Shown here: positions 1 to 64,000 of the stretch, piece by piece
How positions within the stretch are numbered: the first letter of the stretch is position 1
Layout: each line of letters starts with the position of its first letter
Assembly (NCBI GenBank): GCA_017881075.1
Contig: JADGRH010000001.1
Location: forward strand, 59,639 to 123,638
Length of the DNA: 64,000 nt
Origin: Minisyncoccota bacterium
GTDB taxonomy: Bacteria > Patescibacteriota > Minisyncoccia > Phycocordibacterales > CAJBRS01
Direction of reading: 5' to 3'
Notes under the pieces: model-generated
The model's input: only the letters and a program-made list of their open reading frames with translations
Database searches by the model: none
What the model was told of the DNA's origin: nothing
Program-made: the position numbers and the translations under genes

Positions 1-3000
1 GCAACCTCATCTATATTCAGGGTGAATGCTAATGGCAACGTCGGCATCGGGACGACGACACCGGGGTATAAGTTACACGTTAAGTCGGCTAGTGATATTC
101 AATTTGCTCTCGACGTTGATAGTGGAGGTAGATACACAAGTCAATATTTTCTGAATAATGGCTCAACTCGTGCGGTTAATTTTTGGGACGAGACGAGTAA
201 TAATTTAACAATTGGAACATCGCACTCGGGCGCAGATTTGATTTTCAATCGGGGATTAAATGCTGCAGCAATGACGATTAGTGGAACTACAGGCAACGTC
301 GGCATCGGGACGACGACGCCTAGTACAAAATTGTCAGTGGCAGGTCAAGGATTCTTTGAAACTTCGACTGAAACCCCAGTGGGTTCTGGAACTCCTGGTC
401 CTGGGATAAGGATTGGGTATCTTACAAGCGGTGATTATGGATATATAACTTCAAGTAATTCTGGTGTAGCGGCTAAAAACTTGGTTTTGCAGCCTGGCGG
501 AACTGGAAATGTGGGTATCAATCAAACTGTGCCATTAGATTTGCTTCATATAGCAGGTGATAACATAGCTACGATAAGATTGCAAAACACAATCTCTGGT
601 GGAAAAACGTACCAAATCGGTTCCGCCATTTCTGGTGTAAGTAATGCAGGTTTTCAAATCTATAATGTTACCAACTCAAGAAGTGAAATGGTAATTGATA
701 CAAACGGCAACGTCGGCATCGGGACGACGGCGCCGGGTGGAAAACTAAGTGTCTCCGGCGGTGCCGCTATTGGCTCATCTTACGCTACCACTGCAGTTTC
801 GGATGGAAATCTCATAGTTTCTGGTTCTTTGGGCATCGGGACGACGACTCCTGGATCTAAACTCGACATCTGGGGAAATCTCAATGTGGCTACTGGCACC
901 ACTCCGGCACTTTTCGTGAATACGGCGACGGGGAATGTGGGAATTGGAGTTATTAATCCCGGTAAACCTTTAGATGTAACGGGAGATATTAGAGCTAGTG
1001 GAAATCTGTTGGCAGGGGGCGGCAATGCTTATCTTTTTAACGGAGGAGTTAGATTAGGAAATTCTTCTGGAGAAATTGATCTTTCTGCTAACGATATGAT
1101 TTACGGACCCAATGCCGGAACAACCAATCATATATTCAAGATCGGAGGAAATGAAATCGCTAGGATAAATTCAACAGGAATCGGCATCGGCACGACAACC
1201 CCAGGAGCAAAGCTACATGCTCTTTCCACCACCGAGCAATTAAGACTAGGATACGATGCTTCAAACTACAATTCCTTCACTGTCGGTTCGACTGGAAGTC
1301 TCACAGTCGCCGCTGTAGGAACTAATCCTAATATCACCCTTACACCTGGTGGAACGGGGTATACCATATTGAACGGCAACGTCGGCATCGGAACGACGGC
1401 GCCGGGTCAAAAACTTGATGTGGCAGGAAACATTAATGTTTCAACTAATTCTGCCTATATGTATAACGGCCTGAATGTCATCACCGCATCAACTACATTG
1501 AGTAATTATTTCTTCGGTGGTTCTGGTAACTTAACAATGACTGGAAACGCCAACACCGCCAGTGGTTATCAGGCGCTCTATAGCAACACCACTGGAACCA
1601 CCAACACCGCCAGTGGTTTTCGTGCGCTCTATAGCAACACCACTGGAACCTACAACACCGCCAGTGGTATTAATGCGCTCTATAGCAACACCACTGGAAC
1701 CCGCAACACCGCCAATGGTCTTGGAGCGCTCTATAGCAACACCACTGGAGGCAATAATGCGGGATATGGTATCAACTCTGGCTACGGCCTCACCACTGGG
1801 AACAATAACACCTTAATCGGACCTTCTGATTCTGTGGTCGCTTCATACAATCAGGTTACTACTGGCTCTAACAACATTTCAATCGGCAACAATGTCGCCG
1901 TGGCCAGCCCAACGGCAAGTAATCAATTGAACATTGGTAATCTTATCTATGGTACAGGCTTGAATGGCACGGGAGCGACGATAAGTGGCGGCAACGTCGG
2001 CATTGGGACGATTGCCCCAGACAAAAAACTCGAAGTCAATTTAGGAACATCAGATGCTCTCCGACTCACTTACAACGACTCTGATGGAAGTGCGGCTAAC
2101 TATACGGATTTCAATGTTTCTTCCGTCGGAAGTTTGACCATTGCTCCCACAGGAACTAATCCTAATATTACTCTCACCCCAGGAGGAACGGGGTATACCA
2201 TATTGAACGGCAATGTTGGGATTGGGACGAGCACGCCGACGTTGCCATTGGTTGTTAACGGCAAAATTATGAGCTATGGGAACAGTACTAACCAGATTAC
2301 TATGTCACCGGCGGGCAATGGCGTAGACAGTTACGCTCATTTGCAAATATTCAACACCGCAGGGTATGGTCAGGGCTATTTGGATTTTTATACCTATCCC
2401 GGCCAGGGTCTGGGTACACCTACGGTAAGATGGCGGGGCGTTGACCTCGGCAGCTACACCGGTGGCCACGTATTCTCGGCTTCCGCCGCCTCGCAGAACG
2501 GCGCTTCCACGGATGTCTTATTCGTTGGAAATACCGGAGCTACTGGCGTACTTACTAATCATTTTGGCGTAGGTGTGTTAACTAACGCGCCAGTATCGGC
2601 GTTGGATGTTAACGGCGGGGTAAGCATCGGTTCATACGCCGCTGTTAACGCGGCCCCGAGCAACGGGTTAATTGTCAGTGGCAACGTCGGCATCGGGACG
2701 ACGACACCAGGATTTAATCTTCAGGTTGCAGGTACTGGAGTTTCAGCGGCATTTGGGGCGGCGGCAAATAATAACGGAGCGGGGGTTGCTTTCTTGGGGT
2801 CAAGCACTGGCAAAAATTTCTTTATCGGTAATCAATATAATATAGGTGGCGCTTTGGAGATTACGCCATCGACTGCCAATGGCGGTTCCACTTTCACGAC
2901 GCCTGTTGTCACAATTTTAAGCACCGGCAACGTCGGCATCGGGACGACGGCGCCAGGCACCAAACTGGAAGTGGTTGGTACGGCTTCTTCTACTGGTTTG

Positions 3001-6000
3001 CAGGTTAATGGCAACGGAGCAATCACAGGAACGATAAGTGCACCAACTTTTGTAGCTACCACAAACAATATCGCGTTCCTTTCACTAAAATCACTTTCTT
3101 CTACAATTGGAGTGGGAGTTACAAATGGAGATGTTCTTTCATTTGACTGGGGCGGAATATATCCAAAGGGGTATCAATTCAGAACATCGGCGACACAGGG
3201 GATTAATATAGATAGTTCAGGCAACGTCGGCATCGGGACGACGGCGCCAGGGGCATCTTTGCAAGTTGCTGGCACTGGTATATGGTCTAGCGTTTACGGT
3301 TTTTCTGCCGGTGGGAACGCGCCACTTGCAGTTGGCACAGCAGTACTTCGTACGGGTAATGACTTCCGTATTCAGGACGATGGTAGTTTTAAAATAAATC
3401 AAAGTGGCGCGGCGGCATTCCTGACAATATTAAACACCGGCAACGTCGGCATCGGCACGACGGCACCTAGGGAAAAACTTGATGTTGCGGGAAATATCAC
3501 CACGGATTGGGCAGACCGCTTCATTGGAACTGAATATCAAGATGGCTCTACTTACAGAATGGGTATGAAAGTAGTTACTTCAGATAGAGATTTGCAGATA
3601 ATTAACAAGAGCGCAGGAGAGAATTTTTCGGGAATTTCCTTTCATACGGGGACTGGTCCAACGGAGCGTATGAGAATTGATAAGGGCGGCAACGTCGGCA
3701 TCGGGACGACGAATCCTGGAAACAAGTTAGTTGTGAGCGGAGCCGGTTATACTTATGCAGAGGTAGATGCAAGTTCGAGCAGCGGAACATATTCCGGAGG
3801 TTATCGTGCATATAATGATGTCGGGGCACAGGTATTATTGGATATTTATGCCAGCTCCAGTGTGGGCACATATCTAGGCCAGCCTCTTTCTAATCTTGTA
3901 AGGTTAACGGATTATAGCGGTTCAAGCGGTATTGCCATAGGCACATACACAAATACTCCGCTCACGTTAGGCACCAATAATTCGGCAAGGTTGGTAATCA
4001 ATGGTGCAGGCAACGTCGGCATCGGGACGACGGCACCGAGTGCGAAGTTACAAGTAAATGTAGCCAGTGGGTATGCAAATACTTGGTGGTCAAATGATAG
4101 TGTAACTACTCCATTTAGCGCTATTTACGGAGCTCACGTTGTTGGGTCATTCGGTCAAAATTATTCAACGGGTGGAGGTGCTGATTTTGCTGGATTTAGT
4201 CACGCAAATAACGAAGTCGGGGTGGAATTTGACGGATATGTAGGGGGAACTAGTCCTACAGCACCTGCACTTTTATTGGCAGGTTGGAAGTCTAATGGCA
4301 CTACGGGTGCTTCGGCGATGAGTGGAACAGATATTATTGCGCAGATTGCGGCTGGTGCGTCTCCTGTTGTGACAGTTCAAGCAAACGGCAACGTCGGCAT
4401 CGGGACGACGTCACCTGTCTCAAAATTAGATGTCTCAGTAACTTCACCAGGGTCAACAAACTTTGGTTTAAGTGTGCGGGATTCTACCGTAACCCCAACG
4501 TATGCCAGTAATGCAGATAATCTTTTAACTGTAAGAGGGGCAGGCAGTTCGGTAACTACTTGGAAAGGAAGAATTACTGCAGGTGGAGATAATGTGGAAT
4601 TTCTTATGGGTGAATACAATTCTCTTGCTTGGTTAGGAGCGCATAATGCCGCCCTCAATGCTTGGACTAACATATATATTAACCCTGATGGTGGGTCAAA
4701 TGCATACATTGGAGATTCAGGTGGTGGAGTTAACAATATCCCAGTTCCGATTCTTGCGGTAATTAACAGCACCGGCAACGTCGGTATCGGGACGACGGCG
4801 CCAGATGTAAATCTAGCAATTGGTTCACAGTTACTTGGTGCGCAAGGATTAAGCGGAGCCGTCTTAAACCTTGGTGGTAGTTCCTCTCAAATGCCAGGCA
4901 TAAATATTGGGCAAGACGCTACTCACGCCATAGAGTTTTATTGGATAGGCAATGCGACACCTGGAAGTGCGACTGCTGCGTTGGAAACCTCTGGCTACTT
5001 AAATCCATTTGCTATTAACGGTTCAAAAACAACCATACAAAGTGCGGCTGGAAATGTGATATTGGCGACAGGTGGTGGCAACGTCGGCATCGGGACGACG
5101 GCACCGGGTGGAAAACTAAGCGTGTCCGGCGGTGCAGCTATTGGCTCATCTTACGCTACCACCGCAGTTTCGGATGGAAATCTCATAGTTTCTGGTTCTT
5201 TGGGCATCGGGACGACGGCGCCGGGGTCAAAGATTCAGGCTGTAGGAGGATATATATCAACTTTTGATAACACTGGATACGGACCTGCATTTATGCAAGG
5301 CGCAAGTGGTGTTTCATATTTCGGCAACACCGGGACTTCAAGAATTGCTTTCGGGAACAATACTAATTATGAAAGGATGACGATTTTAGATAACGGCAAC
5401 GTCGGCATCGGGACGACTACTCCGGGTTTTCTTCTCACTGTTGCTGGCACTTCCAACATCACCGGAGCGGCGATATTCGGATCGACTCTAGGAGTTACTG
5501 GTGCAACAACTCTTTCTTCAACTTTGGGCGTCACCGGCCAAACAACTCTGGCGAATGCTTCATCAACGAATCTCACCGTCTCCACTAATTCATATCTTGG
5601 AACTGTGCAGTCAGGAACTTGGAATGGAACGACCATTGCTGTAGCAAACGGAGGCACTGGCCAAACCACATACACTAATGGCCAACTCCTGATTGGTAAC
5701 ACTACCGGCAATACTCTTACAAAAGCAGCTTTGACAGGCACTACAAATCAAGTAGTAGTGACAAATAGCACAGGTTCAATCACTCTTTCCACTCCGCAGG
5801 ATATTGCTACGGCCTCCACTCCAACCTTCGCCTCAACCACTCTTTCAAACTTTACTCTAGGATCCATCCCATTCTTCGGCAGTAGTGGAAAACTGGGTCA
5901 AAACAATGCCAACTTTTTCTGGGATGGTACCAATAACAGATTAGGGATTGGGACATCTACTCCCGATACGCTCCTTACCGTTGCAGGAAACGGAAGATTC

Positions 6001-9000
6001 ACCGGCACCCTCTCCGCTTCAAATCTCTCCGGCACCAACACTGGCGATGTAACTCTAGGAGCAATTGCTGCTACTCCAAACGCAAACGGAGCTTCTCTTT
6101 CCGGGCAAGTCTTAACTTTGCAGCCAGCCTCGACTTCCTTTGGCGGTGTCGTTACAACCGGAACTCAATCGTTTACAGGAGATAAGACCTTTACATCAAA
6201 CTCACTCGCAGCTTTACAAGTTACGGGGAGTAACACAGGAAGAACCTCTATCACTGTTCAAAATACGAACGCATCAGGTAATGCATCATTCTACTTTCAA
6301 AATGATAGAGGTAGCTTCAATTCATACGGAGGCCTTTTGACAGGAGGTTCGTCAGATGTAGGAGGTACTTTATTTGGGCTTGCTCGTGCGGACAGAACCT
6401 TCTTGATAAATGATGGTACTAATGCTCTAGGACTTGCTCTTGGTACTTTGACAGCACAGCCATTGACACTAGGAACGAATAATTTGGCACGGGTCACAAT
6501 TCTAAGTGGTGGTAATGTCGGAATTGGAACGACAGCACCGACCAGCACACTTGAATTATATAGAGGCGATAACAATATCGGGCCAACTCTTACTTTGAAT
6601 AATCCTACTGGAAATGCAGGCACCGCCGGATCAGCAATAGACTTTCTCGGTTATAGCGGAGCGAGCCAGCCGGTTACTAATAGGATTAAAACCATCGACG
6701 ATGGAGCTTATGGCTATCATTTAGCATTTCTCACCAAAGCGGATTCTTCGGGAGGAGCACTTTTTGAAGCAATGAGGATACAAGGAGGCACGGGCAATGT
6801 TGGGATCGCCACCACCACTCCGGGCTTTCCACTTACAGTGACAGGCGCTTCTAATTTCACCGGCGCCCTCAACTTTAACGGCGCCGCTGGATCTTCCGGA
6901 AACATCCTCCAATCAAACGGATCGGGAAGCGCTCCAAGCTGGGTATCAACCACCACACTCGGTACCATTGCGGTAAACCAAGGCGGCACCGGCCAAACTA
7001 CTTATACAAACGGCCAGCTCTTGATCGGAAACACCACCGGAAATACATTAACAAAAGCAACTCTCACGGGCACCGCTAACCAAGTGAATGTTACGAATGG
7101 TGCTGGTTCAATTACCCTTTCTACTCCTCAAAATATTGGTACCACATCCTCTCCCACATTTAACTCTCTCAATATCGCTAATGGATCAACATATAGCGGT
7201 TGGATAGGTAATTTCGGGCTAGGCTCTGACTGGGTTGGATTTACCGCAGATGGAGCGCAAAGTGCTTCAAAGTATGCATTCGAAGCAACGGCATCATATG
7301 GTGAAACTGTTTTTAATGCTAACGGTGGGGGGACATTGCCCTTCATTGATTTTCGATTTTCCAACGGGGGTGTTGAACCTATTACCAGAATATATGGGTC
7401 TGGCGGGCTCTATTTTGGTAGTGTGGCTGGTGCTGCTGACCCCGGTTTACAGAACCTCTCTATCTTTTCTGGAAAACTTGGTGTTGGGGTTCTAACCGCT
7501 TCTGCCAAAATCCACGCCCTTTCCACCACCGAGCAATTAAGACTAGGCTACGATGCTTCCAACTACAATTCCTTTACTGTCGGTTCAACTGGAAGTCTCA
7601 CAGTCGCCGCTGTAGGAACTAATCCTAATATTACCCTCACGCCGGGCGGAACTGGGTATACCATATTGAACGGCAACGTCGGCATCGGGACGACGACGCC
7701 AGGGGCAAAGTTGAGTGTCAAAGGTGGTGGTACTACAACAGGTCTTAACTTCCAAACTACAAACTCTAATAACCTACCTTTGGTCACAATATTAGACTCC
7801 GGCAACGTCGGCATCGGGACGACGACGCCGGGGAATAAACTCCAGATAAATGCTGCTCTTGCCACTGCTTCTGAATCTTTGCTTCGTCTGTCTGGAGGGT
7901 CAACGGGATTTGCCGGGACCAATGATGCAGGCACTGCGTATTCTCTTGTGTTCGATGGTACTGCATATAGTGTTGGTACTGGAGTTGTGCAACGTGATGG
8001 TGCAAAGATTGAGATGGCAAAAGAGGCATCGTGGAACGAAGCCGGTGGTGGCGGCGGTCCGCTTGGAGCATTATTGTTCTACACGAGTGCAGGTTCAATT
8101 GCATCTCCGAAGCTAACGGAAAAAATGAGAATAACAAGTCTCGGCAACGTCGGTATCGGGACGACGGCGCCGGATTCGAAGTTAACTATTTCATCAAATA
8201 CCGCAACCTTACCGTCTGGGGCAGCCACACTTCGTATTGCTGAAGCCGATACCGTGCAGACTAGCGCGGTTATAGACGCTTTTGCTACTAACGGGCTTTT
8301 TAACTTTCGACGGGCCGACACTACGGCGGCAAGCCCCTCGGCGGTCCAGTCTGGTGAAAATTTGGGCGTGTTCGGCGCCGCTGGCTACGGAACCAGTGCT
8401 TATTCCGGCACCCGCGCCCGCGTTGGATTTTTTGCCGATGAGACTTGGACGAATACTGCTAATGGAACATCCATTCGCTTTAGCACTACGCTCAATGGCG
8501 CCGCCACAGCGGGAGGCACGGAACGCATGAGAATAGATAACGCCGGCAATGTCGGAATTGGCACCTCCACCCCGGACCAAGCTCTAGTTGTATCAGGTAC
8601 GGCAAGAGCTACCAACTTACTCGGAGGTGCCACAACTCTTTCAACCGATGCTTCAGGTAACATTATTCGTACTCCATCAGACATTAGTCTCAAGGAAAAC
8701 ATCCAAAATATCGATAGCGCTGATGCTCTAAGCCAGGTTCTAGCCCTTCAAGGAGTAACCTATTTCTGGAAGGACAAGGCGAGATTTGGCACTGCCCAAG
8801 AAATTGGCTTCATCGCCCAGCAAGTCGAACCGATTGTCCCCCAAGTAGTTAAAAGCGGAGGAGCCTACAAATCCCTTAACTATGGTAACTTAACAGCCGT
8901 CCTTGCCAGCGCCATTCAAGAGCAACAAAAACAGATTACAGCCAATGCTTCAACGACGCGGGCCAATGCCTCAAGCACCGCCTCCGCTCTTTCTTCACTG

Positions 9001-9606
9001 GATCTTAGAGTAAGTACCTTAGAGAACCTGGGACCCCAAAGAGGGGGTGGAGGAGTCAGCACTGGAATCTTTGAAGATCTCCTTTCAACACTACAATCCT
9101 TTGGCACCGAAATCGTTGACGGAGTTTCTTATATGAAGAACTTCCTTGCTGAACATCTCACTACCCAGAACTTGACTATAAAAGGCAAAGATATTACGAA
9201 GACAGGATTCACTATTTATGATCGGGCTACCGGCGATCCTATCTGCGTCTATTTTGAGAACGGGATCCAAAAGACTTCCCCAGGCGAGTGTCCCGACAGC
9301 ACAGCTACTTCAACTCCTCCAACAGACACTACCTCCATTGTCTCAGACAACAACCCCCCAATAGATCCCCTCACCGGATCCAGCACTCCTCCGATCTCCG
9401 ATATCGGATCAAATCCTCCTCCAGACCAACCCCCTCCAACACCACCACCCGCCGACCCCACTCCGCCCTCCGATCCCACCTCCTTGATAGCGCCGAGCGC
9501 CCCAACATCACCACCAGCCCCTGATACGTCAGGATCGAATCCTTCTGATTCGACGTCCGCTCCCGCTGATCCGGGCTCGGCTCCTTCCAATGGGGGAGGC
9601 AATTAG
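1..9606 (+). CDS. Giant repetitive surface/fibre-like protein (5'-truncated at window edge; >3194 aa) with C-terminal phage tail-spike-type intramolecular chaperone (peptidase S74-like) domain and Pro/Thr-rich tail
   Basis: Frame 1 is open from nt 1 with no upstream stop, and the ORF-track start at 22 is GTG. The motif GNVGIGTT(T/A)PGxKL recurs about 18 times. Near the C-terminus, 'SDISLKENIQNI...LQGVTYFWKD...IGFIAQQVEPIVPQVV...YGNLTAVLASAIQEQQ' fits the chaperone-of-endosialidase / S74 consensus. The last ~100 aa are P/T/S-rich low complexity. Stop is TAG at 9604-9606. Confidence 0.8.
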   Translation, partial: ATSSIFRVNANGNVGIGTTTPGYKLHVKSASDIQFALDVDSGGRYTSQYFLNNGSTRAVNFWDETSNNLTIGTSHSGADLIFNRGLNAAAMTISGTTGNVGIGTTTPSTKLSVAGQGFFETSTETPVGSGTPGPGIRIGYLTSGDYGYITSSNSGVAAKNLVLQPGGTGNVGINQTVPLDLLHIAGDNIATIRLQNTISGGKTYQIGSAISGVSNAGFQIYNVTNSRSEMVIDTNGNVGIGTTAPGGKLSVSGGAAIGSSYATTAVSDGNLIVSGSLGIGTTTPGSKLDIWGNLNVATGTTPALFVNTATGNVGIGVINPGKPLDVTGDIRASGNLLAGGGNAYLFNGGVRLGNSSGEIDLSANDMIYGPNAGTTNHIFKIGGNEIARINSTGIGIGTTTPGAKLHALSTTEQLRLGYDASNYNSFTVGSTGSLTVAAVGTNPNITLTPGGTGYTILNGNVGIGTTAPGQKLDVAGNINVSTNSAYMYNGLNVITASTTLSNYFFGGSGNLTMTGNANTASGYQALYSNTTGTTNTASGFRALYSNTTGTYNTASGINALYSNTTGTRNTANGLGALYSNTTGGNNAGYGINSGYGLTTGNNNTLIGPSDSVVASYNQVTTGSNNISIGNNVAVASPTASNQLNIGNLIYGTGLNGTGATISGGNVGIGTIAPDKKLEVNLGTSDALRLTYNDSDGSAANYTDFNVSSVGSLTIAPTGTNPNITLTPGGTGYTILNGNVGIGTSTPTLPLVVNGKIMSYGNSTNQITMSPAGNGVDSYAHLQIFNTAGYGQGYLDFYTYPGQGLGTPTVRWRGVDLGSYTGGHVFSASAASQNGASTDVLFVGNTGATGVLTNHFGVGVLTNAPVSALDVNGGVSIGSYAAVNAAPSNGLIVSGNVGIGTTTPGFNLQVAGTGVSAAFGAAANNNGAGVAFLGSSTGKNFFIGNQYNIGGALEITPSTANGGSTFTTPVVTILSTGNVGIGTTAPGTKLEVVGTASSTGLQVNGNGAITGTISAPTFVATTNNIAFLSLKSLSSTIGVGVTNGDVLSFDWGGIYPKGYQFRTSATQGINIDSSGNVGIGTTAPGASLQVAGTGIWSSVYGFSAGGNAPLAVGTAVLRTGNDFRIQDDGSFKINQSGAAAFLTILNTGNVGIGTTAPREKLDVAGNITTDWADRFIGTEYQDGSTYRMGMKVVTSDRDLQIINKSAGENFSGISFHTGTGPTERMRIDKGGNVGIGTTNPGNKLVVSGAGYTYAEVDASSSSGTYSGGYRAYNDVGAQVLLDIYASSSVGTYLGQPLSNLVRLTDYSGSSGIAIGTYTNTPLTLGTNNSARLVINGAGNVGIGTTAPSAKLQVNVASGYANTWWSNDSVTTPFSAIYGAHVVGSFGQNYSTGGGADFAGFSHANNEVGVEFDGYVGGTSPTAPALLLAGWKSNGTTGASAMSGTDIIAQIAAGASPVVTVQANGNVGIGTTSPVSKLDVSVTSPGSTNFGLSVRDSTVTPTYASNADNLLTVRGAGSSVTTWKGRITAGGDNVEFLMGEYNSLAWLGAHNAALNAWTNIYINPDGGSNAYIGDSGGGVNNIPVPILAVINSTGNVGIGTTAPDVNLAIGSQLLGAQGLSGAVLNLGGSSSQMPGINIGQDATHAIEFYWIGNATPGSATAALETSGYLNPFAINGSKTTIQSAAGNVILATGGGNVGIGTTAPGGKLSVSGGAAIGSSYATTAVSDGNLIVSGSLGIGTTAPGSKIQAVGGYISTFDNTGYGPAFMQGASGVSYFGNTGTSRIAFGNNTNYERMTILDNGNVGIGTTTPGFLLTVAGTSNITGAAIFGSTLGVTGATTLSSTLGVTGQTTLANASSTNLTVSTNSYLGTVQSGTWNGTTIAVANGGTGQTTYTNGQLLIGNTTGNTLTKAALTGTTNQVVVTNSTGSITLSTPQDIATASTPTFASTTLSNFTLGSIPFFGSSGKLGQNNANFFWDGTNNRLGIGTSTPDTLLTVAGNGRFTGTLSASNLSGTNTGDVTLGAIAATPNANGASLSGQVLTLQPASTSFGGVVTTGTQSFTGDKTFTSNSLAALQVTGSNTGRTSITVQNTNASGNASFYFQNDRGSFNSYGGLLTGGSSDVGGTLFGLARADRTFLINDGTNALGLALGTLTAQPLTLGTNNLARVTILSGGNVGIGTTAPTSTLELYRGDNNIGPTLTLNNPTGNAGTAGSAIDFLGYSGASQPVTNRIKTIDDGAYGYHLAFLTKADSSGGALFEAMRIQGGTGNVGIATTTPGFPLTVTGASNFTGALNFNGAAGSSGNILQSNGSGSAPSWVSTTTLGTIAVNQGGTGQTTYTNGQLLIGNTTGNTLTKATLTGTANQVNVTNGAGSITLSTPQNIGTTSSPTFNSLNIANGSTYSGWIGNFGLGSDWVGFTADGAQSASKYAFEATASYGETVFNANGGGTLPFIDFRFSNGGVEPITRIYGSGGLYFGSVAGAADPGLQNLSIFSGKLGVGVLTASAKIHALSTTEQLRLGYDASNYNSFTVGSTGSLTVAAVGTNPNITLTPGGTGYTILNGNVGIGTTTPGAKLSVKGGGTTTGLNFQTTNSNNLPLVTILDSGNVGIGTTTPGNKLQINAALATASESLLRLSGGSTGFAGTNDAGTAYSLVFDGTAYSVGTGVVQRDGAKIEMAKEASWNEAGGGGGPLGALLFYTSAGSIASPKLTEKMRITSLGNVGIGTTAPDSKLTISSNTATLPSGAATLRIAEADTVQTSAVIDAFATNGLFNFRRADTTAASPSAVQSGENLGVFGAAGYGTSAYSGTRARVGFFADETWTNTANGTSIRFSTTLNGAATAGGTERMRIDNAGNVGIGTSTPDQALVVSGTARATNLLGGATTLSTDASGNIIRTPSDISLKENIQNIDSADALSQVLALQGVTYFWKDKARFGTAQEIGFIAQQVEPIVPQVVKSGGAYKSLNYGNLTAVLASAIQEQQKQITANASTTRANASSTASALSSLDLRVSTLENLGPQRGGGGVSTGIFEDLLSTLQSFGTEIVDGVSYMKNFLAEHLTTQNLTIKGKDITKTGFTIYDRATGDPICVYFENGIQKTSPGECPDSTATSTPPTDTTSIVSDNNPPIDPLTGSSTPPISDIGSNPPPDQPPPTPPPADPTPPSDPTSLIAPSAPTSPPAPDTSGSNPSDSTSAPADPGSAPSNGGGN
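1561..1800 (+). repeat. In-frame tandem repeat of a ~60-nt unit (about 4 copies), encoding NTASG(Y/F/I)xALYSNTTGTxNTASG, inside the giant gene
   Basis: 'caccgccagtggt...gcgctctatagcaacaccactggaacc' is visibly repeated at 1553-1612, 1613-1672, 1673-1732 and 1733-1790. Confidence 0.8.
9391..9412. repeat. REP-type palindrome TCCGATATCGGA (family 1), embedded in the 3' coding region of the giant gene (encodes PISDIGS)
   Basis: Perfect 12-nt palindrome tccgatatcgga preceded by the partial duplicate tccgatc. The same core recurs at 10438-10449 and 10520-10531. Confidence 0.7.
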
Positions 9607-9736
9607 GGGTTAATCCCTGGTGGAATATCCATAAGAGGTTAAACCTCTTATGAGCTTAGATCATGATTACTCACATTCTCATTAAAATTTCCATTAGTTT
9701 ACACGGTCTAGTGATGAAATATCGCTTCTTATTGCG

Positions 9737-9762
9737 TTAATCTACGCTCCGATCTCCGATGT
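9737..9762. repeat. REP-type near-palindrome (tccgatgtcgga variant of family 1) overlapping the 3' end of the RAYT gene
   Basis: 'gctccgatctccgatgtcggatcgaattc' has the same core as the other family-1 copies with a central 2-nt change. It encodes the RAYT C-terminus ...PTSEIGA. Confidence 0.6.
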
Positions 9763-10428
9763 CGGATCGAATTCATCAAATGTTTTGGCAGGACTTGTGT
9801 CTACAAAATGCTTGTACTCTTCTTTGTTTTTAAATTGGTCAAGAATGAGATCTGTTTTTAGAAGTTCACCCCATCGATTTTCTCCAATATAGTCTTGATA
9901 ACTTGACCAAGGGTAAAAATGCTCCTTGTCCTTCCACCCCGGCAATTCTCGTGCGTTTCTATGAATATAAGCGGAAAGGTGAAGCAACTGAGTATTGTCT
10001 GCAATCAGGACACTCTTGAAAGCTCCCTGAAATAGGTGCCCGATATGAAGATCTTTATATTTTTCATTATTATATTTTGTAGCGGAGATTATAATTCTTT
10101 GTAAATATTTTGATAAAGCTCCATCTTTTTTCCCTGTCGCACTTAGATGAAAGTGATTTGGCATTAAGCCGAATGAGTGAAGCTCCACAGTACGCGAGGC
10201 GACGATCTCCGAAATGATTTTCTTGCTGACCTGGAATTTCCTATGCTTCTCAAAGTATTTTACATATTGAGATAGGTGGCTAAACTTAATCGGAGACTGG
10301 AAAAATAGTATAGTAAAAAGAAAGCGAATATAATCGCGATTATCGTGGAAAATAATTTGCTTATTATTGCCTCTGCTAAGGAGATGAAATACTTCACCCG
10401 CGGCCAAGTTGTCTTTTCTATATGGCAT
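9742..10428 (-). CDS. REP-associated tyrosine transposase (RAYT; IS200/IS605-like HUH transposase)
   Basis: HUH motif 'LMPNHFHL', size about 228 aa, conserved Tyr-containing C-terminal region, flanked on both sides by family-1 REP palindromes. Confidence 0.75.
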   Translation of the reverse strand: MPYRKDNLAAGEVFHLLSRGNNKQIIFHDNRDYIRFLFTILFFQSPIKFSHLSQYVKYFEKHRKFQVSKKIISEIVASRTVELHSFGLMPNHFHLSATGKKDGALSKYLQRIIISATKYNNEKYKDLHIGHLFQGAFKSVLIADNTQLLHLSAYIHRNARELPGWKDKEHFYPWSSYQDYIGENRWGELLKTDLILDQFKNKEEYKHFVDTSPAKTFDEFDPTSEIGA

Positions 10429-10458
10429 TATCTTCCGATCTCCGATATCGGAAGATTT
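10429..10458. repeat. REP hairpin (family 1): atcttccgat-ctccgat-atcggaagat
   Basis: 10-bp inverted repeat arms atcttccgat/atcggaagat enclosing the tccgatatcgga core, immediately 5' of the RAYT start. Confidence 0.7.
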
Positions 10459-10512
10459 AGTATAATAATAGCAGATGAAATATCCTTAAAGATTTTATGA
10501 AAATTTCTTTTT

Positions 10513-10558
10513 ACACTAGTCCGATATCGGAGAATGGAGGATTCATTATACTAGTGAT
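10513..10558. repeat. REP hairpin (family 1) with outer cactagt/actagtg inverted repeat
   Basis: 'cactagtccgatatcggagaatggaggattcattatactagtg' contains the perfect tccgatatcgga core and 7-bp outer inverted repeats. Confidence 0.6.
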
Positions 10559-10598
10559 TATTTGTTATAATATGGAGTATAAATTAATCAATTAGATT

Positions 10599-11624
10599 AT
10601 GAGCAAAATACGAGTGGCAATAAACGGAGCGGGAAGGATTGGGCGGGCATTTTACAAGGTGGCAAGCAAGCGGCCGGAAGTGGAGATCGTGGCCATCAAT
10701 GACGTGGGTGACATCAATAATATTGCCTATCTTTTTAAATATGACAGTGTCTATGGGCGAAGTGGTCTGGATATTAAAGTTGCTAATGATCAGAGAAGTT
10801 TAAATATAGACGGTAAGAGCGTAGCTTATCTCAGTGAGAAAGATCCAGCCCTGCTTCCGTGGAAGGATTTGAATATTGACGTAGTAGTTGAATCTACAGG
10901 CTTTTTCACTAGTTTTGAAAAATCAAAACCGCATCTTGATGCTGGAGCGAAGAGAGTGGTGATAACCGCGCCAGTCAAAGAAGACGCTTCGGCTGGCGCA
11001 CCGACGGTCTTGATGGGAATCAACGAAGGTGAGCTAAAGAATTCCAAGATAAGTTCGAACGCTTCCTGCACCACTAACTCCGCCAGTCCGATCTTGGCAA
11101 TACTTGACGAAACCATAGGAGTTGAAAAAGCAATATTGACAACAGTGCACGGATACACGGCCAGTCAATCAATTGTGGACGGGCCGAATAAAAAAGATTG
11201 GAAAGAGGGCCGAGCGGCGGCACAAAATATCGTGCCGACTTCCACCGGCTCGGCCATTGCCGTAGCCAAAGCCCTGACACAGTTTAAAAATAAGTTTGAT
11301 GGCATTTCCATGCGAGTGCCGGTTCCGGCAGGATCCATTGCCGATATCACTTTTATTGCAAAGCGAAACACCACTGTTGAAGAGGTTAATTCTATTTTAA
11401 AAAAGGCGGCAACCGATCCCCGCTGGCAGAAAATTTTCACCGTGACCGAAGAGCAGATTGTCTCCACTGATATTATCGGAGCTCCTCACGCCGCTATTGC
11501 TGATCTTGGACTGACTCGGGTAGTTGATAATAATCTGGTGAAAGTGCTGTCCTGGTATGACAATGAGATGGGGTACACTTACTCGTTGGTAGAGCATGTA
11601 ATAGAAGCAGGAAAGTATCTATGA
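10599..11624 (+). CDS. gap: Glyceraldehyde-3-phosphate dehydrogenase
   Basis: N-terminal NAD-binding 'INGAGRIGR', catalytic 'SNASCTTNS', GAPDH-typical length (341 aa). Its stop overlaps the rpiB start (ATGA). Confidence 0.9.
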   Translation: MSKIRVAINGAGRIGRAFYKVASKRPEVEIVAINDVGDINNIAYLFKYDSVYGRSGLDIKVANDQRSLNIDGKSVAYLSEKDPALLPWKDLNIDVVVESTGFFTSFEKSKPHLDAGAKRVVITAPVKEDASAGAPTVLMGINEGELKNSKISSNASCTTNSASPILAILDETIGVEKAILTTVHGYTASQSIVDGPNKKDWKEGRAAAQNIVPTSTGSAIAVAKALTQFKNKFDGISMRVPVPAGSIADITFIAKRNTTVEEVNSILKKAATDPRWQKIFTVTEEQIVSTDIIGAPHAAIADLGLTRVVDNNLVKVLSWYDNEMGYTYSLVEHVIEAGKYL

Positions 11625-12124
11625 AAATTTATCTTGCCTCAGATCACGCCGGTTTTAAATTAAAAGACATACTTACTCCTTTCATTAAGGAGTTGGGATA
11701 CGAGGTATTGGATCTGGGAGCATTCACCTACAAAGCGGGGGATGATTATCCTGATTATATTAAACTGGCGGCAGAAAAAGTCTCGGAAGATCCGGAAAAT
11801 GGTAAGGCTATTATTTTGGGAGCTTCCGGTGAAGGGGAGGCGATCGTTGCCAATAAATATAGGGGTGTTCGTGCAACTGTTTATTACGGAGGTAATAGAG
11901 AAATCATCAAGCTTTCTCGTCATGATAATGATTCAAATATCCTGTCCCTAGGGGCCAGATTTCTAAATGAAAAAGAAGCAAAGGAAATGGTTAAATTATG
12001 GCTTGGCGCTAAATTTTCAGAGGAGGAGACAAGACATGTCCGCCGTATAAAGAAAATAGCCGAAATCGAAAAAGTGGCTGGGAAAGGCAAAAAGACAAAA
12101 CTTCGAAAGTTTTTAAGATTTTAA
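11621..12124 (+). CDS. rpiB: Ribose-5-phosphate isomerase B (RpiB/LacAB family) with Lys-rich C-terminal tail
   Basis: 'MKIYLASDHAGFKLKD...' N-terminus and overall RpiB-like pattern. Translationally coupled to gap. Confidence 0.75.
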   Translation: MKIYLASDHAGFKLKDILTPFIKELGYEVLDLGAFTYKAGDDYPDYIKLAAEKVSEDPENGKAIILGASGEGEAIVANKYRGVRATVYYGGNREIIKLSRHDNDSNILSLGARFLNEKEAKEMVKLWLGAKFSEEETRHVRRIKKIAEIEKVAGKGKKTKLRKFLRF

Positions 12125-12129
12125 ATTGA

Positions 12130-12804
12130 ATGGAGATTCTTCCTGCAATAATGCCCGAAAGTTATGACGACCTGCGCGATAAACTGGCCGAGGTCTCAAC
12201 TTTGGTGACGGTCGTCCAGATAGATGTTATGGACGGCCGGTTCGTGGAATCAAAGAGCTGGCCATACAATCTGCATGGCACTGATACTGATTTTAGTAAG
12301 ATTTTACATGAAGATGAGGGCTTGCCGTTTTGGGATAGGCTGGATTTTGAAATTGATTTAATAGTGGAAGATCCACAGCAACAGGTGGAGAAATGGATGA
12401 AGGCTGGCGCCTCTAGGCTGGTAATTCATATTGAAAGTATTAAAGATGATGCTGTCAGTTTGCTTGAAGAAGTGAAGAGGGGTGAAGTTGGAGTAGGTCT
12501 TGCTTTGGATATGGACACCGATGTTGAAGAGGTGTTACCGTTTTTAGATTATGTGGACTTTGTGCAGTTGATGGGGATCGACCACGATGGTTTTCAGGGC
12601 GCCCCTTTTGACCAGAAAGTGCTTGAGAAAATAAAGAGATTGAAAGAGGAGTCGCCGTCGACATTGATTAGTGTCGACGGCGGAGTCAATTTAGAGACGG
12701 CGCCCGCTTTAATAGAGGCGGGCGCCGACCGACTGATCATCGGCTCAGCTATTTTTGAGAGTGGAGATATTGAGGGCGCTATAACCGATTTTGAGAGTTT
12801 ATAG
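12130..12804 (+). CDS. rpe: Ribulose-phosphate 3-epimerase-like protein
   Basis: 'VVQIDVMDGRFV' metal-binding signature of RPE, TIM-barrel-size protein (224 aa), located in the pentose-phosphate cluster. Confidence 0.6.
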   Translation: MEILPAIMPESYDDLRDKLAEVSTLVTVVQIDVMDGRFVESKSWPYNLHGTDTDFSKILHEDEGLPFWDRLDFEIDLIVEDPQQQVEKWMKAGASRLVIHIESIKDDAVSLLEEVKRGEVGVGLALDMDTDVEEVLPFLDYVDFVQLMGIDHDGFQGAPFDQKVLEKIKRLKEESPSTLISVDGGVNLETAPALIEAGADRLIIGSAIFESGDIEGAITDFESL

Positions 12805-12908
12805 CATCGTCATAAGCGGAACCTACCGCTTTAAAACAGACTAAGACTTGGGCAAACGCCCCGGAGTGGTCTGTTTTAAGGCGCGTAGGTGAGCATTATG
12901 ACGATGAT
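12804..12908. repeat. ~100-nt imperfect palindromic element between rpe and tkt
   Basis: Outer arms atcgtcataa (12804-12813) / ttatgacgat (12896-12905). Inner arms aaaacagac / gtctgtttt and cctaccgc / gcgcgtagg. No coding potential on the forward strand. Confidence 0.5.
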
Positions 12909-12925
12909 AATAGTATAATTGAATT

Positions 12926-13792
12926 ATGTCTTTAACCGACAAAGAGATCCAACATTTAGAAGAAAAAGCGAACGACATCCGTCTTTCTATCATTGAAATG
13001 CTCATTGAAGCCGGCTCCGGCCACACCGCTGGCCCTCTCGGTATGGCCGACATTTTCACTGCTCTTTATTTTCAAATCTTAAATCACGACCCGAAAAAGC
13101 CAGACTGGCCGGAAAGGGATCGATTGGTCTTATCAAATGGCCACATCTGCCCGGTTCTATATTCCACCATGGCTCATTCAGGTTATTTTCCGGTGGAAGA
13201 ATTAAAGACTCTGCGTAAATTTGGCTCCCGTCTCCAAGGTCATCCCCATAGAGATTTTCTTCCATATCTTGAAAATAGTTCCGGCCCACTCGGATCAGGT
13301 CTTTCGCAAGCCACTGGTATGGCCCTTGCCGATAGAATTGATCGCGGTGATAGCAATGATCGCTACATTTATTGCCTGATGAGTGATGGGGAATTGGATG
13401 CCGGAAATAGTTGGGAGGGAGCGATGCTTGCCGGCAAGGAGAAATTGAGAAACCTGATCGCCATCGTTGACCGCAATAATATTCAGATAGACGGCTTTAC
13501 CGAAGACATCATGCCACTTGAAAATCTCCGAGCTCGTTGGGAGGCTTGGAATTGGCACGTGCTCGAGATAGACGGCCACAATTTCAATGAGATCGTTGAT
13601 GCGGTCGGTGAGGCAAAGGCTGTTTTTGAAAAACCAACAGTCATAATTGCCCACACTATTCCCGGCAAAGGAGTAAAGGAATTTGAACGAGACTATCGAT
13701 GGCACGGTAAAGCACCCAATAAAGAAGAAGCGAAAATGGCATTGAACGAATTACGAACATTAGGAGGAAAAATTAAAAGCGAACTTGAATAA
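12926..13792 (+). CDS. Transketolase, N-terminal (TPP-binding) subunit of a split transketolase
   Basis: 'GSGHTAGPLGMADIFTALYF' and 'LSNGH' motifs. 288 aa, matching the N-terminal half only. Overlaps the next gene by 8 nt. Confidence 0.85.
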   Translation: MSLTDKEIQHLEEKANDIRLSIIEMLIEAGSGHTAGPLGMADIFTALYFQILNHDPKKPDWPERDRLVLSNGHICPVLYSTMAHSGYFPVEELKTLRKFGSRLQGHPHRDFLPYLENSSGPLGSGLSQATGMALADRIDRGDSNDRYIYCLMSDGELDAGNSWEGAMLAGKEKLRNLIAIVDRNNIQIDGFTEDIMPLENLRARWEAWNWHVLEIDGHNFNEIVDAVGEAKAVFEKPTVIIAHTIPGKGVKEFERDYRWHGKAPNKEEAKMALNELRTLGGKIKSELE

Positions 13793-14804
13793 TCTAAACC
13801 CCAAAATTTTTGATAAAGATGTAGAACAAGTGCCGATCCGAAAAGGATTCGGCGAAGGGCTTCTCATTGCCGGAGAAAAAAATGAAAATGTTGTCGGGCT
13901 TTGCGCTGATTTAACAGAGTCAACACAAATGCATCTTTTCAAACAAAAATTTCCAAATCGATTCGTTCAAGTCGGTGTGGCCGAGCAGAATTTAGCCACC
14001 GTTGCTTCCGGTATGACCGCTATGGGAAAGATCCCGTTCATATCTTCTTACGCCATGTTCAGTCCCGGCCGCAATTGGGAGCAGATCCGTACCACTATTT
14101 GCTATAACAATGCTAACGTCAAAATTGCCGGCAGCCACGCCGGAGTTTCGGTCGGGCCTGATGGCGGGAGCCATCAGGCCCTTGAAGACATCTCTATTAC
14201 GAGAGTAATCCCTCGAATGACAGTCATTTCGCCTTGTGATGCCATTGAAGCCAGAAAAGCTACTCTCGCCGCGGCCGAGATGGTGGGGCCTGTTTATATC
14301 CGTCTTGCTCGCGAGAAAACTCCCATCATCACTACCGAAGAGACACCTTTTGAGATCGGCCTTGGTCAAATATTTTATGATTCGGATGAGAGGGGTTCGA
14401 CCTCTAAAATTGAGGGGTCGAACCCCTCCAAAAGGGCGGGGATCATTGCCACGGGTGCTCTTGTTTACCAAGCAATAATAGCAGCTAAAGAATTGGAAAA
14501 GGAAGGGATTTCAGTCAAAGTTTTAAATCTTGCCACCATCAAACCACTTGATGAAGCTGCTATCTTGCTCTTGGCAAAAGAGACGAGAGCTATCGTTACT
14601 GTAGAAGAACATCAGATCAATGGGGGAATGGGTTCGGCTGTGGCCGAAAGTTTGGCTAAACATTTTCCAGTACCAGTGGAATTCATTGGTGCCAAAGATA
14701 AGTTTGGTCAGTCCGGAACTCCAGCAGAACTGATTGAGCACTATGGCATGGGCATCGATTCCATCAAAAAAGCAGTGAAGGATGTCTTAGCCCGAAAAAA
14801 ATAA
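13785..14804 (+). CDS. Transketolase, C-terminal (pyrimidine-binding) subunit, carrying an in-frame palindromic insertion
   Basis: 'FVQVGVAEQNLATVASGM...' Pyr-domain signature. Residues ERGSTSKIEGSNPSKR are encoded by a 13-bp perfect inverted repeat. Confidence 0.85.
   Translation: MNNLNPKIFDKDVEQVPIRKGFGEGLLIAGEKNENVVGLCADLTESTQMHLFKQKFPNRFVQVGVAEQNLATVASGMTAMGKIPFISSYAMFSPGRNWEQIRTTICYNNANVKIAGSHAGVSVGPDGGSHQALEDISITRVIPRMTVISPCDAIEARKATLAAAEMVGPVYIRLAREKTPIITTEETPFEIGLGQIFYDSDERGSTSKIEGSNPSKRAGIIATGALVYQAIIAAKELEKEGISVKVLNLATIKPLDEAAILLLAKETRAIVTVEEHQINGGMGSAVAESLAKHFPVPVEFIGAKDKFGQSGTPAELIEHYGMGIDSIKKAVKDVLARKK
14390..14428. repeat. Perfect 13-bp inverted repeat (gaggggttcgacc ... ggtcgaacccctc, 13-nt spacer) lying in frame inside the tkt C-subunit gene
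   Basis: Direct inspection: 14390-14402 is the reverse complement of 14416-14428. Confidence 0.8.
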
Positions 14805-14836
14805 GCGAAATTGTAAGCTTCGTATTAATTTCGTAC

Positions 14837-15829
14837 CTAGATTTTCACCGGTGCCCAACCGTCGGGCTTCTTTTTTAACCAGGCCTCGATTCCAGATTGT
14901 GAGAGCAGGCCTTTTTGGGCGCCCACTTCTTGCACTACAGACATGGCATTTATCGATCCCCATTGAAGAGCCTCCCCTGTAGACTTGCCGAGAATGATGG
15001 CACTGGTAAAGGTAGAAGCAAAAGCATCTCCGGCACCGGTTCTTTCGTATGGTGGTTTTGGATCGGGATAGGGTTTCATAAACCAACTGTCAGTTCCATC
15101 ATAAGCATATGCGCCATTTGGTCCGTCAGTTATCACCACAATCTTCGGTCCCAGATCAGCCATCATTTTTAATAAGATTTTAACATCCGATTCCGCAGTC
15201 TCTAATATTTTTTGAGATTCTTGAACATTACAAAAAAAAAGTTCACTGCGAGCATAAATATCTTTCAGTTTTTCTTTTCCTAATTTAATATCAAAAACTC
15301 CCGGTTGAAATACGAGCTTAATCTTTGAATGTTCTTTCAAATAGGAAATAATCTTTTCATACATCGCCGAGGCCCCTTCTCGCAGAGAGCTAAGATAAAT
15401 AAATTTCGGTTCTCCAACGTTTGGTAATTCGTACTCGTATTCCTCATGTTTTATCAGTATGGTTCGCTCATCATGGAACCAAAGGACATAATGATGGTTG
15501 GTCTTCATGTCCTGGTTGATCTTGATAAAAGTGGTATCTACGGCGTTTTGGTGTAGGCTCTCCAAGCAGTCTTTGCCTAATTGATCATCCCCTAGATTAG
15601 AGATTAAGGCCGATTTCAAGCCAAGACGAGAGGCGGAAACTGCCGCATTAGGGCTATTTCCAACGGCGTTCACAATCTCTTCAAATTCGTACGGGATCTT
15701 ACTGGCAAAGGAAAGACAGAGCTTCTCGCTAGTGTGTTCTGCATTCCAGAGATCCTCAGCCTGCTCTAATCGAATAAAAGTATCGACTACGGTATCTCCC
15801 AAGGCGATGAAATCAAAGTCATTTTTCAT
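14837..15829 (-). CDS. PfkB-family carbohydrate/nucleoside kinase (ribokinase-like)
   Basis: C-terminal 'TGAGDAFASTF' anion-hole/ATP motif and N-terminal 'ALGDTVVD' of the ribokinase fold. 330 aa. Confidence 0.7.
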   Translation of the reverse strand: MKNDFDFIALGDTVVDTFIRLEQAEDLWNAEHTSEKLCLSFASKIPYEFEEIVNAVGNSPNAAVSASRLGLKSALISNLGDDQLGKDCLESLHQNAVDTTFIKINQDMKTNHHYVLWFHDERTILIKHEEYEYELPNVGEPKFIYLSSLREGASAMYEKIISYLKEHSKIKLVFQPGVFDIKLGKEKLKDIYARSELFFCNVQESQKILETAESDVKILLKMMADLGPKIVVITDGPNGAYAYDGTDSWFMKPYPDPKPPYERTGAGDAFASTFTSAIILGKSTGEALQWGSINAMSVVQEVGAQKGLLSQSGIEAWLKKKPDGWAPVKI

Positions 15830-15860
15830 GAGAATATTATATCAGAAGTTATGTTAAAAT

Positions 15861-16733
15861 ATGATTATGCATTCGCTTAAATATCACCTAGAACAGGCGG
15901 TAAAAAATAAGGTGGCTATTGGCCATTTTAATATTTCCAACATTGAGGGTTTATGGGCCGTTTTTAATGCGGCCAAGGCTTTAAATCTGCCGGTCATTGT
16001 TGGCACATCCGAGAAGGAGCGTGATTTTATCGGTCTAAAACAGTCGGTAGCTTTGATTCGTAGTTTGCGGGAAGAATTTGATTATCCGATCTTTCTCAAC
16101 GCCGATCATACTTATTCATTTGAAAAAGTGAAGGAAGCGGTGGACGCGGGCTACGATGCCGTCATTTACGATGGGGCAGAACAACCCCTTGAAGAAAATA
16201 TAAAAATAACTAGGCAGTGTGTTGAATATGCCAGAAGTAAAAATCCGAACATTGTGGTGGAAGGGGAGCTCGGCTACAAAGGAACTTCTTCTCAAGTCCT
16301 GGATTCAATTCCAAAAGGCGTGGAACTAGATAAGGAATATTTAACCAGCGTAGAGGAAGCGGCTCGATTTGTAAAAGAAACGGGAGTGGATCTTTTGGCT
16401 CCAGCCATAGGTAATTTTCATGGAATGCTCTCAAGTGGACATGACCCAGCCTTGAATATTGATGTGGCCAGAGAGGTGGCAGAGGCAGCCGGTATCCCTC
16501 TGGTTCTTCATGGTGCTTCCGGCAATTCCGCCGAAGACATTAAAGCCTCCATTGACGCCGGTGTTTCCATTGTGCATGTCAGCACCGAGCTACGGGTAGC
16601 ATTCAGGAAGAGTCTTGAAGAAACTTTGGCTGCCAATCCTAAGGAGGTCGCCACTTACAAAATTTTAGGACCGTCAGTAGAGGCAGTGCAGAAAGTGGTG
16701 ACAGATAAATTAAAAATATTCAATGAAAGATGA
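15861..16733 (+). CDS. fba: Class II fructose/tagatose-bisphosphate aldolase
   Basis: 'KVAIGHFNISN', 'LNADHT', 'LHGASG' class II aldolase signatures. 290 aa. Confidence 0.8.
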   Translation: MIMHSLKYHLEQAVKNKVAIGHFNISNIEGLWAVFNAAKALNLPVIVGTSEKERDFIGLKQSVALIRSLREEFDYPIFLNADHTYSFEKVKEAVDAGYDAVIYDGAEQPLEENIKITRQCVEYARSKNPNIVVEGELGYKGTSSQVLDSIPKGVELDKEYLTSVEEAARFVKETGVDLLAPAIGNFHGMLSSGHDPALNIDVAREVAEAAGIPLVLHGASGNSAEDIKASIDAGVSIVHVSTELRVAFRKSLEETLAANPKEVATYKILGPSVEAVQKVVTDKLKIFNER

Positions 16734-18360
16734 AATTCAGAAGATAATCAAAGGAGAGGCCGAAGACGATGAAACCACTCTCAAAACTTATAGCCGTGAC
16801 GCTAGTCTTTTTTTGGTCCGGCCGAGTTTGGTGGTTTTTCCGAAAGACACAGAAGATTTGAAAGCTTTAGTTAAATATGTAAATGAAAATAAAGCGGACC
16901 GGCCGGAACTTTCTCTTACCGGCCGGTCTGCCGGAACGGATATGACTGGCGGACCGCTGAACGACTCCATCATTCTGGATTTCACACGCCATTTCAAAAA
17001 GGAAAAAGTGGACGTTGAGGCTCTTTCCGCTGTGGTAGAGCCGGGCGTATTCTATCATGATTTTGAGACCGACACTCTGCCGAAACACATCTCACTACCC
17101 GTTTATCCGGCCTCAAAACAGTTGGCCGCTCTCGGTGGCATGATTATGAATAATGCTGCTGGCGAAAAGACTCTTCGTTATGGTCAAATCAGAGATTTCG
17201 TTAATGAAATTTCCATGATCCTTTCCGATGGAAATGAGTATTCATTTCGGAAACTGAATAAAAAAGAATTGGATGAAAAGCTCGCCCTCCAGAATTTCGA
17301 GGGCGAGCTCTACCGAAAAGTCCACACTTTAATTGAAAATAATTATGATCTAATTCAAAAGGCTAAGCCAAAAACTACTAAAAATTCATCCGGCTATTCT
17401 CTTTGGCGAGTGTGGGACCGCCAGACTTTTGATATGAGTCAACTATTCGTCGGCTCGCAGGGGACTCTCGGGTTGCTCGCCGAAGCCAAGATGAGATTGA
17501 TAAAAGAAAAACCATATCGAAAATTAATTGCCACCTTTTTTAAATCTTGGGATGATCTACCGGCGATGGTTAATGCCATCTTGCCGTTTAATCCTGAAAG
17601 TATGGAAGCTTTTGATGACACCACTCTTAAGTTGGGAATTCAGTTTATGCCGGAAATTGCCAAACGAGCACATGAGCATTTCTGGCGCTTTGCATTACGT
17701 TTTCTGCCGGAAGCTTTTATCGGAATAGAAATGGGTGGCCTCCCTAAATTAATTGTTCTTGTTGAATTATCAGAGGACTCTCAAGAGGAAATAGATAAAA
17801 AGGTTCCAGAGATTGAAAATATTCTAAAAACTTTTCCAGTGCATGTGCGGGTACTTGATGATGGGCCCGATGCGGAGAAATATTGGATAATGCGACGGGA
17901 GAGTTTCAATCTTCTTCGTCAACATGTTCATGGCCTGAGCACTGCTCCTTTCATTGACGACTTTGCCATTGATCCGGCCAAGATGCCGGAATTTCTGCCA
18001 AAGCTTTTGAAAATTCTTAAAGATCATGGCATTAAGGCCAACATTGCCGGCCACGCCGGTAATGGAAATTATCATATTATTCCACTAATGGATCTGAAGG
18101 AGGCAAGCGAGAGAGACAAAATATTGCCAGTAGCCAAGCTGGTCTATGATTTGATCATTCAATCGGGTGGCACCATTACTGCCGAACACAATGATGGTAT
18201 CATTCGCACTCCATTTGTGGAGCAAATGTTTGGTCACGAAATGTATCATCTATTTGAAGAAGTAAAGAAGATTCTTGATCCGCAGGATATTTTTAACCCT
18301 GGCAAGAAGGTAGGGGGTACCTTAAAATATCTAGAAGAGCATATTGCCAAAGGCGCCTGA
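16723..18360 (+). CDS. FAD-linked oxidase (GlcD / D-lactate dehydrogenase-like FAD-binding oxidoreductase)
   Basis: PCMH-type FAD-binding N-terminal region ('PSLVVFPKDTEDLKALV...LTGRSAGTDMTGGPL') and a C-terminal FAD-oxidase domain. 545 aa. Confidence 0.6.
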   Translation: MKDEIQKIIKGEAEDDETTLKTYSRDASLFLVRPSLVVFPKDTEDLKALVKYVNENKADRPELSLTGRSAGTDMTGGPLNDSIILDFTRHFKKEKVDVEALSAVVEPGVFYHDFETDTLPKHISLPVYPASKQLAALGGMIMNNAAGEKTLRYGQIRDFVNEISMILSDGNEYSFRKLNKKELDEKLALQNFEGELYRKVHTLIENNYDLIQKAKPKTTKNSSGYSLWRVWDRQTFDMSQLFVGSQGTLGLLAEAKMRLIKEKPYRKLIATFFKSWDDLPAMVNAILPFNPESMEAFDDTTLKLGIQFMPEIAKRAHEHFWRFALRFLPEAFIGIEMGGLPKLIVLVELSEDSQEEIDKKVPEIENILKTFPVHVRVLDDGPDAEKYWIMRRESFNLLRQHVHGLSTAPFIDDFAIDPAKMPEFLPKLLKILKDHGIKANIAGHAGNGNYHIIPLMDLKEASERDKILPVAKLVYDLIIQSGGTITAEHNDGIIRTPFVEQMFGHEMYHLFEEVKKILDPQDIFNPGKKVGGTLKYLEEHIAKGA

Positions 18361-18403
18361 CCAGTGTTTGATTTTTTAATTTCAGTCTATATAATAGGTT
18401 TCT

Positions 18404-19078
18404 ATGCTGACTTTATCGATAGAAAAGCGCCAAAAGAAAGAGAAATTAGAGAAAATTAGGAAAAACGGCAAAATCCCGGCTGTTTTTTATGGACGCAAAG
18501 AAGCGGCTACCTCTATCGCTCTGTCTGAAGTGGATTTTCTAAAAGCCTGGAAAGAAGCGGGAGAATCATCCGTCCTAGTATTGAAAGGGGTAGGTGATGA
18601 GCATGAGGCTCTGATTCACGCCGTTGACACCGATCCGGTAACAGGCCGAGTTCGTCACGCTGATTTTTATGTAATTGAGAAAGGTAAGAAGCTGAAGATC
18701 AAAGTGCCGATTGAATTTACTGGCATTGCTCCGGCAGTGAAAGAGCTTGGAGGTATGTTGGTCAAAGTTCTTTATGAGTTGGAAGTCGAGGCTTTACCAA
18801 AAGATCTACCTCATAAAATTGAAGTTAGTATTTCCACACTTGTTAATTTTGAAAGTCAGATTCTGGCCAAGGATGTTAATTTACCGGCCGGTGTAGAATT
18901 AGTTATTGACCCGGAAGAAGTAGTGGCTCTGACCGCCGAAGCCAAAGAAGAAGTGGAGGAAGTGGTTGCACCGGTAGATCTTTCCGCCATTGAAGTAGAA
19001 GAGAAAGGTAAGAAGAAAGAAGAAGGGGAAGAGGCGGCGGCCGAAGAGAAGCCGGCCGCCGCCGCCGAAACGAAGTAA
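18404..19078 (+). CDS. rplY: 50S ribosomal protein L25 / general stress protein Ctc, with acidic C-terminal tail
   Basis: 'RKNGKIPAVFYG' N-terminus, beta-barrel pattern, Glu/Ala-rich tail. Confidence 0.75.
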   Translation: MLTLSIEKRQKKEKLEKIRKNGKIPAVFYGRKEAATSIALSEVDFLKAWKEAGESSVLVLKGVGDEHEALIHAVDTDPVTGRVRHADFYVIEKGKKLKIKVPIEFTGIAPAVKELGGMLVKVLYELEVEALPKDLPHKIEVSISTLVNFESQILAKDVNLPAGVELVIDPEEVVALTAEAKEEVEEVVAPVDLSAIEVEEKGKKKEEGEEAAAEEKPAAAAETK

Positions 19079-19098
19079 TTATTCTAATCATTAAATTT

Positions 19099-20466
19099 GT
19101 GATCAAATTTGGCAAAAGTTTTTTAAAATTGGTCATTTTATTTACAGCTGTAATTTCCTTGATGGCTTTACCGATCTCTTTTCAACCGCTTCCTAATGTT
19201 TTGGCCCAAACGGCTAATCCGGACCTAACTCCAGAACAGCGCAAAGCTCTGGAAGATCAATTGGCTAAGATTGAGCAGGAGATCGCGGCCCAACAACAGA
19301 TCTTAGACCAAAAGAAGCAGGAAGGATCGTCAATTTCTCGTGATATAGCTATTCTTGATGCTCAAATTAAACAGGCTCAACTAAAAATCCAGGCGCACAA
19401 TTTGGCTATTAGTCGATTAGGAAAAGACATCACGGTCAAAGTTCAGGTAATTGATAATTTAAATATCCATATTAGTAGCGAACAGGAATCTCTGGCTCAA
19501 ATTCTCCGCCAGACCAATCAATTGGATTCCTACTCATTAGCCGAAGCCATGTTGAGCAAGCAGGATCTCTCTGCTTTTCTCTTAGATATGGACACTTTTT
19601 CTACCATCAATCAATCTTTAAAACAGAAGATGGATGATATTACCAATGCCAAGAATCAGAATGAACAAGCAAAGAATTCTCTCGATCAGCAACGCAACCA
19701 GGAAATTGATACTAAAGTTAATGTTGAAAACGAACAGAAGAAAATCAAGACGGCTGAGGCCCAAAAACAAGCTCTGCTTAATATCAATAAAAATCAGCAG
19801 CAGGGCTATCAGACGGTTATTGCTAATAAACAGGCCCAAGCGGCGACCATCAGAAACACCCTCTTTCCTTTGCGAGATGTTCCGGCTATTAAATTCGGTG
19901 ATGCCGTAACCTACGCCACGGTGGCGTTCAGAGCTACCGGTGTAGATCCAGCTTTTATTCTGGCTATCATTACTCAGGAAAGTAATCTAGGGGCCAATGT
20001 TGGAGCGTGTTATTTGAAAGATGCTTCCGGGGCAGGCACCCGGATCAGTTCTGGCGTTACGGTTTCAAATCTAATGAAGCCTGATCGAGATATTCAACCA
20101 TTTTTGGAAATTACTAAATTGGTTGGACGCGACCCATTTCAGACCAAAGTATCTTGTCCGTTATCGGTGGGGTACGGCGGAGCGATGGGACCGGCTCAAT
20201 TTATTCCTTCTACCTGGAAACTTATGGCATCAAAAATTGCTGCCGCTGTAGGGAAACCAGCGGCTGACCCCTGGAATCCTCAAGATGCAATCATGGCCTC
20301 AGCTCTCTTTTTGAGGGACCTCGGAGCTGTGTCCGGCAGTTATACCTCGGAAATCAAGGCCGCCTGTAAATACTATGGTTCAGGCGGTTCCGCATGTGCT
20401 TACGGAACTCAAGTAATGGCAAAAGTGCAAGCCATTCAGGCTAATATTGATGTGTTGAATAGCTAA
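19099..20466 (+). CDS. Secreted coiled-coil protein with C-terminal lytic transglycosylase (SLT-like) domain
   Basis: Signal peptide, then a ~200-aa Q/K/E-rich coiled coil. C-terminal 'ITQESNLG...GAMGPAQFIPSTW' resembles the SLT catalytic Glu and substrate-binding motif. Confidence 0.55.
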   Translation: MIKFGKSFLKLVILFTAVISLMALPISFQPLPNVLAQTANPDLTPEQRKALEDQLAKIEQEIAAQQQILDQKKQEGSSISRDIAILDAQIKQAQLKIQAHNLAISRLGKDITVKVQVIDNLNIHISSEQESLAQILRQTNQLDSYSLAEAMLSKQDLSAFLLDMDTFSTINQSLKQKMDDITNAKNQNEQAKNSLDQQRNQEIDTKVNVENEQKKIKTAEAQKQALLNINKNQQQGYQTVIANKQAQAATIRNTLFPLRDVPAIKFGDAVTYATVAFRATGVDPAFILAIITQESNLGANVGACYLKDASGAGTRISSGVTVSNLMKPDRDIQPFLEITKLVGRDPFQTKVSCPLSVGYGGAMGPAQFIPSTWKLMASKIAAAVGKPAADPWNPQDAIMASALFLRDLGAVSGSYTSEIKAACKYYGSGGSACAYGTQVMAKVQAIQANIDVLNS

Positions 20467-20491
20467 CGCAGATTTGATATAGTCTATCAAC

Positions 20492-20728
20492 ATGAAAAAA
20501 GACATTCACCCACAATATTTTCCAAAAGCGACCATTACTTGCGCCTGCGGAGTGGTCTATACTCTTGGCTCTACTAAGGAGAAGATGGAAGTGGAAATCT
20601 GCTCTGCTTGCCATCCACTTTATACCGGCAATGAGAAGGTGCTTGATTCGGCTGGGCGAGTGGAGAAGTTTAAGGCACGACAGTCTGGTGCTAAAACTAG
20701 GAAAGCTGTCTCAAAGAAAGAGAAATAG
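20492..20728 (+). CDS. rpmE: 50S ribosomal protein L31
   Basis: 'MKKDIHPQY...CxxC...CSACHP' zinc-ribbon pattern. 78 aa. Confidence 0.85.
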   Translation: MKKDIHPQYFPKATITCACGVVYTLGSTKEKMEVEICSACHPLYTGNEKVLDSAGRVEKFKARQSGAKTRKAVSKKEK

Positions 20729-20887
20729 ATTTGTACAGCTGGTGTGGCCCGTATCGCTCCTGCCCGACTTTCCTCCTCTGATGACTCGGAAGAGTCGTTC
20801 ACGAGCTCTCCGGGAACAACCTGGACGATTGGGTATTTCACAGCATGTCTATTGTGGTGCTGCTAATCCAGGTTCCAAATTGATATC

Positions 20888-21817
20888 ATGCAAAAAGAAC
20901 AACTTGATGGATTAAAACAAAATCACAAGACCTCCTATCTCGCCGGCGAATATGAAAGATTAGAAAAGCAGGAAGAGGAGATCAGGAAGATGTCGGAGAA
21001 CGATCCGGCTCTTTTGGCATTGGCCGAAGATGAATTAAAAGATCTGGATGTACAAAAGAAAATGATAGAAGAGCAAATTGAAAATATTACCAAGGTAGAA
21101 GAGTCGGAAGATGATTTTCCTTCTGAAATTGTTTTGGAAGTGAGGGCTGGCGCCGGTGGGGAAGAGGCAACTCTTTTTGCCGAAGAGCTCGCTCTAATGT
21201 ATCAGAAGTATGCCGCCGCCGAGGGTTGGGCGACTCATAAGATTAACGACACCTCATTTGAAATTAAAGGCAAGGATGTTTATCGAAAACTTCGATTTGA
21301 AACTGGCGTCCATCGTATTCAGCGCGTTCCGGAGACTGAAAAAATGGGCCGAGTCCATACTTCCACCGCCTCAGTGGCCATTCTTCCTATTCGTAAGAAA
21401 ACTAGTATCGTTATTAATCTCGTCGATATTGAGATGGAATTCTCCCGTTCCGGTGGAGCGGGAGGTCAGAATGTGAACAAAGTAGAAACTGCCGTGCGTC
21501 TCATCCATAAACCAACAGGCATTGATGTTCGCTCTACTCAAGAGCGAAGCCAATTGAAAAATCGGGAGAAGGCCATGAGCATTTTGATTGCCAAACTGGA
21601 GTTGATGAAAGAAGAAGAGGAAGCCAAAAAATTCTCCAAAGAGCGCTCCGACCAGATTGGCACCGCCGACCGCTCCGAAAAGATCCGCACTTACAACATC
21701 CTCCAAGACCGCGTCACCGACCACCGCATCAAAGAATCCTGGCACAATATAGAAAAGATCTTCGCTGGCGGCCTTGGACCGATCGTGGAGGCAATGAATC
21801 AGGCCTCAGGGGTATAA
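20888..21817 (+). CDS. prfA: Peptide chain release factor 1 (compact form)
   Basis: GGQ motif ('[18 protein letters not shown]'). 'RVPETE' is a PxT-type tripeptide position (RF1-like, not the SPF of RF2). 309 aa. Confidence 0.7.
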
Positions 21818-21819
21818 AA

Positions 21820-22062
21820 TTAGTGAATGAATTTAAGAGAAGTGGAAGTGCTCGTCGTTGTTGCATTCATGGTAGAAGTGCTGAAAGTTGAAATTATGGA
21901 ATTCCAAATATTTCCTGGGCGCTCCAATTGGCTCATAATTTGACCGGTAAGGCCTCCCTGCTGATTATGATAACTGCTATATCCGATAGTGGCGACGAAT
22001 GCCACAGCAACAATAAGAACAATCAACAGCCCGATAAAGCCGTGTTTTTTAGTGGTTTTCAT
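21820..22062 (-). CDS. Small hypothetical membrane/secreted protein
   Basis: 80-aa ORF with an N-terminal hydrophobic segment and no recognisable domain. Confidence 0.3.
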   Translation of the reverse strand: MKTTKKHGFIGLLIVLIVAVAFVATIGYSSYHNQQGGLTGQIMSQLERPGNIWNSIISTFSTSTMNATTTSTSTSLKFIH

Positions 22063-22088
22063 ACGCTTAAAATCATAACATATCTCTT

Positions 22089-22107
22089 GCAGAGGTCTGA
22101 CCTCTGC
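22089..22107. repeat. REP palindrome family 2: GCAGAGGTCTGACCTCTGC
   Basis: Perfect 19-nt palindrome. Copies occur at 22089-22107, 22190-22208 and 22916-22934. Confidence 0.8.
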
Positions 22108-22189
22108 AGCCGAGTTTCTGCAGATTTTTTTTATCTATAATTTATATTTCCTTTAATGTTTCTTCATAGTCGGTACTATAAAATATCTT

Positions 22190-22208
22190 GCAGAGGTCAG
22201 ACCTCTGC
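22190..22208. repeat. REP palindrome family 2 copy (central A variant) directly abutting the RAYT start codon
   Basis: gcagaggtcagacctctgc, followed 3 nt later by the RAYT ATG at 22212. Confidence 0.8.
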
Positions 22209-22211
22209 AAG

Positions 22212-22907
22212 ATGAGAAAAGAACCATTTAATGTCGGATCATACATTCATGTAATAAAAAGAGGCCATAGAAAGTCTCTCATTGTTCGGGATGAGAATGA
22301 CAGAAATCATTTTGAGCGAATCTTGTATTACCTGAATCATAAGAAATCATTGCCCGAACGTTGGTCTCAGATTTTAAGAGAAAAGAGAATTAAGAATTTT
22401 GATTTTCCTAAGGAGTGGGGAAAAAGAAAGCCTTTGGTAAAAATTGTAGCTTATGCTCTAATGCCGAACCATCTTCATCTATTTCTGAAAGAAATTGTTG
22501 AAGGAGGAGTAACGACTTTCATGAGAAAAATAGGCAATAGCATGACAGCTCATTTTAATCTCAGACATGAAGAATCTGGAACGCTTTTTCCAGGTGCCTA
22601 TCGGTCTAAAACAATTGAAGACGATGCTTATTTTCGTTACTGTGGAGTATATATCATGGTCAAAAATATTTTTGAGCTTTATCCTGGTGGACTCGAGCGA
22701 GCAAAAAAAGAATTTGAGATAGCATTTCAATGGGCTTTAAATTATAGATTCAGCAGTTTGCCGGAATATCTGAATATCAGGACTCAACCGATAATCGATA
22801 AGGAATTGTTAGGGGAACTCTTTTTCGGTCCTAAGGACTTCAAGGATTTTGCTAGAGATTGTATTTTAGGAAGGAAACCTGATTTTAATGAGATAAATCT
22901 AGAGTAA
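22212..22907 (+). CDS. REP-associated tyrosine transposase (RAYT, second distinct copy/family)
   Basis: HUH motif 'LMPNHLHLF', about 231 aa, bracketed by family-2 REP palindromes. The ORF-track start at 22188 lies inside the REP, so the second Met (22212) was chosen. Confidence 0.75.
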   Translation: MRKEPFNVGSYIHVIKRGHRKSLIVRDENDRNHFERILYYLNHKKSLPERWSQILREKRIKNFDFPKEWGKRKPLVKIVAYALMPNHLHLFLKEIVEGGVTTFMRKIGNSMTAHFNLRHEESGTLFPGAYRSKTIEDDAYFRYCGVYIMVKNIFELYPGGLERAKKEFEIAFQWALNYRFSSLPEYLNIRTQPIIDKELLGELFFGPKDFKDFARDCILGRKPDFNEINLE

Positions 22908-22915
22908 ATGAAATC

Positions 22916-22934
22916 TGCAGAGGTCTGACCTCTG
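22916..22934. repeat. REP palindrome family 2 copy 3' of the RAYT gene
   Basis: ctgcagaggtctgacctctgcag is a 23-nt palindrome 9 nt after the RAYT stop. Confidence 0.8.
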
Positions 22935-22990
22935 CAGGAAATTTATGGGTTGCGCCGATAATTCTAATTTGCTACACTACCTCCTACACT

Positions 22991-23716
22991 ATGGAAAAAA
23001 CCAATACAAATAGCCTCGTTATAGAAAAAATGTTCCAAGCCGGTGCTCATTTTGGCTATTCTAAATCCCGGCGCCACCCGACCACCAGCCCCTACATTTT
23101 CGGGGTCAAAAATAAGGTAGAGATTATTGATTTAGAAAAGACCGAGGAATCTCTCACTGCCGCATTGGAATTCGTCAAGAAACTAGCCTCTGAAGGCAAA
23201 ACTATTCTTTTTGCTTCCGGCAAAAATGAAGGAAAGTCTGCTATTCAGAAAGGGGCAGAGGCCATTGAAATGCCATTTGTTGCCGGCCGCTGGGTAGGAG
23301 GAACTTTCACCAATTTTGACAATATCAAAAAACGAGTAGAGAAGATGCAGGACCTTCTATCTCAACGAGAGAAAGGAGAATTGGCCAAATATACCAAGAA
23401 AGAAAGATTGATGATTGATCGCCAGATCGACAAATTGAATCTGCTTTTCTCAGGATTGGTCTTATTGAAACAACTTCCCGCAGCACTTTTTGTAATTGAT
23501 TCAAGACGCGAGCATATCGCCGTAGAGGAAGCGAAGTGCATGAAGATTCCGGTGATCGCTCTTAGTGGCTCAGATTGCAATCTCAAAGAAGTTGACTACC
23601 CGATCGTCGCTAATGATTCTGCCATGGCCAGCATTAAATTTTTTGTTGATAAAGTGACCGACGCCTACAAAGAAGGGAAGTTAATGAAAAAAACTGAACC
23701 AATCAAAGCTGTATAA
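22991..23716 (+). CDS. rpsB: 30S ribosomal protein S2
   Basis: 'MFQAGAHFGYSKSRRHP' S2 N-terminal signature. 241 aa. Confidence 0.9.
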   Translation: MEKTNTNSLVIEKMFQAGAHFGYSKSRRHPTTSPYIFGVKNKVEIIDLEKTEESLTAALEFVKKLASEGKTILFASGKNEGKSAIQKGAEAIEMPFVAGRWVGGTFTNFDNIKKRVEKMQDLLSQREKGELAKYTKKERLMIDRQIDKLNLLFSGLVLLKQLPAALFVIDSRREHIAVEEAKCMKIPVIALSGSDCNLKEVDYPIVANDSAMASIKFFVDKVTDAYKEGKLMKKTEPIKAV

Positions 23717-23719
23717 GTC

Positions 23720-24310
23720 ATGACTATCACTACCGAACAAGTAAAAGAATTACGTGACAAGACCGGTATTTCGGTGATGCAATGCAAGAAGGCTTTGGAA
23801 GAAGCCGGTGGCGACATGGAAAAGGCCACGGTCATTTTGCGAAAGAAAGGAGCGGAAATTGCTTCTAAGAAATCGGACCGAACGCTCGGCGCTGGCACCG
23901 TCGCCGCCTACATTCATTCTAATGGTACTGTCGGAGCGATGGTGGAGCTCGTTTCAGAGACAGATTTCGTTTCCAAGAATGAGGAATTTAAAACTCTGGC
24001 CTATAATATCGCCATGCACGTTGCTGCATCCAAACCAGAATTTCTCACCACCGAAGAAATAGACAAAACAACCAAGAAGAATGCCGCTGAAGTGTTTCAA
24101 AAAGAGGTGGAAGGAAAACCAAAAGAAATGCAGGCAAAGATACTGGAAGGGAAACTTAACTCTTATTTCGCCGACAAAATTCTATTGGAACAACCATTCA
24201 TCAAAAATCCGGAACTAACCATCAATCAACTTATTCAGAACGCTATTCAAAAATTCGGCGAGAAAATAGAAGTGGCCAAATTCACTCGCTTCTCTGTCTT
24301 AGAAAAATAA
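23720..24310 (+). CDS. tsf: Elongation factor Ts (short form)
   Basis: 'VKELRDKTGISVMQCKKALEEAGGDMEKA' UBA-like N-terminus typical of EF-Ts. Immediately downstream of rpsB. Confidence 0.85.
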   Translation: MTITTEQVKELRDKTGISVMQCKKALEEAGGDMEKATVILRKKGAEIASKKSDRTLGAGTVAAYIHSNGTVGAMVELVSETDFVSKNEEFKTLAYNIAMHVAASKPEFLTTEEIDKTTKKNAAEVFQKEVEGKPKEMQAKILEGKLNSYFADKILLEQPFIKNPELTINQLIQNAIQKFGEKIEVAKFTRFSVLEK

Positions 24311-24320
24311 GCAAACATTC

Positions 24321-24698
24321 ATGATTATTGCTCTCTCATTGCTGATTGTCTCTTTTTTGGCCATGATGGGTATGGTTTATCTGAAACTGACCGAGACCAG
24401 AACTGGTAAGTCCTACCTCTTTTTCAATAAAAAAAGTGATCAGTTTGTGGAAAATAGTTATACTGGTGCAAAGAAATTCTTTCATCGCTGGAATTGGCGG
24501 ACCATCCAATTGCTTTACCACCTTGTTTTGGAGAAAATTGAGGATTTCTTTCTGAATATCTATCGATATACTAGAAAGAAGTTTGATAAACCGGTCAGTA
24601 TGGTAAAAGGACAAGGTGACCTTCCAACTGAAAAATCAGACAGCTCCTTTTTCTTGAAAAACATAGAGGAGCATAAAAATAATAATAAGCCGAAGTAG
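24321..24698 (+). CDS. Hypothetical small membrane protein
   Basis: One N-terminal TM helix and no recognisable domain. Its stop overlaps the tRNA 5' end. Confidence 0.35.
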   Translation: MIIALSLLIVSFLAMMGMVYLKLTETRTGKSYLFFNKKSDQFVENSYTGAKKFFHRWNWRTIQLLYHLVLEKIEDFFLNIYRYTRKKFDKPVSMVKGQGDLPTEKSDSSFFLKNIEEHKNNNKPK

Positions 24699-24764
24699 CT
24701 CAGTTGGTAGAGCAGCTGTTTTGTAAACAGCAGGTCGTCGGTTCAAACCCGACCTTCGGCTCCA
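24689..24764 (+). tRNA. tRNA-Thr (anticodon UGU), CCA encoded
   Basis: Cloverleaf drawn by hand. Acceptor gccgaag/cttcggc, D-arm gctc-agttggta-gagc, anticodon stem gctgt/acagc with loop tttgtaa (anticodon TGT), T-arm gtcgg-ttcaaac-ccgac, then discriminator t + cca. Confidence 0.8.
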
Positions 24765-24767
24765 AGA

Positions 24768-25463
24768 TTATTTCTTCTTACTACTAGTGCTTGTGGTGGA
24801 AGTGGCGCTGGTGGAGCTCGCCAGTAATGTTTGAAGAATTGGCAAGTCTTTCTCAATGTCTTCAATGCTGGTGAAACCGTAATAGGTCTTGTCTTCAATG
24901 ATGGTGGCCGGCAATGATCCATTCAATTTATAAATGGAAATGAGAGTCTTGACGGCAGAGAGGTCAAGATCATAATCAAAAGAATAAACTCGGAGAGACG
25001 GATATTTCTGTCTCATGGCGGTCAGAACATAGCCCTGTTTAGTACAATCATCGCAGTGAGTGTTGTTGGAATAAAAATATAGAATGAATACGGAAGGCAC
25101 ATGGCATCTTTCGCTCACCTGTTTCATTAAGAGATAATCTTTAATTTCCAAGAGAGAATAATCTTTCTTCAGCTGAACAATGTTGCTGTCTTGATTGCCA
25201 ATATTTTCTTCTCCGTATTGAATCTTATCGGCCAGAGAGTTTAGTTCGGGGGATAAGATAGAATCATTGACGTCCTTGCAGGAAAGCTCTCCAAGTAAAG
25301 AGAACTGAACCTCCGAGGAGGCAATGTCCGTAGAAATGGAACTCTGGATTGATTGAATGTCGGCAATTCTTTTGCCGTTGAAATAATTATTCAGATAAAG
25401 GGCCGTAAAGAAAATAGCGGCCGTGATCAGAAGAGTAATAAGATATTTTTTCCAATCCATCAT
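24768..25463 (-). CDS. Membrane-anchored thioredoxin-like (CxxC) protein
   Basis: N-terminal TM helix. The C-terminal region with 'CDDC' and flanking pattern is consistent with a thioredoxin/DsbA-like fold. Ser/Thr-rich tail. Confidence 0.4.
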   Translation of the reverse strand: MMDWKKYLITLLITAAIFFTALYLNNYFNGKRIADIQSIQSSISTDIASSEVQFSLLGELSCKDVNDSILSPELNSLADKIQYGEENIGNQDSNIVQLKKDYSLLEIKDYLLMKQVSERCHVPSVFILYFYSNNTHCDDCTKQGYVLTAMRQKYPSLRVYSFDYDLDLSAVKTLISIYKLNGSLPATIIEDKTYYGFTSIEDIEKDLPILQTLLASSTSATSTTSTSSKKK

Positions 25464-25476
25464 GAGTGTGTCGCCC

Positions 25477-26733
25477 CTATCTCCAGGAGCTTTGTCTTCC
25501 GAATAAAGTATTGTAAAAAGCCTTGATAAGCCAGAGTGGAGCGATCATGGAATAAAGGAAGAGAGAATAAACCACATCCATATATCGGCGGTCTCTCACT
25601 CCGGCCATTCGCTTTCCGGTAAAAATAATGATCAGTGTAAGAACGATGAGCAAGGCATTAATGAAGGAAATAGCTTTCGTATTAATAAAGAACCAATCGA
25701 AATGAAAATTACTAAGGCTCCAATGAAAACCGACAGTTTGGAATCTAACGGTTTCTTTAATAAGAAATTTCAAGATGCCATAATAGATGACAAAGACTAG
25801 ATAGATAGTGCCAAAGAAAGAGACAAAGGCTAGCGGTAGGATAAAAAGGCCCAGATTGCCATATTTTTTATTAAAGACCAGATGCCGATAATCCTTGATA
25901 TTTTCCAGAAAGCCGTGGGTCCAGCGCACCCTCTGCTTGTAAAGCTTCGGTAAGGTTTTCGGACCAACAGTATAGACTACGGCCTTATGGGCGTTCACAA
26001 TCTTATAATGATTGCTCTGAAGACGTAGTGCCATCTCCATATCTTCGGTGTTGTGAGCATGATGATAATTACCTAGCTCGGTAAAAACTCGGGTTCTGAA
26101 AATGGAAAACGGACCGGGCGTGACATAAATAGCATTCAGAATACTGAAAACTTTTCGGGCGAAGATACCAAGATTATATTCAACATTCTGGATCATTCTG
26201 ATAATACTGTTCGGACTGTGGATTTTAAGCGACGGGGTAACAGCCATGACTTTTGGGTCTCTGAAATAGACCATGATATTTTTCAGAGCGTCCGGATGGA
26301 CGAAGGAATCAGCATCAAGACAGCCGACATAGTCTGTGACGGTATGTTCCAGGCCAAGATTGAGTGCAGTATATTTACCCCCGTTTTCTTTTTGAAATGT
26401 TTGAATTTGGGAAATATCTTTAAATTCGGAGATAACTTTGAAAGTATTGTCAGTACTGCCGTCATCAATAATTAAAATATGTAATTTCTCTTTAGGGTAA
26501 TTCAGTTTCAGTAAAGATTCTACAGTGGTTCTAATAGTGTTCTCTTCATTGAAGCAAGGAACGATAACGGTGACAGCCGGATGATCAATCAATTGCCACG
26601 ACTCTTCTTCCCGAATTTGCCCCTTTTTTTCCCAAAAAGTGAGCAACAGGAAGACTTCAAAATATAAAGACATGAAGAGAATGGTATATGTAACAATATC
26701 GGAGGCAATATGAAAAGGCATAGGTCGTTCCAT
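25477..26733 (-). CDS. Family-2 glycosyltransferase, processive beta-glycan synthase-like (PgaC/NodC/cellulose-synthase-like)
   Basis: 'VIVPCFNEE', 'DDGSTD', 'DADS' and 'QRVRWTHG' (QxxRW) motifs, with multiple C-terminal TM helices. Confidence 0.75.
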   Translation of the reverse strand: MERPMPFHIASDIVTYTILFMSLYFEVFLLLTFWEKKGQIREEESWQLIDHPAVTVIVPCFNEENTIRTTVESLLKLNYPKEKLHILIIDDGSTDNTFKVISEFKDISQIQTFQKENGGKYTALNLGLEHTVTDYVGCLDADSFVHPDALKNIMVYFRDPKVMAVTPSLKIHSPNSIIRMIQNVEYNLGIFARKVFSILNAIYVTPGPFSIFRTRVFTELGNYHHAHNTEDMEMALRLQSNHYKIVNAHKAVVYTVGPKTLPKLYKQRVRWTHGFLENIKDYRHLVFNKKYGNLGLFILPLAFVSFFGTIYLVFVIYYGILKFLIKETVRFQTVGFHWSLSNFHFDWFFINTKAISFINALLIVLTLIIIFTGKRMAGVRDRRYMDVVYSLFLYSMIAPLWLIKAFYNTLFGRQSSWR

Positions 26734-26797
26734 CCTATCTCATTTTGACCTCCTTTTCAACCTTTATTTTAAGGCTTAATTTGGCTATAATCGACTT

Positions 26798-27946
26798 ATG
26801 AGAAATATTTTTGAGGTGTCATATGAGGATCAAAAGAAGGCTTTAACCACGCTCGATGCTCTACATGATCCTGAAAACGAACGAATTAAAAGGTTTTTAA
26901 AAATGTCGGATTTATCTCGAACAGTCGGCAGTCCTATTGCCGAAATGGTAGAGAAAATTCTGGCCCGCCCGGAATTCAAAGATTTCGATGTTATTGAAAC
27001 GCCCGAAGTGGTGCCTACAACTATTAGTTTTGATCTTTTCGATTTTCCAAAAGATCATCCGGCCAGAAGCCGCTCCGATACCTACTACGTGAACGATGAA
27101 AATATTCTCCGAACTCACACCACCGTAATGTGGTATTACTATTTAAAGGAGAAAGATGTCCAAAAAAGAATGAGTAAGGGAGAGCCGGTCGGCTGTTTTT
27201 CCTTCGGAAAAGTTTATCGAAAGGATGAGATTGATCGAAATCACATGAATGTCTTCCATCAGCTGGACGGCTGGTATCTTGCCCCAAAAGAGAGAGAAAA
27301 AATTGGCGCAGATGAATTGAAAAAAGTTTTAGGAGCTATTGCCGAAGCGGTATATGGCCCGAAAATGGAAAAACGATATAACCCCGATGAATTTCCATAC
27401 ACTGACCCGTCTCTTGAAATGGAAATCAAGCCGGATGATCGATGGATTGAAGTTTTGGGGAGCGGAGTGGTGAAAGACAGCGTTTTGGATAAGCTCGGCA
27501 TTGATTCAAATAAATGGAATGGCTGGGCTTTCGGCTTTGGACTGGAGCGGTTAGCCATAGTTTCAATGGAATTGCCGGACATCCGCCTCCTCTGGTCGGA
27601 AGACGAAAGAGTGAAGAAGCAGTTGAAGCTCGGTTCTAAATTCAAAGAAGTCAGCAAATTTCCGCCGGTTATCCGCGACATTTCTTTTATTGCTCCCAAA
27701 AATTTAATTTTAAATCACTACTTTGATCGCATTCGCGATATTGTCGACGATCAAATCGAGGAAATGAAACTAACCGATAAATATGAGAATGATGCCAAGT
27801 TCGGTGTGGATAAAATGAGTTATACCTGGAGACTGACTTATCGAGATTTGAATAAAACTTTAACTAGTGAGGAAGTAAACGGTTTGCACGCTAAAGTTGA
27901 AGAAATGACAGAAAAGGAATTCAACGCCGCTGTAAGAAGAGCATAA
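26798..27946 (+). CDS. pheS: Phenylalanine--tRNA ligase alpha-type catalytic domain fused to a C-terminal FDX-ACB (PheT-type anticodon-binding) domain; monomeric/mitochondrial-type architecture
   Basis: Class II motifs 'HPARSRSDTYY', 'FGKVYRKDEIDRNHMNVFHQLDG' and 'GWAFGFGLERLAIVSMELPDIRLLW'. These are followed by ~100 aa 'KFPPVIRDISFIAP...YTWRLTYRDLNKTLTSEEVN' resembling the FDX-ACB domain. No pheT is adjacent. Confidence 0.7.
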   Translation: MRNIFEVSYEDQKKALTTLDALHDPENERIKRFLKMSDLSRTVGSPIAEMVEKILARPEFKDFDVIETPEVVPTTISFDLFDFPKDHPARSRSDTYYVNDENILRTHTTVMWYYYLKEKDVQKRMSKGEPVGCFSFGKVYRKDEIDRNHMNVFHQLDGWYLAPKEREKIGADELKKVLGAIAEAVYGPKMEKRYNPDEFPYTDPSLEMEIKPDDRWIEVLGSGVVKDSVLDKLGIDSNKWNGWAFGFGLERLAIVSMELPDIRLLWSEDERVKKQLKLGSKFKEVSKFPPVIRDISFIAPKNLILNHYFDRIRDIVDDQIEEMKLTDKYENDAKFGVDKMSYTWRLTYRDLNKTLTSEEVNGLHAKVEEMTEKEFNAAVRRA

Positions 27947-27951
27947 AACAC

Positions 27952-28278
27952 ATGGAAGATAAAATTCGACAAATTCTTTCGGATATAGGTTTCGTGGAAT
28001 CCGATAATGGAAATAAAATTTTTAAAATTAAGGATGGCATCCTTACCGTTGCTATTTCTAAACCTTCTTCGGGTAAGACGGTAAACGAAGAAATTCGCCA
28101 AACTCGTGAATATCTCTTGAAAAACCTTGATGCTAAAATTTTGACTCTCTGCACCATTGATGATACAGGTGGAATTTTAATGCTAGGAAAGGAGAAAATC
28201 GGTGAAATTAATAGAATAGATGGAGTAATGGAGATAAATCTCCATAAATTACTAAATAGTGCCTCAACTAAGGGTTAA
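27952..28278 (+). CDS. Hypothetical protein
   Basis: 108-aa ORF with good coding appearance, following pheS by 5 nt. No recognisable motif. Confidence 0.35.
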   Translation: MEDKIRQILSDIGFVESDNGNKIFKIKDGILTVAISKPSSGKTVNEEIRQTREYLLKNLDAKILTLCTIDDTGGILMLGKEKIGEINRIDGVMEINLHKLLNSASTKG

Positions 28279-28296
28279 ATTGAGTCAGTGTTAGCT

Positions 28297-28326
28297 TGGC
28301 AAAGAGGCCAGTAAAATGCTATAATA
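28297..28326 (+). promoter_or_regulatory. Candidate sigma70-type promoter (TTGGCA-N18-TATAAT) upstream of gyrB
   Basis: ttggca at 28297-28302 and tataat at 28321-28326, about 30 nt upstream of the gyrB start. Confidence 0.4.
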
Positions 28327-28358
28327 TGAGTAAATAAAGCCATTAAAAGGGGCTTTGT

Positions 28359-30476
28359 TTGTTTCAAAAAATGGCAAAAGATAGCAAAGAAAAAGATGTA
28401 AAAAAGGGCTCATATGGGGCTGCTGATATTACGGTATTAGAAGGGTTGGAACCGGTCCGAAAGCGGCCGGGAATGTATATCGGTACCACCGGCCCGGACG
28501 GCCTCCACCACCTCATTACAGAAATATTTGACAATGCCCGCGATGAAGCCATGGGTGGTTTTGCTAATGATATTGAAATTGCCTTTCTGCCAAACAACCG
28601 AATCCGAGTAGTAGACAATGGCCGAGGTATTCCGGTGGATATGCACAAGCAGACGAAAGTTTCGGCGTTGGAGACTATCATGACCACACTCCACGCCGGA
28701 GGAAAATTCGGAGGTGAGAACAGTAGCTACAAAGTTTCCGGCGGGCTTCACGGTGTGGGTGCCTCAGTGGTCAATGCCCTTTCAATTTATACCAAGGTGA
28801 CAGTACATAAAGATGGGGGAGTGTATGTTCAGGAATATTCTCAAGGCAAGCGAAAAGCAGCAGTCAAAAAGATTGGTAACACAAAACTTTCCGGCACCAT
28901 TGTTATCTTTGAACCGGATCCGGCCATTTTCAGTGAGATTAAATTTGATTTTGAAAAGATAGTTTCTCATATGCGACAGCAGGCGTATTTAGTGAAGAGT
29001 TTGCGCATCTCTCTCCTTAATTTTACGGAAGTAAAAGAAAAAATTGAAACGGATAAGGTCTTCTATCTGCGAGAACTTGATCTAGAGGGACCATCACAAA
29101 CTTTTTATTTTGAAGGTGGACTTTTGTCTTTGGTCAAATTCTATAACCAACTCCAAAAACCGATCCACAAAAATATTTTTTATGTAGAGAAGAAAGTGGA
29201 AGGGGTGGAATCAGTGGAAGTAGCTTTGCAATACGTAGATGATATTGCTTCAAGAGTAGTGACTTTTGCCAATAATATTAATACTCCCGAAGGAGGAACA
29301 CATCTCACTGGTTTTAAAACCGCTCTGACTAGAACTCTAAACAGCTACGGCCGCAAAACGAACATTATTAAAGAATCGGAAGACAATTTTACTGGTGATG
29401 ATGTTCTGGAAGGTCTTACCGCCATCGTTTCGGTAAAGCTCCGAGAGATCCAATTTGAGGGCCAAACAAAGGCTAAATTAGGCAGCATGGAGGCCCAGAG
29501 TGCAGTAAACACGGTCTTTGGCGAGGCCTTTTCGGCGTATCTCGAGGAGAATCCGGATGATGCTCGATCTATCATCAACAAATCAATATTGGCTCTGAAG
29601 TCTCGGAAGGCAGCCAAGGCGGCCAAAGATTCCATCTTGCGCAAAGGTGCCTTGGAAGGAATGACCTTACCCGGAAAGCTGGCTGACTGCCAGTCAAAAG
29701 AAGCTAGTGAATCGGAGCTATTCATCGTAGAGGGGGATTCGGCCGGCGGTACGGCCAAGATGGGGCGCGACCGAAGGACTCAGGCCATACTGCCTCTCCG
29801 AGGAAAGATTTTAAATATTGAACGGGCACGACTTGATAAGATGCTTGCTTCCGAGCAGATCAAGAATTTGGTTATTGCTATCGGCACGGCTATCGGCGAC
29901 ACCTTTGATATTTCCAAACTTCGCTATCACAAAATTATTATCGCCACCGATGCCGACGTTGACGGTGCGCACATTCGCACTCTTATTTTGACTTTGTTCT
30001 ACCGATATTTCCGGCCGCTTCTCGATGGCGGCTTTATTTACATCGCCCAGCCGCCACTTTATAAAGTGAAATATGGAAAAGAAGTCTTGTATTTCTATAC
30101 TGAAGAAGAGAAAGATAAATTTCTGGTCAAAGAAAAAGTGGAAGTGGAGGAGGTGAAGGAAAGTGATGACAACAATAATGAGGTGGAAGTTTCGGAAGAG
30201 GAGAACGAGGAATCAGCCGAAGTGTCGACTGGTAAAAAAGCGGTCGCTTCGGCAAAAAAGAAAATCAGTATCCAAAGATATAAAGGTCTCGGAGAAATGA
30301 ACGCCGAAGAGCTTGGTGAGACCACTATGAATGTAAACAATCGCATCTTGAAACAAGTAAATGTAGATGACGCCGAAGCGGCTGACAAAGTGATTGAGGT
30401 CCTCATGGGCACCGACGTCCCTTCTCGCAAATCCTTCATCCAATCAAACGCCAAGGCTGCGAATATTGATATATAA
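28359..30476 (+). CDS. gyrB: DNA gyrase subunit B (type IIA topoisomerase B subunit)
   Basis: GHKL ATPase 'LEGLEPVRKRPGMYIG', 'HHLITEIFDNARDEA', Toprim 'FIVEGDSAGG', 'PLRGKILN'. Contains an acidic low-complexity insertion before the C-terminal region. Confidence 0.85.
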   Translation: MFQKMAKDSKEKDVKKGSYGAADITVLEGLEPVRKRPGMYIGTTGPDGLHHLITEIFDNARDEAMGGFANDIEIAFLPNNRIRVVDNGRGIPVDMHKQTKVSALETIMTTLHAGGKFGGENSSYKVSGGLHGVGASVVNALSIYTKVTVHKDGGVYVQEYSQGKRKAAVKKIGNTKLSGTIVIFEPDPAIFSEIKFDFEKIVSHMRQQAYLVKSLRISLLNFTEVKEKIETDKVFYLRELDLEGPSQTFYFEGGLLSLVKFYNQLQKPIHKNIFYVEKKVEGVESVEVALQYVDDIASRVVTFANNINTPEGGTHLTGFKTALTRTLNSYGRKTNIIKESEDNFTGDDVLEGLTAIVSVKLREIQFEGQTKAKLGSMEAQSAVNTVFGEAFSAYLEENPDDARSIINKSILALKSRKAAKAAKDSILRKGALEGMTLPGKLADCQSKEASESELFIVEGDSAGGTAKMGRDRRTQAILPLRGKILNIERARLDKMLASEQIKNLVIAIGTAIGDTFDISKLRYHKIIIATDADVDGAHIRTLILTLFYRYFRPLLDGGFIYIAQPPLYKVKYGKEVLYFYTEEEKDKFLVKEKVEVEEVKESDDNNNEVEVSEEENEESAEVSTGKKAVASAKKKISIQRYKGLGEMNAEELGETTMNVNNRILKQVNVDDAEAADKVIEVLMGTDVPSRKSFIQSNAKAANIDI

Positions 30477-30488
30477 TTTAATGATCAT

Positions 30489-30638
30489 ATGAAACGACAA
30501 AATCCTATGAATAAGAAAAAACTCTTGCGGCAGGTAGATCACTTTACCCGCCCGCCACGGCTTGAGGGCAAGGCAAAAAATGCAGGAATGAACCCAATTC
30601 GCAAGAAGAAAAGAATTATTTATAAAGATAAAAAATGA
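30489..30638 (+). CDS. Candidate 49-aa highly basic small protein, translationally coupled (ATGA) to the VKOR gene
   Basis: ATG at 30489. Translation is MKRQNPMNKKKLLRQVDHFTRPPRLEGKAKNAGMNPIRKKKRIIYKDKK. Its stop overlaps the VKOR start. Too short for the ORF track. Confidence 0.35.
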   Translation: MKRQNPMNKKKLLRQVDHFTRPPRLEGKAKNAGMNPIRKKKRIIYKDKK

Positions 30639-31054
30639 ATAAAAAAATAATAATACTCTCAACGCTCGCCCTTGTTGGTTTTATCGATGCGGCATATCTT
30701 ACGATCCAACACTACGCGAACGCTATCCCACCCTGCACCATCCATGGTTGCGAGACGGTGCTCTCGAGTGCCTACTCGGTTGTTTTCGGTCTGCCGGTCG
30801 CTCTCCTCGGTGTTGCTTACTACTTTGTATTGTTAATTCTTTATTTCATTTATTTTCAAAAAAAGAATACCAGTCTGCTCATCTTTACTCTACGTCTATC
30901 AATCGTGGGCTTTCTGGCCGATCTCTGGTTTGTCTCGGCCCAAGCCTTTCTCATCCATGCGTGGTGTGTGTACTGCCTTTTGTCCGCTCTGATGTCGACT
31001 CTCATTTTTATCCTCTCGTATTGGGAACTTTTCCACAAAAAGAATTTGTTGTAA
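30635..31054 (+). CDS. Vitamin K epoxide reductase (VKOR) family membrane protein
   Basis: Loop cysteines 'CTIHGC' and active-site 'CVYC' in the last TM helix, with about 4 TM helices. 139 aa. Confidence 0.75.
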   Translation: MNKKIIILSTLALVGFIDAAYLTIQHYANAIPPCTIHGCETVLSSAYSVVFGLPVALLGVAYYFVLLILYFIYFQKKNTSLLIFTLRLSIVGFLADLWFVSAQAFLIHAWCVYCLLSALMSTLIFILSYWELFHKKNLL

Positions 31055-31098
31055 CATTTGAAAGAAATAGGCAGTTCAGACGTATATATAGGTACAAT

Positions 31099-31629
31099 AT
31101 GAAAAAATTCTTTACCTCACTTATCTTTGTGTTGATTTTTGCTGGCTATGGACTCCAGCAGCATTTTGGCAATGCATCTCAGATGGCTCCTATTGTCTCT
31201 GATATAACTCCCACAACACAACTTGTCGATACTGGTATCCAGACTAGCCTTACTCCTACACCGCCGCCGCCTCCCTCAACCAACAATCACACACCTACCC
31301 CAGTTCCTACCCCCACCCCCACACCACCACCAACGCCTAGAGGGCAATATATTGACGGTTCTTACACAGGGGGTGTAGCCGACGCCTATTACGGCTATGT
31401 GCAGGTACGAGTTACGGTGCGCGGTGGCAAAATGACGGACGTGGCTTTTCTTCAATATCCGAACGATCGGAACACCTCCCGTTACATAAATAGTCAGGCA
31501 ATGCCAATCCTTCGAAGCGAAGCGATCCAGGCTCAAAGTGCTCAAGTAGACACTGTCTCGGGAGCAAGCGCTACTAGTGGAGCTTTCCAGCAGTCGCTTG
31601 CCGATGCACTTTCGCAAGCCAGAGCCTAA
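31099..31629 (+). CDS. Secreted FMN-binding-domain protein (ApbE flavinylation substrate type)
   Basis: Signal peptide, PT-rich linker, then an FMN_bind-like domain ending 'AQVDTVSGASATSGAF', which carries the Dxx(S/T)GA(T/S) flavinylation motif. The ORF-track 5' extension (30748) overlaps VKOR and is rejected. Confidence 0.65.
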   Translation: MKKFFTSLIFVLIFAGYGLQQHFGNASQMAPIVSDITPTTQLVDTGIQTSLTPTPPPPPSTNNHTPTPVPTPTPTPPPTPRGQYIDGSYTGGVADAYYGYVQVRVTVRGGKMTDVAFLQYPNDRNTSRYINSQAMPILRSEAIQAQSAQVDTVSGASATSGAFQQSLADALSQARA

Positions 31630-31630
31630 T

Positions 31631-32377
31631 ATGAAGCAGAATCGTGACATTATGGGAATGCCAGTGGCTCTCGAGATTACTGACGCCATAGTGAAGCAAG
31701 AATACTTTGATAAAGTGTTTGATTATTTCGTGCACATTGATCAGAAATTCAGCACGTACAAGAATGAAAGTGAAATTTCTCGTATCAACCGAGGAGAGCT
31801 ATCTCCCGCCGAATATAGTGATGAAATGAAAATTGTTTTTGACCTATCGGAAGAAACCAAGAAAATGACGGGAGGATATTTTGATATACGAAAAGCAGAT
31901 GGCACTTATGATCCGTCGGGCCTAGTGAAGGGTTGGGCAATCAATAACGGCGCTCTTATTTTGAAAAATCTCGGCTGTAAAAATTTTTATGTTGATATTG
32001 GGGGAGATATTCAAGTGAATGGAAAGAATGGTCAGAGTGAGGAATGGAGCATCGGTATTCGCAACCCTTTCAATCGAGAGGAGATAATTAAAGTGATATA
32101 TCCGCGTGGCCAAGGAGTGGCTACCTCCGGTACTTATATTAGAGGAGACCACATCCTAGATCCGTTCTCCAAGAAAGCGGTTGAATCCGATATAATTAGT
32201 CTTACGGTCATAGGGCCGAATATTTATGAAGCGGACCGCTTTGCTACTGCTGCATTTGCCATGGGTTCAGAGGCAATTCAGTTTATAGAAAATCTAGAAG
32301 GCTTTGAAGGTTATGCTGTAAATAAAAATGGCATTGCCACAATGACAAGCGGATTTGAGCATTACACAAAATTATGA
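31631..32377 (+). CDS. apbE: ApbE-family FAD:protein FMN transferase
   Basis: 'MGMPVALEI' N-terminus and the overall ApbE pattern ('GGYFDIRKADGTYDPSGLVKGWA', 'GVATSGTYIRGDHILDP'). Immediately downstream of the FMN-binding substrate gene. Confidence 0.65.
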   Translation: MKQNRDIMGMPVALEITDAIVKQEYFDKVFDYFVHIDQKFSTYKNESEISRINRGELSPAEYSDEMKIVFDLSEETKKMTGGYFDIRKADGTYDPSGLVKGWAINNGALILKNLGCKNFYVDIGGDIQVNGKNGQSEEWSIGIRNPFNREEIIKVIYPRGQGVATSGTYIRGDHILDPFSKKAVESDIISLTVIGPNIYEADRFATAAFAMGSEAIQFIENLEGFEGYAVNKNGIATMTSGFEHYTKL

Positions 32378-33897
32378 TCAAAATTATTGATAATTTCCTG
32401 AATAAGATAACTATGTATCGTTTGGTGTTCTACGAGCTATTCTTTCTATTGTTTGTGGCCGGAGTGCTCGGCTATTTTGGAATGCTACCCTATAACCCTT
32501 TAGCCCTAGCTTTTTCCGTAGCTTTTATTTTCGCAATCTGTTGGCTGGTGAATAAAATCTTTGCTCAGATGTTTAACGTACCGTCAAATCCGGAGTCAGT
32601 TTGGATAACCGCTTTTATTTTGGCTCTTATTATTATGCCCACCAGCAGTTTTTTAGATATGCATTTTTTGCCGCTGGCATTCTGGGCATCGGCTTCTGCA
32701 ATCGCTTCTAAATATATCTTGGCCATACGGGGGAAACATCTCTTTAATCCGACCGCCATGGGTGTTGCTGTGACCAGTTTAGTCCTAGGCTTATCCGCCA
32801 ACTGGTGGATAGGCACTCCCATCATGATACCGTTCGTACTTCTCGGCGGATTATTGGTGGTGCGAAAAATCCATCGATTCGATTTAATGTGGGCCTTTAT
32901 CGGAACTTTTGTCGTCGGAATCGTCTTTTCTAATTTTGCCCGAGGGTCTGGTTTGATACACCTCTTGAGCCAATCTTTATTCTACGCACCGGCATTTTTC
33001 TTTGCCACGGTAATGCTCACCGAACCAGCCACCATGCCACCGACACGCGTACTACGTATTTTCTACGGAATGCTTGTCGGGCTCCTATTCTTGCCCAATT
33101 TTAATATTGCCGGTTTCTATTTCACTCCCGAGCTCGCTCTGATTGCTGGCAACCTGTTTTCATATATAGTCAGTCCAAAATATAAACTTATGCTGAGGCT
33201 TAAAAAAATCATTCGCTTGTCTCCCGATGTTTACGAGTTTGCTTTTGCCACAAACAGAACGATTTCATTTAAACCGGGACAATTTATGGAATGGACACTG
33301 GCGCACGAGCATGCCGACAGTCGAAGCGTGCGACGCTATTTCACTTTAGCTTCCTCTCCGACAGAAAGAGAAGTGAAAGTGGGAGTAAAGTTTTATGCCC
33401 CGGCGAGCACTTTCAAGAAAGCACTTATATCGATGGGTGAGGGAGAGTCCCTTGTAGCCTCACAGTTATCAGGTGATTTCACTTTGCCTAGAAATAAAAA
33501 GAAAAAGCTGGTATTTATTGCCGGGGGAATTGGTGTTACGCCATTCAGAAGTATGATTAAATATTTACTTGATAAGCGAGAGAGACGCTCCATAACTCTT
33601 TTGTATGCCAACAAAACTCCGGCTGATGTTGTTTACTCCAATATTTTTACCATGGCCGAACGTGATCTTGGGATAAAAACAATCTACGCCTTTACCGACA
33701 AAAATGCTCAGCTTCCTTATGGAGCGGTTTCTATTATTGATGCTGAGACGATTAGGCGAGAAGTACCTGATTATTTTGATCGGCTATTCTATATTTCCGG
33801 ACCGCAAGGGATGGTGACCGCTTTCAAAGAGACTTTGTTAGAAATGAATATTCCAAGATCTCAAATCAAAACGGATTATTTTCCCGGGTTTGCATAG
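32374..33897 (+). CDS. Membrane oxidoreductase: N-terminal polytopic TM domain fused to a C-terminal FNR-like FAD/NAD(P)-binding domain
   Basis: About 7 predicted TM helices in the first ~270 aa. Then 'RRYFTLASSP' (RxYS FAD motif), 'LVFIAGGIGVTPFRSM' (NAD(P) Rossmann) and a C-terminal 'YISGP' region. Confidence 0.6.
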   Translation: MIKIIDNFLNKITMYRLVFYELFFLLFVAGVLGYFGMLPYNPLALAFSVAFIFAICWLVNKIFAQMFNVPSNPESVWITAFILALIIMPTSSFLDMHFLPLAFWASASAIASKYILAIRGKHLFNPTAMGVAVTSLVLGLSANWWIGTPIMIPFVLLGGLLVVRKIHRFDLMWAFIGTFVVGIVFSNFARGSGLIHLLSQSLFYAPAFFFATVMLTEPATMPPTRVLRIFYGMLVGLLFLPNFNIAGFYFTPELALIAGNLFSYIVSPKYKLMLRLKKIIRLSPDVYEFAFATNRTISFKPGQFMEWTLAHEHADSRSVRRYFTLASSPTEREVKVGVKFYAPASTFKKALISMGEGESLVASQLSGDFTLPRNKKKKLVFIAGGIGVTPFRSMIKYLLDKRERRSITLLYANKTPADVVYSNIFTMAERDLGIKTIYAFTDKNAQLPYGAVSIIDAETIRREVPDYFDRLFYISGPQGMVTAFKETLLEMNIPRSQIKTDYFPGFA

Positions 33898-33968
33898 ATA
33901 ACTTTTTGTCGCTCTTTTATTTGACTTTGACCCGGAAGAAGATTAATCTCAGGTGAGGAAAACAGCTC

Positions 33969-34682
33969 ATGAAAAACACAAATAAGAAGAGATTTTTACC
34001 GGTGATTCACGTTGAAAAACTCTACGAGACAGAAGAAAATGCCAAAATTGCTTTTGACAACGGCGCCGATGGCATCTTTCTGATTATTTACAACATTCAG
34101 ACTTATAAACTGCTCGAAATCTACGATCGAGTGCGGATTCTATATCCAGATCGCTACATCGGCCTTAACCTACTTGACCTCGGGGCCGGAAGCGCTTTGA
34201 GACAAATTCCAAGGACGGCTAACGCCTTGTGGGTTGATAGTCCCGCTTTGGTTGGCAGTCCTTCCAACTGGCCTTTTTGTAAGAAAGCTAGGGAGTTCTG
34301 GGAACGCCGCCAGCAATATCCAGATTGGGAAGGTGAATGCTTCGTGGGTGTCGCCTTCAAGCATCAACCGACAATTCCTATGGCTGAACTGGCTGCGGTC
34401 ACAAAGGCCTCGGCGCCATTTATGGATGTTGTTGTCACAAGTGGTAAGGCGACAGGAGTGCCGCCGATACCGAGGAAGCTGGAGATCATGCGAGAGGCAA
34501 TTGGGAATGAAAAACGTCTCGCTCAAGCAAGCGGCATCACACCCAAAAATGTCTTTGACTCCTTGCCGTTCATTGACGATTTTATTGCCAACACTGGTGT
34601 CAGCAGGAGTCCGACAGAGTTGGAGCCGCGTCTCGTTAGGGTGACAGGGGACATCATTCACAATTACTCCTGTAGAAATTAA
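33969..34682 (+). CDS. BtpA/SgcQ-family TIM-barrel protein (function unknown)
   Basis: Pattern 'GADGIFLI...VVVTSGKATG...ASGITPKNV' resembles the BtpA family. Identification is weak. Confidence 0.35.
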   Translation: MKNTNKKRFLPVIHVEKLYETEENAKIAFDNGADGIFLIIYNIQTYKLLEIYDRVRILYPDRYIGLNLLDLGAGSALRQIPRTANALWVDSPALVGSPSNWPFCKKAREFWERRQQYPDWEGECFVGVAFKHQPTIPMAELAAVTKASAPFMDVVVTSGKATGVPPIPRKLEIMREAIGNEKRLAQASGITPKNVFDSLPFIDDFIANTGVSRSPTELEPRLVRVTGDIIHNYSCRN

Positions 34683-34787
34683 GGGAGAGAATGTCGGGCG
34701 AAAACCGAAGGTTTTCGCCCATTTTTATATCACAGGAATTAAAAATATCGAAGTCTGACTTCGATAAATCCTTGTTATAATGGCGAA

Positions 34788-35105
34788 ATGAAAGAGAGTT
34801 TTGGTGACAGGGTCATAAAGATAGCTCTTCGGATTCCATCCGGCCGGGTGACGACTTACGGCCGGATTGCTCGAGCGGCGGGCGGCGGGGCGATGGCGAG
34901 CCAGAGTATTACAAGTATTCTCAGCAAAGCATATGATAATGGAGAGAAGAAGATCCCATTTCACCGCATCGTCTATGCTGATGGCAGAATTTGGGTGAAC
35001 TCACGCTACCGCAAGGAGCGCATGAAGCTCTACAAAAAAGAGGGAATTGAAATTGATAATAAAGACCGAATCAAAGATTTTCGAGACATTCTTTTGGATT
35101 TTTAA
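34788..35105 (+). CDS. Alkyltransferase-like (ATL) protein: MGMT DNA-binding domain lacking the acceptor Cys
   Basis: 'IPSGRVTTYGRIARAAG' and 'PFHRIV', where canonical MGMT has PCHR. 105 aa. Confidence 0.55.
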   Translation: MKESFGDRVIKIALRIPSGRVTTYGRIARAAGGGAMASQSITSILSKAYDNGEKKIPFHRIVYADGRIWVNSRYRKERMKLYKKEGIEIDNKDRIKDFRDILLDF

Positions 35106-35345
35106 ATGAGTGAAATAATTTTTAATGACGTTTGTAATAGAGATTGAGGCGGAGGAATTCGCTTCGACCATGGTGATTATTAGTCCCGACGTCTCTGTCG
35201 GGGCCCCGATCAAAGCATTGGGGATAATTTATCAAAAATTGTAACAACATGTGAAGATTCGTTTGGGCAAAACCCGCCTTCGGCGGCTTTTGCCGTGTTT
35301 AGAATAAGCTTGCTATCAAATTGCATAAAAGATATAACATAATTT

Positions 35346-35924
35346 ATGGATCCGACCGATCTCACACTCTCCGATGAAGAAGTAGCCCTGCTCATTCAAA
35401 AAGGAGATAAAGAAAAATTCAGTCTTTTAGTCAAACGCTATGAAGACAAACTGTTTCGATATGGACGCAGGTTTCTTTCCAGTCGCGAAAATATTGAGGA
35501 TATAGTTCAGGACGTCTTTGTCAGCACATTTCAAAATATTAATAATTTTGACTCATCGCTCCGATTTTCGTCCTGGATTTATCGAATTGCCCACAACGCT
35601 TTTGTTAACAGTCTGAAGAAAAATAGCAAAAGCCCTATTATTTATATCGATTTCGATACATTAATTTCGCATCCCGTATATGAAGAGCCTAAGGATTTTG
35701 AAAAAGAGCAGAAGGAAATGAAGGAAATGGTAGACAAAGGGTTGGAAAAACTTTCATCAAAATACAAAGAAGTGATCATCCTGCACTATTTGGAAGAAAT
35801 GAGCTATAAGGAAATATCGGATATTTTAAGAATACCAATGGGCACCGTCGGCATTCGTATTAAAAGAGCCAAGGAATCCTTAAGAGTAGCGTACGCCAAA
35901 ATGAATTTAAATTATGGAAAATAA
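35346..35924 (+). CDS. ECF-type RNA polymerase sigma factor
   Basis: Region 2 ('SWIYRIAHNAFVNSLKK') and region 4 ('YKEISDILRIPMGTVGIRIKRAKESLR') patterns. 192 aa. Confidence 0.75.
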   Translation: MDPTDLTLSDEEVALLIQKGDKEKFSLLVKRYEDKLFRYGRRFLSSRENIEDIVQDVFVSTFQNINNFDSSLRFSSWIYRIAHNAFVNSLKKNSKSPIIYIDFDTLISHPVYEEPKDFEKEQKEMKEMVDKGLEKLSSKYKEVIILHYLEEMSYKEISDILRIPMGTVGIRIKRAKESLRVAYAKMNLNYGK

Positions 35925-36648
35925 TCAAGACCAAAAACCAAATAAAATCCAGCAAATTCTGGAGAAGATAAAGAAAAATGAGATCACTCCTCATTCAAAG
36001 TTTTATTTCAAATTACGAATGACCTCGGTGATAATTGTGGCCGTGGCCGTCTTCCTTATCACCGCCCTTCTGCTCAGCTTCATTATTTTTAGTATGAAAA
36101 TAGGCGGTCAGTTTGCTTTGATCGGTTTCGGTCATCACGGCTGGGAAGTATTCCTGGTCACTTTTCCTTGGATCTTATTCTTTCTTGATCTTATTTTAAT
36201 GATTCTTCTCGGCTGGCTTTTAAGGACTTTCCGATTTGGATATAAGAGCCCGGCCCTTTATTTATTGGCCGGGCTTCTAGGCCTTACTATTTTAAGCGCG
36301 GTTGTATTTGAGGGCGAGACCTCGTTTCATAATCGTCTATTTCTCGAGGCGGAAAAGGATAATCTACCCTCACCTTTTGAAGAGCTATATGAACATGTTC
36401 ACCGCCCACCACCCTCAGGCCACGGCATATTTCGAGGAATGATTGCCTCCATTAGTGATGGCACTCTCGTAGTTAATATTGAGAGCCCGGATAGTACCTC
36501 AACCATGCCCTTCAAAGTCATAATCTCACCATCTCAAAATACCGATGCCTACCAAGTCGGTCAGTTGATCTTTATAGACGGCGTAATCATTAATGATCAG
36601 ATTCAGGCTGAAGGTATTCGCGAAGCCCCCGAAGTGCCGGGCGAATAA
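35914..36648 (+). CDS. Putative anti-sigma factor / membrane protein (overlaps the sigma gene by 11 nt)
   Basis: N-terminal cytoplasmic segment, then a TM helix and further hydrophobic segments. Assigned by genomic context only. Confidence 0.4.
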   Translation: MENNQDQKPNKIQQILEKIKKNEITPHSKFYFKLRMTSVIIVAVAVFLITALLLSFIIFSMKIGGQFALIGFGHHGWEVFLVTFPWILFFLDLILMILLGWLLRTFRFGYKSPALYLLAGLLGLTILSAVVFEGETSFHNRLFLEAEKDNLPSPFEELYEHVHRPPPSGHGIFRGMIASISDGTLVVNIESPDSTSTMPFKVIISPSQNTDAYQVGQLIFIDGVIINDQIQAEGIREAPEVPGE

Positions 36649-36751
36649 TTAGTAGTGATCGGAAAGATAATGGTGTCCTAATTATAGCTTAGTCTGTCCT
36701 TGAAATTATATGTAGAGGGCTCACTGCATGTTATAAGCAGGAACTAAGCTT

Positions 36752-36792
36752 GACAGAATTCTATATTTAGTTAAGATACTTAACTAAATATG
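36752..36792 (+). promoter_or_regulatory. Candidate promoter (TTGACA) plus perfect 12-bp inverted-repeat operator overlapping the MarR start
   Basis: ttgaca at 36752-36757. tatttagttaag-ata-cttaactaaata at 36766-36792 is a perfect palindrome ending at the MarR ATG (36790). Confidence 0.55.
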
Positions 36793-37215
36793 GATACCCG
36801 AAAACAGGCTACTTTGGCCATTATGGAGAGCATGCAAGTCGTTAGACGACGTCTAATGGTGCGTAAAACTATTACTGACATTACCTTTTCACAATGGGCG
36901 GTTTTGTCTGCGGTCATGAAGATGAAACGTGGTGGTATAAAAGAGATCGCTACAGAGCTCGATATTACCCCAAGCGCCGCTACTCAACTAGTTGATGAAT
37001 TGGTTCTGAAAGGGTATCTCTTAAGGGAGGGCAGTGACCGCGACAGGCGGGCCATTTTCATTAAATTATCTCCAAAACAAGAGAAAAACCTCAAAGATCT
37101 TAAAGCTAAACGGCTAAAGAAATTTAACATCATGTTTCGCGTCTTAGATGATGAGGAGTTGCGAACATATGCCGTTCTGAACAAGAAAATTGCAGTCGGC
37201 CTTTTAAACAGATAA
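36790..37215 (+). CDS. MarR-family transcriptional regulator
   Basis: Winged-helix region 'IKEIATELDITPSAATQLVDELVLKGYLLREGSDRDRRAIFIKLS'. Confidence 0.8.
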   Translation: MDTRKQATLAIMESMQVVRRRLMVRKTITDITFSQWAVLSAVMKMKRGGIKEIATELDITPSAATQLVDELVLKGYLLREGSDRDRRAIFIKLSPKQEKNLKDLKAKRLKKFNIMFRVLDDEELRTYAVLNKKIAVGLLNR

Positions 37216-37235
37216 ATAAACATTAATTTTAATAT

Positions 37236-38897
37236 ATGAAAAATTTTTTTAGCGGAATCAAAATCTGGGTGGTCAAGCATAAAGTCATCAGTGCCATTAT
37301 AGTCATTGTTATTTTGGGCGGTGGCTATTGGAGTTATACGAAATTTTTTGTCGGTACACCAGCAACCCAATATGTTTTGGGGCAAGTTACCAAAGGAACG
37401 CTTATCTCATCTATTGACGGTACCGGCCAAGTCTCCGCCACTAATCAAATAGATTTAAAACCAAAAGTTTCCGCTAAGATTACCTCCATTTCCGTTAAAG
37501 CCGGACAGGAAGTGAAGCAAGGGGCGGTCATTGCTAGTCTAGATGCAGGGGATGCCTCAAAGGCTGTACGTGACGCAGAACTCAGTCTTCAAAGCGCCCA
37601 ATTATCTCTGGCTAAGCAAAATCAATCTTTGTCTCAGACTGATGTCAGGAAGGCTTATGACGATGGTTTTAATGCGGTAGGGAACTCATTCCTTGATTTG
37701 CCCGGAATGCTTACAAAATTAGAAGACCTGGTATATAACGGAAAGGGCTATCTTTCCAACAACTCAATTAATGCTTTAGGACAGGTTGCCCAAACATATA
37801 GTCAAACGGCTGTCGCTTCTTATTTCAAAACCAAGAAGAGCTACGACCAAAATTTAGTAGACTATAAACTCACTTCTCGCGATTCAGCGACCAGTACCAT
37901 TGAATCCTTAATTTCAGAAACCTATAATACCATTCAAGATTTATCGGAAGCCATTAAGGATGCTAATACCTTAGTGGATTATTTAAATACACAGTATGAT
38001 ACCCAGAATAAACCTCCCCAACTTATGATTGATCAGAGTAGTTTAAACACTTTTACTAATACCACCAACAGTCACGCAACTGCTCTTATAAATTCAAAAT
38101 CCAGTATTCAAAGTGCCACAGATGCCGTAGGCAACAATGGCCTAGATACTCAATCATCGGAGTTGACAGTGGCAGTGCGTCAAAATGCTCTGAACGATGC
38201 TCGAGAAAAATTGGCCGACTACACTATTCGAGCACCCTTTAGTGGCATTATTGGTAATGTTGTTGCCTCTCTTTCCGATGACGTTGGCCCATCTTCAGTA
38301 ATCGCCACTTTAGTGACAAAACAAAAAATTGCCGTTATTCAATTAAATGAAGTAGACGAGGCGAAGATCGCTTTGGGTAATAAAGCCACCTTAACCTTTG
38401 ACGCTCTTCCGGATCTCTCCTTGACTGGCACGGTGGAAGAAATTGAGAATGTTGGAGTGCTTTCACAAGGAGTAGTGACCTACAATATTAAAATTACATT
38501 TGACACTCAAGACGACAGGGTTAAACCAACCATGACTGTTTCAGCTTCCATCATCACTGATTCCAAAGAAGGAGTATTAATGGTTCCAAGTTCGGCTGTT
38601 AAGACTGATGCCAACGGAGGGAAATACGTTCAGGAAATTGCCGGAGCATCCGCCGGAGCCGGAAATGTTTCGACTAAGACTGCTCCACAATCGGTTGCAG
38701 TGGAAGTTGGCAACTCCAATGATACAGATACGGAAATAGTTTCCGGATTGAATGAGGGCGATACGATTGTCATTAGATCAATTGCCTCTAGCGCCACAAC
38801 CGCAGTCGCTTCTGCGCCCAGCCTCTTTGGCGGCAGTACCGGTGGAAACAGAGGAGGAACCACCGGAGCAACCACCAGAGCTCTTCGTTCAAATTAA
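37236..38897 (+). CDS. Periplasmic adaptor / membrane fusion protein (MacA/HlyD family) with Gly-rich C-terminal tail
   Basis: N-terminal TM, lipoyl-like 'ISVKAGQEVKQGAVIASLD', coiled coil, 'IRAPFSGIIGNV' beta-barrel motif. Confidence 0.7.
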   Translation: MKNFFSGIKIWVVKHKVISAIIVIVILGGGYWSYTKFFVGTPATQYVLGQVTKGTLISSIDGTGQVSATNQIDLKPKVSAKITSISVKAGQEVKQGAVIASLDAGDASKAVRDAELSLQSAQLSLAKQNQSLSQTDVRKAYDDGFNAVGNSFLDLPGMLTKLEDLVYNGKGYLSNNSINALGQVAQTYSQTAVASYFKTKKSYDQNLVDYKLTSRDSATSTIESLISETYNTIQDLSEAIKDANTLVDYLNTQYDTQNKPPQLMIDQSSLNTFTNTTNSHATALINSKSSIQSATDAVGNNGLDTQSSELTVAVRQNALNDAREKLADYTIRAPFSGIIGNVVASLSDDVGPSSVIATLVTKQKIAVIQLNEVDEAKIALGNKATLTFDALPDLSLTGTVEEIENVGVLSQGVVTYNIKITFDTQDDRVKPTMTVSASIITDSKEGVLMVPSSAVKTDANGGKYVQEIAGASAGAGNVSTKTAPQSVAVEVGNSNDTDTEIVSGLNEGDTIVIRSIASSATTAVASAPSLFGGSTGGNRGGTTGATTRALRSN

Positions 38898-38900
38898 ATA

Positions 38901-39605
38901 ATGATTGAATGCAAAGACATCACTAAAATCTACAAAAACGGTGACAACGAAACGGTTGCTCTGAAAGATGTCTCTTTATCTATTAATGATGGTGAATTCG
39001 TGGCGATCATGGGACCGTCAGGATCCGGCAAATCAACCCTAATGCATATTTTAGGAGCTCTTGATACACCCACTTCCGGCACTTATTTTCTGGATGGCGA
39101 AGATGTATCTAAACTTTCTGACGATGAATTGGCCGATATTAGAGCCAAAAAAATCGGCTTTGTTTTTCAAACTTTTAATTTACTTTCCCGAGCAACAGTG
39201 ATGAGAAATGTAATGTTGCCGTTAGTCTACTCCAATGTGGATGAGGCGGCGCGGAAGGAAAGGAGCGCCGCCGCTCTTCGGTCGGCAGGTCTTCCTGAAG
39301 ATCGTTGGCAACATCGGTCCAATCAACTCTCCGGTGGCCAGATCCAACGAGTAGCCATCGCCAGAGCTTTGGTTAATGACCCATCCGTAATTATGGCCGA
39401 TGAGCCAACCGGAAATCTTGATACTAAGACCGGTCAGATTGTCCTAGGCACATTTGAGAGACTGAACAAGGAGCACGGGCGAACTATTGTTCTCATCACT
39501 CACGAAGTAGAAGTGGCAGAATATGCTGATCGCATCATTTATATCAGGGATGGAATGATCACTGAAGATAAGAAAAGCCATAAGAAGCGAAAAGCACATA
39601 TATGA
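38901..39605 (+). CDS. ABC transporter ATP-binding protein (MacB/LolD-type)
   Basis: Walker A 'GPSGSGKST', signature '[15 protein letters not shown]', Walker B '[12 protein letters not shown]'. Confidence 0.9.
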
Positions 39606-40813
39606 CCATAAGAGATCTATTTAACGAAACTTCTTCCGCCTTGCTTAGCAATAAAGTCAGATCGTCTTTGACCATGCTCGGTATTGTTATTGGTATTGCT
39701 TCAGTCATTGCTATGCTCGCTATCGGTAATGGAGCTAAGGTTCAAATCCAATCAAGCATTGAAGGTCTAGGGTCAAATCTTTTAACTATTCTGCCTGGAG
39801 TGGTTCAGCCGGGTCGTGGCATTGTCTCTAGTGGTCGTGGCGCCGCTCAGACCCTGAAGACAGACGATATTGCCGTCATTGCGTCTGTTGATGGTATTAG
39901 CGCTATCTCTCCAGAGAACTCTCGTCGCTTCCAGATAGTGTCTCAAGTCGGTAATAATACCAATACTACTGTCACAGGAGGGCTCTCTGCCTATGCCACT
40001 ATTCATAATCTAGTAATATCAGAAGGTACATTTATCACCGATGAGTCGGAACGAAGCATCCGCCGCCAAGCCGTACTGGGCGCTACTGTCGCCACAGACC
40101 TCTTTGGTGATGTGGATCCTCTTGGCAAGACTGTTCGAGTAAACAATGTCCTCTTCACGGTTATTGGAATATTGCAGAAAAAAGGTGGGGTTGGTTTTTC
40201 CGGTCCGGATGATATGGTCATTGTGCCGCTCTCGGCCATGCAAAAAATTCTAACCGGGGATGATTATTTCTCCACTATTACTGTTAGTGTCGCCGACAAA
40301 AATAATACCAATAATATTCGTGACGAGATAACTTCTGCGCTGATGGCGAAACATCGCGTAGCTGAAGCCGACTTTTCTATTATCTCTCAAGAAGATATCT
40401 TGGGAGCACTCTCTCAAGTAGTAAATACCTTCACTCTATTTCTTGCTTCAATTGCCGGTATTTCTCTATTGGTGGGGGGTATCGGTATTATGAATATGAT
40501 GCTTACTACAGTTACAGAAAGAACCAGGGAGATTGGTTTAAGAAAGGCCGTAGGAGCAAAGAGCAAGGATATCAACAATCAATTTCTGACTGAGGCCATC
40601 TTGCTTACTTTTGTCGGAGGAGTGGTCGGAGTAATTCTCGGTTGGGTTGTGGCTTTTGGTGTATCATCTACTGGGATAGTAAATGCCCAAATCAGCCTTT
40701 TCTCCGTAATTTTGGCTTTCGGTGTCTCTGCCGTCATCGGTATCGCCTTCGGATATTATCCAGCCAGACGTGCGGCCAATCTTAATCCAATTGAAGCATT
40801 GAGGTATGAATAA
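39602..40813 (+). CDS. ABC transporter permease (MacB-type periplasmic domain + FtsX domain)
   Basis: N-terminal TM, large periplasmic domain, C-terminal 3-TM FtsX-like region ('GGIGIMNMMLTTVTERTREIGLRKAVGA'). Confidence 0.8.
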   Translation: MTIRDLFNETSSALLSNKVRSSLTMLGIVIGIASVIAMLAIGNGAKVQIQSSIEGLGSNLLTILPGVVQPGRGIVSSGRGAAQTLKTDDIAVIASVDGISAISPENSRRFQIVSQVGNNTNTTVTGGLSAYATIHNLVISEGTFITDESERSIRRQAVLGATVATDLFGDVDPLGKTVRVNNVLFTVIGILQKKGGVGFSGPDDMVIVPLSAMQKILTGDDYFSTITVSVADKNNTNNIRDEITSALMAKHRVAEADFSIISQEDILGALSQVVNTFTLFLASIAGISLLVGGIGIMNMMLTTVTERTREIGLRKAVGAKSKDINNQFLTEAILLTFVGGVVGVILGWVVAFGVSSTGIVNAQISLFSVILAFGVSAVIGIAFGYYPARRAANLNPIEALRYE

Positions 40814-40854
40814 CAGAGCTATAATGTTCAAAATTATTAATAAAAATTTATAAA

Positions 40855-41292
40855 ATGAATAAAAATAAATCAATAGGGTTCATAATAATCGGGTTAGTAA
40901 TTGCTGCCGGCCTCTTTTATGGCGGGCTGAAATATGGAGAAGCTCATGCACAGCCTGTGGCGGGAGCGTTCGCTCGTGGAGCAGGGGGAGCTGGTGCCAA
41001 TTTTGCCGGCCGGCAGACCGCAGGTGGCGGAGCACGGGCTGGTGCGAACGGCGGCCTGGTTCTAGGTCAGATCTTAAATAAGGATAGCCAGAGTATTACT
41101 ATCGGTCTCTCGGGAGGTGGTTCAAAAATCGTTTTTCTGGCCACTTCTACACCCATAACGAAATCAGTATCAGGATCTCGGAATGATCTTCAAACAGGAA
41201 CAACAGTTTCGGTTATCGGCAGTGCTAATTCAGACGGTAGTGTCACTGCACAATCAATTCAAATTAGAACAGCTACTTCAACACCAAGATAA
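40855..41292 (+). CDS. Hypothetical secreted Gly/Ala-rich protein
   Basis: Signal-anchor, G/A-rich low-complexity region, then a small beta-rich C-terminal region. Confidence 0.4.
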   Translation: MNKNKSIGFIIIGLVIAAGLFYGGLKYGEAHAQPVAGAFARGAGGAGANFAGRQTAGGGARAGANGGLVLGQILNKDSQSITIGLSGGGSKIVFLATSTPITKSVSGSRNDLQTGTTVSVIGSANSDGSVTAQSIQIRTATSTPR

Positions 41293-42115
41293 TTAACGAA
41301 AGAAGTCCGGCCAGGATGCAGTAAATGGCAAAAGGTTTAAGAGTGTGAGTTTTAAAATATTTAGTCAGGAATCGAATGGAAAAGTAGGCAGCTATGGCGG
41401 CCGATATAAAACCAGCAAGAATTGGACTATACACAGTTTGATCGGCCTGTATTAATTGCGGCAATTTTAATACGGCGGCAGCCAATATAATTGGTGTTGC
41501 CAGCAGAAAAGAAAAGCGGGCGGCGGCCTCGTGATCAAGGCCAGAAAGGAGACCTCCGCCGAGGCTCGCTCCGGTTCGGGAAAAACCGGGCAAAAGTGCT
41601 ATGGCCTCTGAAAGACCGATTCCCAAAGTATTTTTCCAGGAAAGTTTGGCGATTTCCTCGTCCGGCCGACTACCCTCTATTTTTCTATGCCTGATTTTTT
41701 CCATCAGAAATAGCATCAGGCCGTTCAAAATCAGAAAGATGGCAATAATGAAGGAAGAAGCAAAGAGGCTTCTGAATTGCTTTTCAAAAAGCAATCCTAA
41801 AATACCGGCTGGAATAGTAGCGACGATGATAAACCAGGAAAGTTTCTCATAAGTATCCGTAATTTTTCTCTTTCCAATTGAACGAAAAAATCCTCGAATA
41901 ATCAAGAGCCAGTCTTTATAGAAAAAGACCAATAGAACTAAGGCGGTAGCCAGATGAGTAGCCACTAAGAAAATGAGGAAAAAGTTATTACTCTCATTGA
42001 TTGGCCAATTTAAAATTGCCGGCAGAAGGACACCATGCCCAAGACTGGAGATTGGAAAAAGTTCTGTCACCCCCTGAACCAACCCCAAAATTATTGCTTG
42101 AGTAAAGCTAATCAC
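41273..42115 (-). CDS. uppP: Undecaprenyl-diphosphatase (BacA/UppP)
   Basis: 'QGVTELFPISSLGHGVL' and 'SRTGASL' conserved BacA motifs. Polytopic membrane protein. Confidence 0.85.
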   Translation of the reverse strand: MISFTQAIILGLVQGVTELFPISSLGHGVLLPAILNWPINESNNFFLIFLVATHLATALVLLVFFYKDWLLIIRGFFRSIGKRKITDTYEKLSWFIIVATIPAGILGLLFEKQFRSLFASSFIIAIFLILNGLMLFLMEKIRHRKIEGSRPDEEIAKLSWKNTLGIGLSEAIALLPGFSRTGASLGGGLLSGLDHEAAARFSFLLATPIILAAAVLKLPQLIQADQTVYSPILAGFISAAIAAYFSIRFLTKYFKTHTLKPFAIYCILAGLLSLIILVLK

Positions 42116-42143
42116 CCCTCTATTTTATCACTTCCTAGCGAAC

Positions 42144-42683
42144 ATGCTAGAATTATGTATGGCTAAGATAACTATTGATGGGTTGGCAGGAACGGGGAAG
42201 AGCACGGCCACCAAGATGTTGGCCGAAAAGCTCGGCTACCAGTTCTCCTCAAGTGGTGATTTTATAAGAATGCAGGCAAAAGAGCTTGGTCTTTCTATTC
42301 ACCAATTCGATGATTTGGCCAGAACCGACTCTAAGTATGATATTACACGGGACAAAATGGTAGAAAAATACGGAAAGATCCACAATGATTTTATTGTCGA
42401 GGGTAGATTAGGTTGGAAATTTATTCCCGATGCCCATAAAGTAAAATTGCACTGCGATTTTGACGCAAGGGTGCGAAGGGCGGCTGACCGAGATGGTCTT
42501 GATTTTGAAACGGCTAAACGACACACTATTCAGCGGGAAGAAGCCATTGCGGACAGATTTTTTCGTTATTATGGAATTGAAAATGCCATCGACGATTCTC
42601 ATTTTGATTTGATTATAGATACTACCAATACAAAAAAAGGTGAGGCAATGGAAATAATTTGCCGCCATTTCAACCTAAAATAA
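42144..42683 (+). CDS. Cytidylate kinase-like P-loop kinase
   Basis: 'ITIDGLAGTGKSTATKMLAEKLGY' P-loop, with LID/NMP regions consistent with a short CMP-kinase-like protein. Confidence 0.5.
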   Translation: MLELCMAKITIDGLAGTGKSTATKMLAEKLGYQFSSSGDFIRMQAKELGLSIHQFDDLARTDSKYDITRDKMVEKYGKIHNDFIVEGRLGWKFIPDAHKVKLHCDFDARVRRAADRDGLDFETAKRHTIQREEAIADRFFRYYGIENAIDDSHFDLIIDTTNTKKGEAMEIICRHFNLK

Positions 42684-42796
42684 GTCAAAAATCTACAACC
42701 GGGTTATCCCCACCCCTCCTATTGACTACCCCCCCCTTATGCTATTCTTATAGGTGAGGGAAGTAACTCTAAACTTTATTAATAAATATTTTTTCT

Positions 42797-44692
42797 ATGT
42801 CTAAAAATCATTTCAGACTGATTTTATCAGTTTTCTTTATAAGTGCTTTCTTTTTGGCCCATGGAGCTCTGGCGGCGACCCACCCTACACCAGTCTTTAC
42901 AGTGGATATGCATGATTACACTTACCCGCCTGAAGCTTCTACTGATGCCAACACTGGCGGGCAGGTTAGTGGTCTCCAGAACTTTTTGACAACCACTGGT
43001 TATTTCCACGGCCCAGTCAGCGGATATTTCGGTTCTGTCACCAAGACCGCCGTTGTAAACTTTCAAGTAGGCAACTGTATTGATCCTGCTTCTGGATATG
43101 TTGGGTCTGTCACCCGCGCAAGAATTGCCACTGGAAATTATGTAAACGGAGGCCCTAATCCTACAACTTGCGTTCCTGCTCCCTCTAATCCATTTATCCA
43201 AATCTATTCTCCAAATGGGGGAGAGCACTTAGTAAGCGGACAAACAGCCAACATCTCCTGGAATGCTCACAATATTCCACTTGGGGCAACACTCTCTCTA
43301 GGCTTAATACCTGTAGGAGCGCCTTGCAGTCCTCTTCCTTGTGTTGGTACTATGATGCTTATAACTACCCTTCATAATGATTCAGGTCAATACACTAATT
43401 CTGCTAGCTATGATTGGTTAGTGCCGATTATGCCTGGTCCTCAACAGTACAATATTAATATTATTGTTCGGCAAGGTAATAATCCAGAGACTCTTGCATC
43501 CGACCAGACAGATGCGCCATTTACTATCGGACCACTAACTACGACAGGACCTCACATCTCTTTTCTTTCTTCGGTCTCTGGTCGAGCCGGCAGTCAACTG
43601 ACGATTTACGGATCGGGATTTGCGCCGACATATAATACCGTTAACTTTATTGGCCCGCCTCCTTTGGGTGCTGGCCTTGCTGTATTACCATCAAACGGAA
43701 CATCTATAACGGTCACTGTGCCAAATATTGCAAATCTTCCACCGGGCATATATATGGTTGCTGTCTCGCATGATCCAGACAATTCGCCAAGCAACCTAAT
43801 GACTTTTGTCGTGCTCTCTAGTAATCAAACAGGATCTCCGGTCATCTCTTCTCTTTCTCCCAACCCTGCCCCTGTGGAGTCATCAGTAGATATTATTGGC
43901 TCAGGTCAAATAATTAGCGGCATCTTTTATCCCGTCTTAACAGACAATGGTTGTCCTGCAGTAATACTCCCGATTCATTTCAGCCCGACTACCGGAAGAC
44001 CAATATTCGACGTCCCGTTTCATTATGGGTGCTCGAACGGCTATCACCCGGTCGTCCCAGGCAACTACATCGTCCAGGGACTAGACACCAATAACTGGAA
44101 GATAAGCAATGCGGTCAATTTTGTGGTTAATGCTGGAACTGTGACGACCTGTATTCCGTACACCACTCCGGGTGTCCAGTATACTTGTGCGCCTTCATAT
44201 TCTTACATCGATCCTTCTTTTGGTCCGGTAGGCAGCACAGTTTATCTATATGGCTCAAACTTCAACCCAAACACTTTTGTCGCCCTTGATGGAAGCTATG
44301 GACAATCGATTACTCCAACCTTAATATCCTCTACTACTCTCCGTTTTATCATTCCATCAAACACCAGTCTTGGCACGCACCTTGTTCAAGTCAATGATAG
44401 AGCGTCAAGTTTTTCTTTGAGTGGCTACGGTAACTTCACTGTCACCTCCGGGCCTGCTCCTACTCCTCCGCAGAAAGACCCAATTACTACAGTCAAACCA
44501 GCTCCAAGTGTCACCCCCAGCACTTCAGCCACACCAAAATCAAATGACTCGGCTAATAAGATGCAGACAGCCAATGTTATTGATTCCTTGAACAATCTGG
44601 TCAACATAGCTAATGGAAATAATATGACAGCGGAAGTGCGTAGTGCTATCAATCTATTGTTGAGAAATTTGCAGATATTTGGCAGGTATTAG
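42797..44692 (+). CDS. Secreted cell-surface protein with an N-terminal peptidoglycan-binding-like domain and multiple IPT/TIG-like Ig-fold repeats
   Basis: Signal peptide. 'LQNFLTTTGYFHGPVSGYFGSVTKTAVVNFQ' resembles PG_binding_1. Repeated 'I..ISP..G..G..VTI.GSGF' IPT-like modules. PT-rich stalk near the C-terminus. Confidence 0.5.
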   Translation: MSKNHFRLILSVFFISAFFLAHGALAATHPTPVFTVDMHDYTYPPEASTDANTGGQVSGLQNFLTTTGYFHGPVSGYFGSVTKTAVVNFQVGNCIDPASGYVGSVTRARIATGNYVNGGPNPTTCVPAPSNPFIQIYSPNGGEHLVSGQTANISWNAHNIPLGATLSLGLIPVGAPCSPLPCVGTMMLITTLHNDSGQYTNSASYDWLVPIMPGPQQYNINIIVRQGNNPETLASDQTDAPFTIGPLTTTGPHISFLSSVSGRAGSQLTIYGSGFAPTYNTVNFIGPPPLGAGLAVLPSNGTSITVTVPNIANLPPGIYMVAVSHDPDNSPSNLMTFVVLSSNQTGSPVISSLSPNPAPVESSVDIIGSGQIISGIFYPVLTDNGCPAVILPIHFSPTTGRPIFDVPFHYGCSNGYHPVVPGNYIVQGLDTNNWKISNAVNFVVNAGTVTTCIPYTTPGVQYTCAPSYSYIDPSFGPVGSTVYLYGSNFNPNTFVALDGSYGQSITPTLISSTTLRFIIPSNTSLGTHLVQVNDRASSFSLSGYGNFTVTSGPAPTPPQKDPITTVKPAPSVTPSTSATPKSNDSANKMQTANVIDSLNNLVNIANGNNMTAEVRSAINLLLRNLQIFGRY

Positions 44693-44705
44693 AAAGGATT
44701 CTATT

Positions 44706-44737
44706 AAAAAAACGCCGCCCAAAAGGCGGCGTTTTTT
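44706..44737. terminator. Bidirectional Rho-independent terminator
   Basis: aaaaaaa-cgccgcc-caaaa-ggcggcg-tttttt between convergent genes. Confidence 0.8.
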
Positions 44738-44743
44738 GTTAAT

Positions 44744-45145
44744 TTATTCCTTTCTCCTCAACTCAATCTCTTCTTTTGATAAATCAAATTTAACCACAAA
44801 ATGTTCAAAGAATCCTTTTTGACCAAGTATTCCATACGGCACAACACTTCCAGAAACGTTAGGCATAAATCCTGCATCAATCTCAAAAGGCCAGCCACCA
44901 ACCATGATACTAATTCGGTGTAAGTAATAAATAGAAACTTTTCCTCCAACTCCAAAAACTTCCTCCGGTCTGCCACTTGTCAAATCAATACCAAGCAGGT
45001 CTCCAATATTAGAGTGAAAAATACATATATCAGAACCGGAATCTATCAAAACATCGTACGGAACAGTTCTATCATTATAGGTAAGTTCAATAGGAATAAC
45101 TGGCCGCAATATTTGCGACCCATAGTTCTTGTATCGAAATTTCAT
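44744..45145 (-). CDS. Retropepsin-like (clan AA) aspartic protease
   Basis: 'VLIDSGSDICIFHSNIGDLLGI' D-S/T-G active-site pattern in a ~130-aa protein. Start placed at the internal Met, which overlaps the upstream gene's stop (ATGA). Confidence 0.55.
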   Translation of the reverse strand: MKFRYKNYGSQILRPVIPIELTYNDRTVPYDVLIDSGSDICIFHSNIGDLLGIDLTSGRPEEVFGVGGKVSIYYLHRISIMVGGWPFEIDAGFMPNVSGSVVPYGILGQKGFFEHFVVKFDLSKEEIELRRKE

Positions 45146-45339
45146 AGTGCACCAATGTATGTCGCCAGCGTTTCCGGCATGCGAGTAAGAATAGGTTTTT
45201 TGTAACCATTCTTTTGAGCCTTCTCCCAAGCTTCTTTTGCGGTCTTGCCACTTCCCACAACCGTGATCTCATCTTTCTTAAGTGCCACCCACAAGCCTTT
45301 ATATTTTTTATATATTTTAGTCCAATCTATAGCTGTCAT
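45142..45339 (-). CDS. Small hypothetical protein encoded upstream of, and translationally coupled to, the retropepsin-like gene
   Basis: 65-aa ORF 'MTAIDWTKIYKKYKGLWVALKKDEITVVGSGKTAKEAWEKAQKNGYKKPILTRMPE...'. Its stop TGA overlaps the ATG of the next gene. Confidence 0.45.
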   Translation of the reverse strand: MTAIDWTKIYKKYKGLWVALKKDEITVVGSGKTAKEAWEKAQKNGYKKPILTRMPETLATYIGAL

Positions 45340-45590
45340 AGTTACGTTATATCAAAATTAAGGATAATTCTCAAGACGTTCGACCGAGACACTATGATAA
45401 AGATCACAGATGAATTTTCGCCAAAGGAAAGATAAAGAAAAAAGCTTCTACTGAGACTTATTTTACACACAGGATTATCCACAGCCAATTTTTTCGGTCT
45501 TCAAAAAAGCCATTTTCTCTGGTATGATTATATAGTTAGTTAAAAGTAAGGGTCGATTTAATTACAAACTTAAATACAAACCCAATCTAT

Positions 45591-45968
45591 ATGGCAAAGA
45601 ATTTAGCTGTTATTTTTGGAGTAGTATTTGTTCTTGTCGGCCTTTTGGGCTTTATTGGCGGAGTTGGTATTGTCGGACCAAATGGCACTTTTGCCACCGA
45701 CACTGTCCACGATCTTATTCACTTCCTTTCTGGTGTGATTATGTTGATTGTGGCCTTTTCCGCTCCTCAGTCTTCTGCTGGAGTTCTGAAGGTCTTCGGT
45801 ATCATCTATCTCTTAGTCACCCTGCTCGGATTTCTCACTCCCGGTCTGCTTGGTAGCCTAATGCTTTCTAACGGAACTGATAATTGGCTACATTTAGTGC
45901 TAGGCGTCGTTATCACTTGGGCTGGCTTTAGTGGCGCAAACAACACCAGCGCTCCGATGACAGCGTAA
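45591..45968 (+). CDS. Hypothetical small membrane protein (3-4 TM)
   Basis: Hydrophobic profile. No catalytic motif. Confidence 0.45.
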   Translation: MAKNLAVIFGVVFVLVGLLGFIGGVGIVGPNGTFATDTVHDLIHFLSGVIMLIVAFSAPQSSAGVLKVFGIIYLLVTLLGFLTPGLLGSLMLSNGTDNWLHLVLGVVITWAGFSGANNTSAPMTA

Positions 45969-45999
45969 GCAATTTTTCTCACTAGAAATTTTTTAGAGA

Positions 46000-46037
46000 C
46001 CCACCCCGTCGCTTCAAAACGACGGGGTGGGTTTTTA
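46000..46037 (+). terminator. Rho-independent terminator
   Basis: acccaccccgtcg-cttcaaaac-gacggggtgggt followed by ttttt. Confidence 0.75.
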
Positions 46038-46245
46038 TGATATTATAAAATGGATGGAAATAAAAAACATTGATCATTACGTTTGTGCCGGAGAGTGCCG
46101 GAGCGAATCGGAAAAGCCCGCCACCTGTGTTGTTAAAAGCTGCTCAAAATATGGAGAACCTCTGGTTTCCTGCACTTGTGCCGATGGTCGTCACAAGGAA
46201 GTTTGGGATAAGGAACTGCCTTCGCCGACGAGGGATGGGTTTTGA
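46027..46245 (+). CDS. Small Cys-rich hypothetical protein (7 Cys in 72 aa)
   Basis: ORF separated from the CAP-domain gene by 3 nt. Its start is embedded in the terminator T-run, so its reality is uncertain. Confidence 0.25.
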   Translation: MGFYDIIKWMEIKNIDHYVCAGECRSESEKPATCVVKSCSKYGEPLVSCTCADGRHKEVWDKELPSPTRDGF

Positions 46246-46248
46246 AAT

Positions 46249-47106
46249 ATGAACTTTCTCCGACCATTAGGCTTCCTATCCTTAATCGTTCTCGTGGGGT
46301 TTTTTCTCCAACACTACCATTTCAACTTTACCGATTTCAAAAATACTACCAGCGCTCTTGAACAGAAAGTTCAGCAAAAAGTAGAAGAGAATCTGCCTCC
46401 ACCGCTCCGCGGCGGCTCCTCTATCACTCCTCCCCAAAGCGGAACGATCAGCCGCTCCGGCATCATCGCTACCACTAACAAGGAAAGGGCCAAAAATGGG
46501 GGCTTCTCCGCGCTCACAGAAAATGCCAAACTTGATGCTGCTGCGGCTGCCAAGGTAACAGACATGTTCGCCAATCAATATTTTGAACACACTTCTCCGA
46601 GTGGTAAGGGGCCAGCGGACCTGGCGAATGCACAGGGCTACTCCTACATTCTCATCGGCGAGAATTTGGCACTCGGCAATTTTACCGACAATCAGGATTT
46701 ACTGACCGCTTGGATGAATAGCCCGGGACATCGGGCCAACATTTTGAATAATCGTTTTATTGAAATGGGAGCGGCGGCCACAATGGGAATGTATGAGGGA
46801 AGAAAAGTATGGTTGGCAGTTCAGGAGTTTGGTTTGCCCCTGTCTTCTTGCCCATCAATTAATTCTAATCTTGAAGCAAGGATCCAAATAATGAAGAACG
46901 ATCTTGATATTAAGGTGGCCGCCCTTCAAGCAAAGAAAAAGGATATTGACAATACCTATCCAAAATCCGGCGATACTTATAATCAAAAGGCGGCAGAATA
47001 CAACCAAATGATAGCTGATTACAACGCTGAAGTGAAAGAAACCAGAACTGATATTGATACTTACAACAAAGGAGTCAAGGCTTTTAATAATTGTGCTCAA
47101 ACCTAA
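46249..47106 (+). CDS. CAP/SCP/PR-1 domain secreted protein with C-terminal coiled coil
   Basis: 'YFEHTSPSGKGPADLA...GENLALG...NSPGHRANIL' CAP-domain signatures. N-terminal signal anchor. Confidence 0.7.
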   Translation: MNFLRPLGFLSLIVLVGFFLQHYHFNFTDFKNTTSALEQKVQQKVEENLPPPLRGGSSITPPQSGTISRSGIIATTNKERAKNGGFSALTENAKLDAAAAAKVTDMFANQYFEHTSPSGKGPADLANAQGYSYILIGENLALGNFTDNQDLLTAWMNSPGHRANILNNRFIEMGAAATMGMYEGRKVWLAVQEFGLPLSSCPSINSNLEARIQIMKNDLDIKVAALQAKKKDIDNTYPKSGDTYNQKAAEYNQMIADYNAEVKETRTDIDTYNKGVKAFNNCAQT

Positions 47107-47113
47107 GATCTAA

Positions 47114-48280
47114 ATGCTAAATTTTTTTCACAGCTTTCATGGTAATGATCTATTAGATGTTATTCTGGTAGCCCTTTTTATCTATGTTGTTTTTATTTTT
47201 ATCAAACAGACTCGCTCTTACTTCATTTTCAATACCTTTCTGCTTCTTTTTGTCATTACCTATTTGTCGCGAACACTGGACCTTGCCCTAAGTCGTAAAC
47301 TATTTGAACCGTTAGTGGCTTTTTTCGCCATCATTTTTGTAGTGGTCTTTCAGCGTGAGATCCGTCGTTTTTTTAAATGGTTTGTTATCTCCCGTAATCG
47401 ACTGGGACGAAAAACCGAAACCATGATTACAACTCGCATTACCGACGCCATTGTGGAAGCGGTGGCTATAATGGCCAAGAAGAGAACAGGGGCTCTGATT
47501 ATTCTCTCCGGCGAATATCCTTTAGATGGCGTGGTAGAAGGAGGATTTTCTCTTGGTGGAGAAGTTTCCACCCCGCTTCTTTTAAGTATCTTTGACAGTC
47601 ATACTCCGGGTCACGACGGAGCGGTGTTGATTGATAATAAACGGGTCAAGAGTTTTGGTTTACATTTGCCTCTCACTGAAGAGTTCCGCGGCTCGCCAAC
47701 CCTAATGGGAACACGTCATCGGGCAGCTCTCGGGCTTTCAGAAAGAACGGACGCCATGATTATTGTGGTCTCGGAAGAGAGGGGAGCTATCTCTATCGCT
47801 CAAAATGGGGCACTACGAACAGTCCCCGATAGTGATAGTTTGGCGACCATCATCCGTGATTTCATTAAGGAAAATCCGCAAGAGACGCATGATTTCTGGT
47901 ATTACATTGTGGTTAAAAATTTTTTTATCAAGATTCTTTCTATTGTTATTGCTCTGGCTCTTTGGATTCTTCTTGTATTTCAGGGCAATATTTCTAATCG
48001 CGAGATCACGGTGCCGATTGAATTCAGTCATATTCCGGCGAGCGTCATTGTAGAGAAAGTGATTCCACCTGAAGTGAAGATTAATGTTTCAGGCAACAGC
48101 CGTGACGTTGCCGCTCTAAAAGAACAAGATGTAAGGGTTATTATTGATCTCTCTAAAGCGGTGGAGGGTAGCGAGCAATTTGATGTCACCAAAAAGGAAG
48201 TCGTTCTGCCGTCCTATCTTAATCTAGTCAGCATCAGCCCAACCAGAACCTTGGTCGGGCTACATAAAGTCGGACCGTGA
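47114..48280 (+). CDS. cdaA: Diadenylate cyclase CdaA fused to a YbbR-like (CdaR) domain
   Basis: 3 N-terminal TM helices. DAC domain with 'TPGHDGAVLI' and 'GTRHRAALGLSERTDAMIIVVSEERG'. Then an additional TM and ~130 aa 'REITVPIEFSHIPASVIVEKVIPPEVKINVSGNSRDVAAL...' resembling YbbR repeats. Confidence 0.75.
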   Translation: MLNFFHSFHGNDLLDVILVALFIYVVFIFIKQTRSYFIFNTFLLLFVITYLSRTLDLALSRKLFEPLVAFFAIIFVVVFQREIRRFFKWFVISRNRLGRKTETMITTRITDAIVEAVAIMAKKRTGALIILSGEYPLDGVVEGGFSLGGEVSTPLLLSIFDSHTPGHDGAVLIDNKRVKSFGLHLPLTEEFRGSPTLMGTRHRAALGLSERTDAMIIVVSEERGAISIAQNGALRTVPDSDSLATIIRDFIKENPQETHDFWYYIVVKNFFIKILSIVIALALWILLVFQGNISNREITVPIEFSHIPASVIVEKVIPPEVKINVSGNSRDVAALKEQDVRVIIDLSKAVEGSEQFDVTKKEVVLPSYLNLVSISPTRTLVGLHKVGP

Positions 48281-48411
48281 GCCTGGTGGTTTTGAGTTCG
48301 AGTCCTTAACCCCCAACAAATAAATAAAAGATAATTTTAAGATAATGTTATTGACAAAATGGCTAAATAGGCGTAGTTATATATTATTATTTGCTTAATA
48401 ATTATATTGCC

Positions 48412-49557
48412 ATGAAAAAACTTCAATTTTCAGCCATATTTTTCAGCCTAATTTTGACAGTGATGTTCTTTCCACATTTCGGATTGGCTGACACCGTTGG
48501 TCTCTCTGTGAGTAGTATGAGCAATAACAGGGTTCAGATTAACGTAAATGGCGACAGTAATTATTCTGTAGATCTTTTTTACCAAGTATCTCCGTCATCG
48601 CCCACCATCCCTGTTGGTTCTATTGGCACCACCGACTCAAGTGGTTACTTTTCTGCCATTCTAAATAGTGGCAGCTACAATCTCTCATCGGGTTATAGAG
48701 TATATGTGGAAGTGAATGGCCAGCAATCAAACACCGTGATCTGGCCGTCTTCTGACAATAACAATAACGACCAAATCACTTTCAGTCAGAACAATATAGA
48801 ATTGGATTATAACCAAAGCATCACCGTAAATATTTATGGTGGCTCCGGCTCGTATTATATTTCTTCCAATTCAAATTCTGATTTTGTCAACGCCTCAATC
48901 AGCGGTAATCAAATTTATCTCTCAACTGACAATAATAATCAGTATAACGGTGACTCGGCTACCATCCGTGTCTGTTCTCGTAATGGTAATTCAAGTTGTG
49001 GTTATCTGTATGTAACCCAGAGTGGCAATAATAATAATGAACAGGTTAGTTTCAGCCAAAATAATATTAATCTCAATATCGGCCAACAAGTTCAAACCAC
49101 TATCTACGGTTCCGGCAGTTACTACATTTCTAACAATTCTAATTCAAATGTGGTCAACGCTTATCTAAACGGCAATACTCTGAATATTACAGGAAGTCAA
49201 AGTGGTTCAGCCACTATCAGAGTTTGTTCCAATAATAGTAATTCAAGTTGTGGCAATCTTCATGTCAGTGTCAGTGGCAACTATTATAATAATAACAATG
49301 GCTACTACAATAATCCTCCCATCGTCTACGTTCAGAATCCAACCACTCCTATGTATACTCAGTCTATTTATGGCGGATTAGGCACGCCGTCCGCCGGAGT
49401 ATTCTTAAGCCATGTGCCTTCAACCGGCATCAGTTTCAATCTGAAAATGGCTCTCTTTTTCATCGGCCTCTTTATGTGGAGTGCTTTCGGTGCTTTTATG
49501 ATTCTTTCCTACCAAGAAAGCAAGAAATTACTGGCTGACCTAGAAAAGAGAAATTAA
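48412..49557 (+). CDS. Secreted surface protein with repeated Ig-like modules and a C-terminal VPSTG + TM + charged-tail sorting-signal-like module
   Basis: Signal peptide from the ATG at 48412. Repeated '...ATIRVCS.N.NSSCG.L.V..SG' modules. C-terminus 'HVPSTGISFNLKMALFFIGLFMWSAFGAFMILSYQESKK...'. Confidence 0.6.
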   Translation: MKKLQFSAIFFSLILTVMFFPHFGLADTVGLSVSSMSNNRVQINVNGDSNYSVDLFYQVSPSSPTIPVGSIGTTDSSGYFSAILNSGSYNLSSGYRVYVEVNGQQSNTVIWPSSDNNNNDQITFSQNNIELDYNQSITVNIYGGSGSYYISSNSNSDFVNASISGNQIYLSTDNNNQYNGDSATIRVCSRNGNSSCGYLYVTQSGNNNNEQVSFSQNNINLNIGQQVQTTIYGSGSYYISNNSNSNVVNAYLNGNTLNITGSQSGSATIRVCSNNSNSSCGNLHVSVSGNYYNNNNGYYNNPPIVYVQNPTTPMYTQSIYGGLGTPSAGVFLSHVPSTGISFNLKMALFFIGLFMWSAFGAFMILSYQESKKLLADLEKRN

Positions 49558-51008
49558 TTGGTGTAAATATTTACGCTGGCAGTATTATTATTTTCTTCAG
49601 TCTCGTTAATATTGTTATTAGGATCAACAGTGATTCTGATATTATTATTGCTCTGATTGTTTAATCCATCTAAACCGACGGTGTAGATTCGGCTTTCGCC
49701 ACCAGCCAGAGAGGGTTGGGTGCTATCAGTATCAAAGTTATTATTTGAGTAGTAATTGTTGTTTGAATTAGGCAAGCTGATCCGGAAGACCCAAGTGCCA
49801 CTAGAAGCCGAGCCATTGTTGGTGACTTGAAAACGGACGCCAGCTCGATCGCCATTATTGATTGAAGAAGTCTGAATGTATTGTCCGCTGGATCGATCAA
49901 TAATGCCGGTATCAAGGATACTTACCGAGAGATCTACTCCGTTTGAAGTTACTCCAGAATTAGTGGCGTTGATGGTGATTGATGCCATGTTATTATCTTT
50001 TCGCAATTCTTTCAATTGATCGGTCGGATCGATATTGATCTGCACCAGTCGGTTTTGTCCGGTCTGAACGTAATCAAAGTAGACTTCACCCGCCAGAGCA
50101 ATTCCGGGCGGAATAGAAGACTGATTGTAGAGATATTTGGTTTGATCAGAAGGGGAGACGGCGGGCAAAATAGCTCGTAAAGTCCAAGGGCCGGAAGGAG
50201 CGCTGCCAATATTATCTACTTGAAATTGAACGGTCACTCGGTCATTGGTATTGACGTCGGTGGTAGGAGTAAAGACTCCAGTATTTCGGTCTCGCACACC
50301 AATGGCCGTGATACGCACCACTAGGTCCGCTGTGCCACCGGCGGTTGGGGGATTGGAATAATTTGGATTGGCGTTTGAAGAAGAGGTGGCCTTCGGAGAA
50401 GTGTTGTTATTGTTTGATCCGTTATTGTTGGGTGGAATAGAAACAGCCGTATTAATAACTACTGAAGTTTCACCACTGACTACAATTTTTCCATCTAATT
50501 TAGAAATGAAATCAACCGAAACAGGGGCGGTGACGGCAGAGCCACTGTTATTAACGCCGATGAGTGTGAATGAAGTACTGGATGCTTCAAGGCGTAATTT
50601 ATTATTGCAGTCGACTGATTGATGATTATTGCCGGTCTGATATTCCAATTTAAAATTATTCTGGCAAGTGGTACTCAAATTGTAGTAGCCATCGATGGTT
50701 GCGCCAATGTGTTTAAAAGAAACGGTAAACGATTCTTCGGAATTGATTCGACTCTTGTCAGAGCTAACAGTGATTTTCTCTTTTGGAGAGAAAAGGGAAG
50801 AAAAGGAAAAGTTTACGGAAGCGAAAGAGGAGAGAGCGGCCGGTACCAGTTTAACGATACCGATGCTTAGAACGATTAAGACGATTAGAACAACTCCCAA
50901 GATCAAAATACGCAGGAGAATACTGCGAGAAGGGGTCTTTTCAGGAAGTTCCTCTCGGATTTCCTGTCGATTAATTGAAAAGTTATCGATGTTTTTGTCT
51001 TTTTCCAT
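49554..51008 (-). CDS. Membrane-anchored protein with two CARDB-like adhesion domains
   Basis: N-terminal TM anchor and Asn-rich linkers. Two modules end '...G.N.I.I.VDP.N.INE..E.NN', which is a CARDB-like ending. Confidence 0.5.
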   Translation of the reverse strand: MEKDKNIDNFSINRQEIREELPEKTPSRSILLRILILGVVLIVLIVLSIGIVKLVPAALSSFASVNFSFSSLFSPKEKITVSSDKSRINSEESFTVSFKHIGATIDGYYNLSTTCQNNFKLEYQTGNNHQSVDCNNKLRLEASSTSFTLIGVNNSGSAVTAPVSVDFISKLDGKIVVSGETSVVINTAVSIPPNNNGSNNNNTSPKATSSSNANPNYSNPPTAGGTADLVVRITAIGVRDRNTGVFTPTTDVNTNDRVTVQFQVDNIGSAPSGPWTLRAILPAVSPSDQTKYLYNQSSIPPGIALAGEVYFDYVQTGQNRLVQINIDPTDQLKELRKDNNMASITINATNSGVTSNGVDLSVSILDTGIIDRSSGQYIQTSSINNGDRAGVRFQVTNNGSASSGTWVFRISLPNSNNNYYSNNNFDTDSTQPSLAGGESRIYTVGLDGLNNQSNNNIRITVDPNNNINETEENNNTASVNIYTN

Positions 51009-51065
51009 AGTGTCGCTATTATATACTACATTTACTTTTTTGTCAAATAGAGCTATAATTGGCCT

Positions 51066-51719
51066 ATGAAACAGTCAGTAAAGTGGTATAAACACAAAGA
51101 GACCCTTTTCATTCTGCTCTTCGTTGGTATATTTTTCGTCTCCTTTGTCATTTTGTATTTTCTGGGACTAATTCCTAATGAGTTGATTGTTGATACCAGT
51201 AAGCCGAGCGCTCTGGACCAATTGAATGAACACTCCATTGAAAGTGTTGTTGGGGGCAATAACTCGAATAATTATTCAGTCACCATTCTCCAAGAAGAGC
51301 CCATCAAGATTGAGGCGGCCACAATCGGTTTAAGTTTCAGTATTGAAAACCCGACCACTGATAATTATCAGGCTCTGGATTCGGCACTGGTGAGGGGGGC
51401 GGTCCATTATCCCGGCTCCGGTTTTCCCGGTGCAGGCAACATGTTTATTTTTGGTCACAGCACCGGCTTCAAAGTAGTGAACAACAAGGCTTATCAAGTT
51501 TTCAATAATATTCACAATCTTCAGCAAGGTGATGAAATAAAAATTTATTCCAAGGACAAAGTTTATTCATATCGTGTCAGTTCGGTGAAGTTGGAAAAAG
51601 ACAGTAATGCTTATGTCAACTTCTCCACCAATATCAACAAATTAACTCTCTCTACCTGCAACAGTTTCGGCGCGAAAGAAGATAGGTATGTTGTGGAGGC
51701 AGACTACGTTAGCAGCTAA
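51066..51719 (+). CDS. Sortase-family transpeptidase
   Basis: N-terminal TM anchor. Catalytic His in 'IFGHSTG', Cys in 'LTLSTC' (TLXTC) and Arg in 'EDRYVVEADY'. Followed by a GC-rich hairpin ggggccggcgc-gga-gcgccggcccc. Confidence 0.75.
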   Translation: MKQSVKWYKHKETLFILLFVGIFFVSFVILYFLGLIPNELIVDTSKPSALDQLNEHSIESVVGGNNSNNYSVTILQEEPIKIEAATIGLSFSIENPTTDNYQALDSALVRGAVHYPGSGFPGAGNMFIFGHSTGFKVVNNKAYQVFNNIHNLQQGDEIKIYSKDKVYSYRVSSVKLEKDSNAYVNFSTNINKLTLSTCNSFGAKEDRYVVEADYVSS

Positions 51720-51853
51720 GGGGCCGGCGCGGAGCGCCGGCCCCGTTGACTATTTCTTCATATAGTGGTAGCAATTAGAGTGGGTAAAACCAACTATTTT
51801 CAATAGAAATTTGACAAATCAATAAAACAAAAAACAAGAAAGGGCAGTTACAG

Positions 51854-53821
51854 ATGCAACAGAACGAACCAACGCAACAGATTTCACATGCTCGCCTTCA
51901 AAAACGCTACCCCACTATGAGGATCGGTGAAGATGAGGATGAGTTCGCAGTAGATCTTGACACCACGAACACTGAGAAAAAAGGGAGACCAGTTAAGGAC
52001 CTGGATCGGGGTGAAAAACAACTTCATTTCGATCATCGGCTTCTCCGATATAATAAACCTGAATTGGCTGCAATGGCCGAACCGCTTTTGCCGGGAGATG
52101 TGAGAGAGACAAGCAATCTCTCCCTTATTTCGGGAAAGACTGGCCATGAAAGCGACGCCAGTCTTCACCGGGTTGTAAAACCCGAAATGGTCGGAGACGG
52201 AGAGAGAGGACGTGCTCTGGCTGAGAGACGACAAAAGAGACGGTTTCCCCGTGAAAATTTCGGCTTAGGAAAGCTCCAAGACGATCACATCAGAATCTAC
52301 GGCAATGCCATTGACGCCTTCGGCTCTCTAGGTCTGGTTAAAGGAAAATTCGAGGAAGGTTTCATTATCGACCTCGACCAGGGTGAAATCGAAGGAAACG
52401 TCGGCGGAAAGAGTGGCTTTAATCACAACACTCACAATATCAGTAATGTCGAGGGCGATGTCACCGGAACAACAGGAAATCCCAGCGGTTTCATAACAAA
52501 GGTAAATGTCACGGATTGGGGTAACTGGGAACAGATACTTCTTCTCTTTTTCGGGTACGATCCGCTTTTGTGGGATGGAACACCTCTTCCCTCTGATCTG
52601 GCTCCTAAGCCAGGAAGCGCCGTTGATCTTTATCGAATCGCCCGAAAAGCATACGAGACTGGCGGTGGAGGTTACACCCCTGAAATCAAGGCACTCTACG
52701 ATCTCTATCGGGTTGAGCTCGCAAGGGTTTGGAAAATCGCCGAAGAGATGCAACTGCCGTGTTATCTCGATCTGGTAACGACCGCCGACTGGAATGCCGG
52801 CGACTGGGTCTATCGAGATTTTTTCGAAAAGTGCCAAGCCAGGTACGAACAAGCGAAAAAAGACGGGGTAGAAAATCCCGTGGAAACACCATTCGTCCTT
52901 GTAAGACACGAAAGTGGCAATCTTCGCACCACGATCGCCTTGTTCTCGGAACTCGACGGTCGTTCTGATGCGGAAAAACAGTGGGAACTGCCGGATGAAC
53001 CAGTCATTCGGAACATCAGCGCGACAGTGCATTGGAGATCAGAGTGGATGCCTCAAGAAGAGATCGAGTGGCGAACGCGAGCTAATGAAAAAATCTCGCG
53101 TAAGAATATTCGTCGTCAGTTGCGTGGCAAAGAACCTTTGCCTCTGTGGCCTGTTGGATCTCTGATTCCAGAATGCGTGCGGCATGGATGGGACGGGGAG
53201 AGGAAGCTCACCCTAAGGCCCATCATAGAGTTTCCTAAACAGCCCGACAGGGAGGTCTGGAACTTTAAGCCGAGATCGGAAAGTGACGAACATTTCCACG
53301 CTCGAATGTTTCGGAAATATAGGATCTGTCCGCGACACCCACCCTTCTGGATTGAGGATTTCTATGTCTCGGTACCAGTCTATGCAGGTACAGGGAAAGT
53401 GAAATACCTCATTTGTCCGAAGATGTTGAAGATGCCGCCCGGTCCGATGCTACACGTTTCTCATGTGCGTGAATTGCTTCATAGGCCAAGAGCTGAAGCT
53501 CTGGCTTATGTGGATCGTCTTCAACCCAAAAAGCCGCAACTCAGCGCTAAAGCGCTTCAGTACATTAAAGGAAAGATGAAACCTTTGCCAAAGGAAGAGC
53601 GAAGAAGTAAAGCCAAACAGAAAACCAAGACTATCCCTCGGATTTCGGAACAACCTCCGAATTTGCCGAAGGAAGTTAATCTTCCTGCTTCAGCTACAAC
53701 TTCAACTTTAGTAGCACCGGCGCCGAATTCTTCCAAAACTCCGCCGGAACCCGAGACCCCAAAGACGGGGGTAATACGACGGCTTGCGGGTGCCGCCGCC
53801 TCCTTCTACATTAGGCAATAG
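51854..53821 (+). CDS. Large (655 aa) orphan protein, first gene of a compositionally distinct island
   Basis: Long ORF with coding-like periodicity and codon usage distinct from its neighbours (more GCC/CGC/GAG/AAG). No recognisable motif. Basic, Lys-rich C-terminal region. Confidence 0.5.
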   Translation: MQQNEPTQQISHARLQKRYPTMRIGEDEDEFAVDLDTTNTEKKGRPVKDLDRGEKQLHFDHRLLRYNKPELAAMAEPLLPGDVRETSNLSLISGKTGHESDASLHRVVKPEMVGDGERGRALAERRQKRRFPRENFGLGKLQDDHIRIYGNAIDAFGSLGLVKGKFEEGFIIDLDQGEIEGNVGGKSGFNHNTHNISNVEGDVTGTTGNPSGFITKVNVTDWGNWEQILLLFFGYDPLLWDGTPLPSDLAPKPGSAVDLYRIARKAYETGGGGYTPEIKALYDLYRVELARVWKIAEEMQLPCYLDLVTTADWNAGDWVYRDFFEKCQARYEQAKKDGVENPVETPFVLVRHESGNLRTTIALFSELDGRSDAEKQWELPDEPVIRNISATVHWRSEWMPQEEIEWRTRANEKISRKNIRRQLRGKEPLPLWPVGSLIPECVRHGWDGERKLTLRPIIEFPKQPDREVWNFKPRSESDEHFHARMFRKYRICPRHPPFWIEDFYVSVPVYAGTGKVKYLICPKMLKMPPGPMLHVSHVRELLHRPRAEALAYVDRLQPKKPQLSAKALQYIKGKMKPLPKEERRSKAKQKTKTIPRISEQPPNLPKEVNLPASATTSTLVAPAPNSSKTPPEPETPKTGVIRRLAGAAASFYIRQ

Positions 53822-53840
53822 TAGGGAAATAACGATAGTC

Positions 53841-53870
53841 GGCGTCGCGTCTTGCGCGACGCCTTTTTAA
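53841..53870 (+). terminator. Rho-independent terminator
   Basis: ggcgtcgcg-tctt-gcgcgacgcc + ttttt. Confidence 0.75.
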
Positions 53871-53960
53871 TTTTCCATTGACACCAGCTACTTATCATGA
53901 TAGATATCTGACTAGATATTGTAGGAAAAAACAACGAACAAAAACAAAAAGAAAGGTATT

Positions 53961-55424
53961 ATGATTAGTTTTTTGATAACACCGTGCAGGAAAATTTGGC
54001 CGAAAAAGCTGAAACCATGGCTTACGGCCACCATAGCCGTCGATATCGGCACCGACAATCTCGACATTTGTCTATGTGATTCAGACGGAAAGCCCGATGT
54101 CGACAAGATTCTTCAGCTGCCCACCGTTGCGCTCAAAATGGCTGATGGAGAAACTCTTCTCGCCATTGGGGATGAAGCTCGAGCGGTGATAGATCGTGTC
54201 TCTAATGATGCGGAAGAAAAAAGGCGTGTGGAGGTGATCCAGCCGGTCAGAAACGGCAAGATCGTCAATCGTCCAGTGGCGACAGCTCTTCTTAAGATGG
54301 GCCTCCGAGAGTTTTGGAAGCAGTATCCTCAAATCACGGATCAAACGCAAATCCGCCTGATTGTCACAGTGCCAATCAAGTTATCTCATGTCCAGGAACG
54401 AGAGGTAGTCAATGTGGCGCAAAACGCGACCACGAGGAATGACGATAGCAGCACCACTTCCGTCTCGGTTATCGATCAGCCGATGGCAGCAGCCATTGGT
54501 TCGGGAGTTTATAACCCGAAGAAAGTTATTGGGTCACTGATTTGTGACATCGGAGGGGGTACTCACCAGGTGATGGCCGTTTCCGGAGTAGCAGGTAACA
54601 TGGCCTCCAGGCTTTTGGAAGAAGGAGGCAACGCTTATACGGAGGTCATACAGGAGTATTGCCGCACCAAGCACAAGATCGATCCTGACTTCAACGAAGC
54701 CGAAAGGGTAAAGTGCGAGATCGGAGCAGCCGAGGTGGTTCCTGAAAAAGACGAGAACAACAAGATGACAGATGGTAATCGAACTACCAGAATCTATGGC
54801 AAACATCTCGAGACGCACTTGGGTGATTCGGTTGAATTGACCAGCGAGGAGTTGGTACCGGTCTTTGCTTCAATCCTTGGTCGTTTCGTGAGACTGATCA
54901 AGGAAGTGGGAGATGTCGCGCCCAAAGGAGTGGTTGCTGACATGGCAAAGCCAAACTCGGGTCTTTATCTTGCAGGCGGAGGCTCTCTGCTTCGCGGTCT
55001 GCCAGAATACCTGAAGAAAGAAACTGGTTACAATGTCTATGACATCCCGAATCCTCAAAGAGTTGTTGTGATTGGGGCGGCCATGGCACTGGGGAGTCCC
55101 ATCCTCTCCTTCAACTTTGTCCGGGAGCCTATCATTGAAGATCCAAAACGAAAGGGTTTGCCGAAAGCTGTCAAACGACCGTCGTTCAGCAACTTGAGCG
55201 GTCAAAGTCCGACCTTCAGATGCTCAACTCTTCCATCGGAGGATGGAGAATCGGATCCGGTCACCCAATACTCGAAGGGCACAACTTCTGATGGTAAGAC
55301 CTTCGAGGAGAAGGCCTTGCTCCTGGGTGTAGGCGTGAAGTATCTCGACGATCTCACACCCGCTGAGAAGAGACGACTCGCGGCGCAGAAGAAAATGCCG
55401 GTAATGGAGACGCAGACAGCCTAA
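53961..55424 (+). CDS. Divergent MreB-like actin-family ATPase with ~90-aa C-terminal extension
   Basis: 'IAVDIGTDNL' (phosphate 1), 'IDQPMAAAIGSG', 'GSLICDIGGGTHQVMAVS' (phosphate 2), 'GGNAYTEVIQEY...ERVKCEIGAA', 'GLYLAGGGSLLRGLPEYLKKETG' (adenosine motif). These align in the MreB order. Confidence 0.7.
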   Translation: MISFLITPCRKIWPKKLKPWLTATIAVDIGTDNLDICLCDSDGKPDVDKILQLPTVALKMADGETLLAIGDEARAVIDRVSNDAEEKRRVEVIQPVRNGKIVNRPVATALLKMGLREFWKQYPQITDQTQIRLIVTVPIKLSHVQEREVVNVAQNATTRNDDSSTTSVSVIDQPMAAAIGSGVYNPKKVIGSLICDIGGGTHQVMAVSGVAGNMASRLLEEGGNAYTEVIQEYCRTKHKIDPDFNEAERVKCEIGAAEVVPEKDENNKMTDGNRTTRIYGKHLETHLGDSVELTSEELVPVFASILGRFVRLIKEVGDVAPKGVVADMAKPNSGLYLAGGGSLLRGLPEYLKKETGYNVYDIPNPQRVVVIGAAMALGSPILSFNFVREPIIEDPKRKGLPKAVKRPSFSNLSGQSPTFRCSTLPSEDGESDPVTQYSKGTTSDGKTFEEKALLLGVGVKYLDDLTPAEKRRLAAQKKMPVMETQTA

Positions 55425-55442
55425 GGGTAGTAATTAGTCAGC

Positions 55443-55472
55443 GCCGCGGAAACCTAGTTTCCGCGGCTTTTT
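55443..55472 (+). terminator. Rho-independent terminator
   Basis: gccgcggaaacc-tag-tttccgcggc + ttttt. Confidence 0.8.
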
Positions 55473-55596
55473 ATATAAAGTAGCTTCTACGGTAAAATTT
55501 AATTGACGTATAAGATTTAGTGTGATAAGGTCAAAAAGAATTTTCATTTCGTCGAATTCTCGACGAAACAGCTCTTAAACAAAGAAAGGAACATAA

Positions 55597-56319
55597 ATGG
55601 CTAAACCAGCCGTAAAGAAAGTCTCAGTGCAGAGGCGCGCGGTTCAATTGGTCAGTCAATTCATTTGCGCTGGCCGCAAGTTTCATTGGCGCAGGGTCGG
55701 AATTACTCTTCTCATGCTTGTAGTTTTTCCAATCTTGATGTGCACTCTTTGGCATCACGGAGGAAAAATCGCTTCTCTCGGGTGGCGTACAACCACTCAA
55801 GGATTGCAATATTTTGGTAGTCACATGCAGATGGCAACGAAGTTGGCAAAAGTGCAGACAGCGCTCAACCTTACCGACTACGATCTTCGAGTGACACAGC
55901 AAAAGTTTGCCAACAAAACCGAAGAAGCGGCGGAAAATGCAGACGAGGCAAAGGCCGCGCACAAATCGGAAGCGGAGTTGCGTGAGTCCCTAGCTGCGAA
56001 GAAGGAATCTTTGGACGCCGAGAAAAAAGCCACCACTAGACTTGAGGGAGAGGTCACACAGGCAAACCTTAATGGCCAGAAGCGGGTGGAGAAAGCTCAA
56101 GCGGAAGCAGCTTCAAAGATCGCTGATGCCAATGGTGTAGCAGCGGCTGCCGTTAATCGCGCCAAAGTAGCCGAAGCTGCGGTAAACAAACTTCCAGACG
56201 AAAGTTTGAGCAAAGCCAAAGCCGAAGCGGAGCAAAAAAACGCCAGATTGGAAGCGGAGCTTAGACAATCGAGAGCGCGACACCTCGCAGACGTCAAAGA
56301 ATTACTGAAGGGCTATTAG
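55597..56319 (+). CDS. Membrane-anchored coiled-coil protein (island gene)
   Basis: One TM helix ('ITLLMLVVFPILMCTLW'), then a ~170-aa Ala/Glu/Lys-rich coiled coil. Followed by the terminator at 56334-56360. Confidence 0.45.
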   Translation: MAKPAVKKVSVQRRAVQLVSQFICAGRKFHWRRVGITLLMLVVFPILMCTLWHHGGKIASLGWRTTTQGLQYFGSHMQMATKLAKVQTALNLTDYDLRVTQQKFANKTEEAAENADEAKAAHKSEAELRESLAAKKESLDAEKKATTRLEGEVTQANLNGQKRVEKAQAEAASKIADANGVAAAAVNRAKVAEAAVNKLPDESLSKAKAEAEQKNARLEAELRQSRARHLADVKELLKGY

Positions 56320-56382
56320 TGCTCAATCAGGACGCAGTGCGGAACACCGATTCCCGCACTGCTTTTTATTTTAGGGCTGTTT

Positions 56383-56411
56383 CAAATTGCCCTTGACTTT
56401 ATTTCAGGGAT
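56383..56411 (+). promoter_or_regulatory. Candidate sigma70 promoter GCCC-TTGACT-N17-TAATAA (extended -10 TGa)
   Basis: ttgact at 56383-56388. tgataataa at 56403-56411. Confidence 0.5.
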
Positions 56412-56512
56412 GTGATAATAAGAGAAATGAATCGTCAATAGTTAATAAATCTTGAACAAGTATTCAGGGTTTATGTTGACAAACAAACAACGCAGACAAC
56501 CCGGGAGGGTTT

Positions 56513-57097
56513 ATGAATATATCGAAAACAAACAAGCCATTCGCTCTCATTCTCGCGCTCATCGCGGCCGTTTCCTTCGTCGCCACCCCCGTGGCGTTCG
56601 CTGGCGACAGGAACGAAGCGAAGCCGAAGCAATCGGCGATACCTACTAAAGCAGCCGCCAAGAAACTACCAAACGAATTCACTGGCATTCCTGAAGCCAC
56701 GCCAGTGGATCAAATGATCGCAATTGATACGACACCGACCGGAAACGATCCGAACAAAAAGAAACTCCAACAGCTAGCTACAGCTGCCGACCCCACGGCG
56801 TCAGCAACTCCGGACCCTACGGTGGAAGCCAAAGCTGGGATCGTCGCCGAGATTCGCAGGATGGCGAAAGCCAAGATTGACGAGATCACAGCCGAAAAAG
56901 ATGATGTTTCGAGCAAGTACAACGAACTGGTCAAAGGCTACAACAATCTGCTCACGCAACTAAACACTGCGAATGGCGATAAGGCTAAGTTGCAAGCCAA
57001 TTACAACGTCTTGGCGGCAGCGTTGGATGGAGCCGACGACATCAAAACGACGCTCAAGCCGAAAGAAAACCCGGCACCGACGGTCGTTAAGAAATAA
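56513..57097 (+). CDS. Secreted coiled-coil protein (island gene)
   Basis: Signal peptide 'ALILALIAAVSFVATPVAFA', then a predicted helical/coiled-coil C-terminal half. Terminator at 57116-57152. Confidence 0.45.
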   Translation: MNISKTNKPFALILALIAAVSFVATPVAFAGDRNEAKPKQSAIPTKAAAKKLPNEFTGIPEATPVDQMIAIDTTPTGNDPNKKKLQQLATAADPTASATPDPTVEAKAGIVAEIRRMAKAKIDEITAEKDDVSSKYNELVKGYNNLLTQLNTANGDKAKLQANYNVLAAALDGADDIKTTLKPKENPAPTVVKK

Positions 57098-57169
57098 GAC
57101 ACGATCAATTTCGATCAGCGAGCGCAGGGAAGTCCTTTGCGCTCGCTATTTTATTTAGAGACGAAGCCC

Positions 57170-57198
57170 TTGACTTTCTACTACTAGTATGATAATAT
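57170..57198 (+). promoter_or_regulatory. Candidate sigma70 promoter GCCC-TTGACT-N17-TAATAT (same architecture as 56383)
   Basis: ttgact at 57170-57175. tgataatat at 57190-57198. Confidence 0.5.
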
Positions 57199-57256
57199 AC
57201 AGGTAAATCAGGTTCTAGACACTATGTTTAGGGCCGCAACACGGAGAAGTATACAG

Positions 57257-58057
57257 ATGAAAAAACAGATCTTTGCAACACTGATCATGGCCCTAGTGGC
57301 TGGATCGATGATCAATAACGTCTCAGCCCAGACTTCAGCATCAGTGGCCGCTGACGCTGACGTTGTGGCACGCGCGGAAAAATTCAAGGCAAACAGGGTG
57401 CATATCGCAACTCTGGAGCAGGAAAATGCTCGGCTCACAGCAAACGCCGAAGTCTACAAAGAAGCTTTGGGAACAGAGCCCGTTGTGACTTCCTCGCCTG
57501 CGGCAAGCACAACCGCTTCACCAAGCGCGACGACAGACACCAAAGCGGAGAGCGCGACGAAGGACGCCACCGAAGCCGAGATCAAGAGATTGGTCGAGGA
57601 CAAACGGCGCGAAATCGCGGCAAGGAAAAATCTTCCTGGCCCGACAGCGAACAACACCTCTGCGGCACCGGCGAGCACGCCCGCAGACCCAATGGATCGT
57701 GAAGGCTACACCAAGACCTTGGTGGGTAGCTACATCCAGAAGGTGGAAGACCCGCGTTCTAAGCCCGTCGAAATCTTGGCCCGCAAGATTACCCTGGTTG
57801 GAGAAACCGAGGGAAAGATGCGCGAGCTTTGTTTCTGGACTGATGGGCACCACAACATTACCACGGGGTATGTGAGTGGTGGGGTGAAGGCGCATTTGAA
57901 TCGTCCGGATCATCAAACCTGGAAAAGGGGAGAGATCCGCGACGGACAGACAGGCAACATTCTTGTCGTCTATTACGTCGATTCGCCGGAAGGGAAGGTG
58001 GTCACAGCCTCCCGCCGGGAGTACCATCAAAAGCCGTCAAAGAATCAGCGTCGATAG
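57257..58057 (+). CDS. Secreted protein with coiled-coil N-terminal part, Ala/Thr/Ser-rich linker and a C-terminal globular domain (island gene)
   Basis: Signal peptide from the internal Met (MKKQIFATLIMALVAGS). C-terminal region 'CFWTDGHHNITTGYVSGGVKAHLNRPDHQTWKRGEI' has no match I recognise. Terminator at 58080-58107. Confidence 0.45.
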   Translation: MKKQIFATLIMALVAGSMINNVSAQTSASVAADADVVARAEKFKANRVHIATLEQENARLTANAEVYKEALGTEPVVTSSPAASTTASPSATTDTKAESATKDATEAEIKRLVEDKRREIAARKNLPGPTANNTSAAPASTPADPMDREGYTKTLVGSYIQKVEDPRSKPVEILARKITLVGETEGKMRELCFWTDGHHNITTGYVSGGVKAHLNRPDHQTWKRGEIRDGQTGNILVVYYVDSPEGKVVTASRREYHQKPSKNQRR

Positions 58058-58116
58058 GACGCAAAACGACTATAAGCGACAAGTGCAGGGAAAAAGTCCC
58101 ACACTTGCCGCCGTTT

Positions 58117-58144
58117 ATTTAAAAACTTGACAAATTAATGATAT
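58117..58144 (+). promoter_or_regulatory. Near-consensus sigma70 promoter TTGACA-N16-TATAAT
   Basis: ttgaca at 58117-58122 and tataat at 58139-58144, about 65 nt upstream of the 58212 gene. Confidence 0.55.
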
Positions 58145-58211
58145 AGTGTATAATACTTAAATCATTGATTTTTAGCCAAAAAAGCATAATTTAAAAATAA
58201 TCAACAAAAAC

Positions 58212-59663
58212 ATGAACAAAATTTTAAAAACAATTAAATACAGCTTAGGAATTATGGTAATCCTTGCCTTTGCTTCTATTTCTATGGGGCAAGTTGTTTA
58301 TGCGGATACCCCATCTGATTATGGATCAGGAAGCTACTACGACTACACTCCTGATTATGGATCTGGAAGTTATTACAACTATACCCCTGATTATGGATCC
58401 GGCAGTTACTATAATTATACTCCTGACTATGGCTCAGGCAGTTACTACGATTCTTCTCCGACCTACACTGATAATACTTCCGGCAATGGTTACGGCACCG
58501 ACTATGGTTATTACTACGGAGACAACTGTGGCTCTAGTTGCGACACTACTAATTATGGCACTGACCAGGGTTATTACTATGGTAATAACTGTGATACTAG
58601 TTGCGACACCGCTAGCAATGATTATGGTTACGGTGGCTCTGGTGGTGGCTACGGAGGCTGTTCTTACGGTTGTGGTAGTAGTAACTCCGGAAGTTATGGC
58701 ATGCCATCCTACAATTCCTACGGCACTCCCTCTTACAATCCACCATCTTACAATTACAACCCCACCCCTACCTATTACAATCCTCCATCTTCTAACGGCT
58801 CCGGCGCTATCGTAGTGAATAACAACAATAACAATACAAATAACAACACCAACAACAATAATGTGGTAGTGAATATTCCTCCGGTCAATACTGTCACTCC
58901 TCCGCCACCCCCACCTCCTCCTGTCTACAACAACCTTACTGCTTACTGTGTTGGCACCCCTTCTAATCCTCAAATTGGAGATAATGTTACATGGAGAGTC
59001 TATGCCTCGGGGGGTAATGGTAACTACAATTATTCTTGGAGAGGAGATGTCTCTGGTAATAACACAACTGAAAACGCCAACTATTATAATAGTGGTACAG
59101 AGAGTGCTTCAGTCAGGGTAACAACCTCAAATGGCGATAGCTTTACTACCGACCAATGTGAAGTAAACGTGCAACCACGAGGATCAACCATTTCTAATGT
59201 TACGGTCTATACTCCACCAACAGGCACTCCTAGCGCAGGTGTATTCCTTAGCCAAATTCCTGCTACTGGCATCAGCCCTACGATGAAATTGGCTCTCTTC
59301 ATTCTCGGACTCTTTCTCTGGAGCGCCTTCGGAGCCTACATGATTCTGGAACGACGCAAGATGGGTACATTGGCTACTGCTGGTATCAATGCTTCCGACA
59401 TGGAAGATGAGGCCGACGAAGTGGTCACTGAACCGACGGAATCAATTCCAGCTGACGATCTTGAAAGTAATCTTTCTTTCCGAGCGCGCGAGAACAATGT
59501 TCTCATCTCTCGAGATGGTCTTGCCGTCATAATGAATCGAGCCAATGGCAATCAGGGCGAGGCTGAAAACATCCTTTCACAACTCGTGAGCAAGGTTTCC
59601 AGAAATGACGGAGATTACGCTACACTGAACGGAGAAAAAATTAATAAATTACTTAATAGTTAA
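58212..59663 (+). CDS. Secreted Tyr/Gly/Ser-rich repeat protein with a C-terminal IPATG + conserved TM module followed by a ~105-aa cytoplasmic tail
   Basis: Signal peptide. 4 tandem 36-nt repeats encoding YGSGSYY(D/N)YTPD. Cys-rich and Asn-rich stretches and a Pro8 run. 'TPSAGVFLSQIPATGISPTMKLALFILGLFLWSAFGAYMILERRK' is shared with the 48412 gene. Confidence 0.6.
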   Translation: MNKILKTIKYSLGIMVILAFASISMGQVVYADTPSDYGSGSYYDYTPDYGSGSYYNYTPDYGSGSYYNYTPDYGSGSYYDSSPTYTDNTSGNGYGTDYGYYYGDNCGSSCDTTNYGTDQGYYYGNNCDTSCDTASNDYGYGGSGGGYGGCSYGCGSSNSGSYGMPSYNSYGTPSYNPPSYNYNPTPTYYNPPSSNGSGAIVVNNNNNNTNNNTNNNNVVVNIPPVNTVTPPPPPPPPVYNNLTAYCVGTPSNPQIGDNVTWRVYASGGNGNYNYSWRGDVSGNNTTENANYYNSGTESASVRVTTSNGDSFTTDQCEVNVQPRGSTISNVTVYTPPTGTPSAGVFLSQIPATGISPTMKLALFILGLFLWSAFGAYMILERRKMGTLATAGINASDMEDEADEVVTEPTESIPADDLESNLSFRARENNVLISRDGLAVIMNRANGNQGEAENILSQLVSKVSRNDGDYATLNGEKINKLLNS

Positions 59664-59666
59664 CAA

Positions 59667-59713
59667 AAAAGAAAACAGCGGCCGCCTAAAGGCGGCCGCT
59701 GTTTTCTTTTTGG
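59667..59713. terminator. Bidirectional Rho-independent terminator overlapping the thrS stop
   Basis: aaaagaaaacagcggccgcc-taaa-ggcggccgctgttttcttttt. Confidence 0.8.
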
Positions 59714-61434
59714 AATTTTTCGATCAATTTTGCTATTTTAATTGTCTCCGCATTTCCTTTGTCACGGCTCTCTAGTGTTACGGTCTGCGACCCAACCTCT
59801 TTGTCACCAATGACGGCCATGTAGGGGACTTTCTCTACCTTTCCTTCTCGTATCTTCTTGCCGAGACTTTCATTAGAATCATCCAACTCCGCTCTGATGC
59901 CGGCGCTTTTCAATTGCTGAAATACTTCGCCGGCATACTCTTGATGTGTCTCACCAATAGAGAGGATCTTTATCTGAACAGGGGAGAGCCAGAAGGGGAA
60001 TGCACCGGCGTAATGTTCGATCAAAAAACCGATGAATCTCTCATGAGTACCAAGAGGGGCGCGGTGAATGCAAAGAGGAGTTTCCTTTTCTCCTTTAGCA
60101 TTAACATAATTTAAATCGAATCGTTTTGGTACCGAAAAATCTACTTGATTAGTAGCCAGAGTAAACTCCCGGCCAATAGCACTCCAAACTTCCACGTCAA
60201 TCTTAGGGCCATAGAAAGCCGCTTCGTTGGCTATTTCTACATAAGGAATTTTTGATTCCACCAAAACATCTCGAACCATTTTTTCCGTTTCAATCCAGAG
60301 CAGAGGCTCATCAACATATTTCTCGCCCAGTCTGGCCGGATCATGAGTGGAAAAACGCATCTGATATTTTTCTATACCAAAAATCTTAAAATATTTAAGA
60401 TACATTTCATTTACTTGTCGAAACTCTTCCGCAAATTGATCCTTACTGCAATAAATATGGGCATCATTCATTTGCATAGAACGCGTCCTCATGATGCCGA
60501 AAAGTTCTCCCGATTTTTCCTGCCTGTAAACAGTGCCATATTCAGCCAGGCGCAGAGGTAGGTCTTTATAACTCGGATGCATCGCCGCAAATATTTTATG
60601 ATGATGCGGACAATTCATGGCCTTTAGATAATACTTTCCGCCCTCATATTCCATTGGTGGAAACATGCTCTCCTGGTAATAGGGAAGATGGCCGCTTTTT
60701 ATATACATTGATTCCTTGGCGATGTGAGGTGTGCGAACTCTTTGGTATCCTGCTTCAAACTCTGTTTCTTTGGCAAGCTTTTCCAGCTCCTCAATAATAA
60801 TGGCTCCGTTCGGAAGCCAGAGCGGCAGCCCTGGCCCGGTATCTTCATCAAAAACAAAAATTTTTAATTCACGGCCGAGTTTTCGATGATCTCGTTTTTC
60901 GGCCTCAATCTGTTGTTTCTCATAATTTTCCAATTCTTCTCTTGTTTCAAACGCTAACCCATAAATACGAGTGAGCATTTTGTTTTTCTCGTCTCCGCGC
61001 CAATAGGCACCGGCGATGTGGGAGAGCTTAAATGCATCAATATTGACATCCTGCATGTTGTCAACGTGTCCGCCGCGACAGAGGTCGGTGAATTTTCCAG
61101 CAGTGTAAAGAGTGATCGGCTCCTTTTTGGCGACAATCTCATCAATCAATTCCAGTTTGTAGGGATTGTCGGTGAATAGGGCCCTCGACTCGCTCGGGCT
61201 CACTTCTTTATGCTCAAACCCTTTCCACCCATTATAAATTTTCTTCATCTTCTTCTCGATCTCCTTCAGGTCTTTATCCGAAATAGGGGACACGAAATCA
61301 AAGTCGTAATAGAACCCATTCTCAATAGCTGGCCCGATAGTATTTAAAGCATCAGGATGCAATTCCAAAACTGCCGCCGCAAGCAAATGTGCCAGCGAAT
61401 GTCGCATTTTAGCCAGTTTGTCGTTTGAATCCAT
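59686..61434 (-). CDS. thrS: Threonine--tRNA ligase (short form lacking the N-terminal TGS domain)
   Basis: Editing-domain 'HSLAHLLAAAV', class II motifs ('FRQVNEMY...', 'HRAPLGTHERFIGFLIEHYAGAFPFWLSP') and a C-terminal anticodon-binding domain. 582 aa. Confidence 0.85.
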   Translation of the reverse strand: MDSNDKLAKMRHSLAHLLAAAVLELHPDALNTIGPAIENGFYYDFDFVSPISDKDLKEIEKKMKKIYNGWKGFEHKEVSPSESRALFTDNPYKLELIDEIVAKKEPITLYTAGKFTDLCRGGHVDNMQDVNIDAFKLSHIAGAYWRGDEKNKMLTRIYGLAFETREELENYEKQQIEAEKRDHRKLGRELKIFVFDEDTGPGLPLWLPNGAIIIEELEKLAKETEFEAGYQRVRTPHIAKESMYIKSGHLPYYQESMFPPMEYEGGKYYLKAMNCPHHHKIFAAMHPSYKDLPLRLAEYGTVYRQEKSGELFGIMRTRSMQMNDAHIYCSKDQFAEEFRQVNEMYLKYFKIFGIEKYQMRFSTHDPARLGEKYVDEPLLWIETEKMVRDVLVESKIPYVEIANEAAFYGPKIDVEVWSAIGREFTLATNQVDFSVPKRFDLNYVNAKGEKETPLCIHRAPLGTHERFIGFLIEHYAGAFPFWLSPVQIKILSIGETHQEYAGEVFQQLKSAGIRAELDDSNESLGKKIREGKVEKVPYMAVIGDKEVGSQTVTLESRDKGNAETIKIAKLIEKFQKENSGRL

Positions 61435-61449
61435 ATTTCAGAATATTAA

Positions 61450-61600
61450 CATATTTATTTCTGTCATTCCCGTGAAGACGGGAATCCAGGTCTTCCTCCC
61501 CTCCTCAGATGAGGAGGGGATTGAGGGGTGGTTGAAGAATCTTAATTTCAGACCACCCCCTGCCCCCTCCTTGTCTAATGAGGGGGTTTCAAAACGGAGT
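61450..61600 (-). promoter_or_regulatory. Cluster of four GC-rich stem-loops in the thrS 5' leader / dnaE 3' region
   Basis: ttcccgt-gaag-acgggaa, cccctcctc-aga-tgaggagggg, ggggtgg-...-ccaccccc and ccccctc-cttgtctaatga-ggggg, all seen directly in an otherwise AT-rich spacer. Confidence 0.5.
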
Positions 61601-61620
61601 CAAAAACTGGCTTTGACACA

Positions 61621-64000
61621 TCATAATTCTTTAATCGCCTCCGCGATCATGCTGGTCTCGCCGTTGCGGTCGGACATCCGGCCTTTGACCGCAATGCATT
61701 TTTCCAGTGCGATAAAAGATTTGTATTTCTCACAAGTCTTTGGAAACACCACCACCTCAATATTTCCGGAGAAATCGGCGATCTTCAGGAAATACATATT
61801 TTCTCCTTTTTTAGTCCTCACCTCTTTTAATTCTTCTACAATACCTTCAACTACGCCGAGCATCCCTTCTCTTAACTCCGCTTTCGTCTTGGCGATATTT
61901 GTTTGTTTTTTCTCTAGCTGTTCTTTGAATTTATCCAAAGGATGACCGCTGATGTAAAGGCCGAGAAGCTCCTTTTCCCAGATGAGCTTCTCGGCCGCCG
62001 TTGCTTCTGGCGCCGCCGAGAGGCGCAAGGATGGTAGGGAAATGCTCGCTCCCAGAGCCCCGAATAATGACTCCTGATTAGTTGGAGCGCGATGTGTTTC
62101 CTTATTGTATTGAATAATGTCTTCAATATTGGCAAGTAACTGGCCTCTTTCGCCGAAGTGATCCATCGCCCCCGCCTTTATCAAAGCTTCCAATGATTTT
62201 TTATTTAAATTTTTATCGCTTACTCGGTTCAGCAAATCCTCCAGAGATTTGAACTTACCGCCCTTCTTCCTCTCATTGATAATGGAATGAGCAATGCCTT
62301 CGCCGAAATTCTTGATGGTCGTTAGGCCGAAACGAATTTGATCTGGCGGTAAGGAAGTCTGACTTCCCTTAGGAAGTCTGACTTCCTTACCGCTCTTTAT
62401 CACCGTAAAATCCTCAAAACTTTCATTGATATCCGGCGGCAGAACGGGGATCCTCATTCGTTTGCATTCCGTGATGATCTCCGAGATCTTCTCCACATCT
62501 CCCGATTCTGCCGTCATCACTGCAGCCATATAAATACATGGGAAGTTGGCCTTCATGTAAGCGGTCTGGTAAGCCACCTTGCCGTAGCTGGCAGCATGGG
62601 CTTTGTTGAATCCGTAGGCCTGAAAAGGTTCAAAAAGTTTCCATAATTTCTCGGCAAAATCTTTTGTCTGACCCTTCTTGATGATACCCTCGATCAATTT
62701 TTCTTTTTGAGCGGCCATTTCTTTTGGAATTTTCTTACCCATAGCCTTTCGGAATTTATCCGCCTCGAGCCAGGAGTAGCCGGCAAGCTCTATGGCGCTA
62801 AGGAGTACGTCGTCCTGATAGACAATAAGACCATAAGATTCCTCCAGATATTTTTTCATTCGGGGATCGGGGTAGGAAATAAGATTCGGATTATTTTTTC
62901 TTCGGACATATTCCGGGATCACTTCCATCGGGCCGGGGCGATAGAGAGCCACCATGGCGTTAATGTCGTGAATGGTGGAAGGTCGAAGGTCTTTCAAGTA
63001 ACGGGTCATGCCGGAGCCGTTCAACTGAAAGAGTCCGGCCGTTTCTCCTTTGGCTAGAAGTTCAAATGTTTTCTTATCATTTAAAGGAACGTTTTCAATA
63101 TCAATATCAATTCCCTCAATGGTTTTCACCAGAGAGACGGAGTCGGCTAAAATGGCAAGATTTCGGATACCGAGAAAATCAAATTTTAAAAGCCCGGCAT
63201 TACTTTCATCTACAGAATGCATGTCGTATTGGGTGATGATCTTACCCTCATCTAATCCGGCGCTTTTCGGATCAAATTGTAGCGGCACAATTTCAGTCAG
63301 AGGAATAGGGGAGATAACCACTCCGGCGGCGTGAACGCTAATGTGTCTTGCCAAGCCTTCAATTTTTTTAGCCATGTCAATGATCGTTGCCACATCTTTG
63401 TCTTGTTGGTAAAGCTGTTTCAGCTCCGACACTTTCGCAAAGGCCCGATCAATGGTCATGGGAAATCCTTGGGCGCCGATAGGAATTAATTTTGAAATTT
63501 TGTCACCCACGTCGTAAGGGAAGCCGAGAGCCCGGGCAACGTCACGCACCGCTCCGCGGGCCATCATCGTTCCGAATGTTCCAATTTGCGCCACTTTGTC
63601 TTTTCCATATTTCTCTTTAGCATAAGCAATAACTTCATCACGACGATTGTCGGCAAAATCCATATCAATGTCCGGCGCCGATGGTCGCTCAAGATTAAGG
63701 AATCTTTCAAAAGGTAATTTATATTCAAGTGGGTCTACATTGGTAATACCGGCGAGATATGTGACTATGGAACCGGCGACAGAACCTCGGATAGTGGTCA
63801 GGATCTTGTTCTCGTGTGCAAAACGCATCAGGTCGGACACTACCAGGAAATAGGAGGCATAGCCCTTCTTTTCAATGATATTCAGTTCGTATTCAATCCT
63901 TTCTTTTACCTTTTCCGATAGTTCCAATTTCCGCCTTTCAAGACCGCTATATACAAGCTCGCGCAATTCCTCATCGATCGATTTGCCTTTTGTCGCTTTA
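61621..64000 (-). CDS. dnaE: DNA polymerase III alpha subunit, C-terminal ~790 aa (5' part lies beyond the window end)
   Basis: '...GTFGTMMARGAVRDVARALG', 'DIDIDF', fingers/beta-binding region and a C-terminal OB fold. The frame stays open to nt 64000 (the ORF-track 'start' at 63966 is a TTG inside a continuing frame). Confidence 0.85.
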   Translation of the reverse strand, partial: KATKGKSIDEELRELVYSGLERRKLELSEKVKERIEYELNIIEKKGYASYFLVVSDLMRFAHENKILTTIRGSVAGSIVTYLAGITNVDPLEYKLPFERFLNLERPSAPDIDMDFADNRRDEVIAYAKEKYGKDKVAQIGTFGTMMARGAVRDVARALGFPYDVGDKISKLIPIGAQGFPMTIDRAFAKVSELKQLYQQDKDVATIIDMAKKIEGLARHISVHAAGVVISPIPLTEIVPLQFDPKSAGLDEGKIITQYDMHSVDESNAGLLKFDFLGIRNLAILADSVSLVKTIEGIDIDIENVPLNDKKTFELLAKGETAGLFQLNGSGMTRYLKDLRPSTIHDINAMVALYRPGPMEVIPEYVRRKNNPNLISYPDPRMKKYLEESYGLIVYQDDVLLSAIELAGYSWLEADKFRKAMGKKIPKEMAAQKEKLIEGIIKKGQTKDFAEKLWKLFEPFQAYGFNKAHAASYGKVAYQTAYMKANFPCIYMAAVMTAESGDVEKISEIITECKRMRIPVLPPDINESFEDFTVIKSGKEVRLPKGSQTSLPPDQIRFGLTTIKNFGEGIAHSIINERKKGGKFKSLEDLLNRVSDKNLNKKSLEALIKAGAMDHFGERGQLLANIEDIIQYNKETHRAPTNQESLFGALGASISLPSLRLSAAPEATAAEKLIWEKELLGLYISGHPLDKFKEQLEKKQTNIAKTKAELREGMLGVVEGIVEELKEVRTKKGENMYFLKIADFSGNIEVVVFPKTCEKYKSFIALEKCIAVKGRMSDRNGETSMIAEAIKEL

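Follow-up and report, generated by a model that had tools for sequence, protein, structure and literature searches.

Five consecutive open reading frames lie on the same strand at positions 30489-33897 of the window, by which we mean the whole 64,000-nt stretch of DNA analysed here. A sequence-only reading had joined all five into a single module that carries electrons from cytoplasmic NAD(P)H through the membrane to an extracytosolic flavoprotein. The general view is that little redox metabolism can be recognised in Patescibacteria. Names attached to homologues (Paceibacterota, Parcubacteria and Kaiserbacteria) point to the same lineage for the window. Which of the five genes belong to such a route, and how would it work? 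We consider it probable (roughly 70%) that the genes at 31099-33897 specify an NQR/RNF-like complex of two subunits for flavin-based electron transfer across the membrane, plus the enzyme that matures it, and that the upstream VKOR gene and 49-aa ORF stand outside the system.

Gene starts were set by reading the DNA itself, which gave the following features:

30489-30638, + strand: Lys/Arg-rich ORF of 49 aa (18 of 49 residues are K or R), filling the gyrB-VKOR spacer
30635-31054, + strand: VKOR-family membrane thiol oxidoreductase, 139 aa (PF07884)
31099-31629, + strand: FMN_bind subunit, NqrC/RnfG homologue, 176 aa (PF04205)
residues 1-20 of the FMN_bind subunit, + strand: predicted N-terminal membrane anchor, recognised by a conserved motif and charge bias
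31207-31338, + strand: Pro/Thr-rich linker of the FMN_bind subunit, residues 37-80
31387-31614, + strand: FMN_bind domain proper, residues 97-172
31549-31569, + strand: ApbE flavinylation motif DTVSGAS, residues 151-157, read from the sequence
31567-31569, + strand: Ser157, predicted site of phosphoester-linked FMN
31631-32377, + strand: compact ApbE FAD:protein FMN transferase, 248 aa (PF02424)
32374-33897, + strand: 507-aa fusion of an NqrB/RnfD-like membrane domain and an FNR-like domain
32374-33174, + strand: NqrB/RnfD-like 10-helix membrane domain, residues 1-267, both termini predicted to be cytoplasmic
33175-33897, + strand: predicted cytoplasmic FNR-like FAD/NAD(P)H-binding domain, residues 268-507 (PF00175)
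35346-35924, + strand: ECF-type sigma factor with Sigma70_r2 and r4_2 domains
35914-36648, + strand: membrane protein resembling an anti-sigma factor, overlapping the sigma gene

All five frames were found where the sequence-only reading had placed them, and the coupled junctions it had described are real: an ATGA overlap joins the 49-aa ORF to the VKOR gene, a 44-nt gap separates VKOR from FMN_bind, a 1-nt gap separates FMN_bind from apbE, and a 4-nt ATGA overlap joins apbE to the gene for the 507-aa protein. The four family identities it had assigned all have solid Pfam matches, namely PF07884 for VKOR (E 5e-25; 88.6 bits against a cut-off of 27.5), PF04205 for FMN_bind (E 8e-8; 33.2 bits against 22), PF02424 for ApbE (E 6e-41; 141 bits against 25.6) and NAD_binding_1 (PF00175) for the FNR-like domain (E 2.4e-12). 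The ApbE protein aligns to E. coli ApbE 4xgw and retains its ATSG, H-I-L-D-P (HILDP) and E-A-D motifs. There is no second copy of FMN_bind or ApbE in the window.

The membrane half of the 507-aa protein decides what kind of reductase this is. The HMM check that had been suggested for it led to an NqrB/RnfD homologue and not to an unrelated transporter family: the membrane domain has the NqrB/RnfD fold and is an NqrB/RnfD homologue, fused to a C-terminal PF00175 domain. The Pfam profile PF03116 scores it at 22-24 bits, below the gathering threshold of 27.7. NCBIfam matches cover residues 273-503 of the 507-aa protein; this FNR-like domain contains RRYFTLASSP and GGIGVTPF and matches profiles for the reductase domains of NqrF and flavohaemoglobin (E about 1e-15 to 1e-16). 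A membrane domain of the ferric-reductase/NOX type was also considered and set aside on the grounds of the NqrB/RnfD fold and the lack of a PF01794 match; PF08030 gave only a weak sub-threshold match, located in the NAD-binding region. Charge-based topology of the membrane domain finds K+R of 10.6 in the inside loops vs 0.2 in the outside loops, a positive-inside pattern that predicts a cytoplasmic FNR domain, as had been proposed. The covalent-FMN motif [ST]G[AS][ST] is absent from this fusion protein and from 29 of 29 aligned homologues, and its stricter form D..[ST]G[AS][ST] is absent from 92 of 92 locus proteins.

The FMN_bind subunit, judged by hydropathy and charge, begins with MKK followed by a 16-residue hydrophobic segment and has an N-in/C-out bias. 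This bias recurs in 53 of 57 homologues, in which an anchor motif MKKxxLSxFVxxxFxxY is also conserved, and actinobacterial versions carry lipobox/lipoprotein signals. The target motif D-x-x-[ST]-G-A-[ST] appears in the FMN_bind domain as DTVSGAS; [ST]G[AS][ST] is present in nearly all homologues, with strict D..[ST]GA[ST] matches beginning ~26 residues before the C-terminus. In the homologues NqrC and RnfG this domain is extracytosolic. A published AlphaFold-Multimer model likewise docks the FMN_bind-type subunit on the outer face (PMC11334425). The FMN_bind domain is thus predicted to face outside, which agrees with the earlier proposal of a secreted protein bearing the ApbE target motif, and the topology check accordingly places the FNR and FMN_bind domains on opposite sides of the membrane.

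These three genes (FMN_bind, ApbE and NqrB/FNR) are an operon of the NQR/RNF-like flavinylation-associated class described by Meheust 2021 (eLife, PMC8238504) and Huang 2024 (mSystems, PMC11334425); most of its reported members belong to Actinobacteria or the candidate phyla radiation. In that class an NqrB/RnfD-like membrane domain fused to PF00175 is clustered with an NqrC/RnfG-like FMN_bind protein and ApbE, and electrons are proposed to flow in one direction, from NAD(P)H outwards (PMC8238504, PMC11334425). About 80 of 106 related loci preserve the order FMN_bind-ApbE-NqrB/FNR, and loci with this order came from Patescibacteria, Chloroflexota, Alphaproteobacteria, Spirochaetota and Actinobacteria. 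The family has at least 472 matches in GTDB species genomes and forms 587 clusters at 50% identity (E 1e-30 or better). A scan of 20 flanking genes detected no Rnf or Nqr families, and our literature search found no experimentally characterised member of the class.

The two upstream frames share none of this conservation. A VKOR gene occurs within 6 kb of the operon in only three of the 106 related loci and is never adjacent upstream; the closest reductase relatives (L001 and L112) have other genes in that position. VKOR was ruled out as a conserved module member by two rounds of HMM scans over the 106 loci together with the neighbourhoods of VKOR homologues. Close homologues adjoin DsbA in three loci (L107, L109 and L110), far from any flavin genes, and the VKOR of the window is 59-69% identical to candidate-phyla-radiation VKORs whose genes overlap a DsbA gene. 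Its cysteines C34, C39, C111 and C114, corresponding to the loop pair and the CXXC motif, are invariant among 15 VKOR homologues. It thus has both cysteine pairs of the VKOR-MdbA/DsbA oxidative folding systems of Actinobacteria and the candidate phyla radiation (PMC6744442), where adjacency of VKOR and an MdbA-like protein is already documented; it differs in that no DsbA/MdbA homologue lies next to it or anywhere else in the 64-kb window. The best explanation of these sequence comparisons is that this VKOR would be an ordinary disulfide-bond-forming enzyme, beside the operon by happenstance in this genome.

The 49-aa ORF fares no better. It has no Pfam match, falls into a singleton cluster, and has no tblastn match among 110 related loci (best E 0.86). 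It sits within an A-rich 158-bp spacer between gyrB and VKOR, and an ORF of at least 49 aa arose in 1.3% of shuffles of this spacer, which is unusual but not decisive. We considered it as a DsbA remnant, dropped for want of similarity, and as an N-terminal extension of VKOR, dropped for the same reason and because its frame differs from that of VKOR. We regard it as probably neither a conserved gene nor part of the flavin system, and most likely a functional part of nothing; the basic peptide claimed as a module member has not been confirmed even as a gene.

An integrated five-gene module, with VKOR and possibly the basic peptide as working parts of the flavin route, therefore seems very improbable given how rarely VKOR lies near the operon, its pairing with DsbA elsewhere, the documented adjacency of VKOR and MdbA-like proteins in the candidate phyla radiation, and a peptide without homologues. 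What speaks for it is the shared strand and tight spacing (44 nt between VKOR and FMN_bind), the lack of a DsbA partner in the window, and two loci in which VKOR or a DsbA-VKOR lies no more than about 1 kb from the NqrB/FNR gene, directly downstream in L047 and one gene away in L027, a frequency slightly above chance expectation. In a quinone-free bacterium, for example, exchange of electrons between the flavin complex and VKOR could link NAD(P)H to thiol-disulfide chemistry outside the cytoplasm. Even so, the arrangement seen here recurs in none of the 106 loci, and we retain the three-gene reading; the earlier claim of a route from NAD(P)H through the membrane to an extracytosolic flavoprotein remains the best account of these three genes, but its five-gene extent does not hold and the class had already been published.

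The proposed route is drawn from homology and topology. NAD(P)H would first reduce the FAD held by the 507-aa protein in its FNR-like domain on the cytoplasmic side; electrons would then pass to a putative non-covalent flavin within the fused NqrB/RnfD-like 10-helix domain, from there to FMN held covalently on Ser157 of the anchored, outward-facing FMN_bind subunit, and finally to a putative extracytosolic acceptor. The FMN would be attached by ApbE with FAD as substrate. In a rival reading the membrane domain would keep the ion-translocating role proposed for NqrB, making this a minimal redox-driven ion pump: an organism without a respiratory chain would gain an ion gradient from oxidising NAD(P)H at its membrane. 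Its fold would suit such a role, as would the invariant charged or polar residues E74, K113, E217, E253 and N260 inside it. In NQR and RNF, however, the redox-coupled gating centre is carried by NqrD/E and RnfA/E, which are absent from the conserved operon, and a pump, being pure inference, is the least probable of the readings we weighed.

The flavinylation step raises a difficulty. The earlier reading had a secreted protein flavinylated by ApbE, but it overlooked that the ApbE lacks an export signal, so its picture is topologically incomplete. The apbE frame opens only at 31577, and the protein has no signal peptide, lipobox or hydrophobic segment; it starts seven residues ahead of a conserved MG[MT] motif. 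Among 87 homologous ORFs, which come from five phyla, every one whose N-terminus is present likewise begins without a signal. An ApbE with no recognisable export signal alongside a substrate predicted to be exported is the real remaining puzzle of this locus, since it leaves the maturation step as drawn topologically unexplained.

Because the ApbE appears cytoplasmic, the FMN_bind protein might be flavinylated before export, or might be kept on the cytoplasmic face, handing electrons from the FNR domain on to the membrane domain, by which a membrane or external acceptor would then be reduced. Besides the family-wide lack of a signal, this is favoured by the stoichiometric coupling of apbE to its neighbours through overlapping or abutting start and stop codons, and by reports that ApbE can modify a 7-residue tag with no need of a folded domain and that cytoplasmic ApbEs exist (PMC12052999). 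The N-in/C-out bias of 53 of 57 FMN_bind homologues, the actinobacterial lipoprotein signals, the location of NqrC and RnfG domains and the published placement of the subunit on the outer face all argue against an inward-facing protein, and as an alternative to the outward-facing complex this variant is unlikely. Somewhat less doubtful, if still unlikely, is the narrower idea that the operon ApbE is truly cytoplasmic, either flavinylating the C-terminal motif of FMN_bind before it crosses the membrane or serving as a cytoplasmic subunit of the complex. If true, extracytosolic flavoproteins could be matured in a new way, with no need of an FAD exporter, and this would suit minimal-genome Patescibacteria; it would also explain why screens based on signal peptides have found flavinylation under-represented in the candidate phyla radiation. 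In Klebsiella pneumoniae a cytoplasmic ApbE, which similarly lacks a signal peptide, modifies a cytoplasmic target, soluble fumarate reductase (PMC12052999), whereas the only canonical target motif here is in a protein with a predicted export/anchor signal.

Downstream of the operon, the ECF sigma factor and anti-sigma-like protein (35346-36648) are a candidate regulator, because such a pair recurs beside the operon in related genomes. Sigma homologues adjoin it in L001, L002, L006, L019 and L051, of which L001 and L051 also have an anti-sigma-like homologue there; three further loci with sigma (L082, L089 and L102) emerge from all-vs-all clustering, the first two of them with the anti-sigma-like protein as well, and gene tables place the pair directly upstream of FMN_bind in L001 and L111. 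As to the putative acceptor, the genes most often suggestive in other genomes' neighbourhoods concern metal handling (VIT1, NRAMP, P-type ATPase) or envelope stress. No riboswitch or other RNA element was found near the operon, the only RNA feature being a tRNA-Thr at 24689, and promoter and terminator scans gave counts at chance level.

Through a compact exit for NAD(P)H electrons, a cell could recycle cofactors, reduce metals or interact with a host. With the class predicted in 2021 and modelled in 2024, this locus is one more typical member and establishes no new principle. What is new here is the evidence for leaving VKOR and the small ORF out of the system, a higher figure for family size with its range of phyla, and a dedicated ApbE that lacks a signal family-wide, a concrete and testable gap in the accepted model.

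Among known systems, the NOX/FRE/MsrQ reductases resemble the 507-aa protein in joining an FNR-like dehydrogenase domain on the cytoplasmic side to a conduit for electrons through the membrane, but their conduits are di-haem six-helix domains (PF01794), and the 507-aa protein has none. Flavin-based extracellular electron transfer in Listeria (Ndh2, EetA/B, PplA, FmnB) likewise operates in a single-membrane bacterium and connects cytoplasmic NADH with an extracytosolic FMN_bind protein that ApbE flavinylates; as published accounts describe it (PMC9973259), that pathway uses a type II NADH dehydrogenase and the quinone pool, has an exported lipoprotein, FmnB, as its ApbE, and relies on an ECF transporter to export FAD. 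Relative to Na+-NQR and RNF, the conserved three-gene operon (about 80 loci) lacks NqrA/D/E or RnfA/B/C/E subunits, its FNR module lacks a 2Fe-2S domain and is fused straight to the membrane domain, its NqrB-like domain lacks the covalent-FMN threonine (SGAT), and a quinone or ferredoxin partner is not evident.

The closest likeness is to the NQR/RNF-like class itself, which shares FMN_bind and ApbE directly upstream of the fusion gene, within five genes, and a membrane domain without the flavinylation threonine of NqrB/RnfD. The FMN_bind subunit here has a 44-residue Pro/Thr linker, the family is larger than the 127 clusters reported, and the absence of a signal peptide from the operon ApbE is not discussed in the published accounts (PMC8238504, PMC11334425). 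Nothing essential differs: the VKOR gene lies directly upstream at this locus, a position that is not conserved, and the three genes that follow it are those of the class.

Five ORFs occupy the + strand between 30489 and 33897, by ORF calling with likely starts read from the DNA:

30489-30638, +, 49-aa ORF, no Pfam match
30635-31054, +, VKOR (Pfam VKOR, E 5e-25)
31099-31629, +, FMN_bind protein, 176 aa (Pfam FMN_bind, E 8e-8)
31631-32377, +, ApbE, 248 aa (Pfam ApbE, E 6e-41)
32374-33897, +, 507-aa protein (Pfam NAD_binding_1, E 2.4e-12)

The DNA shows the junctions and coupling that the sequence-only reading had described: ATGA overlaps join the 49-aa ORF to VKOR and ApbE to the 507-aa gene, and gaps of 44 nt and 1 nt precede FMN_bind and ApbE, respectively. 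That reading counted all five ORFs as one flavin module; four are real genes by their Pfam matches, but the 49-aa ORF is without support as a gene. The 507-aa protein also has a sub-threshold FAD_binding_6 match and a weak NQR2_RnfD_RnfE match (E 1.2e-4, residues 145-240), and its long start is the real one, because D6, L9, N10 and T13, among the 13 residues preceding Met14, are invariant among homologues.

The last three genes form a widely kept operon. Thousands of relatives exist for the 507-aa fusion protein (NqrB/FNR); the best 120 are 54-100% identical, and the named ones among these come from Paceibacterota, Parcubacteria, Kaiserbacteria and related groups. A scan of one genome per GTDB species found relatives in at least 472 stretches, and the N-terminal domain profile matched 587 clusters (50% identity) at E 1e-30 or better. 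About 80 of 106 related loci from genomes and metagenomes (handles beginning with L below) share the gene order FMN_bind-ApbE-NqrB/FNR, which is nearly every locus having enough upstream sequence; the loci come from Patescibacteria, Chloroflexota (including Ktedonobacteria), Alphaproteobacteria (Mesorhizobium, Kaistia), Spirochaetota and Microbacteriaceae. The FMN_bind partner carries the flavinylation motif [ST]G[AS][ST] in nearly all cases; the strict form D..[ST]GA[ST], where matched, begins about 26 residues before the C-terminus. Two variants lack ApbE: in L111 (5368-7641) NqrB/FNR comes straight after FMN_bind, and VIT1 and a sigma factor lie upstream; L026 (4955-7515) has two tandem FMN_bind genes.

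VKOR is intact, with C34, C39, C111 and C114 invariant among homologues. HMM scans find VKOR within 6 kb of the operon in only three of the 106 loci (L027, L047, L084), in none of them upstream of FMN_bind, ruling it out as a conserved operon neighbour. The closest reductase relatives have other genes upstream, a HI0933-like flavoprotein in L112 and a sigma/anti-sigma pair in L001 and L111. Each of the closest VKOR homologues (59-64% identity) overlaps a DsbA-like gene and lies far from any flavin genes; this fits the VKOR-MdbA adjacency already reported in the candidate phyla radiation (PMC6744442). The window VKOR is without the 12-24 residue N-terminal extension present in these homologues and has no DsbA neighbour, with no DsbA-like gene found across the 64-kb window. 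In L027 VKOR lies one gene downstream of NqrB/FNR; L047 (5977-8731) offers a second, differently arranged reductase-VKOR adjacency, with NqrB/FNR followed directly by DsbA and VKOR and no FMN_bind or ApbE upstream. From these two arrangements there may be an association of VKOR with the operon, weak at most and far from a module. The basic peptide likewise falls away as a module part: its ORF is a singleton cluster with no homologue in 110 loci. It sits in an A-rich spacer, in a frame other than that of VKOR, and an ORF that long appears in 1.3% of spacer shuffles.

The sequence-only reading could not place the N-terminal membrane domain of the reductase. HMM classification now does: PF03116 is the only Pfam family it matches (18 of 20 family members match PF03116), and RnfD is the sole match of its profile in the PDB (E 7e-4), with TEPxTxPP aligned opposite the TDPVTSP region of RnfD. 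This identifies the domain as a ten-helix, shortened homologue of NqrB/RnfD. AlphaFold2 gave a pLDDT of 85.7 and a pTM of 0.76 for the whole protein, and a pLDDT of 84.2 for residues 1-272 alone. Neither the window protein nor any of the 29 homologues aligned with it has the [ST]G[AS][ST] flavinylation motif in the membrane domain, and the stricter D..[ST]G[AS][ST] is absent from 92 of 92 locus proteins. When loops are assigned from the modelled helices, those facing the side of the N-terminus average 10.6 Lys+Arg and those on the other side 0.2, which predicts an N-in/C-in topology with a cytoplasmic FNR-like domain. The FMN_bind protein begins with MKK and a 16-residue hydrophobic segment, conserved across phyla as MKKxxLSxFVxxxFxxY; in 53 of 57 homologues the charges on either side of this segment favour N-in/C-out, and actinobacterial versions have lipoboxes. 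By charge and hydropathy, then, the two domains are predicted to lie on opposite sides of the membrane, as had been proposed.

ApbE is typically an exported lipoprotein. The window copy begins MKQNRDIMGMP, with only seven residues ahead of the conserved MG[MT] motif, and inspection of the DNA showed no hydrophobic segment that an upstream extension of the frame could take in. The start MKxTRxxMGMPxTVE recurs in essentially all full-length copies of 87 operon-linked ApbE ORFs, in every phylum, and no signal peptide was found in operon-linked ApbE of any phylum (window; L001-L104) where the N-terminus is present. This contrasts with the conserved N-terminal anchor or lipobox of the FMN_bind partner. 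Judged by the ATSG, HxxDP and EAD motifs that it shares with E. coli ApbE in alignment, the window enzyme looks active.

This localisation puzzle is the sole element that might surprise a specialist. One signal peptide was enough for a cluster to pass the 2021 survey (PMC8238504), and neither class-defining paper (PMC8238504, PMC11334425) discusses the missing signal. Cytoplasmic ApbEs with cytoplasmic targets are known, and ApbE accepts a seven-residue tag (PMC12052999), in keeping with the possibility that FMN_bind is flavinylated prior to export; if so, FAD export would no longer be needed. An exported second ApbE might instead be encoded elsewhere in the genome; the 64-kb window holds none. 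It is also possible that the FMN_bind domain faces the cytoplasm, an orientation opposite to that favoured by the charges flanking its anchor.

Just downstream of the operon in the window lie:

35346-36648, ECF sigma factor and overlapping anti-sigma-like membrane protein
36790-42115, run of MarR, HlyD, ABC ATPase, MacB/FtsX permease, DUF5666 and BacA

The sigma/anti-sigma pair is a candidate regulator of the operon, because sigma homologues adjoin it in other loci (L001, L002, L006, L019, L051, L082, L089, L102, L111). Other genomes repeatedly carry, within 3.5 kb of the operon, two-component systems (kinase in 18 loci, regulator in 16), MacB/FtsX ABC permeases (15/106), HlyD (7/106), MFS transporters (8 loci), ECF sigma factors (7) and anti-sigma-like membrane proteins (4). 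Metal transporters also recur: P-type ATPase in five loci (L022, L031, L040, L065, L069), NRAMP in four (L019, L065, L069, L097) and VIT1 in four (L031, L044, L050, L082) plus L111, consistent with the iron-assimilation idea of the 2021 paper (PMC8238504). Such a context would suit a system for metal reduction or for handling envelope redox and stress, and proves neither. The 237-aa ORF immediately after the operon (33969-34682) matches nothing beyond a sub-threshold BtpA-like hit and is without homologues in the related loci. Elsewhere in the window, a giant + strand ORF (1-9606) of 3201 codons or more is cut off by the window start, and a weak IS200-like Y1 transposase match (22188-22907, E 3.6e-5) lies between a release-factor gene and rpsB.

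The proposed flavin route is thus right in outline for FMN_bind, ApbE and NqrB/FNR, but its scope was drawn too wide in taking in VKOR and the 49-aa ORF. The operon belongs to the "NQR/RNF-like" class of Meheust et al. 2021 (PMC8238504) and so is already in the literature. Huang et al. 2024 modelled a two-subunit complex from Ktedonobacter, noted that the threonine is missing in its membrane domain, and suggested that the covalent flavin on the outer subunit visits the site where the membrane subunit binds flavin non-covalently (PMC11334425). Our literature search turned up no member of the class that had been characterised by experiment, and the core of the finding is one more typical member of a class published as a prediction.

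Follow-up and report, generated by a model that had tools for sequence, protein, structure and literature searches.

The window, a 64,000-nucleotide (64 kb) stretch of DNA, carries at 47114..48280 on the plus strand a complete gene for a CdaA-type diadenylate cyclase that is extended at its C-terminus by a fourth transmembrane (TM) helix and a YbbR domain, as delineated from the ORF, Pfam, and an AlphaFold2 (AF2) model. The reading frame starts with ATG and runs uninterrupted through 388 codons to its stop. From the N-terminus, the features of the gene, all on the plus strand, are a CdaA_N membrane domain with three TM helices (PF19293; aa 6-83, 47129..47362; Pfam 35.4 bits, cut-off 23.8), the DAC catalytic domain (aa 115-233, 47456..47812; Pfam 122.7 bits, E 8e-36, cut-off 27), a partly helical cytoplasmic linker with a low-confidence hinge in the AF2 model (aa 234-268, 47813..47917), a fourth TM helix located by hydropathy and AF2 that corresponds to the TM anchor at the N-terminus of CdaR (TM4; aa 269-291, 47918..47986), and a single YbbR domain that is predicted to be extracytoplasmic (aa 296-385, 47999..48268), within which the Pfam match covers aa 300-381 (29.7 bits, E 8e-7, cut-off 22.3). 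CdaA_N, DAC, and YbbR all exceed their curated Pfam gathering thresholds within the one chain (hmmscan), bearing out the proposal of the first-pass annotation that PF02457 (DAC) and PF07949 (YbbR) occur together, and the Pfam and hydropathy scores for the fused layout are far beyond chance. The motifs that this annotation had quoted from the DAC domain, HDGAVLI (aa 167-173) and RHRAALGLSE (aa 201-210), lie within the same 388-aa ORF and are followed, as it had described, by an extra TM helix and a YbbR module (ORF, Pfam, and hydropathy). One unbroken chain holds all three domains, and we regard the fused architecture itself as nearly certain.

Hydrophobic segments were determined by Kyte-Doolittle hydropathy and secondary structure was taken from an AF2 model built on 104 homologues (mean pLDDT 88.3, with values below 50 at aa 255-258 only). 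Both place the N-terminal helices at aa 10-31, 36-54, and 58-78, and in the model these are followed by two linker helices, the alpha/beta DAC domain, a hinge at aa 255-258, a helix at aa 270-291, and an all-beta domain at aa 293-385. The hydrophobic helix at aa 270-291 between DAC and YbbR is 22 residues long, reaches a hydropathy peak of 2.8, and has no charged residue beyond K273; the order of three TM helices, DAC, TM4, and YbbR that had been proposed for the protein is thus matched by the hydropathy and AF2 helices. In the 104-sequence alignment, K273 and W284 of TM4 are invariant, the reading frame is kept through the linker and TM4, and the K/R-rich stretch behind TM3 contains a mean of 6.5 Lys and Arg residues. 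Mean identity across the homologues is 61% for DAC, the best conserved part of the protein, 33% for the linker, and 32% for the YbbR domain. Within the latter, D331 and P366 are invariant and P301, G327, G352, Y368, and P376 near-invariant over a deep clade, and the conserved positions are also kept across phyla at species-representative loci, showing that the domain is under selection.

Upstream of the cyclase gene, at 46249..47106 on the same strand, lies a gene for a secreted CAP/SCP-domain protein (PF00188 CAP), which is positioned 7 nt before the cyclase start and is probably cotranscribed with it. The same CAP-to-cyclase order is found in the contigs of the closest relatives (L081:4104-4979, L082:3821-4696, and L083:46-372), and a DUF4383 membrane protein gene and a cytidylate-kinase-like gene precede the pair, an order likewise kept in the closest relatives. 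The CAP-to-cyclase synteny is absent from more distant fused loci and was rejected as a general feature. The window as a whole is an ordinary CPR chromosomal stretch encoding GAPDH, RpiB, Rpe, a split transketolase, aldolase, L25, a release factor, S2, EF-Ts, PheRS-alpha, GyrB, ThrRS, and DnaE, together with sortase and CARDB and PG-binding surface proteins, and the closest named homologues among the best matches are from "Candidatus Paceibacterota/Pacebacteria". A tRNA-like string just 3' of the cyclase gene was not a tRNA by ARAGORN.

Six-frame searches with clade-specific HMMs revealed one DAC ORF and one YbbR ORF in the 64-kb window. No separate cdaR was found in the window with the clade-specific YbbR HMM in six frames or with Pfam on ORFs of at least 130 aa, and no frame of the window contained a GlmM-type [ST]ASHN[PA] motif, in agreement with Pfam on the large ORFs; glmM may lie elsewhere in the genome. 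The first-pass annotation had proposed looking for a separate cdaR and glmM in relatives. Around the 64 fused loci described below, neither a second YbbR ORF nor a GlmM-like gene was detected up to a distance of 6 kb, with an HMM that scored Firmicutes CdaR weakly (9-28 bits) and that a very divergent stand-alone YbbR protein near the relatives could escape, while in the same scan the Firmicutes loci L073 and L074 showed the textbook order of cdaA, multi-YbbR cdaR, and glmM; in L073 glmM adjoins cdaR, and in L074 it lies about 1.7 kb further on. The locus in the window therefore lacks the three-gene cdaA-cdaR-glmM operon of Firmicutes. Pfam identified no c-di-AMP phosphodiesterase domain among the annotated window ORFs, Rfam at gathering threshold found no c-di-AMP riboswitch and a tRNA-Thr only, and a promoter and terminator scan of 45.3-48.6 kb returned counts near the shuffled expectation and nothing usable.

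The N-terminal two thirds of the protein align with solved CdaA chains at E values from 1e-26 to 6e-31 (CdaA structures include PDB 4rv7, 6hvl, 6huw, and 9g69), and the alignment to 9g69_C, a chain comprising TM and DAC regions, spans aa 13-234 and includes the membrane helices. The residues that bind ATP and metal in solved CdaA (DGA, GTRHR, and SEE) are all present, with DGA at aa 168-170 (nt 47615-47623), RHR at aa 201-203 (nt 47714-47722), and SEE at aa 220-222. In the 104-sequence alignment, P-G-H-D-G-A, G-T-R-H-R-A, and S-E-E are invariant, one column standing at 103/104. The best NCBIfam match is TIGR00159 (CdaA) with 173.7 bits, which is under the equivalog cut-off of 188.8, and CdaS (121), CdaM (95), and DisA score well behind; we read the sub-cut-off score as that of a divergent CPR orthologue and not of a different family. 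Judged by sequence from its CdaA_N and DAC-motif features, the protein classifies as a CdaA-type diadenylate cyclase. Because the catalytic motifs are invariant, it is reasonable to infer that it would be an active cyclase that converts two ATP to c-di-AMP.

The last 138 residues of the protein were searched against 1.84 billion cluster representatives at E<=1e-3 and matched 1456 proteins. Among the best 150 matches, 56 contain DAC, and in these the aligned part falls at about residues 265-395, or earlier in some contig-cut fragments. Among the 94 matches without DAC are true stand-alone proteins with lengths of about 210-225 aa, and further proteins of 300-340 aa that have two or three YbbR stretches. 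Both kinds align from their N-terminal membrane anchor, starting at about residues 3-15, and in stand-alone TM+YbbR proteins residues from about 5-30 align with TM4. Since these matches begin at the anchor, the extension, with its K...LW signature, can be equated with the N-terminal anchor and first YbbR domain of a CdaR-type protein. The fold and sequence of the C-terminal domain are homologous to the YbbR domains of CdaR. As in CdaR, a single TM anchor precedes the YbbR domain; one YbbR stretch is found here where CdaR has three or four in tandem, and the C-terminal disordered region of CdaR is missing, with 3 residues following the YbbR domain in the window protein and a median of 5 and maximum of 17 among the 104 homologues. 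The view that a CdaR-like module is fused to the cyclase thus holds for the TM helix and one YbbR domain, but not for a whole CdaR with its three to four domains and disordered tail. In Firmicutes, CdaR proteins terminate in a Ser/Thr-rich disordered region (PMC12041528), and in Bacillus subtilis this region is reported to sense the wall (Brogan 2025, cited by bioRxiv 10.64898/2026.09.06.749708).

To what extent the fused form is genuine and widespread is answered by its homologues. A search of a large protein collection gave 3859 matches, and in the best 120 clusters, drawn from NCBI, JGI, ENA, and Logan assemblies, clade-specific HMMs placed DAC and YbbR on the same chain in 114. Collinear homologues from independent assemblies are 85%, 74%, and 64% identical over 98-100% of the query. 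When GTDB species-representative genomes were searched and the best 80 loci kept, DAC and YbbR were in one stop-to-stop ORF at 64 of them; beyond those, L050 looks fused on visual inspection and L028 ends at a contig edge. The CPR fused loci have MAG labels that include Saccharibacteria, Nomurabacteria, Nealsonbacteria, and "Patescibacteria group". Fused loci are also present in Desulfobulbus, Desulfopila, Desulfogranum, Malonomonas, Syntrophobacter, and Smithella (Desulfobulbaceae and Syntrophales among them), in Pirellulaceae, Stieleria, and Phycisphaeraceae (Planctomycetota), in Verrucomicrobia, Binatia, and Nitrospirales, and in Myxococcota, Fibrobacterota, Bdellovibrio relatives, Leptospiraceae, Latescibacterota, and Rhodothermales. 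By exact look-up, the fused isolate proteins in RefSeq/UniProt bear only the name "diadenylate cyclase"; they are WP_072909802.1 / A0A1M6MG33 of Malonomonas rubra DSM 5091, WP_028318295.1 of Desulfobulbus elongatus, WP_182866527.1 of Stieleria mannarensis, WP_167546963.1 of S. maiorica, and WP_136812004.1 of Desulfopila. Pfam finds DAC and YbbR in four of the five scanned isolate proteins, and the Stieleria YbbR domain was found by the clade HMM only.

These data also bear on whether an adjacent cdaA and short cdaR could have been merged because a stop or a frameshift was lost through an error in sequencing or assembly. Classical cdaA and cdaR adjoin and often overlap (L073 and L074), and at one Candidatus Binatia locus on a 2.2-Mb contig (L060:5914-7187) DAC and YbbR are split between ORFs 5914-6762 and 6624-7187, which overlap but differ in frame, showing that such errors do happen, there in the opposite direction; a frameshift error or a pseudogene within an otherwise fused lineage is the probable cause of this split. 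Against an artefact are the collinear full-length homologues at 40-85% identity from many independent assemblies and sources, the one ORF at 64 of the 80 species-representative loci, isolate genomes included, and a linker and TM4 that are kept in frame. Since independent assemblies and isolate genomes hold collinear homologues of the same layout, we rule out the frameshift or assembly artefact, for which the chance is negligible. The frameshift between the two halves that the first-pass annotation had named as grounds for refutation was not found, and hundreds of more distant homologues share the layout as well.

The YbbR domain is missing from some relatives. P0035, P0079, P0090, P0094, P0098, and P0114 (288-314 aa) keep TM4 with K...LW, and their chain ends 2-8 residues later. 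The YbbR-less form of P0035 occurs on three independent contigs (L081:5001-5933, L082, and L083), in which a convergent RNase J gene lies 12 nt downstream and therefore leaves neither room nor remnant for a YbbR domain. In a tree of residues 1-291, made by simple neighbour-joining and carrying no support values, the six YbbR-less proteins fall within a larger fused clade, together with the window protein and the fused proteins closest to it. Because they nest within this clade, a secondary loss of YbbR with retention of TM4 is suggested for these sister lineages. The form with DAC and TM4 only is also found at L010, L029, L044, L046, L047, L053, L061, L067, and L068; beyond the six proteins it occurs in other CPR loci, on a Zixibacteria chromosome, and in a MAG labelled Gammaproteobacteria, while the CdaA proteins of Firmicutes and Alistipes end about 20 residues past DAC, without a fourth helix. 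The recurrence of TM4-only forms while YbbR is lost suggests that the extension can do without its YbbR domain but not without TM4. As sister lineages dispense with it, the YbbR domain cannot be essential for cyclase function.

Taken together, we consider the best explanation, with a probability of roughly 70%, to be that the protein is the membrane CdaA of a member of the Patescibacteria (CPR, Paceibacteria-like) that continues into the first part of CdaR and would be regulated in cis; the cis-regulatory mechanism taken by itself, which is proposed by analogy with Firmicutes, is an even bet. The N-terminus would be outside and TM1-3 would put DAC in the cytoplasm, where it would condense two ATP into c-di-AMP, and TM4 would lead the chain back out so that YbbR would be on the outer membrane face, beside the cell wall. 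DAC requires ATP, which places it on the cytoplasmic side and YbbR on the opposite side of the membrane in this model. TM4 would pack in cis on TM1-3, much as CdaR and CdaA of Firmicutes contact each other via their transmembrane parts (PMC10243994, PMC8316131), and the ectodomain, depending on its state, would favour one arrangement or dimerization of the DAC domains over another and hence set the rate of c-di-AMP synthesis. In this model an outside signal would be coupled to c-di-AMP synthesis, as the first-pass annotation had held. In the cdaA-cdaR-glmM module of Firmicutes, GlmM is a cytoplasmic inhibitor. As the protein has one YbbR domain and neither a disordered tail nor a neighbouring glmM, control would be expected to be simpler than in the CdaA-CdaR-GlmM module of B. 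subtilis and Listeria and to act at the membrane surface, not deep in the wall; a link to amino-sugar metabolism as in Firmicutes is not evident because there is no glmM alongside. Against this explanation stand the TIGR00159 score (173.7, below 188.8), the description of CdaR as an activator and as an inhibitor alike (PMC10636490), the absence of the tail that senses in B. subtilis, and the dispensability of YbbR in the sister lineages.

The main alternative is that the YbbR ectodomain is a structural, localization, or oligomerization module that positions the cyclase without an allosteric effect. Neither a ligand nor a signal has been described for any YbbR domain, and its function is not established even in the model organisms (PMC10636490, PMC13508791); moreover, the ectodomain changes fast (32% mean identity versus 61% for DAC), sister lineages have lost it yet kept TM4, the disordered tail implicated in B. 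subtilis sensing is missing here, and Streptococcus pneumoniae CdaA and CdaR are found at the division site (bioRxiv 10.64898/2026.09.06.749708). However, the invariant D331 and P366 and the near-invariant positions across the deep clade and the phyla speak for more than positioning, as does the finding that CdaR alters c-di-AMP output in several Firmicutes (PMC10636490, PMC8316131), and we judge this alternative to be unlikely.

Far less weight falls on a topology in which TM4 is re-entrant or peripheral and YbbR cytoplasmic, where it might bind RNA or an internal partner like L25. The YbbR fold is similar to that of ribosomal protein L25 (PMC10636490) and the membrane topology here is predicted, but a 22-residue helix with a hydropathy peak of 2.8 that is uncharged beyond K273 is a poor candidate for such an element, and TM4 is homologous to the anchor of CdaR, a protein reported to carry its YbbR domains outside the cell (PMC10636490, PMC10243994). 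It is just as improbable that DAC is catalytically dead and the protein a receptor or scaffold: the TIGR00159 score slightly under the equivalog cut-off would fit, as would a 64-kb window with no other visible c-di-AMP pathway gene and no c-di-AMP riboswitch found, but DGA, GTRHR, and SEE are all present and invariant, DAC is the most conserved region, and this is apparently the sole DAC gene of the window. Beyond the cis-regulated CdaA that we prefer, we offer tentatively a broader and rather doubtful proposal, that the compact arrangement of three TM helices, DAC, TM4, and one YbbR domain is the prevailing and possibly ancestral CdaA-CdaR form outside Firmicutes and its minimal functional core, in which TM4, repeatedly kept where YbbR has been lost, would itself act on the cyclase and YbbR would be an optional input that senses without a disordered tail.

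Compared with known systems, CdaA (DacA/YbbP) of Firmicutes such as Listeria monocytogenes, B. subtilis, and Staphylococcus aureus ends about 20 aa past DAC (L073, L074, and L079), whereas the window protein has 135 residues more (linker, TM4, and YbbR) and has no nearby glmM or separate cdaR. With CdaR (YbbR), represented by B. subtilis YbbR, Listeria Lmo2119, and S. pneumoniae SP_1560 and by PDB 5hqh, 4qdy, 2kpu, 2kq1, 2l3u, and 3lyw, it shares the order of a TM anchor with K...LW and then YbbR directly, and its matches by fold as well as by profile indicate CdaR domains; CdaR is a separate subunit with its three or four YbbR domains, whereas the one domain of the window protein is covalently joined to the cyclase. 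CdaA-CdaR "large fusion proteins" have been described in some streptococcal strains (UniProt A5LQF8, E1M7C3, V8IIN0; PMC10243994). These are likewise one polypeptide, which has been read as the CdaR TM helix touching the CdaA TM domain (PMC10243994), and the description "large fusion proteins" suggests a whole CdaA joined to a whole CdaR. The streptococcal fusions, known here by description, occur in occasional strains of a genus in which the genes are normally separate, whereas the window form is compact, has a single YbbR domain, and is lineage-wide in CPR and many diderm phyla. Isolate proteins of Desulfobacterota and Planctomycetota have the same order of CdaA_N, DAC, TM, and YbbR and align along almost their full length with 27-35% identity, the Desulfobulbaceae versions being about 90 aa longer at the C-terminus than the window protein.

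RefSeq/UniProt already contains many entries of the compact fused form, their Pfam domains precomputed, and the form is a common, database-known architecture that is not special to the source genome. The first-pass annotation had read the protein essentially correctly, but the novelty that it implied was overstated, because the fused design is dominant among relatives, extends over many phyla and RefSeq isolates, and has streptococcal counterparts in print. For the single-YbbR fused form, no experimental or comparative work was found in the searchable literature, where the streptococcal strains (PMC10243994) were the one mention of a fusion; the abstract of Galperin's 2023 survey of DAC architectures reportedly centers on N-terminal domains. 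For the source genome the fusion matters little, since a CPR bacterium would be expected to have such a c-di-AMP synthase, and no long-standing question is opened by the fusion alone. As a natural fusion, it is "Rosetta-stone" evidence that CdaA and CdaR act as one physical unit via their membrane helices. At 388 aa in a single chain, with one YbbR domain and with neither a disordered tail nor a GlmM partner nearby, the protein is moreover a compact construct for probing the effect of YbbR on the cyclase, with the natural YbbR-less, TM4-keeping relatives as ready-made controls.

Several fused cyclases are longer than the window protein. P0062, P0072, P0089, P0100, P0106, P0110, P0111, and P0116 (554-568 aa) are CPR fused cyclases with an N-terminal polytopic membrane extension of about 170 aa that contains the conserved motifs HF.LD.IPHWDY and LQRFH..IH and has no Pfam match at E<=0.01; possibly it adds a further input or an enzymatic module. 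At Desulfobulbaceae and Syntrophales loci (L071:5956-7383, L078:5953-7389, L062:393-1823, and others) the ORFs are 476-500 aa long, and these deltaproteobacterial proteins continue for about 90 aa past the first YbbR domain with the motif VP..PQ..G.LP...., a region that is called by neither Pfam nor the clade HMM and that, to judge from its sequence, is probably a second, divergent YbbR-like domain. A Myxococcota locus (L038:4726-7161) has an 812-aa stop-to-stop frame with DAC at 524-656 and YbbR at 713-799, reflecting either a long N-terminal extension or merely an open upstream frame in GC-rich DNA.

Elsewhere in the window, positions 22-9606 on the plus strand encode a 3194-aa ORF whose sole Pfam match is Peptidase_S74 (endosialidase chaperone) at aa 2886-2944, near the C-terminus, an arrangement typical of large CPR surface or fibre proteins. 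IS200-like Y1 transposase domains are encoded at 9742-10428 on the minus strand and 22188-22907 on the plus strand, in proteins of 228 and 239 aa that are longer than the classical IS200 TnpA. The segment from about 51850 to 58100 has a GC content of 0.49-0.51, compared with about 0.43, and an AT skew of up to 0.26; it contains ORFs with no Pfam match (655, 240, 277, and 483 aa) together with a long MreB-like protein (487 aa), and may be a foreign or specialized island.

Follow-up and report, generated by a model that had tools for sequence, protein, structure and literature searches.

A candidate Patescibacteria-specific sortase cassette and its putative dedicated sorting signal

We have analysed a 64 000 nt stretch of DNA (the window) from an uncultured, ultra-small member of the Patescibacteria and describe a locus that probably constitutes a Patescibacteria-specific sortase cassette, made up of a CARDB protein, a sortase and a substrate (protein B), with a second substrate (protein A) encoded nearby, in which a C-terminal module common to A and B would act as a dedicated sorting signal. 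The initial annotation had offered such a dedicated recognition module as one of two readings, and it is now supported by a catalytically intact sortase, by a large lineage-restricted module family and by gene linkage in both directions.

The locus and its two module-bearing proteins

The features of the locus are as follows.

48412..49557, + strand: protein A, 381 aa from the ATG at 48412 (alternative TTG start at 48391)
49381..49509, + strand: module of A, GTPSAGVFLSH-VPSTG-ISFNLK and then the helix MALFFIGLFMWSAFGAFMILS; VPSTG at nt 49414-49428
49554..51008, - strand: two-CARDB membrane protein, divergent from the sortase gene, with an N-terminal membrane helix
51066..51719, + strand: sortase, 217 aa (Pfam Sortase PF04203)
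51854..58057, + strand: GC-richer block of five genes between the sortase gene and gene B
58212..59663, + strand: protein B, 483 aa, the second module carrier
59223..59351, + strand: module of B, GTPSAGVFLSQ-IPATG-ISPTMK and then the helix LALFILGLFLWSAFGAYMIL; IPATG at nt 59256-59270
59436..59660, + strand: cytoplasmic C-terminal domain of B, its last 75 aa, with an AAA+ lid-like fold

By inspection, protein A begins with a Sec-type signal peptide (MKKLQFSAIFFSLILTVMFFPHFGLA, with DT after the predicted cleavage site), followed by an N/S/G-rich ectodomain made of two Ig-like repeats of ~90 aa, the sorting module and a 16-residue tail; full-length homologues that likewise terminate in the module (36-39% identity, ~380 aa) are present in the Patescibacteria loci L039, L018 and L055. 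Protein B likewise starts, by inspection, with a signal peptide, which ends in VVYA ahead of DT. A low-complexity stretch rich in Y, G, N and C, encoded by DNA with 36-nt repeats, leads to an Ig/PKD-like domain at aa ~231-329; next come the sorting module, the membrane helix, an acidic linker and the lid-like domain. The gene for B lies ahead of thrS/dnaE, a position orthologous to that of the substrate gene linked to the sortase in L001, L002 and L074-L079. That two otherwise unrelated secreted proteins have a C-terminal module in common, as first noted, was borne out when A (GTPSAGVFLSHVPSTGISFNLKMALFFIGLFMWSAFGAFMIL) was aligned with B (GTPSAGVFLSQIPATGISPTMKLALFILGLFLWSAFGAYMIL; E=5e-20), no alignable similarity being found between them beyond this module of ~50 residues; the description of the two copies as almost identical was an overstatement, 33 of 50 residues (66%) being the same. 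The VPSTG and IPATG pentapeptides were located as listed above, and in all six frames of the window the combination of motif and helix was found in these two copies only. There are 42 residues C-terminal to the motif Gly in A and 130 in B, ~100 of the latter lying past the helix.

The module is conserved between A and B at the protein level, not at the DNA level: its DNA is ~64% identical, synonymous differences are numerous and a serine codon is switched (TCC/AGC); this rules out recent gene conversion as the source of the likeness. A broader suspicion, prompted solely by the atypical ~100-residue tail after the helix, had been that the shared C-terminus and the tail of B are artefacts of recent duplication or gene conversion, of a frameshift or of fusion to a downstream ORF. 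This is refuted by the divergence of the module DNA, by the conservation of the B tail, which is colinear in orthologues (49-53% overall identity) and kept in distant proteins, and by its confident fold, and we consider its probability negligible.

Of the five products of the intervening block, one is a divergent MreB/ParM-like actin, three are coiled-coil-like and the remaining one, of 655 aa, has no assigned function. At other sortase loci the block is missing or different and the substrate gene is found directly 3' of the sortase gene; the block is probably outside the sorting system.

The module family, its sortase and the CARDB partner

With a profile built from the two modules alone, 191 of 1.84 billion cluster representatives were matched at E<=1e-3, 78 of them at E<=1e-10; the likeness between the A and B modules is therefore far beyond chance. 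[VIL]PxTG, whose conserved residues account for 4 of the 57 profile columns, is kept in 150/150 of the matches listed (of 191 representatives), and these also keep GV[FY]L[SN]Q ahead of the motif and K..LF..GL..WS in the membrane helix. The claim that conservation extends upstream of the motif and through the helix thus holds across the family, as seen in the module logo, where G-6 (86%), V-5 (86%), [YF]-4 (91%) and L-3 (99%) precede an invariant P, T and G (100%) and K+10 (88%), F+14 (87%), W+21 (92%) and S+22 (95%) follow, ahead of a K/R cluster. The layout of motif, spacer of ~6 residues, helix of ~20 residues (+11..+30) and K/R cluster (+31..+36) is the tripartite one of LPXTG-type signals, namely xPxTG, a hydrophobic helix and basic residues. 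Ectodomains in the family include SpaA-like, PKD, dockerin, FN3-like and Ig-like domains, which are typical surface-protein modules. A degenerate DNA pattern recovered 69 true module genes, all from Patescibacteria-type MAGs; the module is a Patescibacteria-wide, lineage-restricted family. When A, B and two VPYTG-type modules were compared with curated anchor models of the LPXTG-anchor/Gram_pos_anchor type in NCBIfam and Pfam, there was no match at E<=10 except to LPXTG_double (12.2 bits against a cut-off of 48), and no description of the module and cassette was found in the curated family models or literature searched.

The initial annotation had placed a sortase with the motifs 'LTLSTC' and 'FGHSTG' beside a two-CARDB membrane protein, and the ORFs together with the PF04203 and CARDB matches confirm this. 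The sortase matches PF04203 at 71.6 bits (gathering cut-off 26.6; E=6.3e-20) and has an N-terminal membrane anchor at about residues 13-37. Its triad is intact, the catalytic residues, whose absence had been named as grounds for rejection, being His131 in 'FGHSTG' (nt 51456-51458), Cys198 in 'LTLSTC' (nt 51657-51659) and Arg207 in 'EDRY' (nt 51684-51686), all in register with 2kw8 and with Clostridium perfringens SrtD (4d70), the best solved relative (8.9e-9); among 120 homologues conservation is 100% for His, 100% for Cys and 99% for Arg. The suggestion that the enzyme could be classified by HMM held as far as membership of PF04203, whereas it scored below every NCBIfam class cut-off (classes A-F and GN): 45.2 against 140 and 41.9 against 165 for class D, 36.6 against 160 for class E, 35.2 against 160 for class C and 19.8 against 166 for class F, with no match reported to the class A and B models and 35.3 against 39.35 for the general TIGR01076 model. 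Eight relatives likewise fell below the class cut-offs. On these scores, the sortase belongs to a clade outside the curated classes.

The roughly equal scores for classes C, D and E also bear on a different reading, namely that the enzyme is a class C-like pilin polymerase, with the module proteins as pilus subunits linked by lysine isopeptide bonds. V/IPxTG-type first residues are typical of pilin sorting signals, and SpaA-type prealbumin domains occur in large members of the module family. However, the class C score is far below its cut-off, neither the pilin motif (..YPK) nor an E-box was present in any of the 150 matches listed, Lys is entirely absent from the mature ectodomains of A and B, and a single sortase was seen per cassette; we therefore regard pilus assembly as very improbable.

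Gene linkage between the module and this sortase family is strong in both directions. When loci were selected by module gene and the sortase was sought within the same 8-kb block, the sortase lay upstream on the same strand in 24/24 loci that also held one, never downstream, and within 125 bp of the module gene in 14 of them; on the other hand, 45/69 module-gene blocks were without an adjoining sortase, the blocks not being centred on the module gene. When loci were centred on the sortase, the module gene was downstream on the same strand in 9/10, and in the one exception a transposase had been inserted there instead. The 49554..51008 protein (Pfam CARDB, 2.7e-11, two stretches) is a conserved cassette partner of the sortase: its homologues adjoin the sortase gene divergently in 13/24 module-selected sortase loci and 10/10 sortase-centred loci, and its helix and juxtamembrane sequence '..VPxALSSLASAxVSxxSLF' are conserved.

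Proposed mechanism and the cytoplasmic tails

The mechanism that we propose is that A and B would be exported via their N-terminal signal peptides, whereupon the C-terminal module would keep them in the membrane. Within the module, the strand GV[FY]L[SN]Q would be exposed and [V/I]P[Y/A/S]TG would stand ~6 residues outside the membrane, followed by the conserved helix (K..LF..GL..WSAF.AY) and by a cluster of Lys/Arg residues that stops transfer. The sortase, with its His131/Cys198/Arg207 triad, would recognize this extended module and may be expected to cleave peptides such as GVFLSQIPATGIS and GVYLSQVPYTG, the cut presumably falling between Thr and Gly by analogy with all characterized sortases. 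The acceptor of the ectodomain would be an amine of the envelope, a peptidoglycan precursor being the likeliest candidate, and the helix plus cytoplasmic tail would be left behind in the membrane as a stub; the cleavage itself, the acceptor and the role of the tails are what we infer. A peptidoglycan acceptor is plausible because the window also encodes BacA, an SLT-type transglycosylase and a PG_binding_1 protein, and related loci contain YkuD and a Mur ligase. Conservation of the helix is only suggestive of helix-helix recognition by the sortase: a test for a conserved face was significant for the sortase anchor (F15/F19/F23/L30/G34/P37; P=0.003) and not for the substrate helix (P=0.13).

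With a classical sorting signal, the protein stops within a few residues of the helix, whereas A continues for ~16 residues and B for ~100. The long domain that the initial annotation noted after the helix of B is no artefact and is conserved, but such extension is the norm in the family and not a peculiarity of B: a median of 59 residues (range 29-393) follows the motif, and nearly all module proteins extend from 10 to more than 350 residues beyond the helix. The tails are conserved elements of three types: some are short basic helices, some are clamp-loader-type lids and some combine a lid with a collar. The tail domain of B (helix-strand-helix-helix-strand-helix) has, with high confidence, the small helical AAA+ lid fold; only an acidic linker of ~25 residues separates it from the membrane helix, and B-type tails were found in 28/150 of the matches listed, distant family members included. 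Neither B nor any of 10 long relatives gave a match to a Pfam AAA-type ATPase domain (P-loop core), and we rejected the identification of B as an AAA+ protein, as the lid-like domain is present on its own. In some relatives the lid is followed by a collar-like domain and, in some (e.g. P0192), the two form a cytoplasmic part larger than the ectodomain.

These tails could mean that the C-terminus is kept and has a function within the uncut protein. Indeed, the module might be, as in the second reading of the initial annotation, a permanent, non-cleaved type I anchor. Its PxTG strand and helix would then serve structure or assembly, for instance by docking to the CARDB protein or to the sortase acting as a scaffold, so that the proteins would be transmembrane links from an extracellular Ig-like domain to a cytoplasmic docking domain. 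Conserved cytoplasmic extensions in nearly all module proteins are in keeping with this, a cytoplasmic part as large as that of P0192 would be an odd investment for a discarded peptide, and the helix is conserved well past generic hydrophobicity. Nevertheless, P, T and G never vary, stand at a constant distance from the membrane and are exactly the residues that a sortase needs, the module genes share operons with a catalytically intact sortase, and conservation of the tail fits cleavage equally if the stub has a function; a non-cleaved anchor is, in our judgement, rather unlikely.

If the module is a cleaved sorting signal, as we favour, the lid of B is most plausibly a protein-protein docking piece, acting either before cleavage, to position or retain the precursor, or afterwards, with the stub reporting or organizing sorting. 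A bolder and doubtful extension is that helix and tail are a working part and not a discarded leader. Processing by the sortase at the surface would then leave the stub behind or be governed by it, and the stub would dock to a cytoplasmic partner or oligomerize, thereby coupling surface-protein anchoring in these ultra-small episymbiont-type bacteria to an intracellular process via an exapted clamp-loader piece, with the CARDB protein as a third membrane subunit.

Significance and comparison with known systems

Much of bacterial diversity belongs to the Patescibacteria (candidate phyla radiation). Their cultivated representatives to date live attached to other microbes, so that surface proteins are central to their biology; to our knowledge, how these are anchored is largely unknown. 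Previous reports go no further than that a sortase family is common in Patescibacteria (PMC6744442) and that 'sortase motifs' occur in their surface proteins (PMC5220378). New here are an HMM-searchable signal (GV[FY]LSQ[VI]P[YA]TG, then K..LF..GL..WSAF), the cognate enzyme clade and a conserved three-gene cassette; taken together, they would make it possible to predict, for thousands of uncultured genomes, the surface proteome that depends on sortase. The motif is also a new option for sortase-based protein engineering. Moreover, the locus indicates that sorting signals can bear conserved cytoplasmic domains, one of them an ATPase-less clamp-loader lid, which raises testable questions on signalling or assembly across the membrane. 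No lid domain on the cytoplasmic end of a surface-protein sorting signal was found in the libraries or literature searched. The B tail is comparable to clamp-loader AAA+ lids and to the orphan lid-like domains at DNA polymerase B-subunit N-termini (2v6z, 2keb, 2kxe); unlike clamp-loader lids it has no ATPase core and the usual Arg of 'GD.R' is replaced (GN.. in B).

The classical system, exemplified by Staphylococcus aureus SrtA and protein A with its LPXTG cell-wall sorting signal, is resembled in the predicted membrane-anchored cysteine transpeptidase with a His-Cys-Arg triad and TLxTC motif, in substrates with an N-terminal signal peptide and tripartite C-terminal signal, and in enzyme and substrate genes that are often adjacent. 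It differs in that the first residue of our motif is V/I and never dominated by L, 6-12 upstream residues and the K, F, G and W-S of the helix are conserved across a phylum-level group, conserved cytoplasmic elements come after a module that is not at the extreme C-terminus, LPXTG-anchor HMMs miss the module, and the sortase is accompanied by a conserved CARDB partner. The nearest curated classes are D (42-45 bits) and E (37 bits), specific for LPNTA and LAxTG, respectively; the present enzyme is like them a housekeeping-like single sortase, yet it and its eight relatives score 3-4 fold under the cut-offs (140-165 bits), and the motif and the Patescibacteria host lineage are different. The exosortase/PEP-CTERM, archaeosortase/PGF-CTERM and rhombosortase/GlyGly-CTERM systems each pair a dedicated enzyme, a polytopic membrane protein unrelated to sortase, with a lineage-specific C-terminal domain; our module, like those domains, is HMM-detectable over its whole length (motif, helix and basic cluster), although theirs lie at the extreme C-terminus without a cytoplasmic domain and ours is followed by cytoplasmic elements. 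Finally, adhesins of Streptococcus gordonii are said to feed a 'C-pep' circuit in which C-terminal peptides released by sortase are sensed in the membrane, a precedent for a helix-plus-tail stub with a function of its own after cleavage; those peptides are short and generic, whereas the tails described here are conserved motifs or folded domains.

Shared C-terminal module and its family

Arrangement of the sortase locus in the window

48412-49557, + strand: protein A, an ORF with no Pfam match
49554-51008, - strand: two-CARDB membrane protein (Pfam CARDB, 2.7e-11)
51066-51719, + strand: sortase (Pfam Sortase, 6.3e-20)
51854-58057, + strand: five-gene, GC-richer block between the sortase and B
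58212-59663, + strand: protein B, an ORF with no Pfam match
beyond B, - strand: ORFs of thrS and dnaE

The initial annotation held that A and B, otherwise unlike proteins, share a C-terminal module, and this proved correct: their similarity is confined to a C-terminal stretch in which 33 of 50 residues are identical (E=5e-20), and the pentapeptides VPSTG (A) and IPATG (B) each precede a hydrophobic helix. Among all six-frame ORFs in the window, the combination of motif and helix was found in none besides these two. The module DNAs are approximately 64% identical and differ by numerous synonymous substitutions and a TCC/AGC serine switch, so that recent gene conversion was rejected and the likeness is attributed to selection at the protein level.

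A profile built from the two window modules alone was used in an exhaustive HMM search of 1.84 billion representative proteins, giving 191 matches at E<=1e-3 and 78 at E<=1e-10; [VIL]PxTG lies within the module in all 150 of the matches listed (the best 150 of 191). A logo built from 145 of these 150 proteins bears out the earlier claim that conservation reaches beyond the motif, both ahead of it and through the helix. Upstream it comprises G(-6) 86%, V(-5) 86%, Y/F(-4) 91%, L(-3) 99%, S/N(-2) 95% and Q(-1) 76%, followed by the motif itself, V/I/L(0) 99%, P 100%, Y/A(+2) 85%, T 100% and G 100%, and downstream K(+10) 88%, L(+13) 79%, F(+14) 87%, G(+17) 72%, W(+21) 92% and S(+22) 95%, and Lys/Arg residues cluster at +31 to +36. 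Among the pentapeptides VPYTG is the commonest, those of A and B being minority variants. When a degenerate DNA pattern of the module was run against bacteria and archaea, each species represented by one genome, 69 of the 70 matches were true module genes, every one in Patescibacteria-type MAGs; the genome from which the 64-kb window comes is itself of the Paceibacteria/Parcubacteria type within Patescibacteria. The single archaeal match, in a Thermoplasmata MAG, was discarded as a chance match lacking the module, and the same pattern gave no match in viral contigs. None of the Pfam and NCBIfam models detects the module at E<=10, and full-text literature searches did not find a description of it. 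Earlier work has described a sortase family as common among CPR bacteria (PMC6744442), ‘sortase motifs’ have been noted in CPR surface proteins (PMC5220378), and the CPR ‘Pam’ pili (2026 preprint) are a chaperone-usher-like system distinct from that described here.

The ectodomains joined to the module include SpaA-type prealbumin, PKD, dockerin, FN3-like and Ig-like domains, which are typical of surface proteins. That the module proteins polymerise as a pilus is highly improbable, since a pilin motif or E-box occurs in 0 of 150 representatives (cluster representatives matched by the module profile) and lysine is absent from the mature ectodomains of A and B. Lysine avoidance as a sortase-linked trait was itself rejected: K has a median of 1.0% in the ectodomains, but R (1.2%) is likewise depleted, and low lysine therefore reflects general composition. 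In B, four tandem 36-nt repeats encoding PDYGSGSYY[DN]YT (58315-58458) sit in a Tyr/Gly/Asn/Cys-rich low-complexity N-terminal region whose length varies among orthologues.

The sortase and its gene neighbourhood

The sortase is anchored in the membrane at its N-terminus. Its catalytic residues, His131, Cys198 (in TLSTC) and Arg207, align with those of C. perfringens SrtD (4d70) and B. anthracis sortase (2kw8), so that the Cys and His motifs read from the sequence at the outset stand on alignment; among 120 homologues the three residues are conserved in 100%, 100% and 99%, respectively. Assignment to a class by HMM, suggested with the initial annotation, reached no curated cut-off: the two class D models came closest, with 45 and 42 bits where the cut-offs are 140 and 165, respectively, followed by the class E model (37 bits against 160). 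Eight relatives, one of them publicly labelled ‘class E’, likewise fall far below the class cut-offs. Since it lies far under every curated class model, we place the enzyme in an unclassified clade within the sortase superfamily. The closest homologues of the enzyme come from ‘Candidatus Paceibacterota’, ‘Patescibacteria group’ and ‘Minisyncoccia’ MAGs. A conserved stripe on the anchor (F15/F19/F23/L30/G34/P37), with a helical moment of conservation of 0.20 compared with 0.07 in shuffles (P=0.003), supports a putative helix-packing surface. The test for a conserved face on the substrate module helix was not significant (P=0.13), and helix-helix recognition is for this reason a conjecture.

Linkage of enzyme and module was assessed from both directions. 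A sortase of this family is present in 24 of 69 module-selected blocks of 8 kb (9 of the 19 whose upstream sequence spans 5 kb or more); in all 24 it lies upstream of the module gene on the same strand, never downstream, with a gap within 125 bp in 14. Conversely, a module-bearing gene follows downstream on the same strand in 9 of 10 sortase-centred loci (the window, L001, L002 and L074-L080, the L loci being from other genomes), directly adjacent in five. The sole case among the ten without a module-bearing substrate gene in the next 8 kb is L080, where an IS-type transposase (rve; 8800-9720) lies immediately 3' of the sortase. A divergently transcribed CARDB protein is present in all 10, and most loci share the frame gyrB ... 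CARDB(-) / sortase(+) / substrate(+) / thrS(-) dnaE(-), in which the cassette substrate has B as its positional orthologue. The helix and juxtamembrane segment of the CARDB protein are also conserved; all three cassette proteins thus have conserved membrane-proximal parts, a pattern compatible with, though not proof of, a membrane complex.

In other sortase loci the substrate gene lies directly 3' of the sortase, and the 6.3-kb block at 51854-58057 is an insertion separating enzyme from substrate gene. It encodes a 655-aa protein of unknown function, a divergent MreB/ParM-like actin and three coiled-coil-like proteins; the actin matches Pfam MreB_Mbl (4e-45), yet falls far under the NCBIfam MreB cut-offs and has weak matches to phage families, one of them a partition protein. 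GC content is 0.49-0.51, compared with 0.40-0.44 nearby, with a strong A-over-T skew, and a 20-nt imperfect direct repeat with TTGACA flanks the block (51804-51823 and 58120-58139). L002 carries a strongly diverged copy and L001 a bactofilin-containing block instead. The position looks like an insertion hot spot, or the block like a mobile cassette.

Further features of the window were observed. The distance from gyrB to the CARDB-sortase cassette is approximately 0.1-2.5 kb in relatives (L001, L002, L074-L079), whereas the window has approximately 19 kb of extra genes (30700-49500), including FMN_bind/ApbE, an ECF-type sigma factor, an HlyD/ABC/MacB-FtsX efflux set, BacA, a PG_binding_1 protein, a CAP-domain protein, CdaA and protein A. 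The CdaA-type diadenylate cyclase (CdaA_N + DAC; 47114-48280, +) is fused in a single polypeptide with a YbbR domain, which is usually encoded as a separate regulator protein. A giant ORF of 3194 aa (22-9606, +), whose sole Pfam match is a Peptidase_S74 intramolecular chaperone domain of the endosialidase/tail-spike type (aa 2886-2944), is probably a self-processing surface fibre.

Cytoplasmic tails

After the motif, A has 42 residues and B 130, approximately 100 of which lie past the helix. The long domain of B had been thought atypical, a view that does not hold for the module family, in which a post-helix cytoplasmic extension is the rule (median 59 residues after the motif, range 29-393).

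Tail types in the module family

(i) Short helix such as ‘..RRNEKxKExEILxSl’; the ‘..SYQESKKLLADLEKRN’ of A resembles it
(ii) Linker with ‘..RIEAFKxxNMxKKGl’ at the extreme C-terminus; the majority type
(iii) Long, with a 65-75-residue domain ‘LE.rARe...LiS.DgL..Ia......A..iL..Lv......dW.vLN.EKi..iL’; includes B

The tail of B is colinear and conserved in the L001 and L002 orthologues, and a profile from these three tails matches 28 of 150 representatives. An AlphaFold2 model from a 26-sequence alignment (pLDDT 89.3) has the order helix-strand-helix-helix-strand-helix, and its fold most resembles E. coli delta (9.6), the RFC small subunit (9.5) and gamma/tau (9.3), then Hda, DnaA, RuvB and Lon, with the orphan lid-like N-terminal domains of DNA polymerase B-subunits also in the list. 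Sequence searches agree more weakly (tail profile against the RFC5 lid, E=4e-4; faint NCBIfam matches to DnaX and RFC), and a word-indexed homologue search gave no match for the C-terminal 166 aa of B or for the tail-domain alignment; it was through the exhaustive HMM search that the family came to light. On the model the extension of B is a folded AAA+ lid-like domain at aa 409-483, with no ATPase core and joined to the helix by an acidic linker of approximately 25 residues. In long relatives the domain after the lid had no PDB sequence match and was placed, as collar-like, by fold comparison alone. A frameshift or fusion origin of the B tail was rejected on its orthologues and its matches among representatives; these, together with the fold and the DNA divergence, also excluded an artefactual origin of the shared C-terminus and tail. 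Conservation of the tails points to a role for the C-terminal part.

The size and conservation of the tails are what a permanent, non-cleaved membrane anchor would lead one to expect, but this explanation, which we consider improbable, does not account for the invariant P/T/G or for the operonic sortase.

Proposed mechanism and comparison with known sortase systems

The module proteins have an N-terminal signal peptide, a surface-type ectodomain, xPxTG approximately 6 residues outside the helix and a basic cluster, a layout that matches a sortase sorting signal, with an intact sortase in the same operon. The family, the operon linkage and the intact triad support the dedicated recognition module proposed in the initial annotation, and on the best-supported reading, which we think reasonably likely, this sortase clade has the module as its dedicated signal; the sortase would cleave it between T and G and transfer the ectodomain to an envelope acceptor. 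Peptidoglycan is a plausible acceptor, given the peptidoglycan-related genes in the window (BacA, SLT transglycosylase, PG_binding_1 protein) and in related loci (YkuD, Mur ligase). Conservation beyond the motif, in the residues before it and throughout the helix, suggests that recognition may involve a longer surface than in classical systems, perhaps with helix contacts to the sortase anchor or the CARDB protein. The tail may serve ahead of cleavage, for positioning or retention, or the stub that cleavage leaves may have a function.

The system opens a direct way into the surface proteome of a vast group of uncultured bacteria, and the mechanistic question that it raises is a clear one. In kind it is a sortase system, but it differs from known ones in the unclassified clade of its enzyme, in an extended signal undetected by curated models, in its conserved CARDB partner and in a sorting signal bearing cytoplasmic domains that derive from a lid of the clamp-loader type, to which relatives add a collar.

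Follow-up and report, generated by a model that had tools for sequence, protein, structure and literature searches.

The locus described here belongs to an uncultivated Patescibacteria genome, and to our knowledge the envelope organisation and host-cell attachment of these ultra-small organisms are largely unknown. Within the window, that is, the whole 64,000-nucleotide stretch that was analysed, a GC-richer block of five genes (51745-58211; I1 to I5) sits between a sortase gene and the gene of a surface protein that is a putative substrate of this sortase. The features are listed with their strand and, where it goes beyond reading the sequence, the evidence in brackets.

51066..51719, +, left flank: sortase gene, 217 aa (Pfam Sortase, 6e-20)
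51720..51745, +, GC-clamp hairpin 3' of the sortase gene, left boundary of the insert, without a clear T-run after it (fold energy -27.9 kcal/mol)
51746..51774, +, I1 promoter-like site: TTGACT, 17-nt spacer, TAGCAA (weak -10)
51804..51823, +, border repeat, left copy, TAGAAATTTGACAAATCAAT: -35-like box without a -10 downstream (repeat comparison)
51854..53821, +, I1: 655-aa basic cytoplasmic orphan whose K/P-rich tail has a short predicted helix at its end (ORF, searches)
53841..53863, +, I1 intrinsic terminator (hairpin and T-run)
53878..53912, +, I2 promoter-like site: TTGACA, then TGATAGATA
53961..55424, +, I2: divergent MreB-family actin-like ATPase, 487 aa, with extensions of ~23 aa (N-terminal) and ~100 aa (C-terminal) (Pfam MreB_Mbl, 4e-45)
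55443..55467, +, I2 intrinsic terminator (hairpin and T-run)
55597..56319, +, I3: bitopic membrane protein, 240 aa; basic N-terminal tail, single TM segment, long coiled-coil-like region rich in A/E/K
56334..56362, +, I3 intrinsic terminator (fold energy -21 kcal/mol, then TTTTTATTTT)
56393..56420, +, I4 promoter-like site (72% identity to the I5 promoter over 32 nt; repeat family D4)
56513..57097, +, I4: 194-aa secreted protein with signal peptide, P/T/A linker and coiled-coil-like C-terminal half
57117..57147, +, I4 intrinsic terminator (hairpin and T-run)
57170..57198, +, I5 promoter-like site: TTGACT, 17-nt spacer, TG-TAATAT (consensus scan and sequence)
57224..58057, +, I5: secreted protein, 277 aa; signal peptide, coiled coil, linker rich in S/T/A/P, C-terminal domain of ~120 aa
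58076..58111, +, terminator-like hairpin 3' of I5, imperfect, the weakest of the five (fold energy -18.3 kcal/mol, then GTTTATTT)
58120..58154, +, border repeat, right copy, within the surface-gene consensus promoter: TTGACA, 16-nt spacer, TATAAT (promoter scan, repeat comparison)
58212..59663, +, right flank: surface protein, 483 aa, with IPATG sorting-like motif, TM segment and conserved cytoplasmic tail

A hairpin and a T-run follow all five block genes, with fold energies of -18 to -27 kcal/mol, and the preliminary description was right in granting each gene its own terminator (stems starting at 53841, 55443, 56334, 57117 and ~58076, where 58080 had been given for the last). It was also right that the genes stand apart, unlike those of the host: intergenic gaps in the block span 126-193 bp, against a median of 20 bp for host genes on the same strand. 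The promoters are a more mixed case. TTGAC(A/T/G) -35 boxes precede all five genes (51746, 53878, 56393, 57170 and, for I3, a TTGAC-type box at 55504) and most of them stand before a TGn extended -10-like element, but the consensus scan is passed only by the promoter at 57170 and by that of the surface gene at 58127. Two of the positions first proposed, 53878 and 57170, agree with these boxes; those given as 56383 and 58117 miss theirs, at 56393 and 58127, by some 10 nt. The I1 site aligns with TTGACT-N17-TAATAC upstream of the orthologous gene in a related genome, L082. As for the near-repeat noticed at both borders, it is present (51804-51823 and 58120-58139, 17 of 20 positions matching, p ~0.004 against mononucleotide shuffles), but its interpretation as a duplicated target site is not supported, because its core, TTGACAAAW, recurs as a -35 motif common to the promoters of neighbouring surface-protein genes.

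The base composition of the block is distinct, as had been suspected from hand counts, and the GC and codon statistics then proposed as a check do separate it from the rest of the window. Its GC content is 49.2%, against 43.9% in the remaining sequence, and it ranks first among the 6.4-kb segments of the window. Each of its genes (GC 0.498-0.550) exceeds every one of the 48 other genes (maximum 0.485; Mann-Whitney p = 3.5e-7), with flanking genes at 38.9% (48391-49557) and 44.2% (58212-59663). Mean GC3 is 0.552, against 0.423 in the others (p = 1e-5), and GC1 and GC2 are likewise higher. The announced codon shift exists and is modest, with AAG, GCG, TCG, ACG, GTC and CTC up and TTA down; GCC and CGC, which had been named along with AAG among the favoured codons, are not enriched in the codon counts of the block (0.35 to 0.31 and 0.17 to 0.14, respectively). 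Translational selection is an unlikely source of the GC3 excess, since the genes for ribosomal protein L25, GAPDH and aldolase, all in the window, have ordinary GC3.

The five proteins

I1 deserves its description as an orphan. It has no match in Pfam, PHROG, NCBIfam, PADLOC or PDB, a profile made from its alignment finds nothing in PDB either, and a word-indexed homologue search returns the query itself only. A full HMMER search retrieves just two proteins, P0127 (38% identity, 1e-66) and P0128 (29%, 8e-14), so that the family has three known members among 1.84 billion representative proteins (~15 billion predicted proteins); pattern scans of JGI metagenomes and IMG/VR found none. Judged by these searches, I1 is the founder of a new protein family. 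The L082 homologue has 570 aa. The third member, which lies on L084, lacks the GC richness (GC3 0.39), and the gene downstream of it encodes a multi-TM protein, not an MreB-like one. A 553-aa protein of another relative, L085, gave a pairwise match to I1 (E = 0.001), but homology is rejected because the hhalign probability is 0.2 and the profile HMM score lies within those of shuffled controls.

I2 is indeed the divergent MreB-like actin with a C-terminal extension that had been announced. It scores 154 bits against Pfam PF06723, above the cut-off of 27, while falling below the NCBIfam MreB cut-offs (NF010539, 159 vs 293 bits; TIGR00904, 130 vs 366). It keeps the phosphate-1, phosphate-2 and adenosine motifs of ASKHA nucleotide binding, its DIGTDN, DIGGGTHQV and LAGGGSLLRGL aligning with Caulobacter MreB (4cze), which is also its best PDB match (1e-27). 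To be sure, it is only ~30% identical to any canonical MreB, on a branch ~3x as long as the spread among these, and it groups as sister with its L082 counterpart in 100 of 100 bootstraps, the two sharing indels; the I2-type gene is known in these two genomes only. In both, Q replaces the catalytic-site E, the glutamate of the (I/L)EEPMAAAIG motif being lost (IDQP in I2, VSQV in the L082 orthologue). As a result, the ATPase activity of I2 may be altered.

The remaining products, a TM coiled-coil protein and two secreted coiled-coil/linker proteins, also agree, by their sequence, with what had been outlined. I3 has weak coiled-coil family matches only, and resembles the L082 gene product at the same position with z = 4.2. 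I4 has a weak DUF3450 match and marginal similarity to its positional counterpart (z = 2.0). For I5, the word-indexed search returns the query itself and no homologues, and a sequence search of PDB gives no match; the L082 gene at that position has the same architecture without significant similarity. Of the remote-homology and structural checks suggested earlier, the PDB searches matched I2 to 4cze and found nothing for I1 and I5; the AF2 models of I1 are unusable (pLDDT 34 alone, 39 with a three-sequence alignment).

The site in related genomes

In relatives, the surface gene comes directly after the sortase gene. Homologues of the 483-aa surface-protein gene follow the sortase gene in L017, L008, L082 and L085, with only ~100 bp between the two genes in L017 and L008. 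More generally, sortase, surface gene and ThrRS are adjacent in ~26 related Patescibacteria loci, where the distance from sortase to ThrRS is at most 3.5 kb, against 8.0 kb here. This is the ancestral order, and, compared with it, the block is thus an insertion: the search for an empty site that had been recommended did find the interrupted pair contiguous elsewhere.

A counterpart of the insertion exists at the same site in L082, where the order is sortase, 570-aa I1 homologue, 509-aa MreB-like protein, TM coiled-coil protein, two secreted coiled-coil proteins, surface gene, ThrRS and DnaE. All five cassette ORFs are intact, and the cassette has 46.2% GC against 40.2%. Its proteins are 29-38% identical to those of the window or show no recognisable similarity, whereas the flanks are ~54-80% identical (sortase 60%, CARDB 58%, surface protein 53%, DnaE 80%). 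Synteny of the five genes across all relatives would have spoken for simple vertical descent; it is seen within a very small clade only.

Other genomes carry other cassettes at this place. L085, the sister of L082 by its flanks, has a bactofilin (Pfam 6.7e-16), the 553-aa orphan mentioned above and coiled-coil envelope proteins, in a cassette of 47.5% GC against 42.7%; its TM coiled-coil protein resembles that of L082 (z = 3.8). Since no relation of the 553-aa protein to I1 could be detected, the presumed functional equivalence of these cytoskeletal cassettes, which are defined by three genomes only, rests on gene types, not homology. In a neighbouring clade (L112, L093, L087, L148), the site holds genes for secreted proteins with YkuD L,D-transpeptidase domains (GC 0.54-0.66), which share 31-51% identity, as against 75-78% for the corresponding sortases, and L028 has a coiled-coil lipoprotein there. 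The cassettes of the window, of L082, of L085 and of the neighbouring clade all have a higher GC content than their hosts, and in divergence they far outpace the flanks.

Origin and possible role of the block

The reading that we favour, if by a little more than an even chance when taken jointly with the mechanism below, is that a fixed sortase-substrate site in a small Paceibacteria-like clade houses a hypervariable accessory cassette, of which the block is one allele. In the form found here, the cassette probably makes an actin-like filament that is bound to the membrane and linked via coiled-coil proteins to the cell surface, a functional reading drawn from domain types and predicted topology. 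Both MreB and bactofilins act as scaffolds that are bound to the membrane and hold cell-wall enzymes in position. In the proposed mechanism, I2 would polymerise into a nucleotide-binding, membrane-associated filament, with I1 as its cytoplasmic partner or adaptor, maybe acting via its tethered C-terminal helix. I3 would cross the membrane and, through its external coiled coil, pair with I4 and I5, the two secreted coiled-coil proteins; the five together would form a scaffold across the envelope, by which wall or surface structures are positioned. Among these structures may be the sortase-anchored proteins encoded on either side, a link suggested by position, and the scaffold might serve as an attachment site in an episymbiotic lifestyle. 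The rapid divergence of the cassette would then reflect diversifying selection on surface interactions. The early proposal of a self-contained cytoskeletal/surface module is supported, and the proteins of this module are undescribed.

A bolder version is speculative, and we hold it to be rather improbable: a swappable locus in which non-homologous filament formers (MreB-like in two genomes, bactofilin in the third) each join a large cytoplasmic orphan protein and exported coiled-coil proteins to build an undescribed trans-envelope scaffold, for example an attachment or feeding structure of an episymbiont, the I1 family being a new class of filament adaptors.

A different history, clearly less probable than the favoured one, would have the cassettes of the window and of L082 acquired or replaced independently. 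Both would stem from a common gene pool, richer in GC and deeply diverged, and would have entered by homologous recombination within the conserved flanks, sortase and surface gene, the alleles predating the split of the hosts. The excess of divergence in cassette over flanks points this way, both here and in the L,D-transpeptidase cargo, as do the GC3 excess, found in every genome though synonymous sites should be saturated, the presence of a different cassette in L085, and the ThrRS beside the L082 locus, which looks replaced (54% identity, vs 77% for L085). Yet no donor pool is visible among the 1.84 billion representative proteins with their three I1-family members, the L084 member is not GC-rich, and rapid evolution driven by diversifying selection accounts for the divergence just as well.

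It is very improbable that we deal with an ordinary mreBCD-like cell-shape operon of the organism, its composition atypical by chance. Such an operon would account for the MreB_Mbl match of I2 and for the bitopic coiled-coil protein that follows it, loosely like MreC; it fits poorly with the NCBIfam scores and long branch of I2, with the lack of MreC, MreD, RodA and PBP2 domains among its neighbours in the block, with a site empty of I2 in ~26 relatives, and with all five genes being composition outliers.

An integrated plasmid or phage, as first envisaged, is more doubtful still. This scenario of recent integration would cast I1 as a replication or recombination protein, I2 as a ParM-like partition ATPase and the border repeat as an attachment site or target-site duplication. 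Genomic islands are common in Patescibacteria (PMC12455944), and the block does share with mobile elements an atypical composition and presence or absence among relatives. An actin-like ATPase beside a large basic orphan protein and the direct repeat at the borders could also be read this way. Even a partition-protein match exists for I2, but this PHROG hit is weak (9e-6) and I2 is far closer to MreB (1e-46). Searches of the block against Pfam, PHROGs, NCBIfam and PADLOC give no integrase, transposase, replication or phage structural match, and the PADLOC defence models return coiled-coil noise only (JetC, E = 0.01-0.08). Phage and plasmid records gave nothing closer than ~28-30% identity, tblastn of I2 against them meeting ordinary MreB genes only, at ~22-30%, and a scan of IMG/VR for I2 found none. 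No tRNA or ncRNA lies at the site, and the block has no ParR-like gene and no iterons or centromere-like repeats; the setting of I2 is chromosomal and conserved in L082, which does not fit a type II (ParMRC) plasmid partition system. The repeat core is a -35 box of the neighbourhood, and the borders of the L082 cassette show no significant repeat. The five intact genes at the same L082 site, at 29-38% identity, speak against a recent acquisition; a recent mobile element is not supported. Finally, despite the abrupt GC step at both borders, an assembly chimera joining a piece of a GC-richer organism into the contig has next to no chance of being the explanation, the same junctions being present in a separately listed Logan contig (run SRR10489828, L001) and in the NCBI 169-kb contig, and a homologous arrangement in L082 and L083, from other samples.

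The locus offers a compact, testable candidate system: an accessory actin-like filament, a three-member protein family and three membrane or exported coiled-coil proteins. The bactofilin at the same site in the sister genome hints, as a natural experiment, that a polymer-forming scaffold may be the required ingredient. The locus also shows that an island with shifted GC and no mobility genes need not be a recent transfer: it can be a variable cassette of great age that evolves fast, which matters for composition-based island calling in CPR genomes.

Comparison with known systems

One close comparison is MreB with RodZ, MreC and MreD, where an actin-fold ATPase with MreB-type motifs also stands beside a bitopic membrane protein, both systems presumed to connect the envelope with the cytoplasmic side of the membrane. 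I2 differs by its ~30% identity, its Q for the catalytic-site E and its extra N- and C-terminal extensions, by the lack of a block partner homologous to MreC, MreD, RodZ, RodA or PBP2, and by being an accessory gene in two genomes only. The PilM-PilN-PilO-PilP row of type IV pili is alike in architecture only, with an actin-like cytoplasmic protein, a bitopic coiled-coil protein and exported partners in succession; here, no PilM (PF11104), PilN, PilO or PilP match appears (Pfam E <= 0.1), no pilus genes are adjacent, and I2 is MreB-like.

Among accessory actins, MamK-MamJ, crenactin-arcadins and CorMR likewise combine a lineage-specific actin homologue with lineage-specific, often coiled-coil or disordered partners, and their role, as here, is probably organisation and not core growth. 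CorMR is a chromosomal ParMR that was repurposed (bioRxiv 10.1101/2025.06.27.661541). The partners in the block, by contrast, are mostly exported, and the MamK model gives I2 41 bits against a cut-off of 400, with no sequence relation. The genomic islands of Patescibacteria are, like this one, compositionally atypical accessory blocks in streamlined CPR genomes, and the study that describes them (PMC12455944) lists MreB as one of the genes exchanged within the group; the present block differs in being old, without mobility genes and common to a relative with ~54-80% identical flank proteins.

O-antigen and capsule loci share with it a fixed site, conserved flanks, persistently atypical GC, non-homologous or deeply diverged alleles in close relatives, and envelope content. 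While the cargo here consists of cytoskeletal and coiled-coil proteins or L,D-transpeptidases in place of sugar-pathway genes, the behaviour of the cassette, by this analogy, resembles that of capsule or O-antigen loci and not that of an integrative element.

A five-gene block between a sortase and a surface protein

Five genes, here called I1 to I5, form a block (51745-58211) between the gene of a sortase and that of a surface protein. The locus is laid out as follows.

51066-51719: sortase gene, left flank (Pfam Sortase, 6e-20)
51854-53821, plus strand: I1, 655 aa, with neither TM segment nor signal peptide
53961-55424, plus strand: I2, 487 aa, MreB-like (Pfam MreB_Mbl, 4e-45)
55597-56319, plus strand: I3, 240 aa, with a basic N-terminal tail, a single TM segment and a long A/E/K-rich region
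56513-57097, plus strand: I4, 194 aa, with a signal peptide, a low-complexity linker and a coiled-coil-like segment
57224-58057, plus strand: I5, 277 aa, built as I4 with a C-terminal domain of ~120 aa
58212-59663: surface protein gene, right flank, 483 aa, with an IPATG motif, then a TM segment
59686-61434, minus strand: ThrRS gene

The preliminary description had called this block compositionally distinct, and it is: GC reaches 49.2%, against 43.9% elsewhere in the window, making this the top 6.4-kb stretch for GC. All five genes (0.498-0.550) lie above the 48 others of the window, where the maximum is 0.485 (Mann-Whitney p = 3.5e-7). Mean GC3 is 0.552 as compared to 0.423, and GC1 and GC2 are higher too. 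The shift in synonymous codon usage is real and modest (AAG, GCG, TCG, ACG, GTC and CTC up, TTA down), without enrichment of GCC and CGC, which had been named. Small details of coordinates and codons aside, that first observation thus stands. By tetranucleotide usage, nothing in the window stands out more than a giant ORF (22-9606, plus strand; 3194 aa, with a start that may precede the window), with 48.5% GC and an ordinary GC3 of 0.42; near residue 2886-2944 it has an intramolecular chaperone domain (Peptidase_S74) of the kind known from phage tail fibres or endosialidase-like proteins.

I1 has no match in Pfam, PHROGs, NCBIfam, PADLOC or PDB and was a singleton in a word-indexed search, while a complete HMMER search through 1.84 billion representative proteins retrieved two relatives only, P0127 (38% identical, 1e-66) and P0128 (29%, 8e-14). 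I2 falls under the NCBIfam MreB cut-offs (159 vs 293 bits) and is only ~30% identical to any canonical MreB. Aligned to Caulobacter MreB, it retains the phosphate-1, phosphate-2 and adenosine motifs, has Q where the EEP motif has its conserved E, and ends in a C-terminal extension of ~100 aa. I4 and I5 have only weak matches to coiled-coil families. In the stretch 87-2806 of a Logan ERR11523670 contig (L084), the gene next downstream of the third member of the I1 family (537 aa) encodes a multi-TM protein of low complexity instead of an MreB-like one, so that I1 is not strictly coupled to an actin homologue.

The surrounding locus has features of its own. The 483-aa surface protein and that encoded at 48391-49557 are paralogues, both with a TM segment after [IV]P[AS]TG and 66% identical over 50 aa of their C-terminal parts. 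The former has after its TM segment a conserved cytoplasmic domain of ~95 aa, unusual in a sortase substrate, and its gene contains 36-nt tandem repeats (58315-58458) whose units encode PDYGSGSYY(D/N)YT. The gene at 47114-48280 (plus strand) encodes a fusion of a diadenylate cyclase (CdaA N-terminal domain and DAC domain) with a YbbR-like domain.

One site, several cargoes

P0127 is encoded in L082 (GCA_038215155.1), at a site and in a gene order matching those of the window: sortase, I1 homologue (570 aa), MreB-like protein (509 aa), TM coiled-coil gene, two secreted coiled-coil genes, surface gene, ThrRS and DnaE. In a tree with 40 canonical MreBs the two MreB-like proteins are sisters in 100/100 NJ bootstraps, and they have several indels in common. 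Similarity fades along the rest of the cassette, being significant for I3 (z = 4.2), marginal for I4 (z = 2.0) and limited to a common architecture for I5. The flanks of the two loci are 54-80% identical, as against 29-38%, or unrecognisable, for the island proteins. The L082 block is also GC-rich (46.2 vs 40.2%; GC3 0.43-0.54 vs 0.33-0.40). The two cassettes may stem either from vertical descent with very fast evolution, or from exchange out of a pool of diverged alleles.

Judged by its flanking genes, L082 is sister to another locus, L085, with the window as outgroup (L082 and L085 being 76% identical in sortase, 68% in CARDB, 70% in the surface protein and 87% in GyrB). Despite this relationship, L085 carries a different block of four genes at this site, again with raised GC (47.5 vs 42.7%). 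They encode a secreted coiled-coil protein, a bactofilin (Pfam 6.7e-16), a 553-aa orphan with no detectable relation to I1, and a TM coiled-coil protein resembling its L082 counterpart (z = 3.8). The ThrRS of L082 (17593-19353, minus strand) is 54% identical to that of the window and 59% to that of L085, while the latter two share 77%; as all other flank genes group L082 with L085, the L082 copy is probably a replacement. The window ThrRS finds its nearest matches, at no more than 72% identity, in Nomurabacteria, Paceibacteria and similar MAGs. We place the genome of the window in the Patescibacteria (CPR), as one of Paceibacteria or Nomurabacteria type.

In a neighbouring clade the sortase-surface site houses secreted proteins with a YkuD L,D-transpeptidase domain and small lipoproteins:

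9912-11883: YkuD cargo of L112
10889-12838: YkuD cargo of L093
3044-4198: YkuD cargo of L087
10856-13005: YkuD cargo of L148

The GC of this cargo is 0.54-0.66, against 0.40-0.53 in flanking genes, an excess of roughly 4-20 points that is greatest in the AT-rich L112, and its identity is only 31-51% where sortases are 75-78% identical. A further locus, L028, encodes a coiled-coil lipoprotein in this position. A GC3 excess that persists where synonymous sites must be saturated could reflect repeated import or recombination-associated GC bias.

Insertion and borders

As proposed at the outset, an empty site was looked for, and it exists. Two loci, L017 and L008, have ~100 bp between sortase and surface gene, beside ThrRS and DnaE, and a metagenome scan seeded with a sortase alignment found ThrRS at most 3.5 kb from the sortase gene in ~26 loci, as compared to 8.0 kb in the window. 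The block is therefore inserted between two genes, for sortase and substrate, that were ancestrally a pair.

The suggestion that it is an integrated plasmid or phage-like element is not supported: searches of the block against Pfam, PHROGs, NCBIfam and PADLOC turned up no integrase or transposase and no gene of replication or of phages, the site has no tRNA or Rfam match, phage and plasmid records hold nothing nearer than ordinary MreB genes (~28-30% identity), and scans of IMG/VR for I1 and I2 gave none. An assembly chimera is excluded, since the junctions recur in a Logan assembly contig and the arrangement is seen in other samples.

Each gene had been credited with its own promoter and terminator. 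A hairpin with a T-run does close all five, that 3' of I5 being the weakest, and a TTGAC(N) box lies upstream of each, in most cases with a TGn extended -10-like element after it. A consensus promoter scan was passed only by the site at 57170, alone among island promoters, and by the surface-gene promoter at 58127. Island genes are set apart by spacers of 126-193 bp, whereas the median gap between host genes on the same strand is 20 bp. The near-repeat noted at the borders is present (51804-51823 and 58120-58139; 17/20 matches, p ~0.004 vs shuffled sequence). Its reading as a target site is not favoured: four of the five occurrences of its core TTGACAAAW in the window lie upstream of surface-locus genes (48351, 51038 on the minus strand, 51811 and 58127), and the L082 borders have no significant repeat. 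Preceding surface-protein, CARDB and island genes, this -35 motif suggests a promoter type common to the surface locus, and the border repeat is best read as promoter similarity.

A putative trans-envelope scaffold

The locus behaves like a hypervariable envelope cassette site: its flanks are conserved, its GC stays atypical from genome to genome, and close relatives carry alleles that are deeply diverged or not homologous at all. Whatever the cargo, it relates to the envelope or the cytoskeleton. MreB and bactofilins alike form polymers that are bound to the membrane and position enzymes modifying the wall. Because an MreB-like protein or a bactofilin is found together with exported coiled-coil proteins inside a sortase-substrate locus, and L,D-transpeptidases occupy the site elsewhere, we favour a trans-envelope scaffold as the function of the cassette. 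I2 would form a filament at the membrane, with I1 as its cytoplasmic partner, I3 as the membrane link and I4 and I5 as external coiled-coil partners, the whole organising a wall or surface structure.

We found no description of this cassette in the literature searched. We regard the block as an accessory module around an actin-like protein, with novel partners and a setting in a surface locus of variable content. Patescibacteria are known to carry genomic islands, and MreB is one of the genes that they have exchanged with one another (PMC12455944). Accessory actin cytoskeletons have a precedent in CorMR, a chromosomally encoded actin-like system that was repurposed and serves cell shape (bioRxiv 10.1101/2025.06.27.661541).
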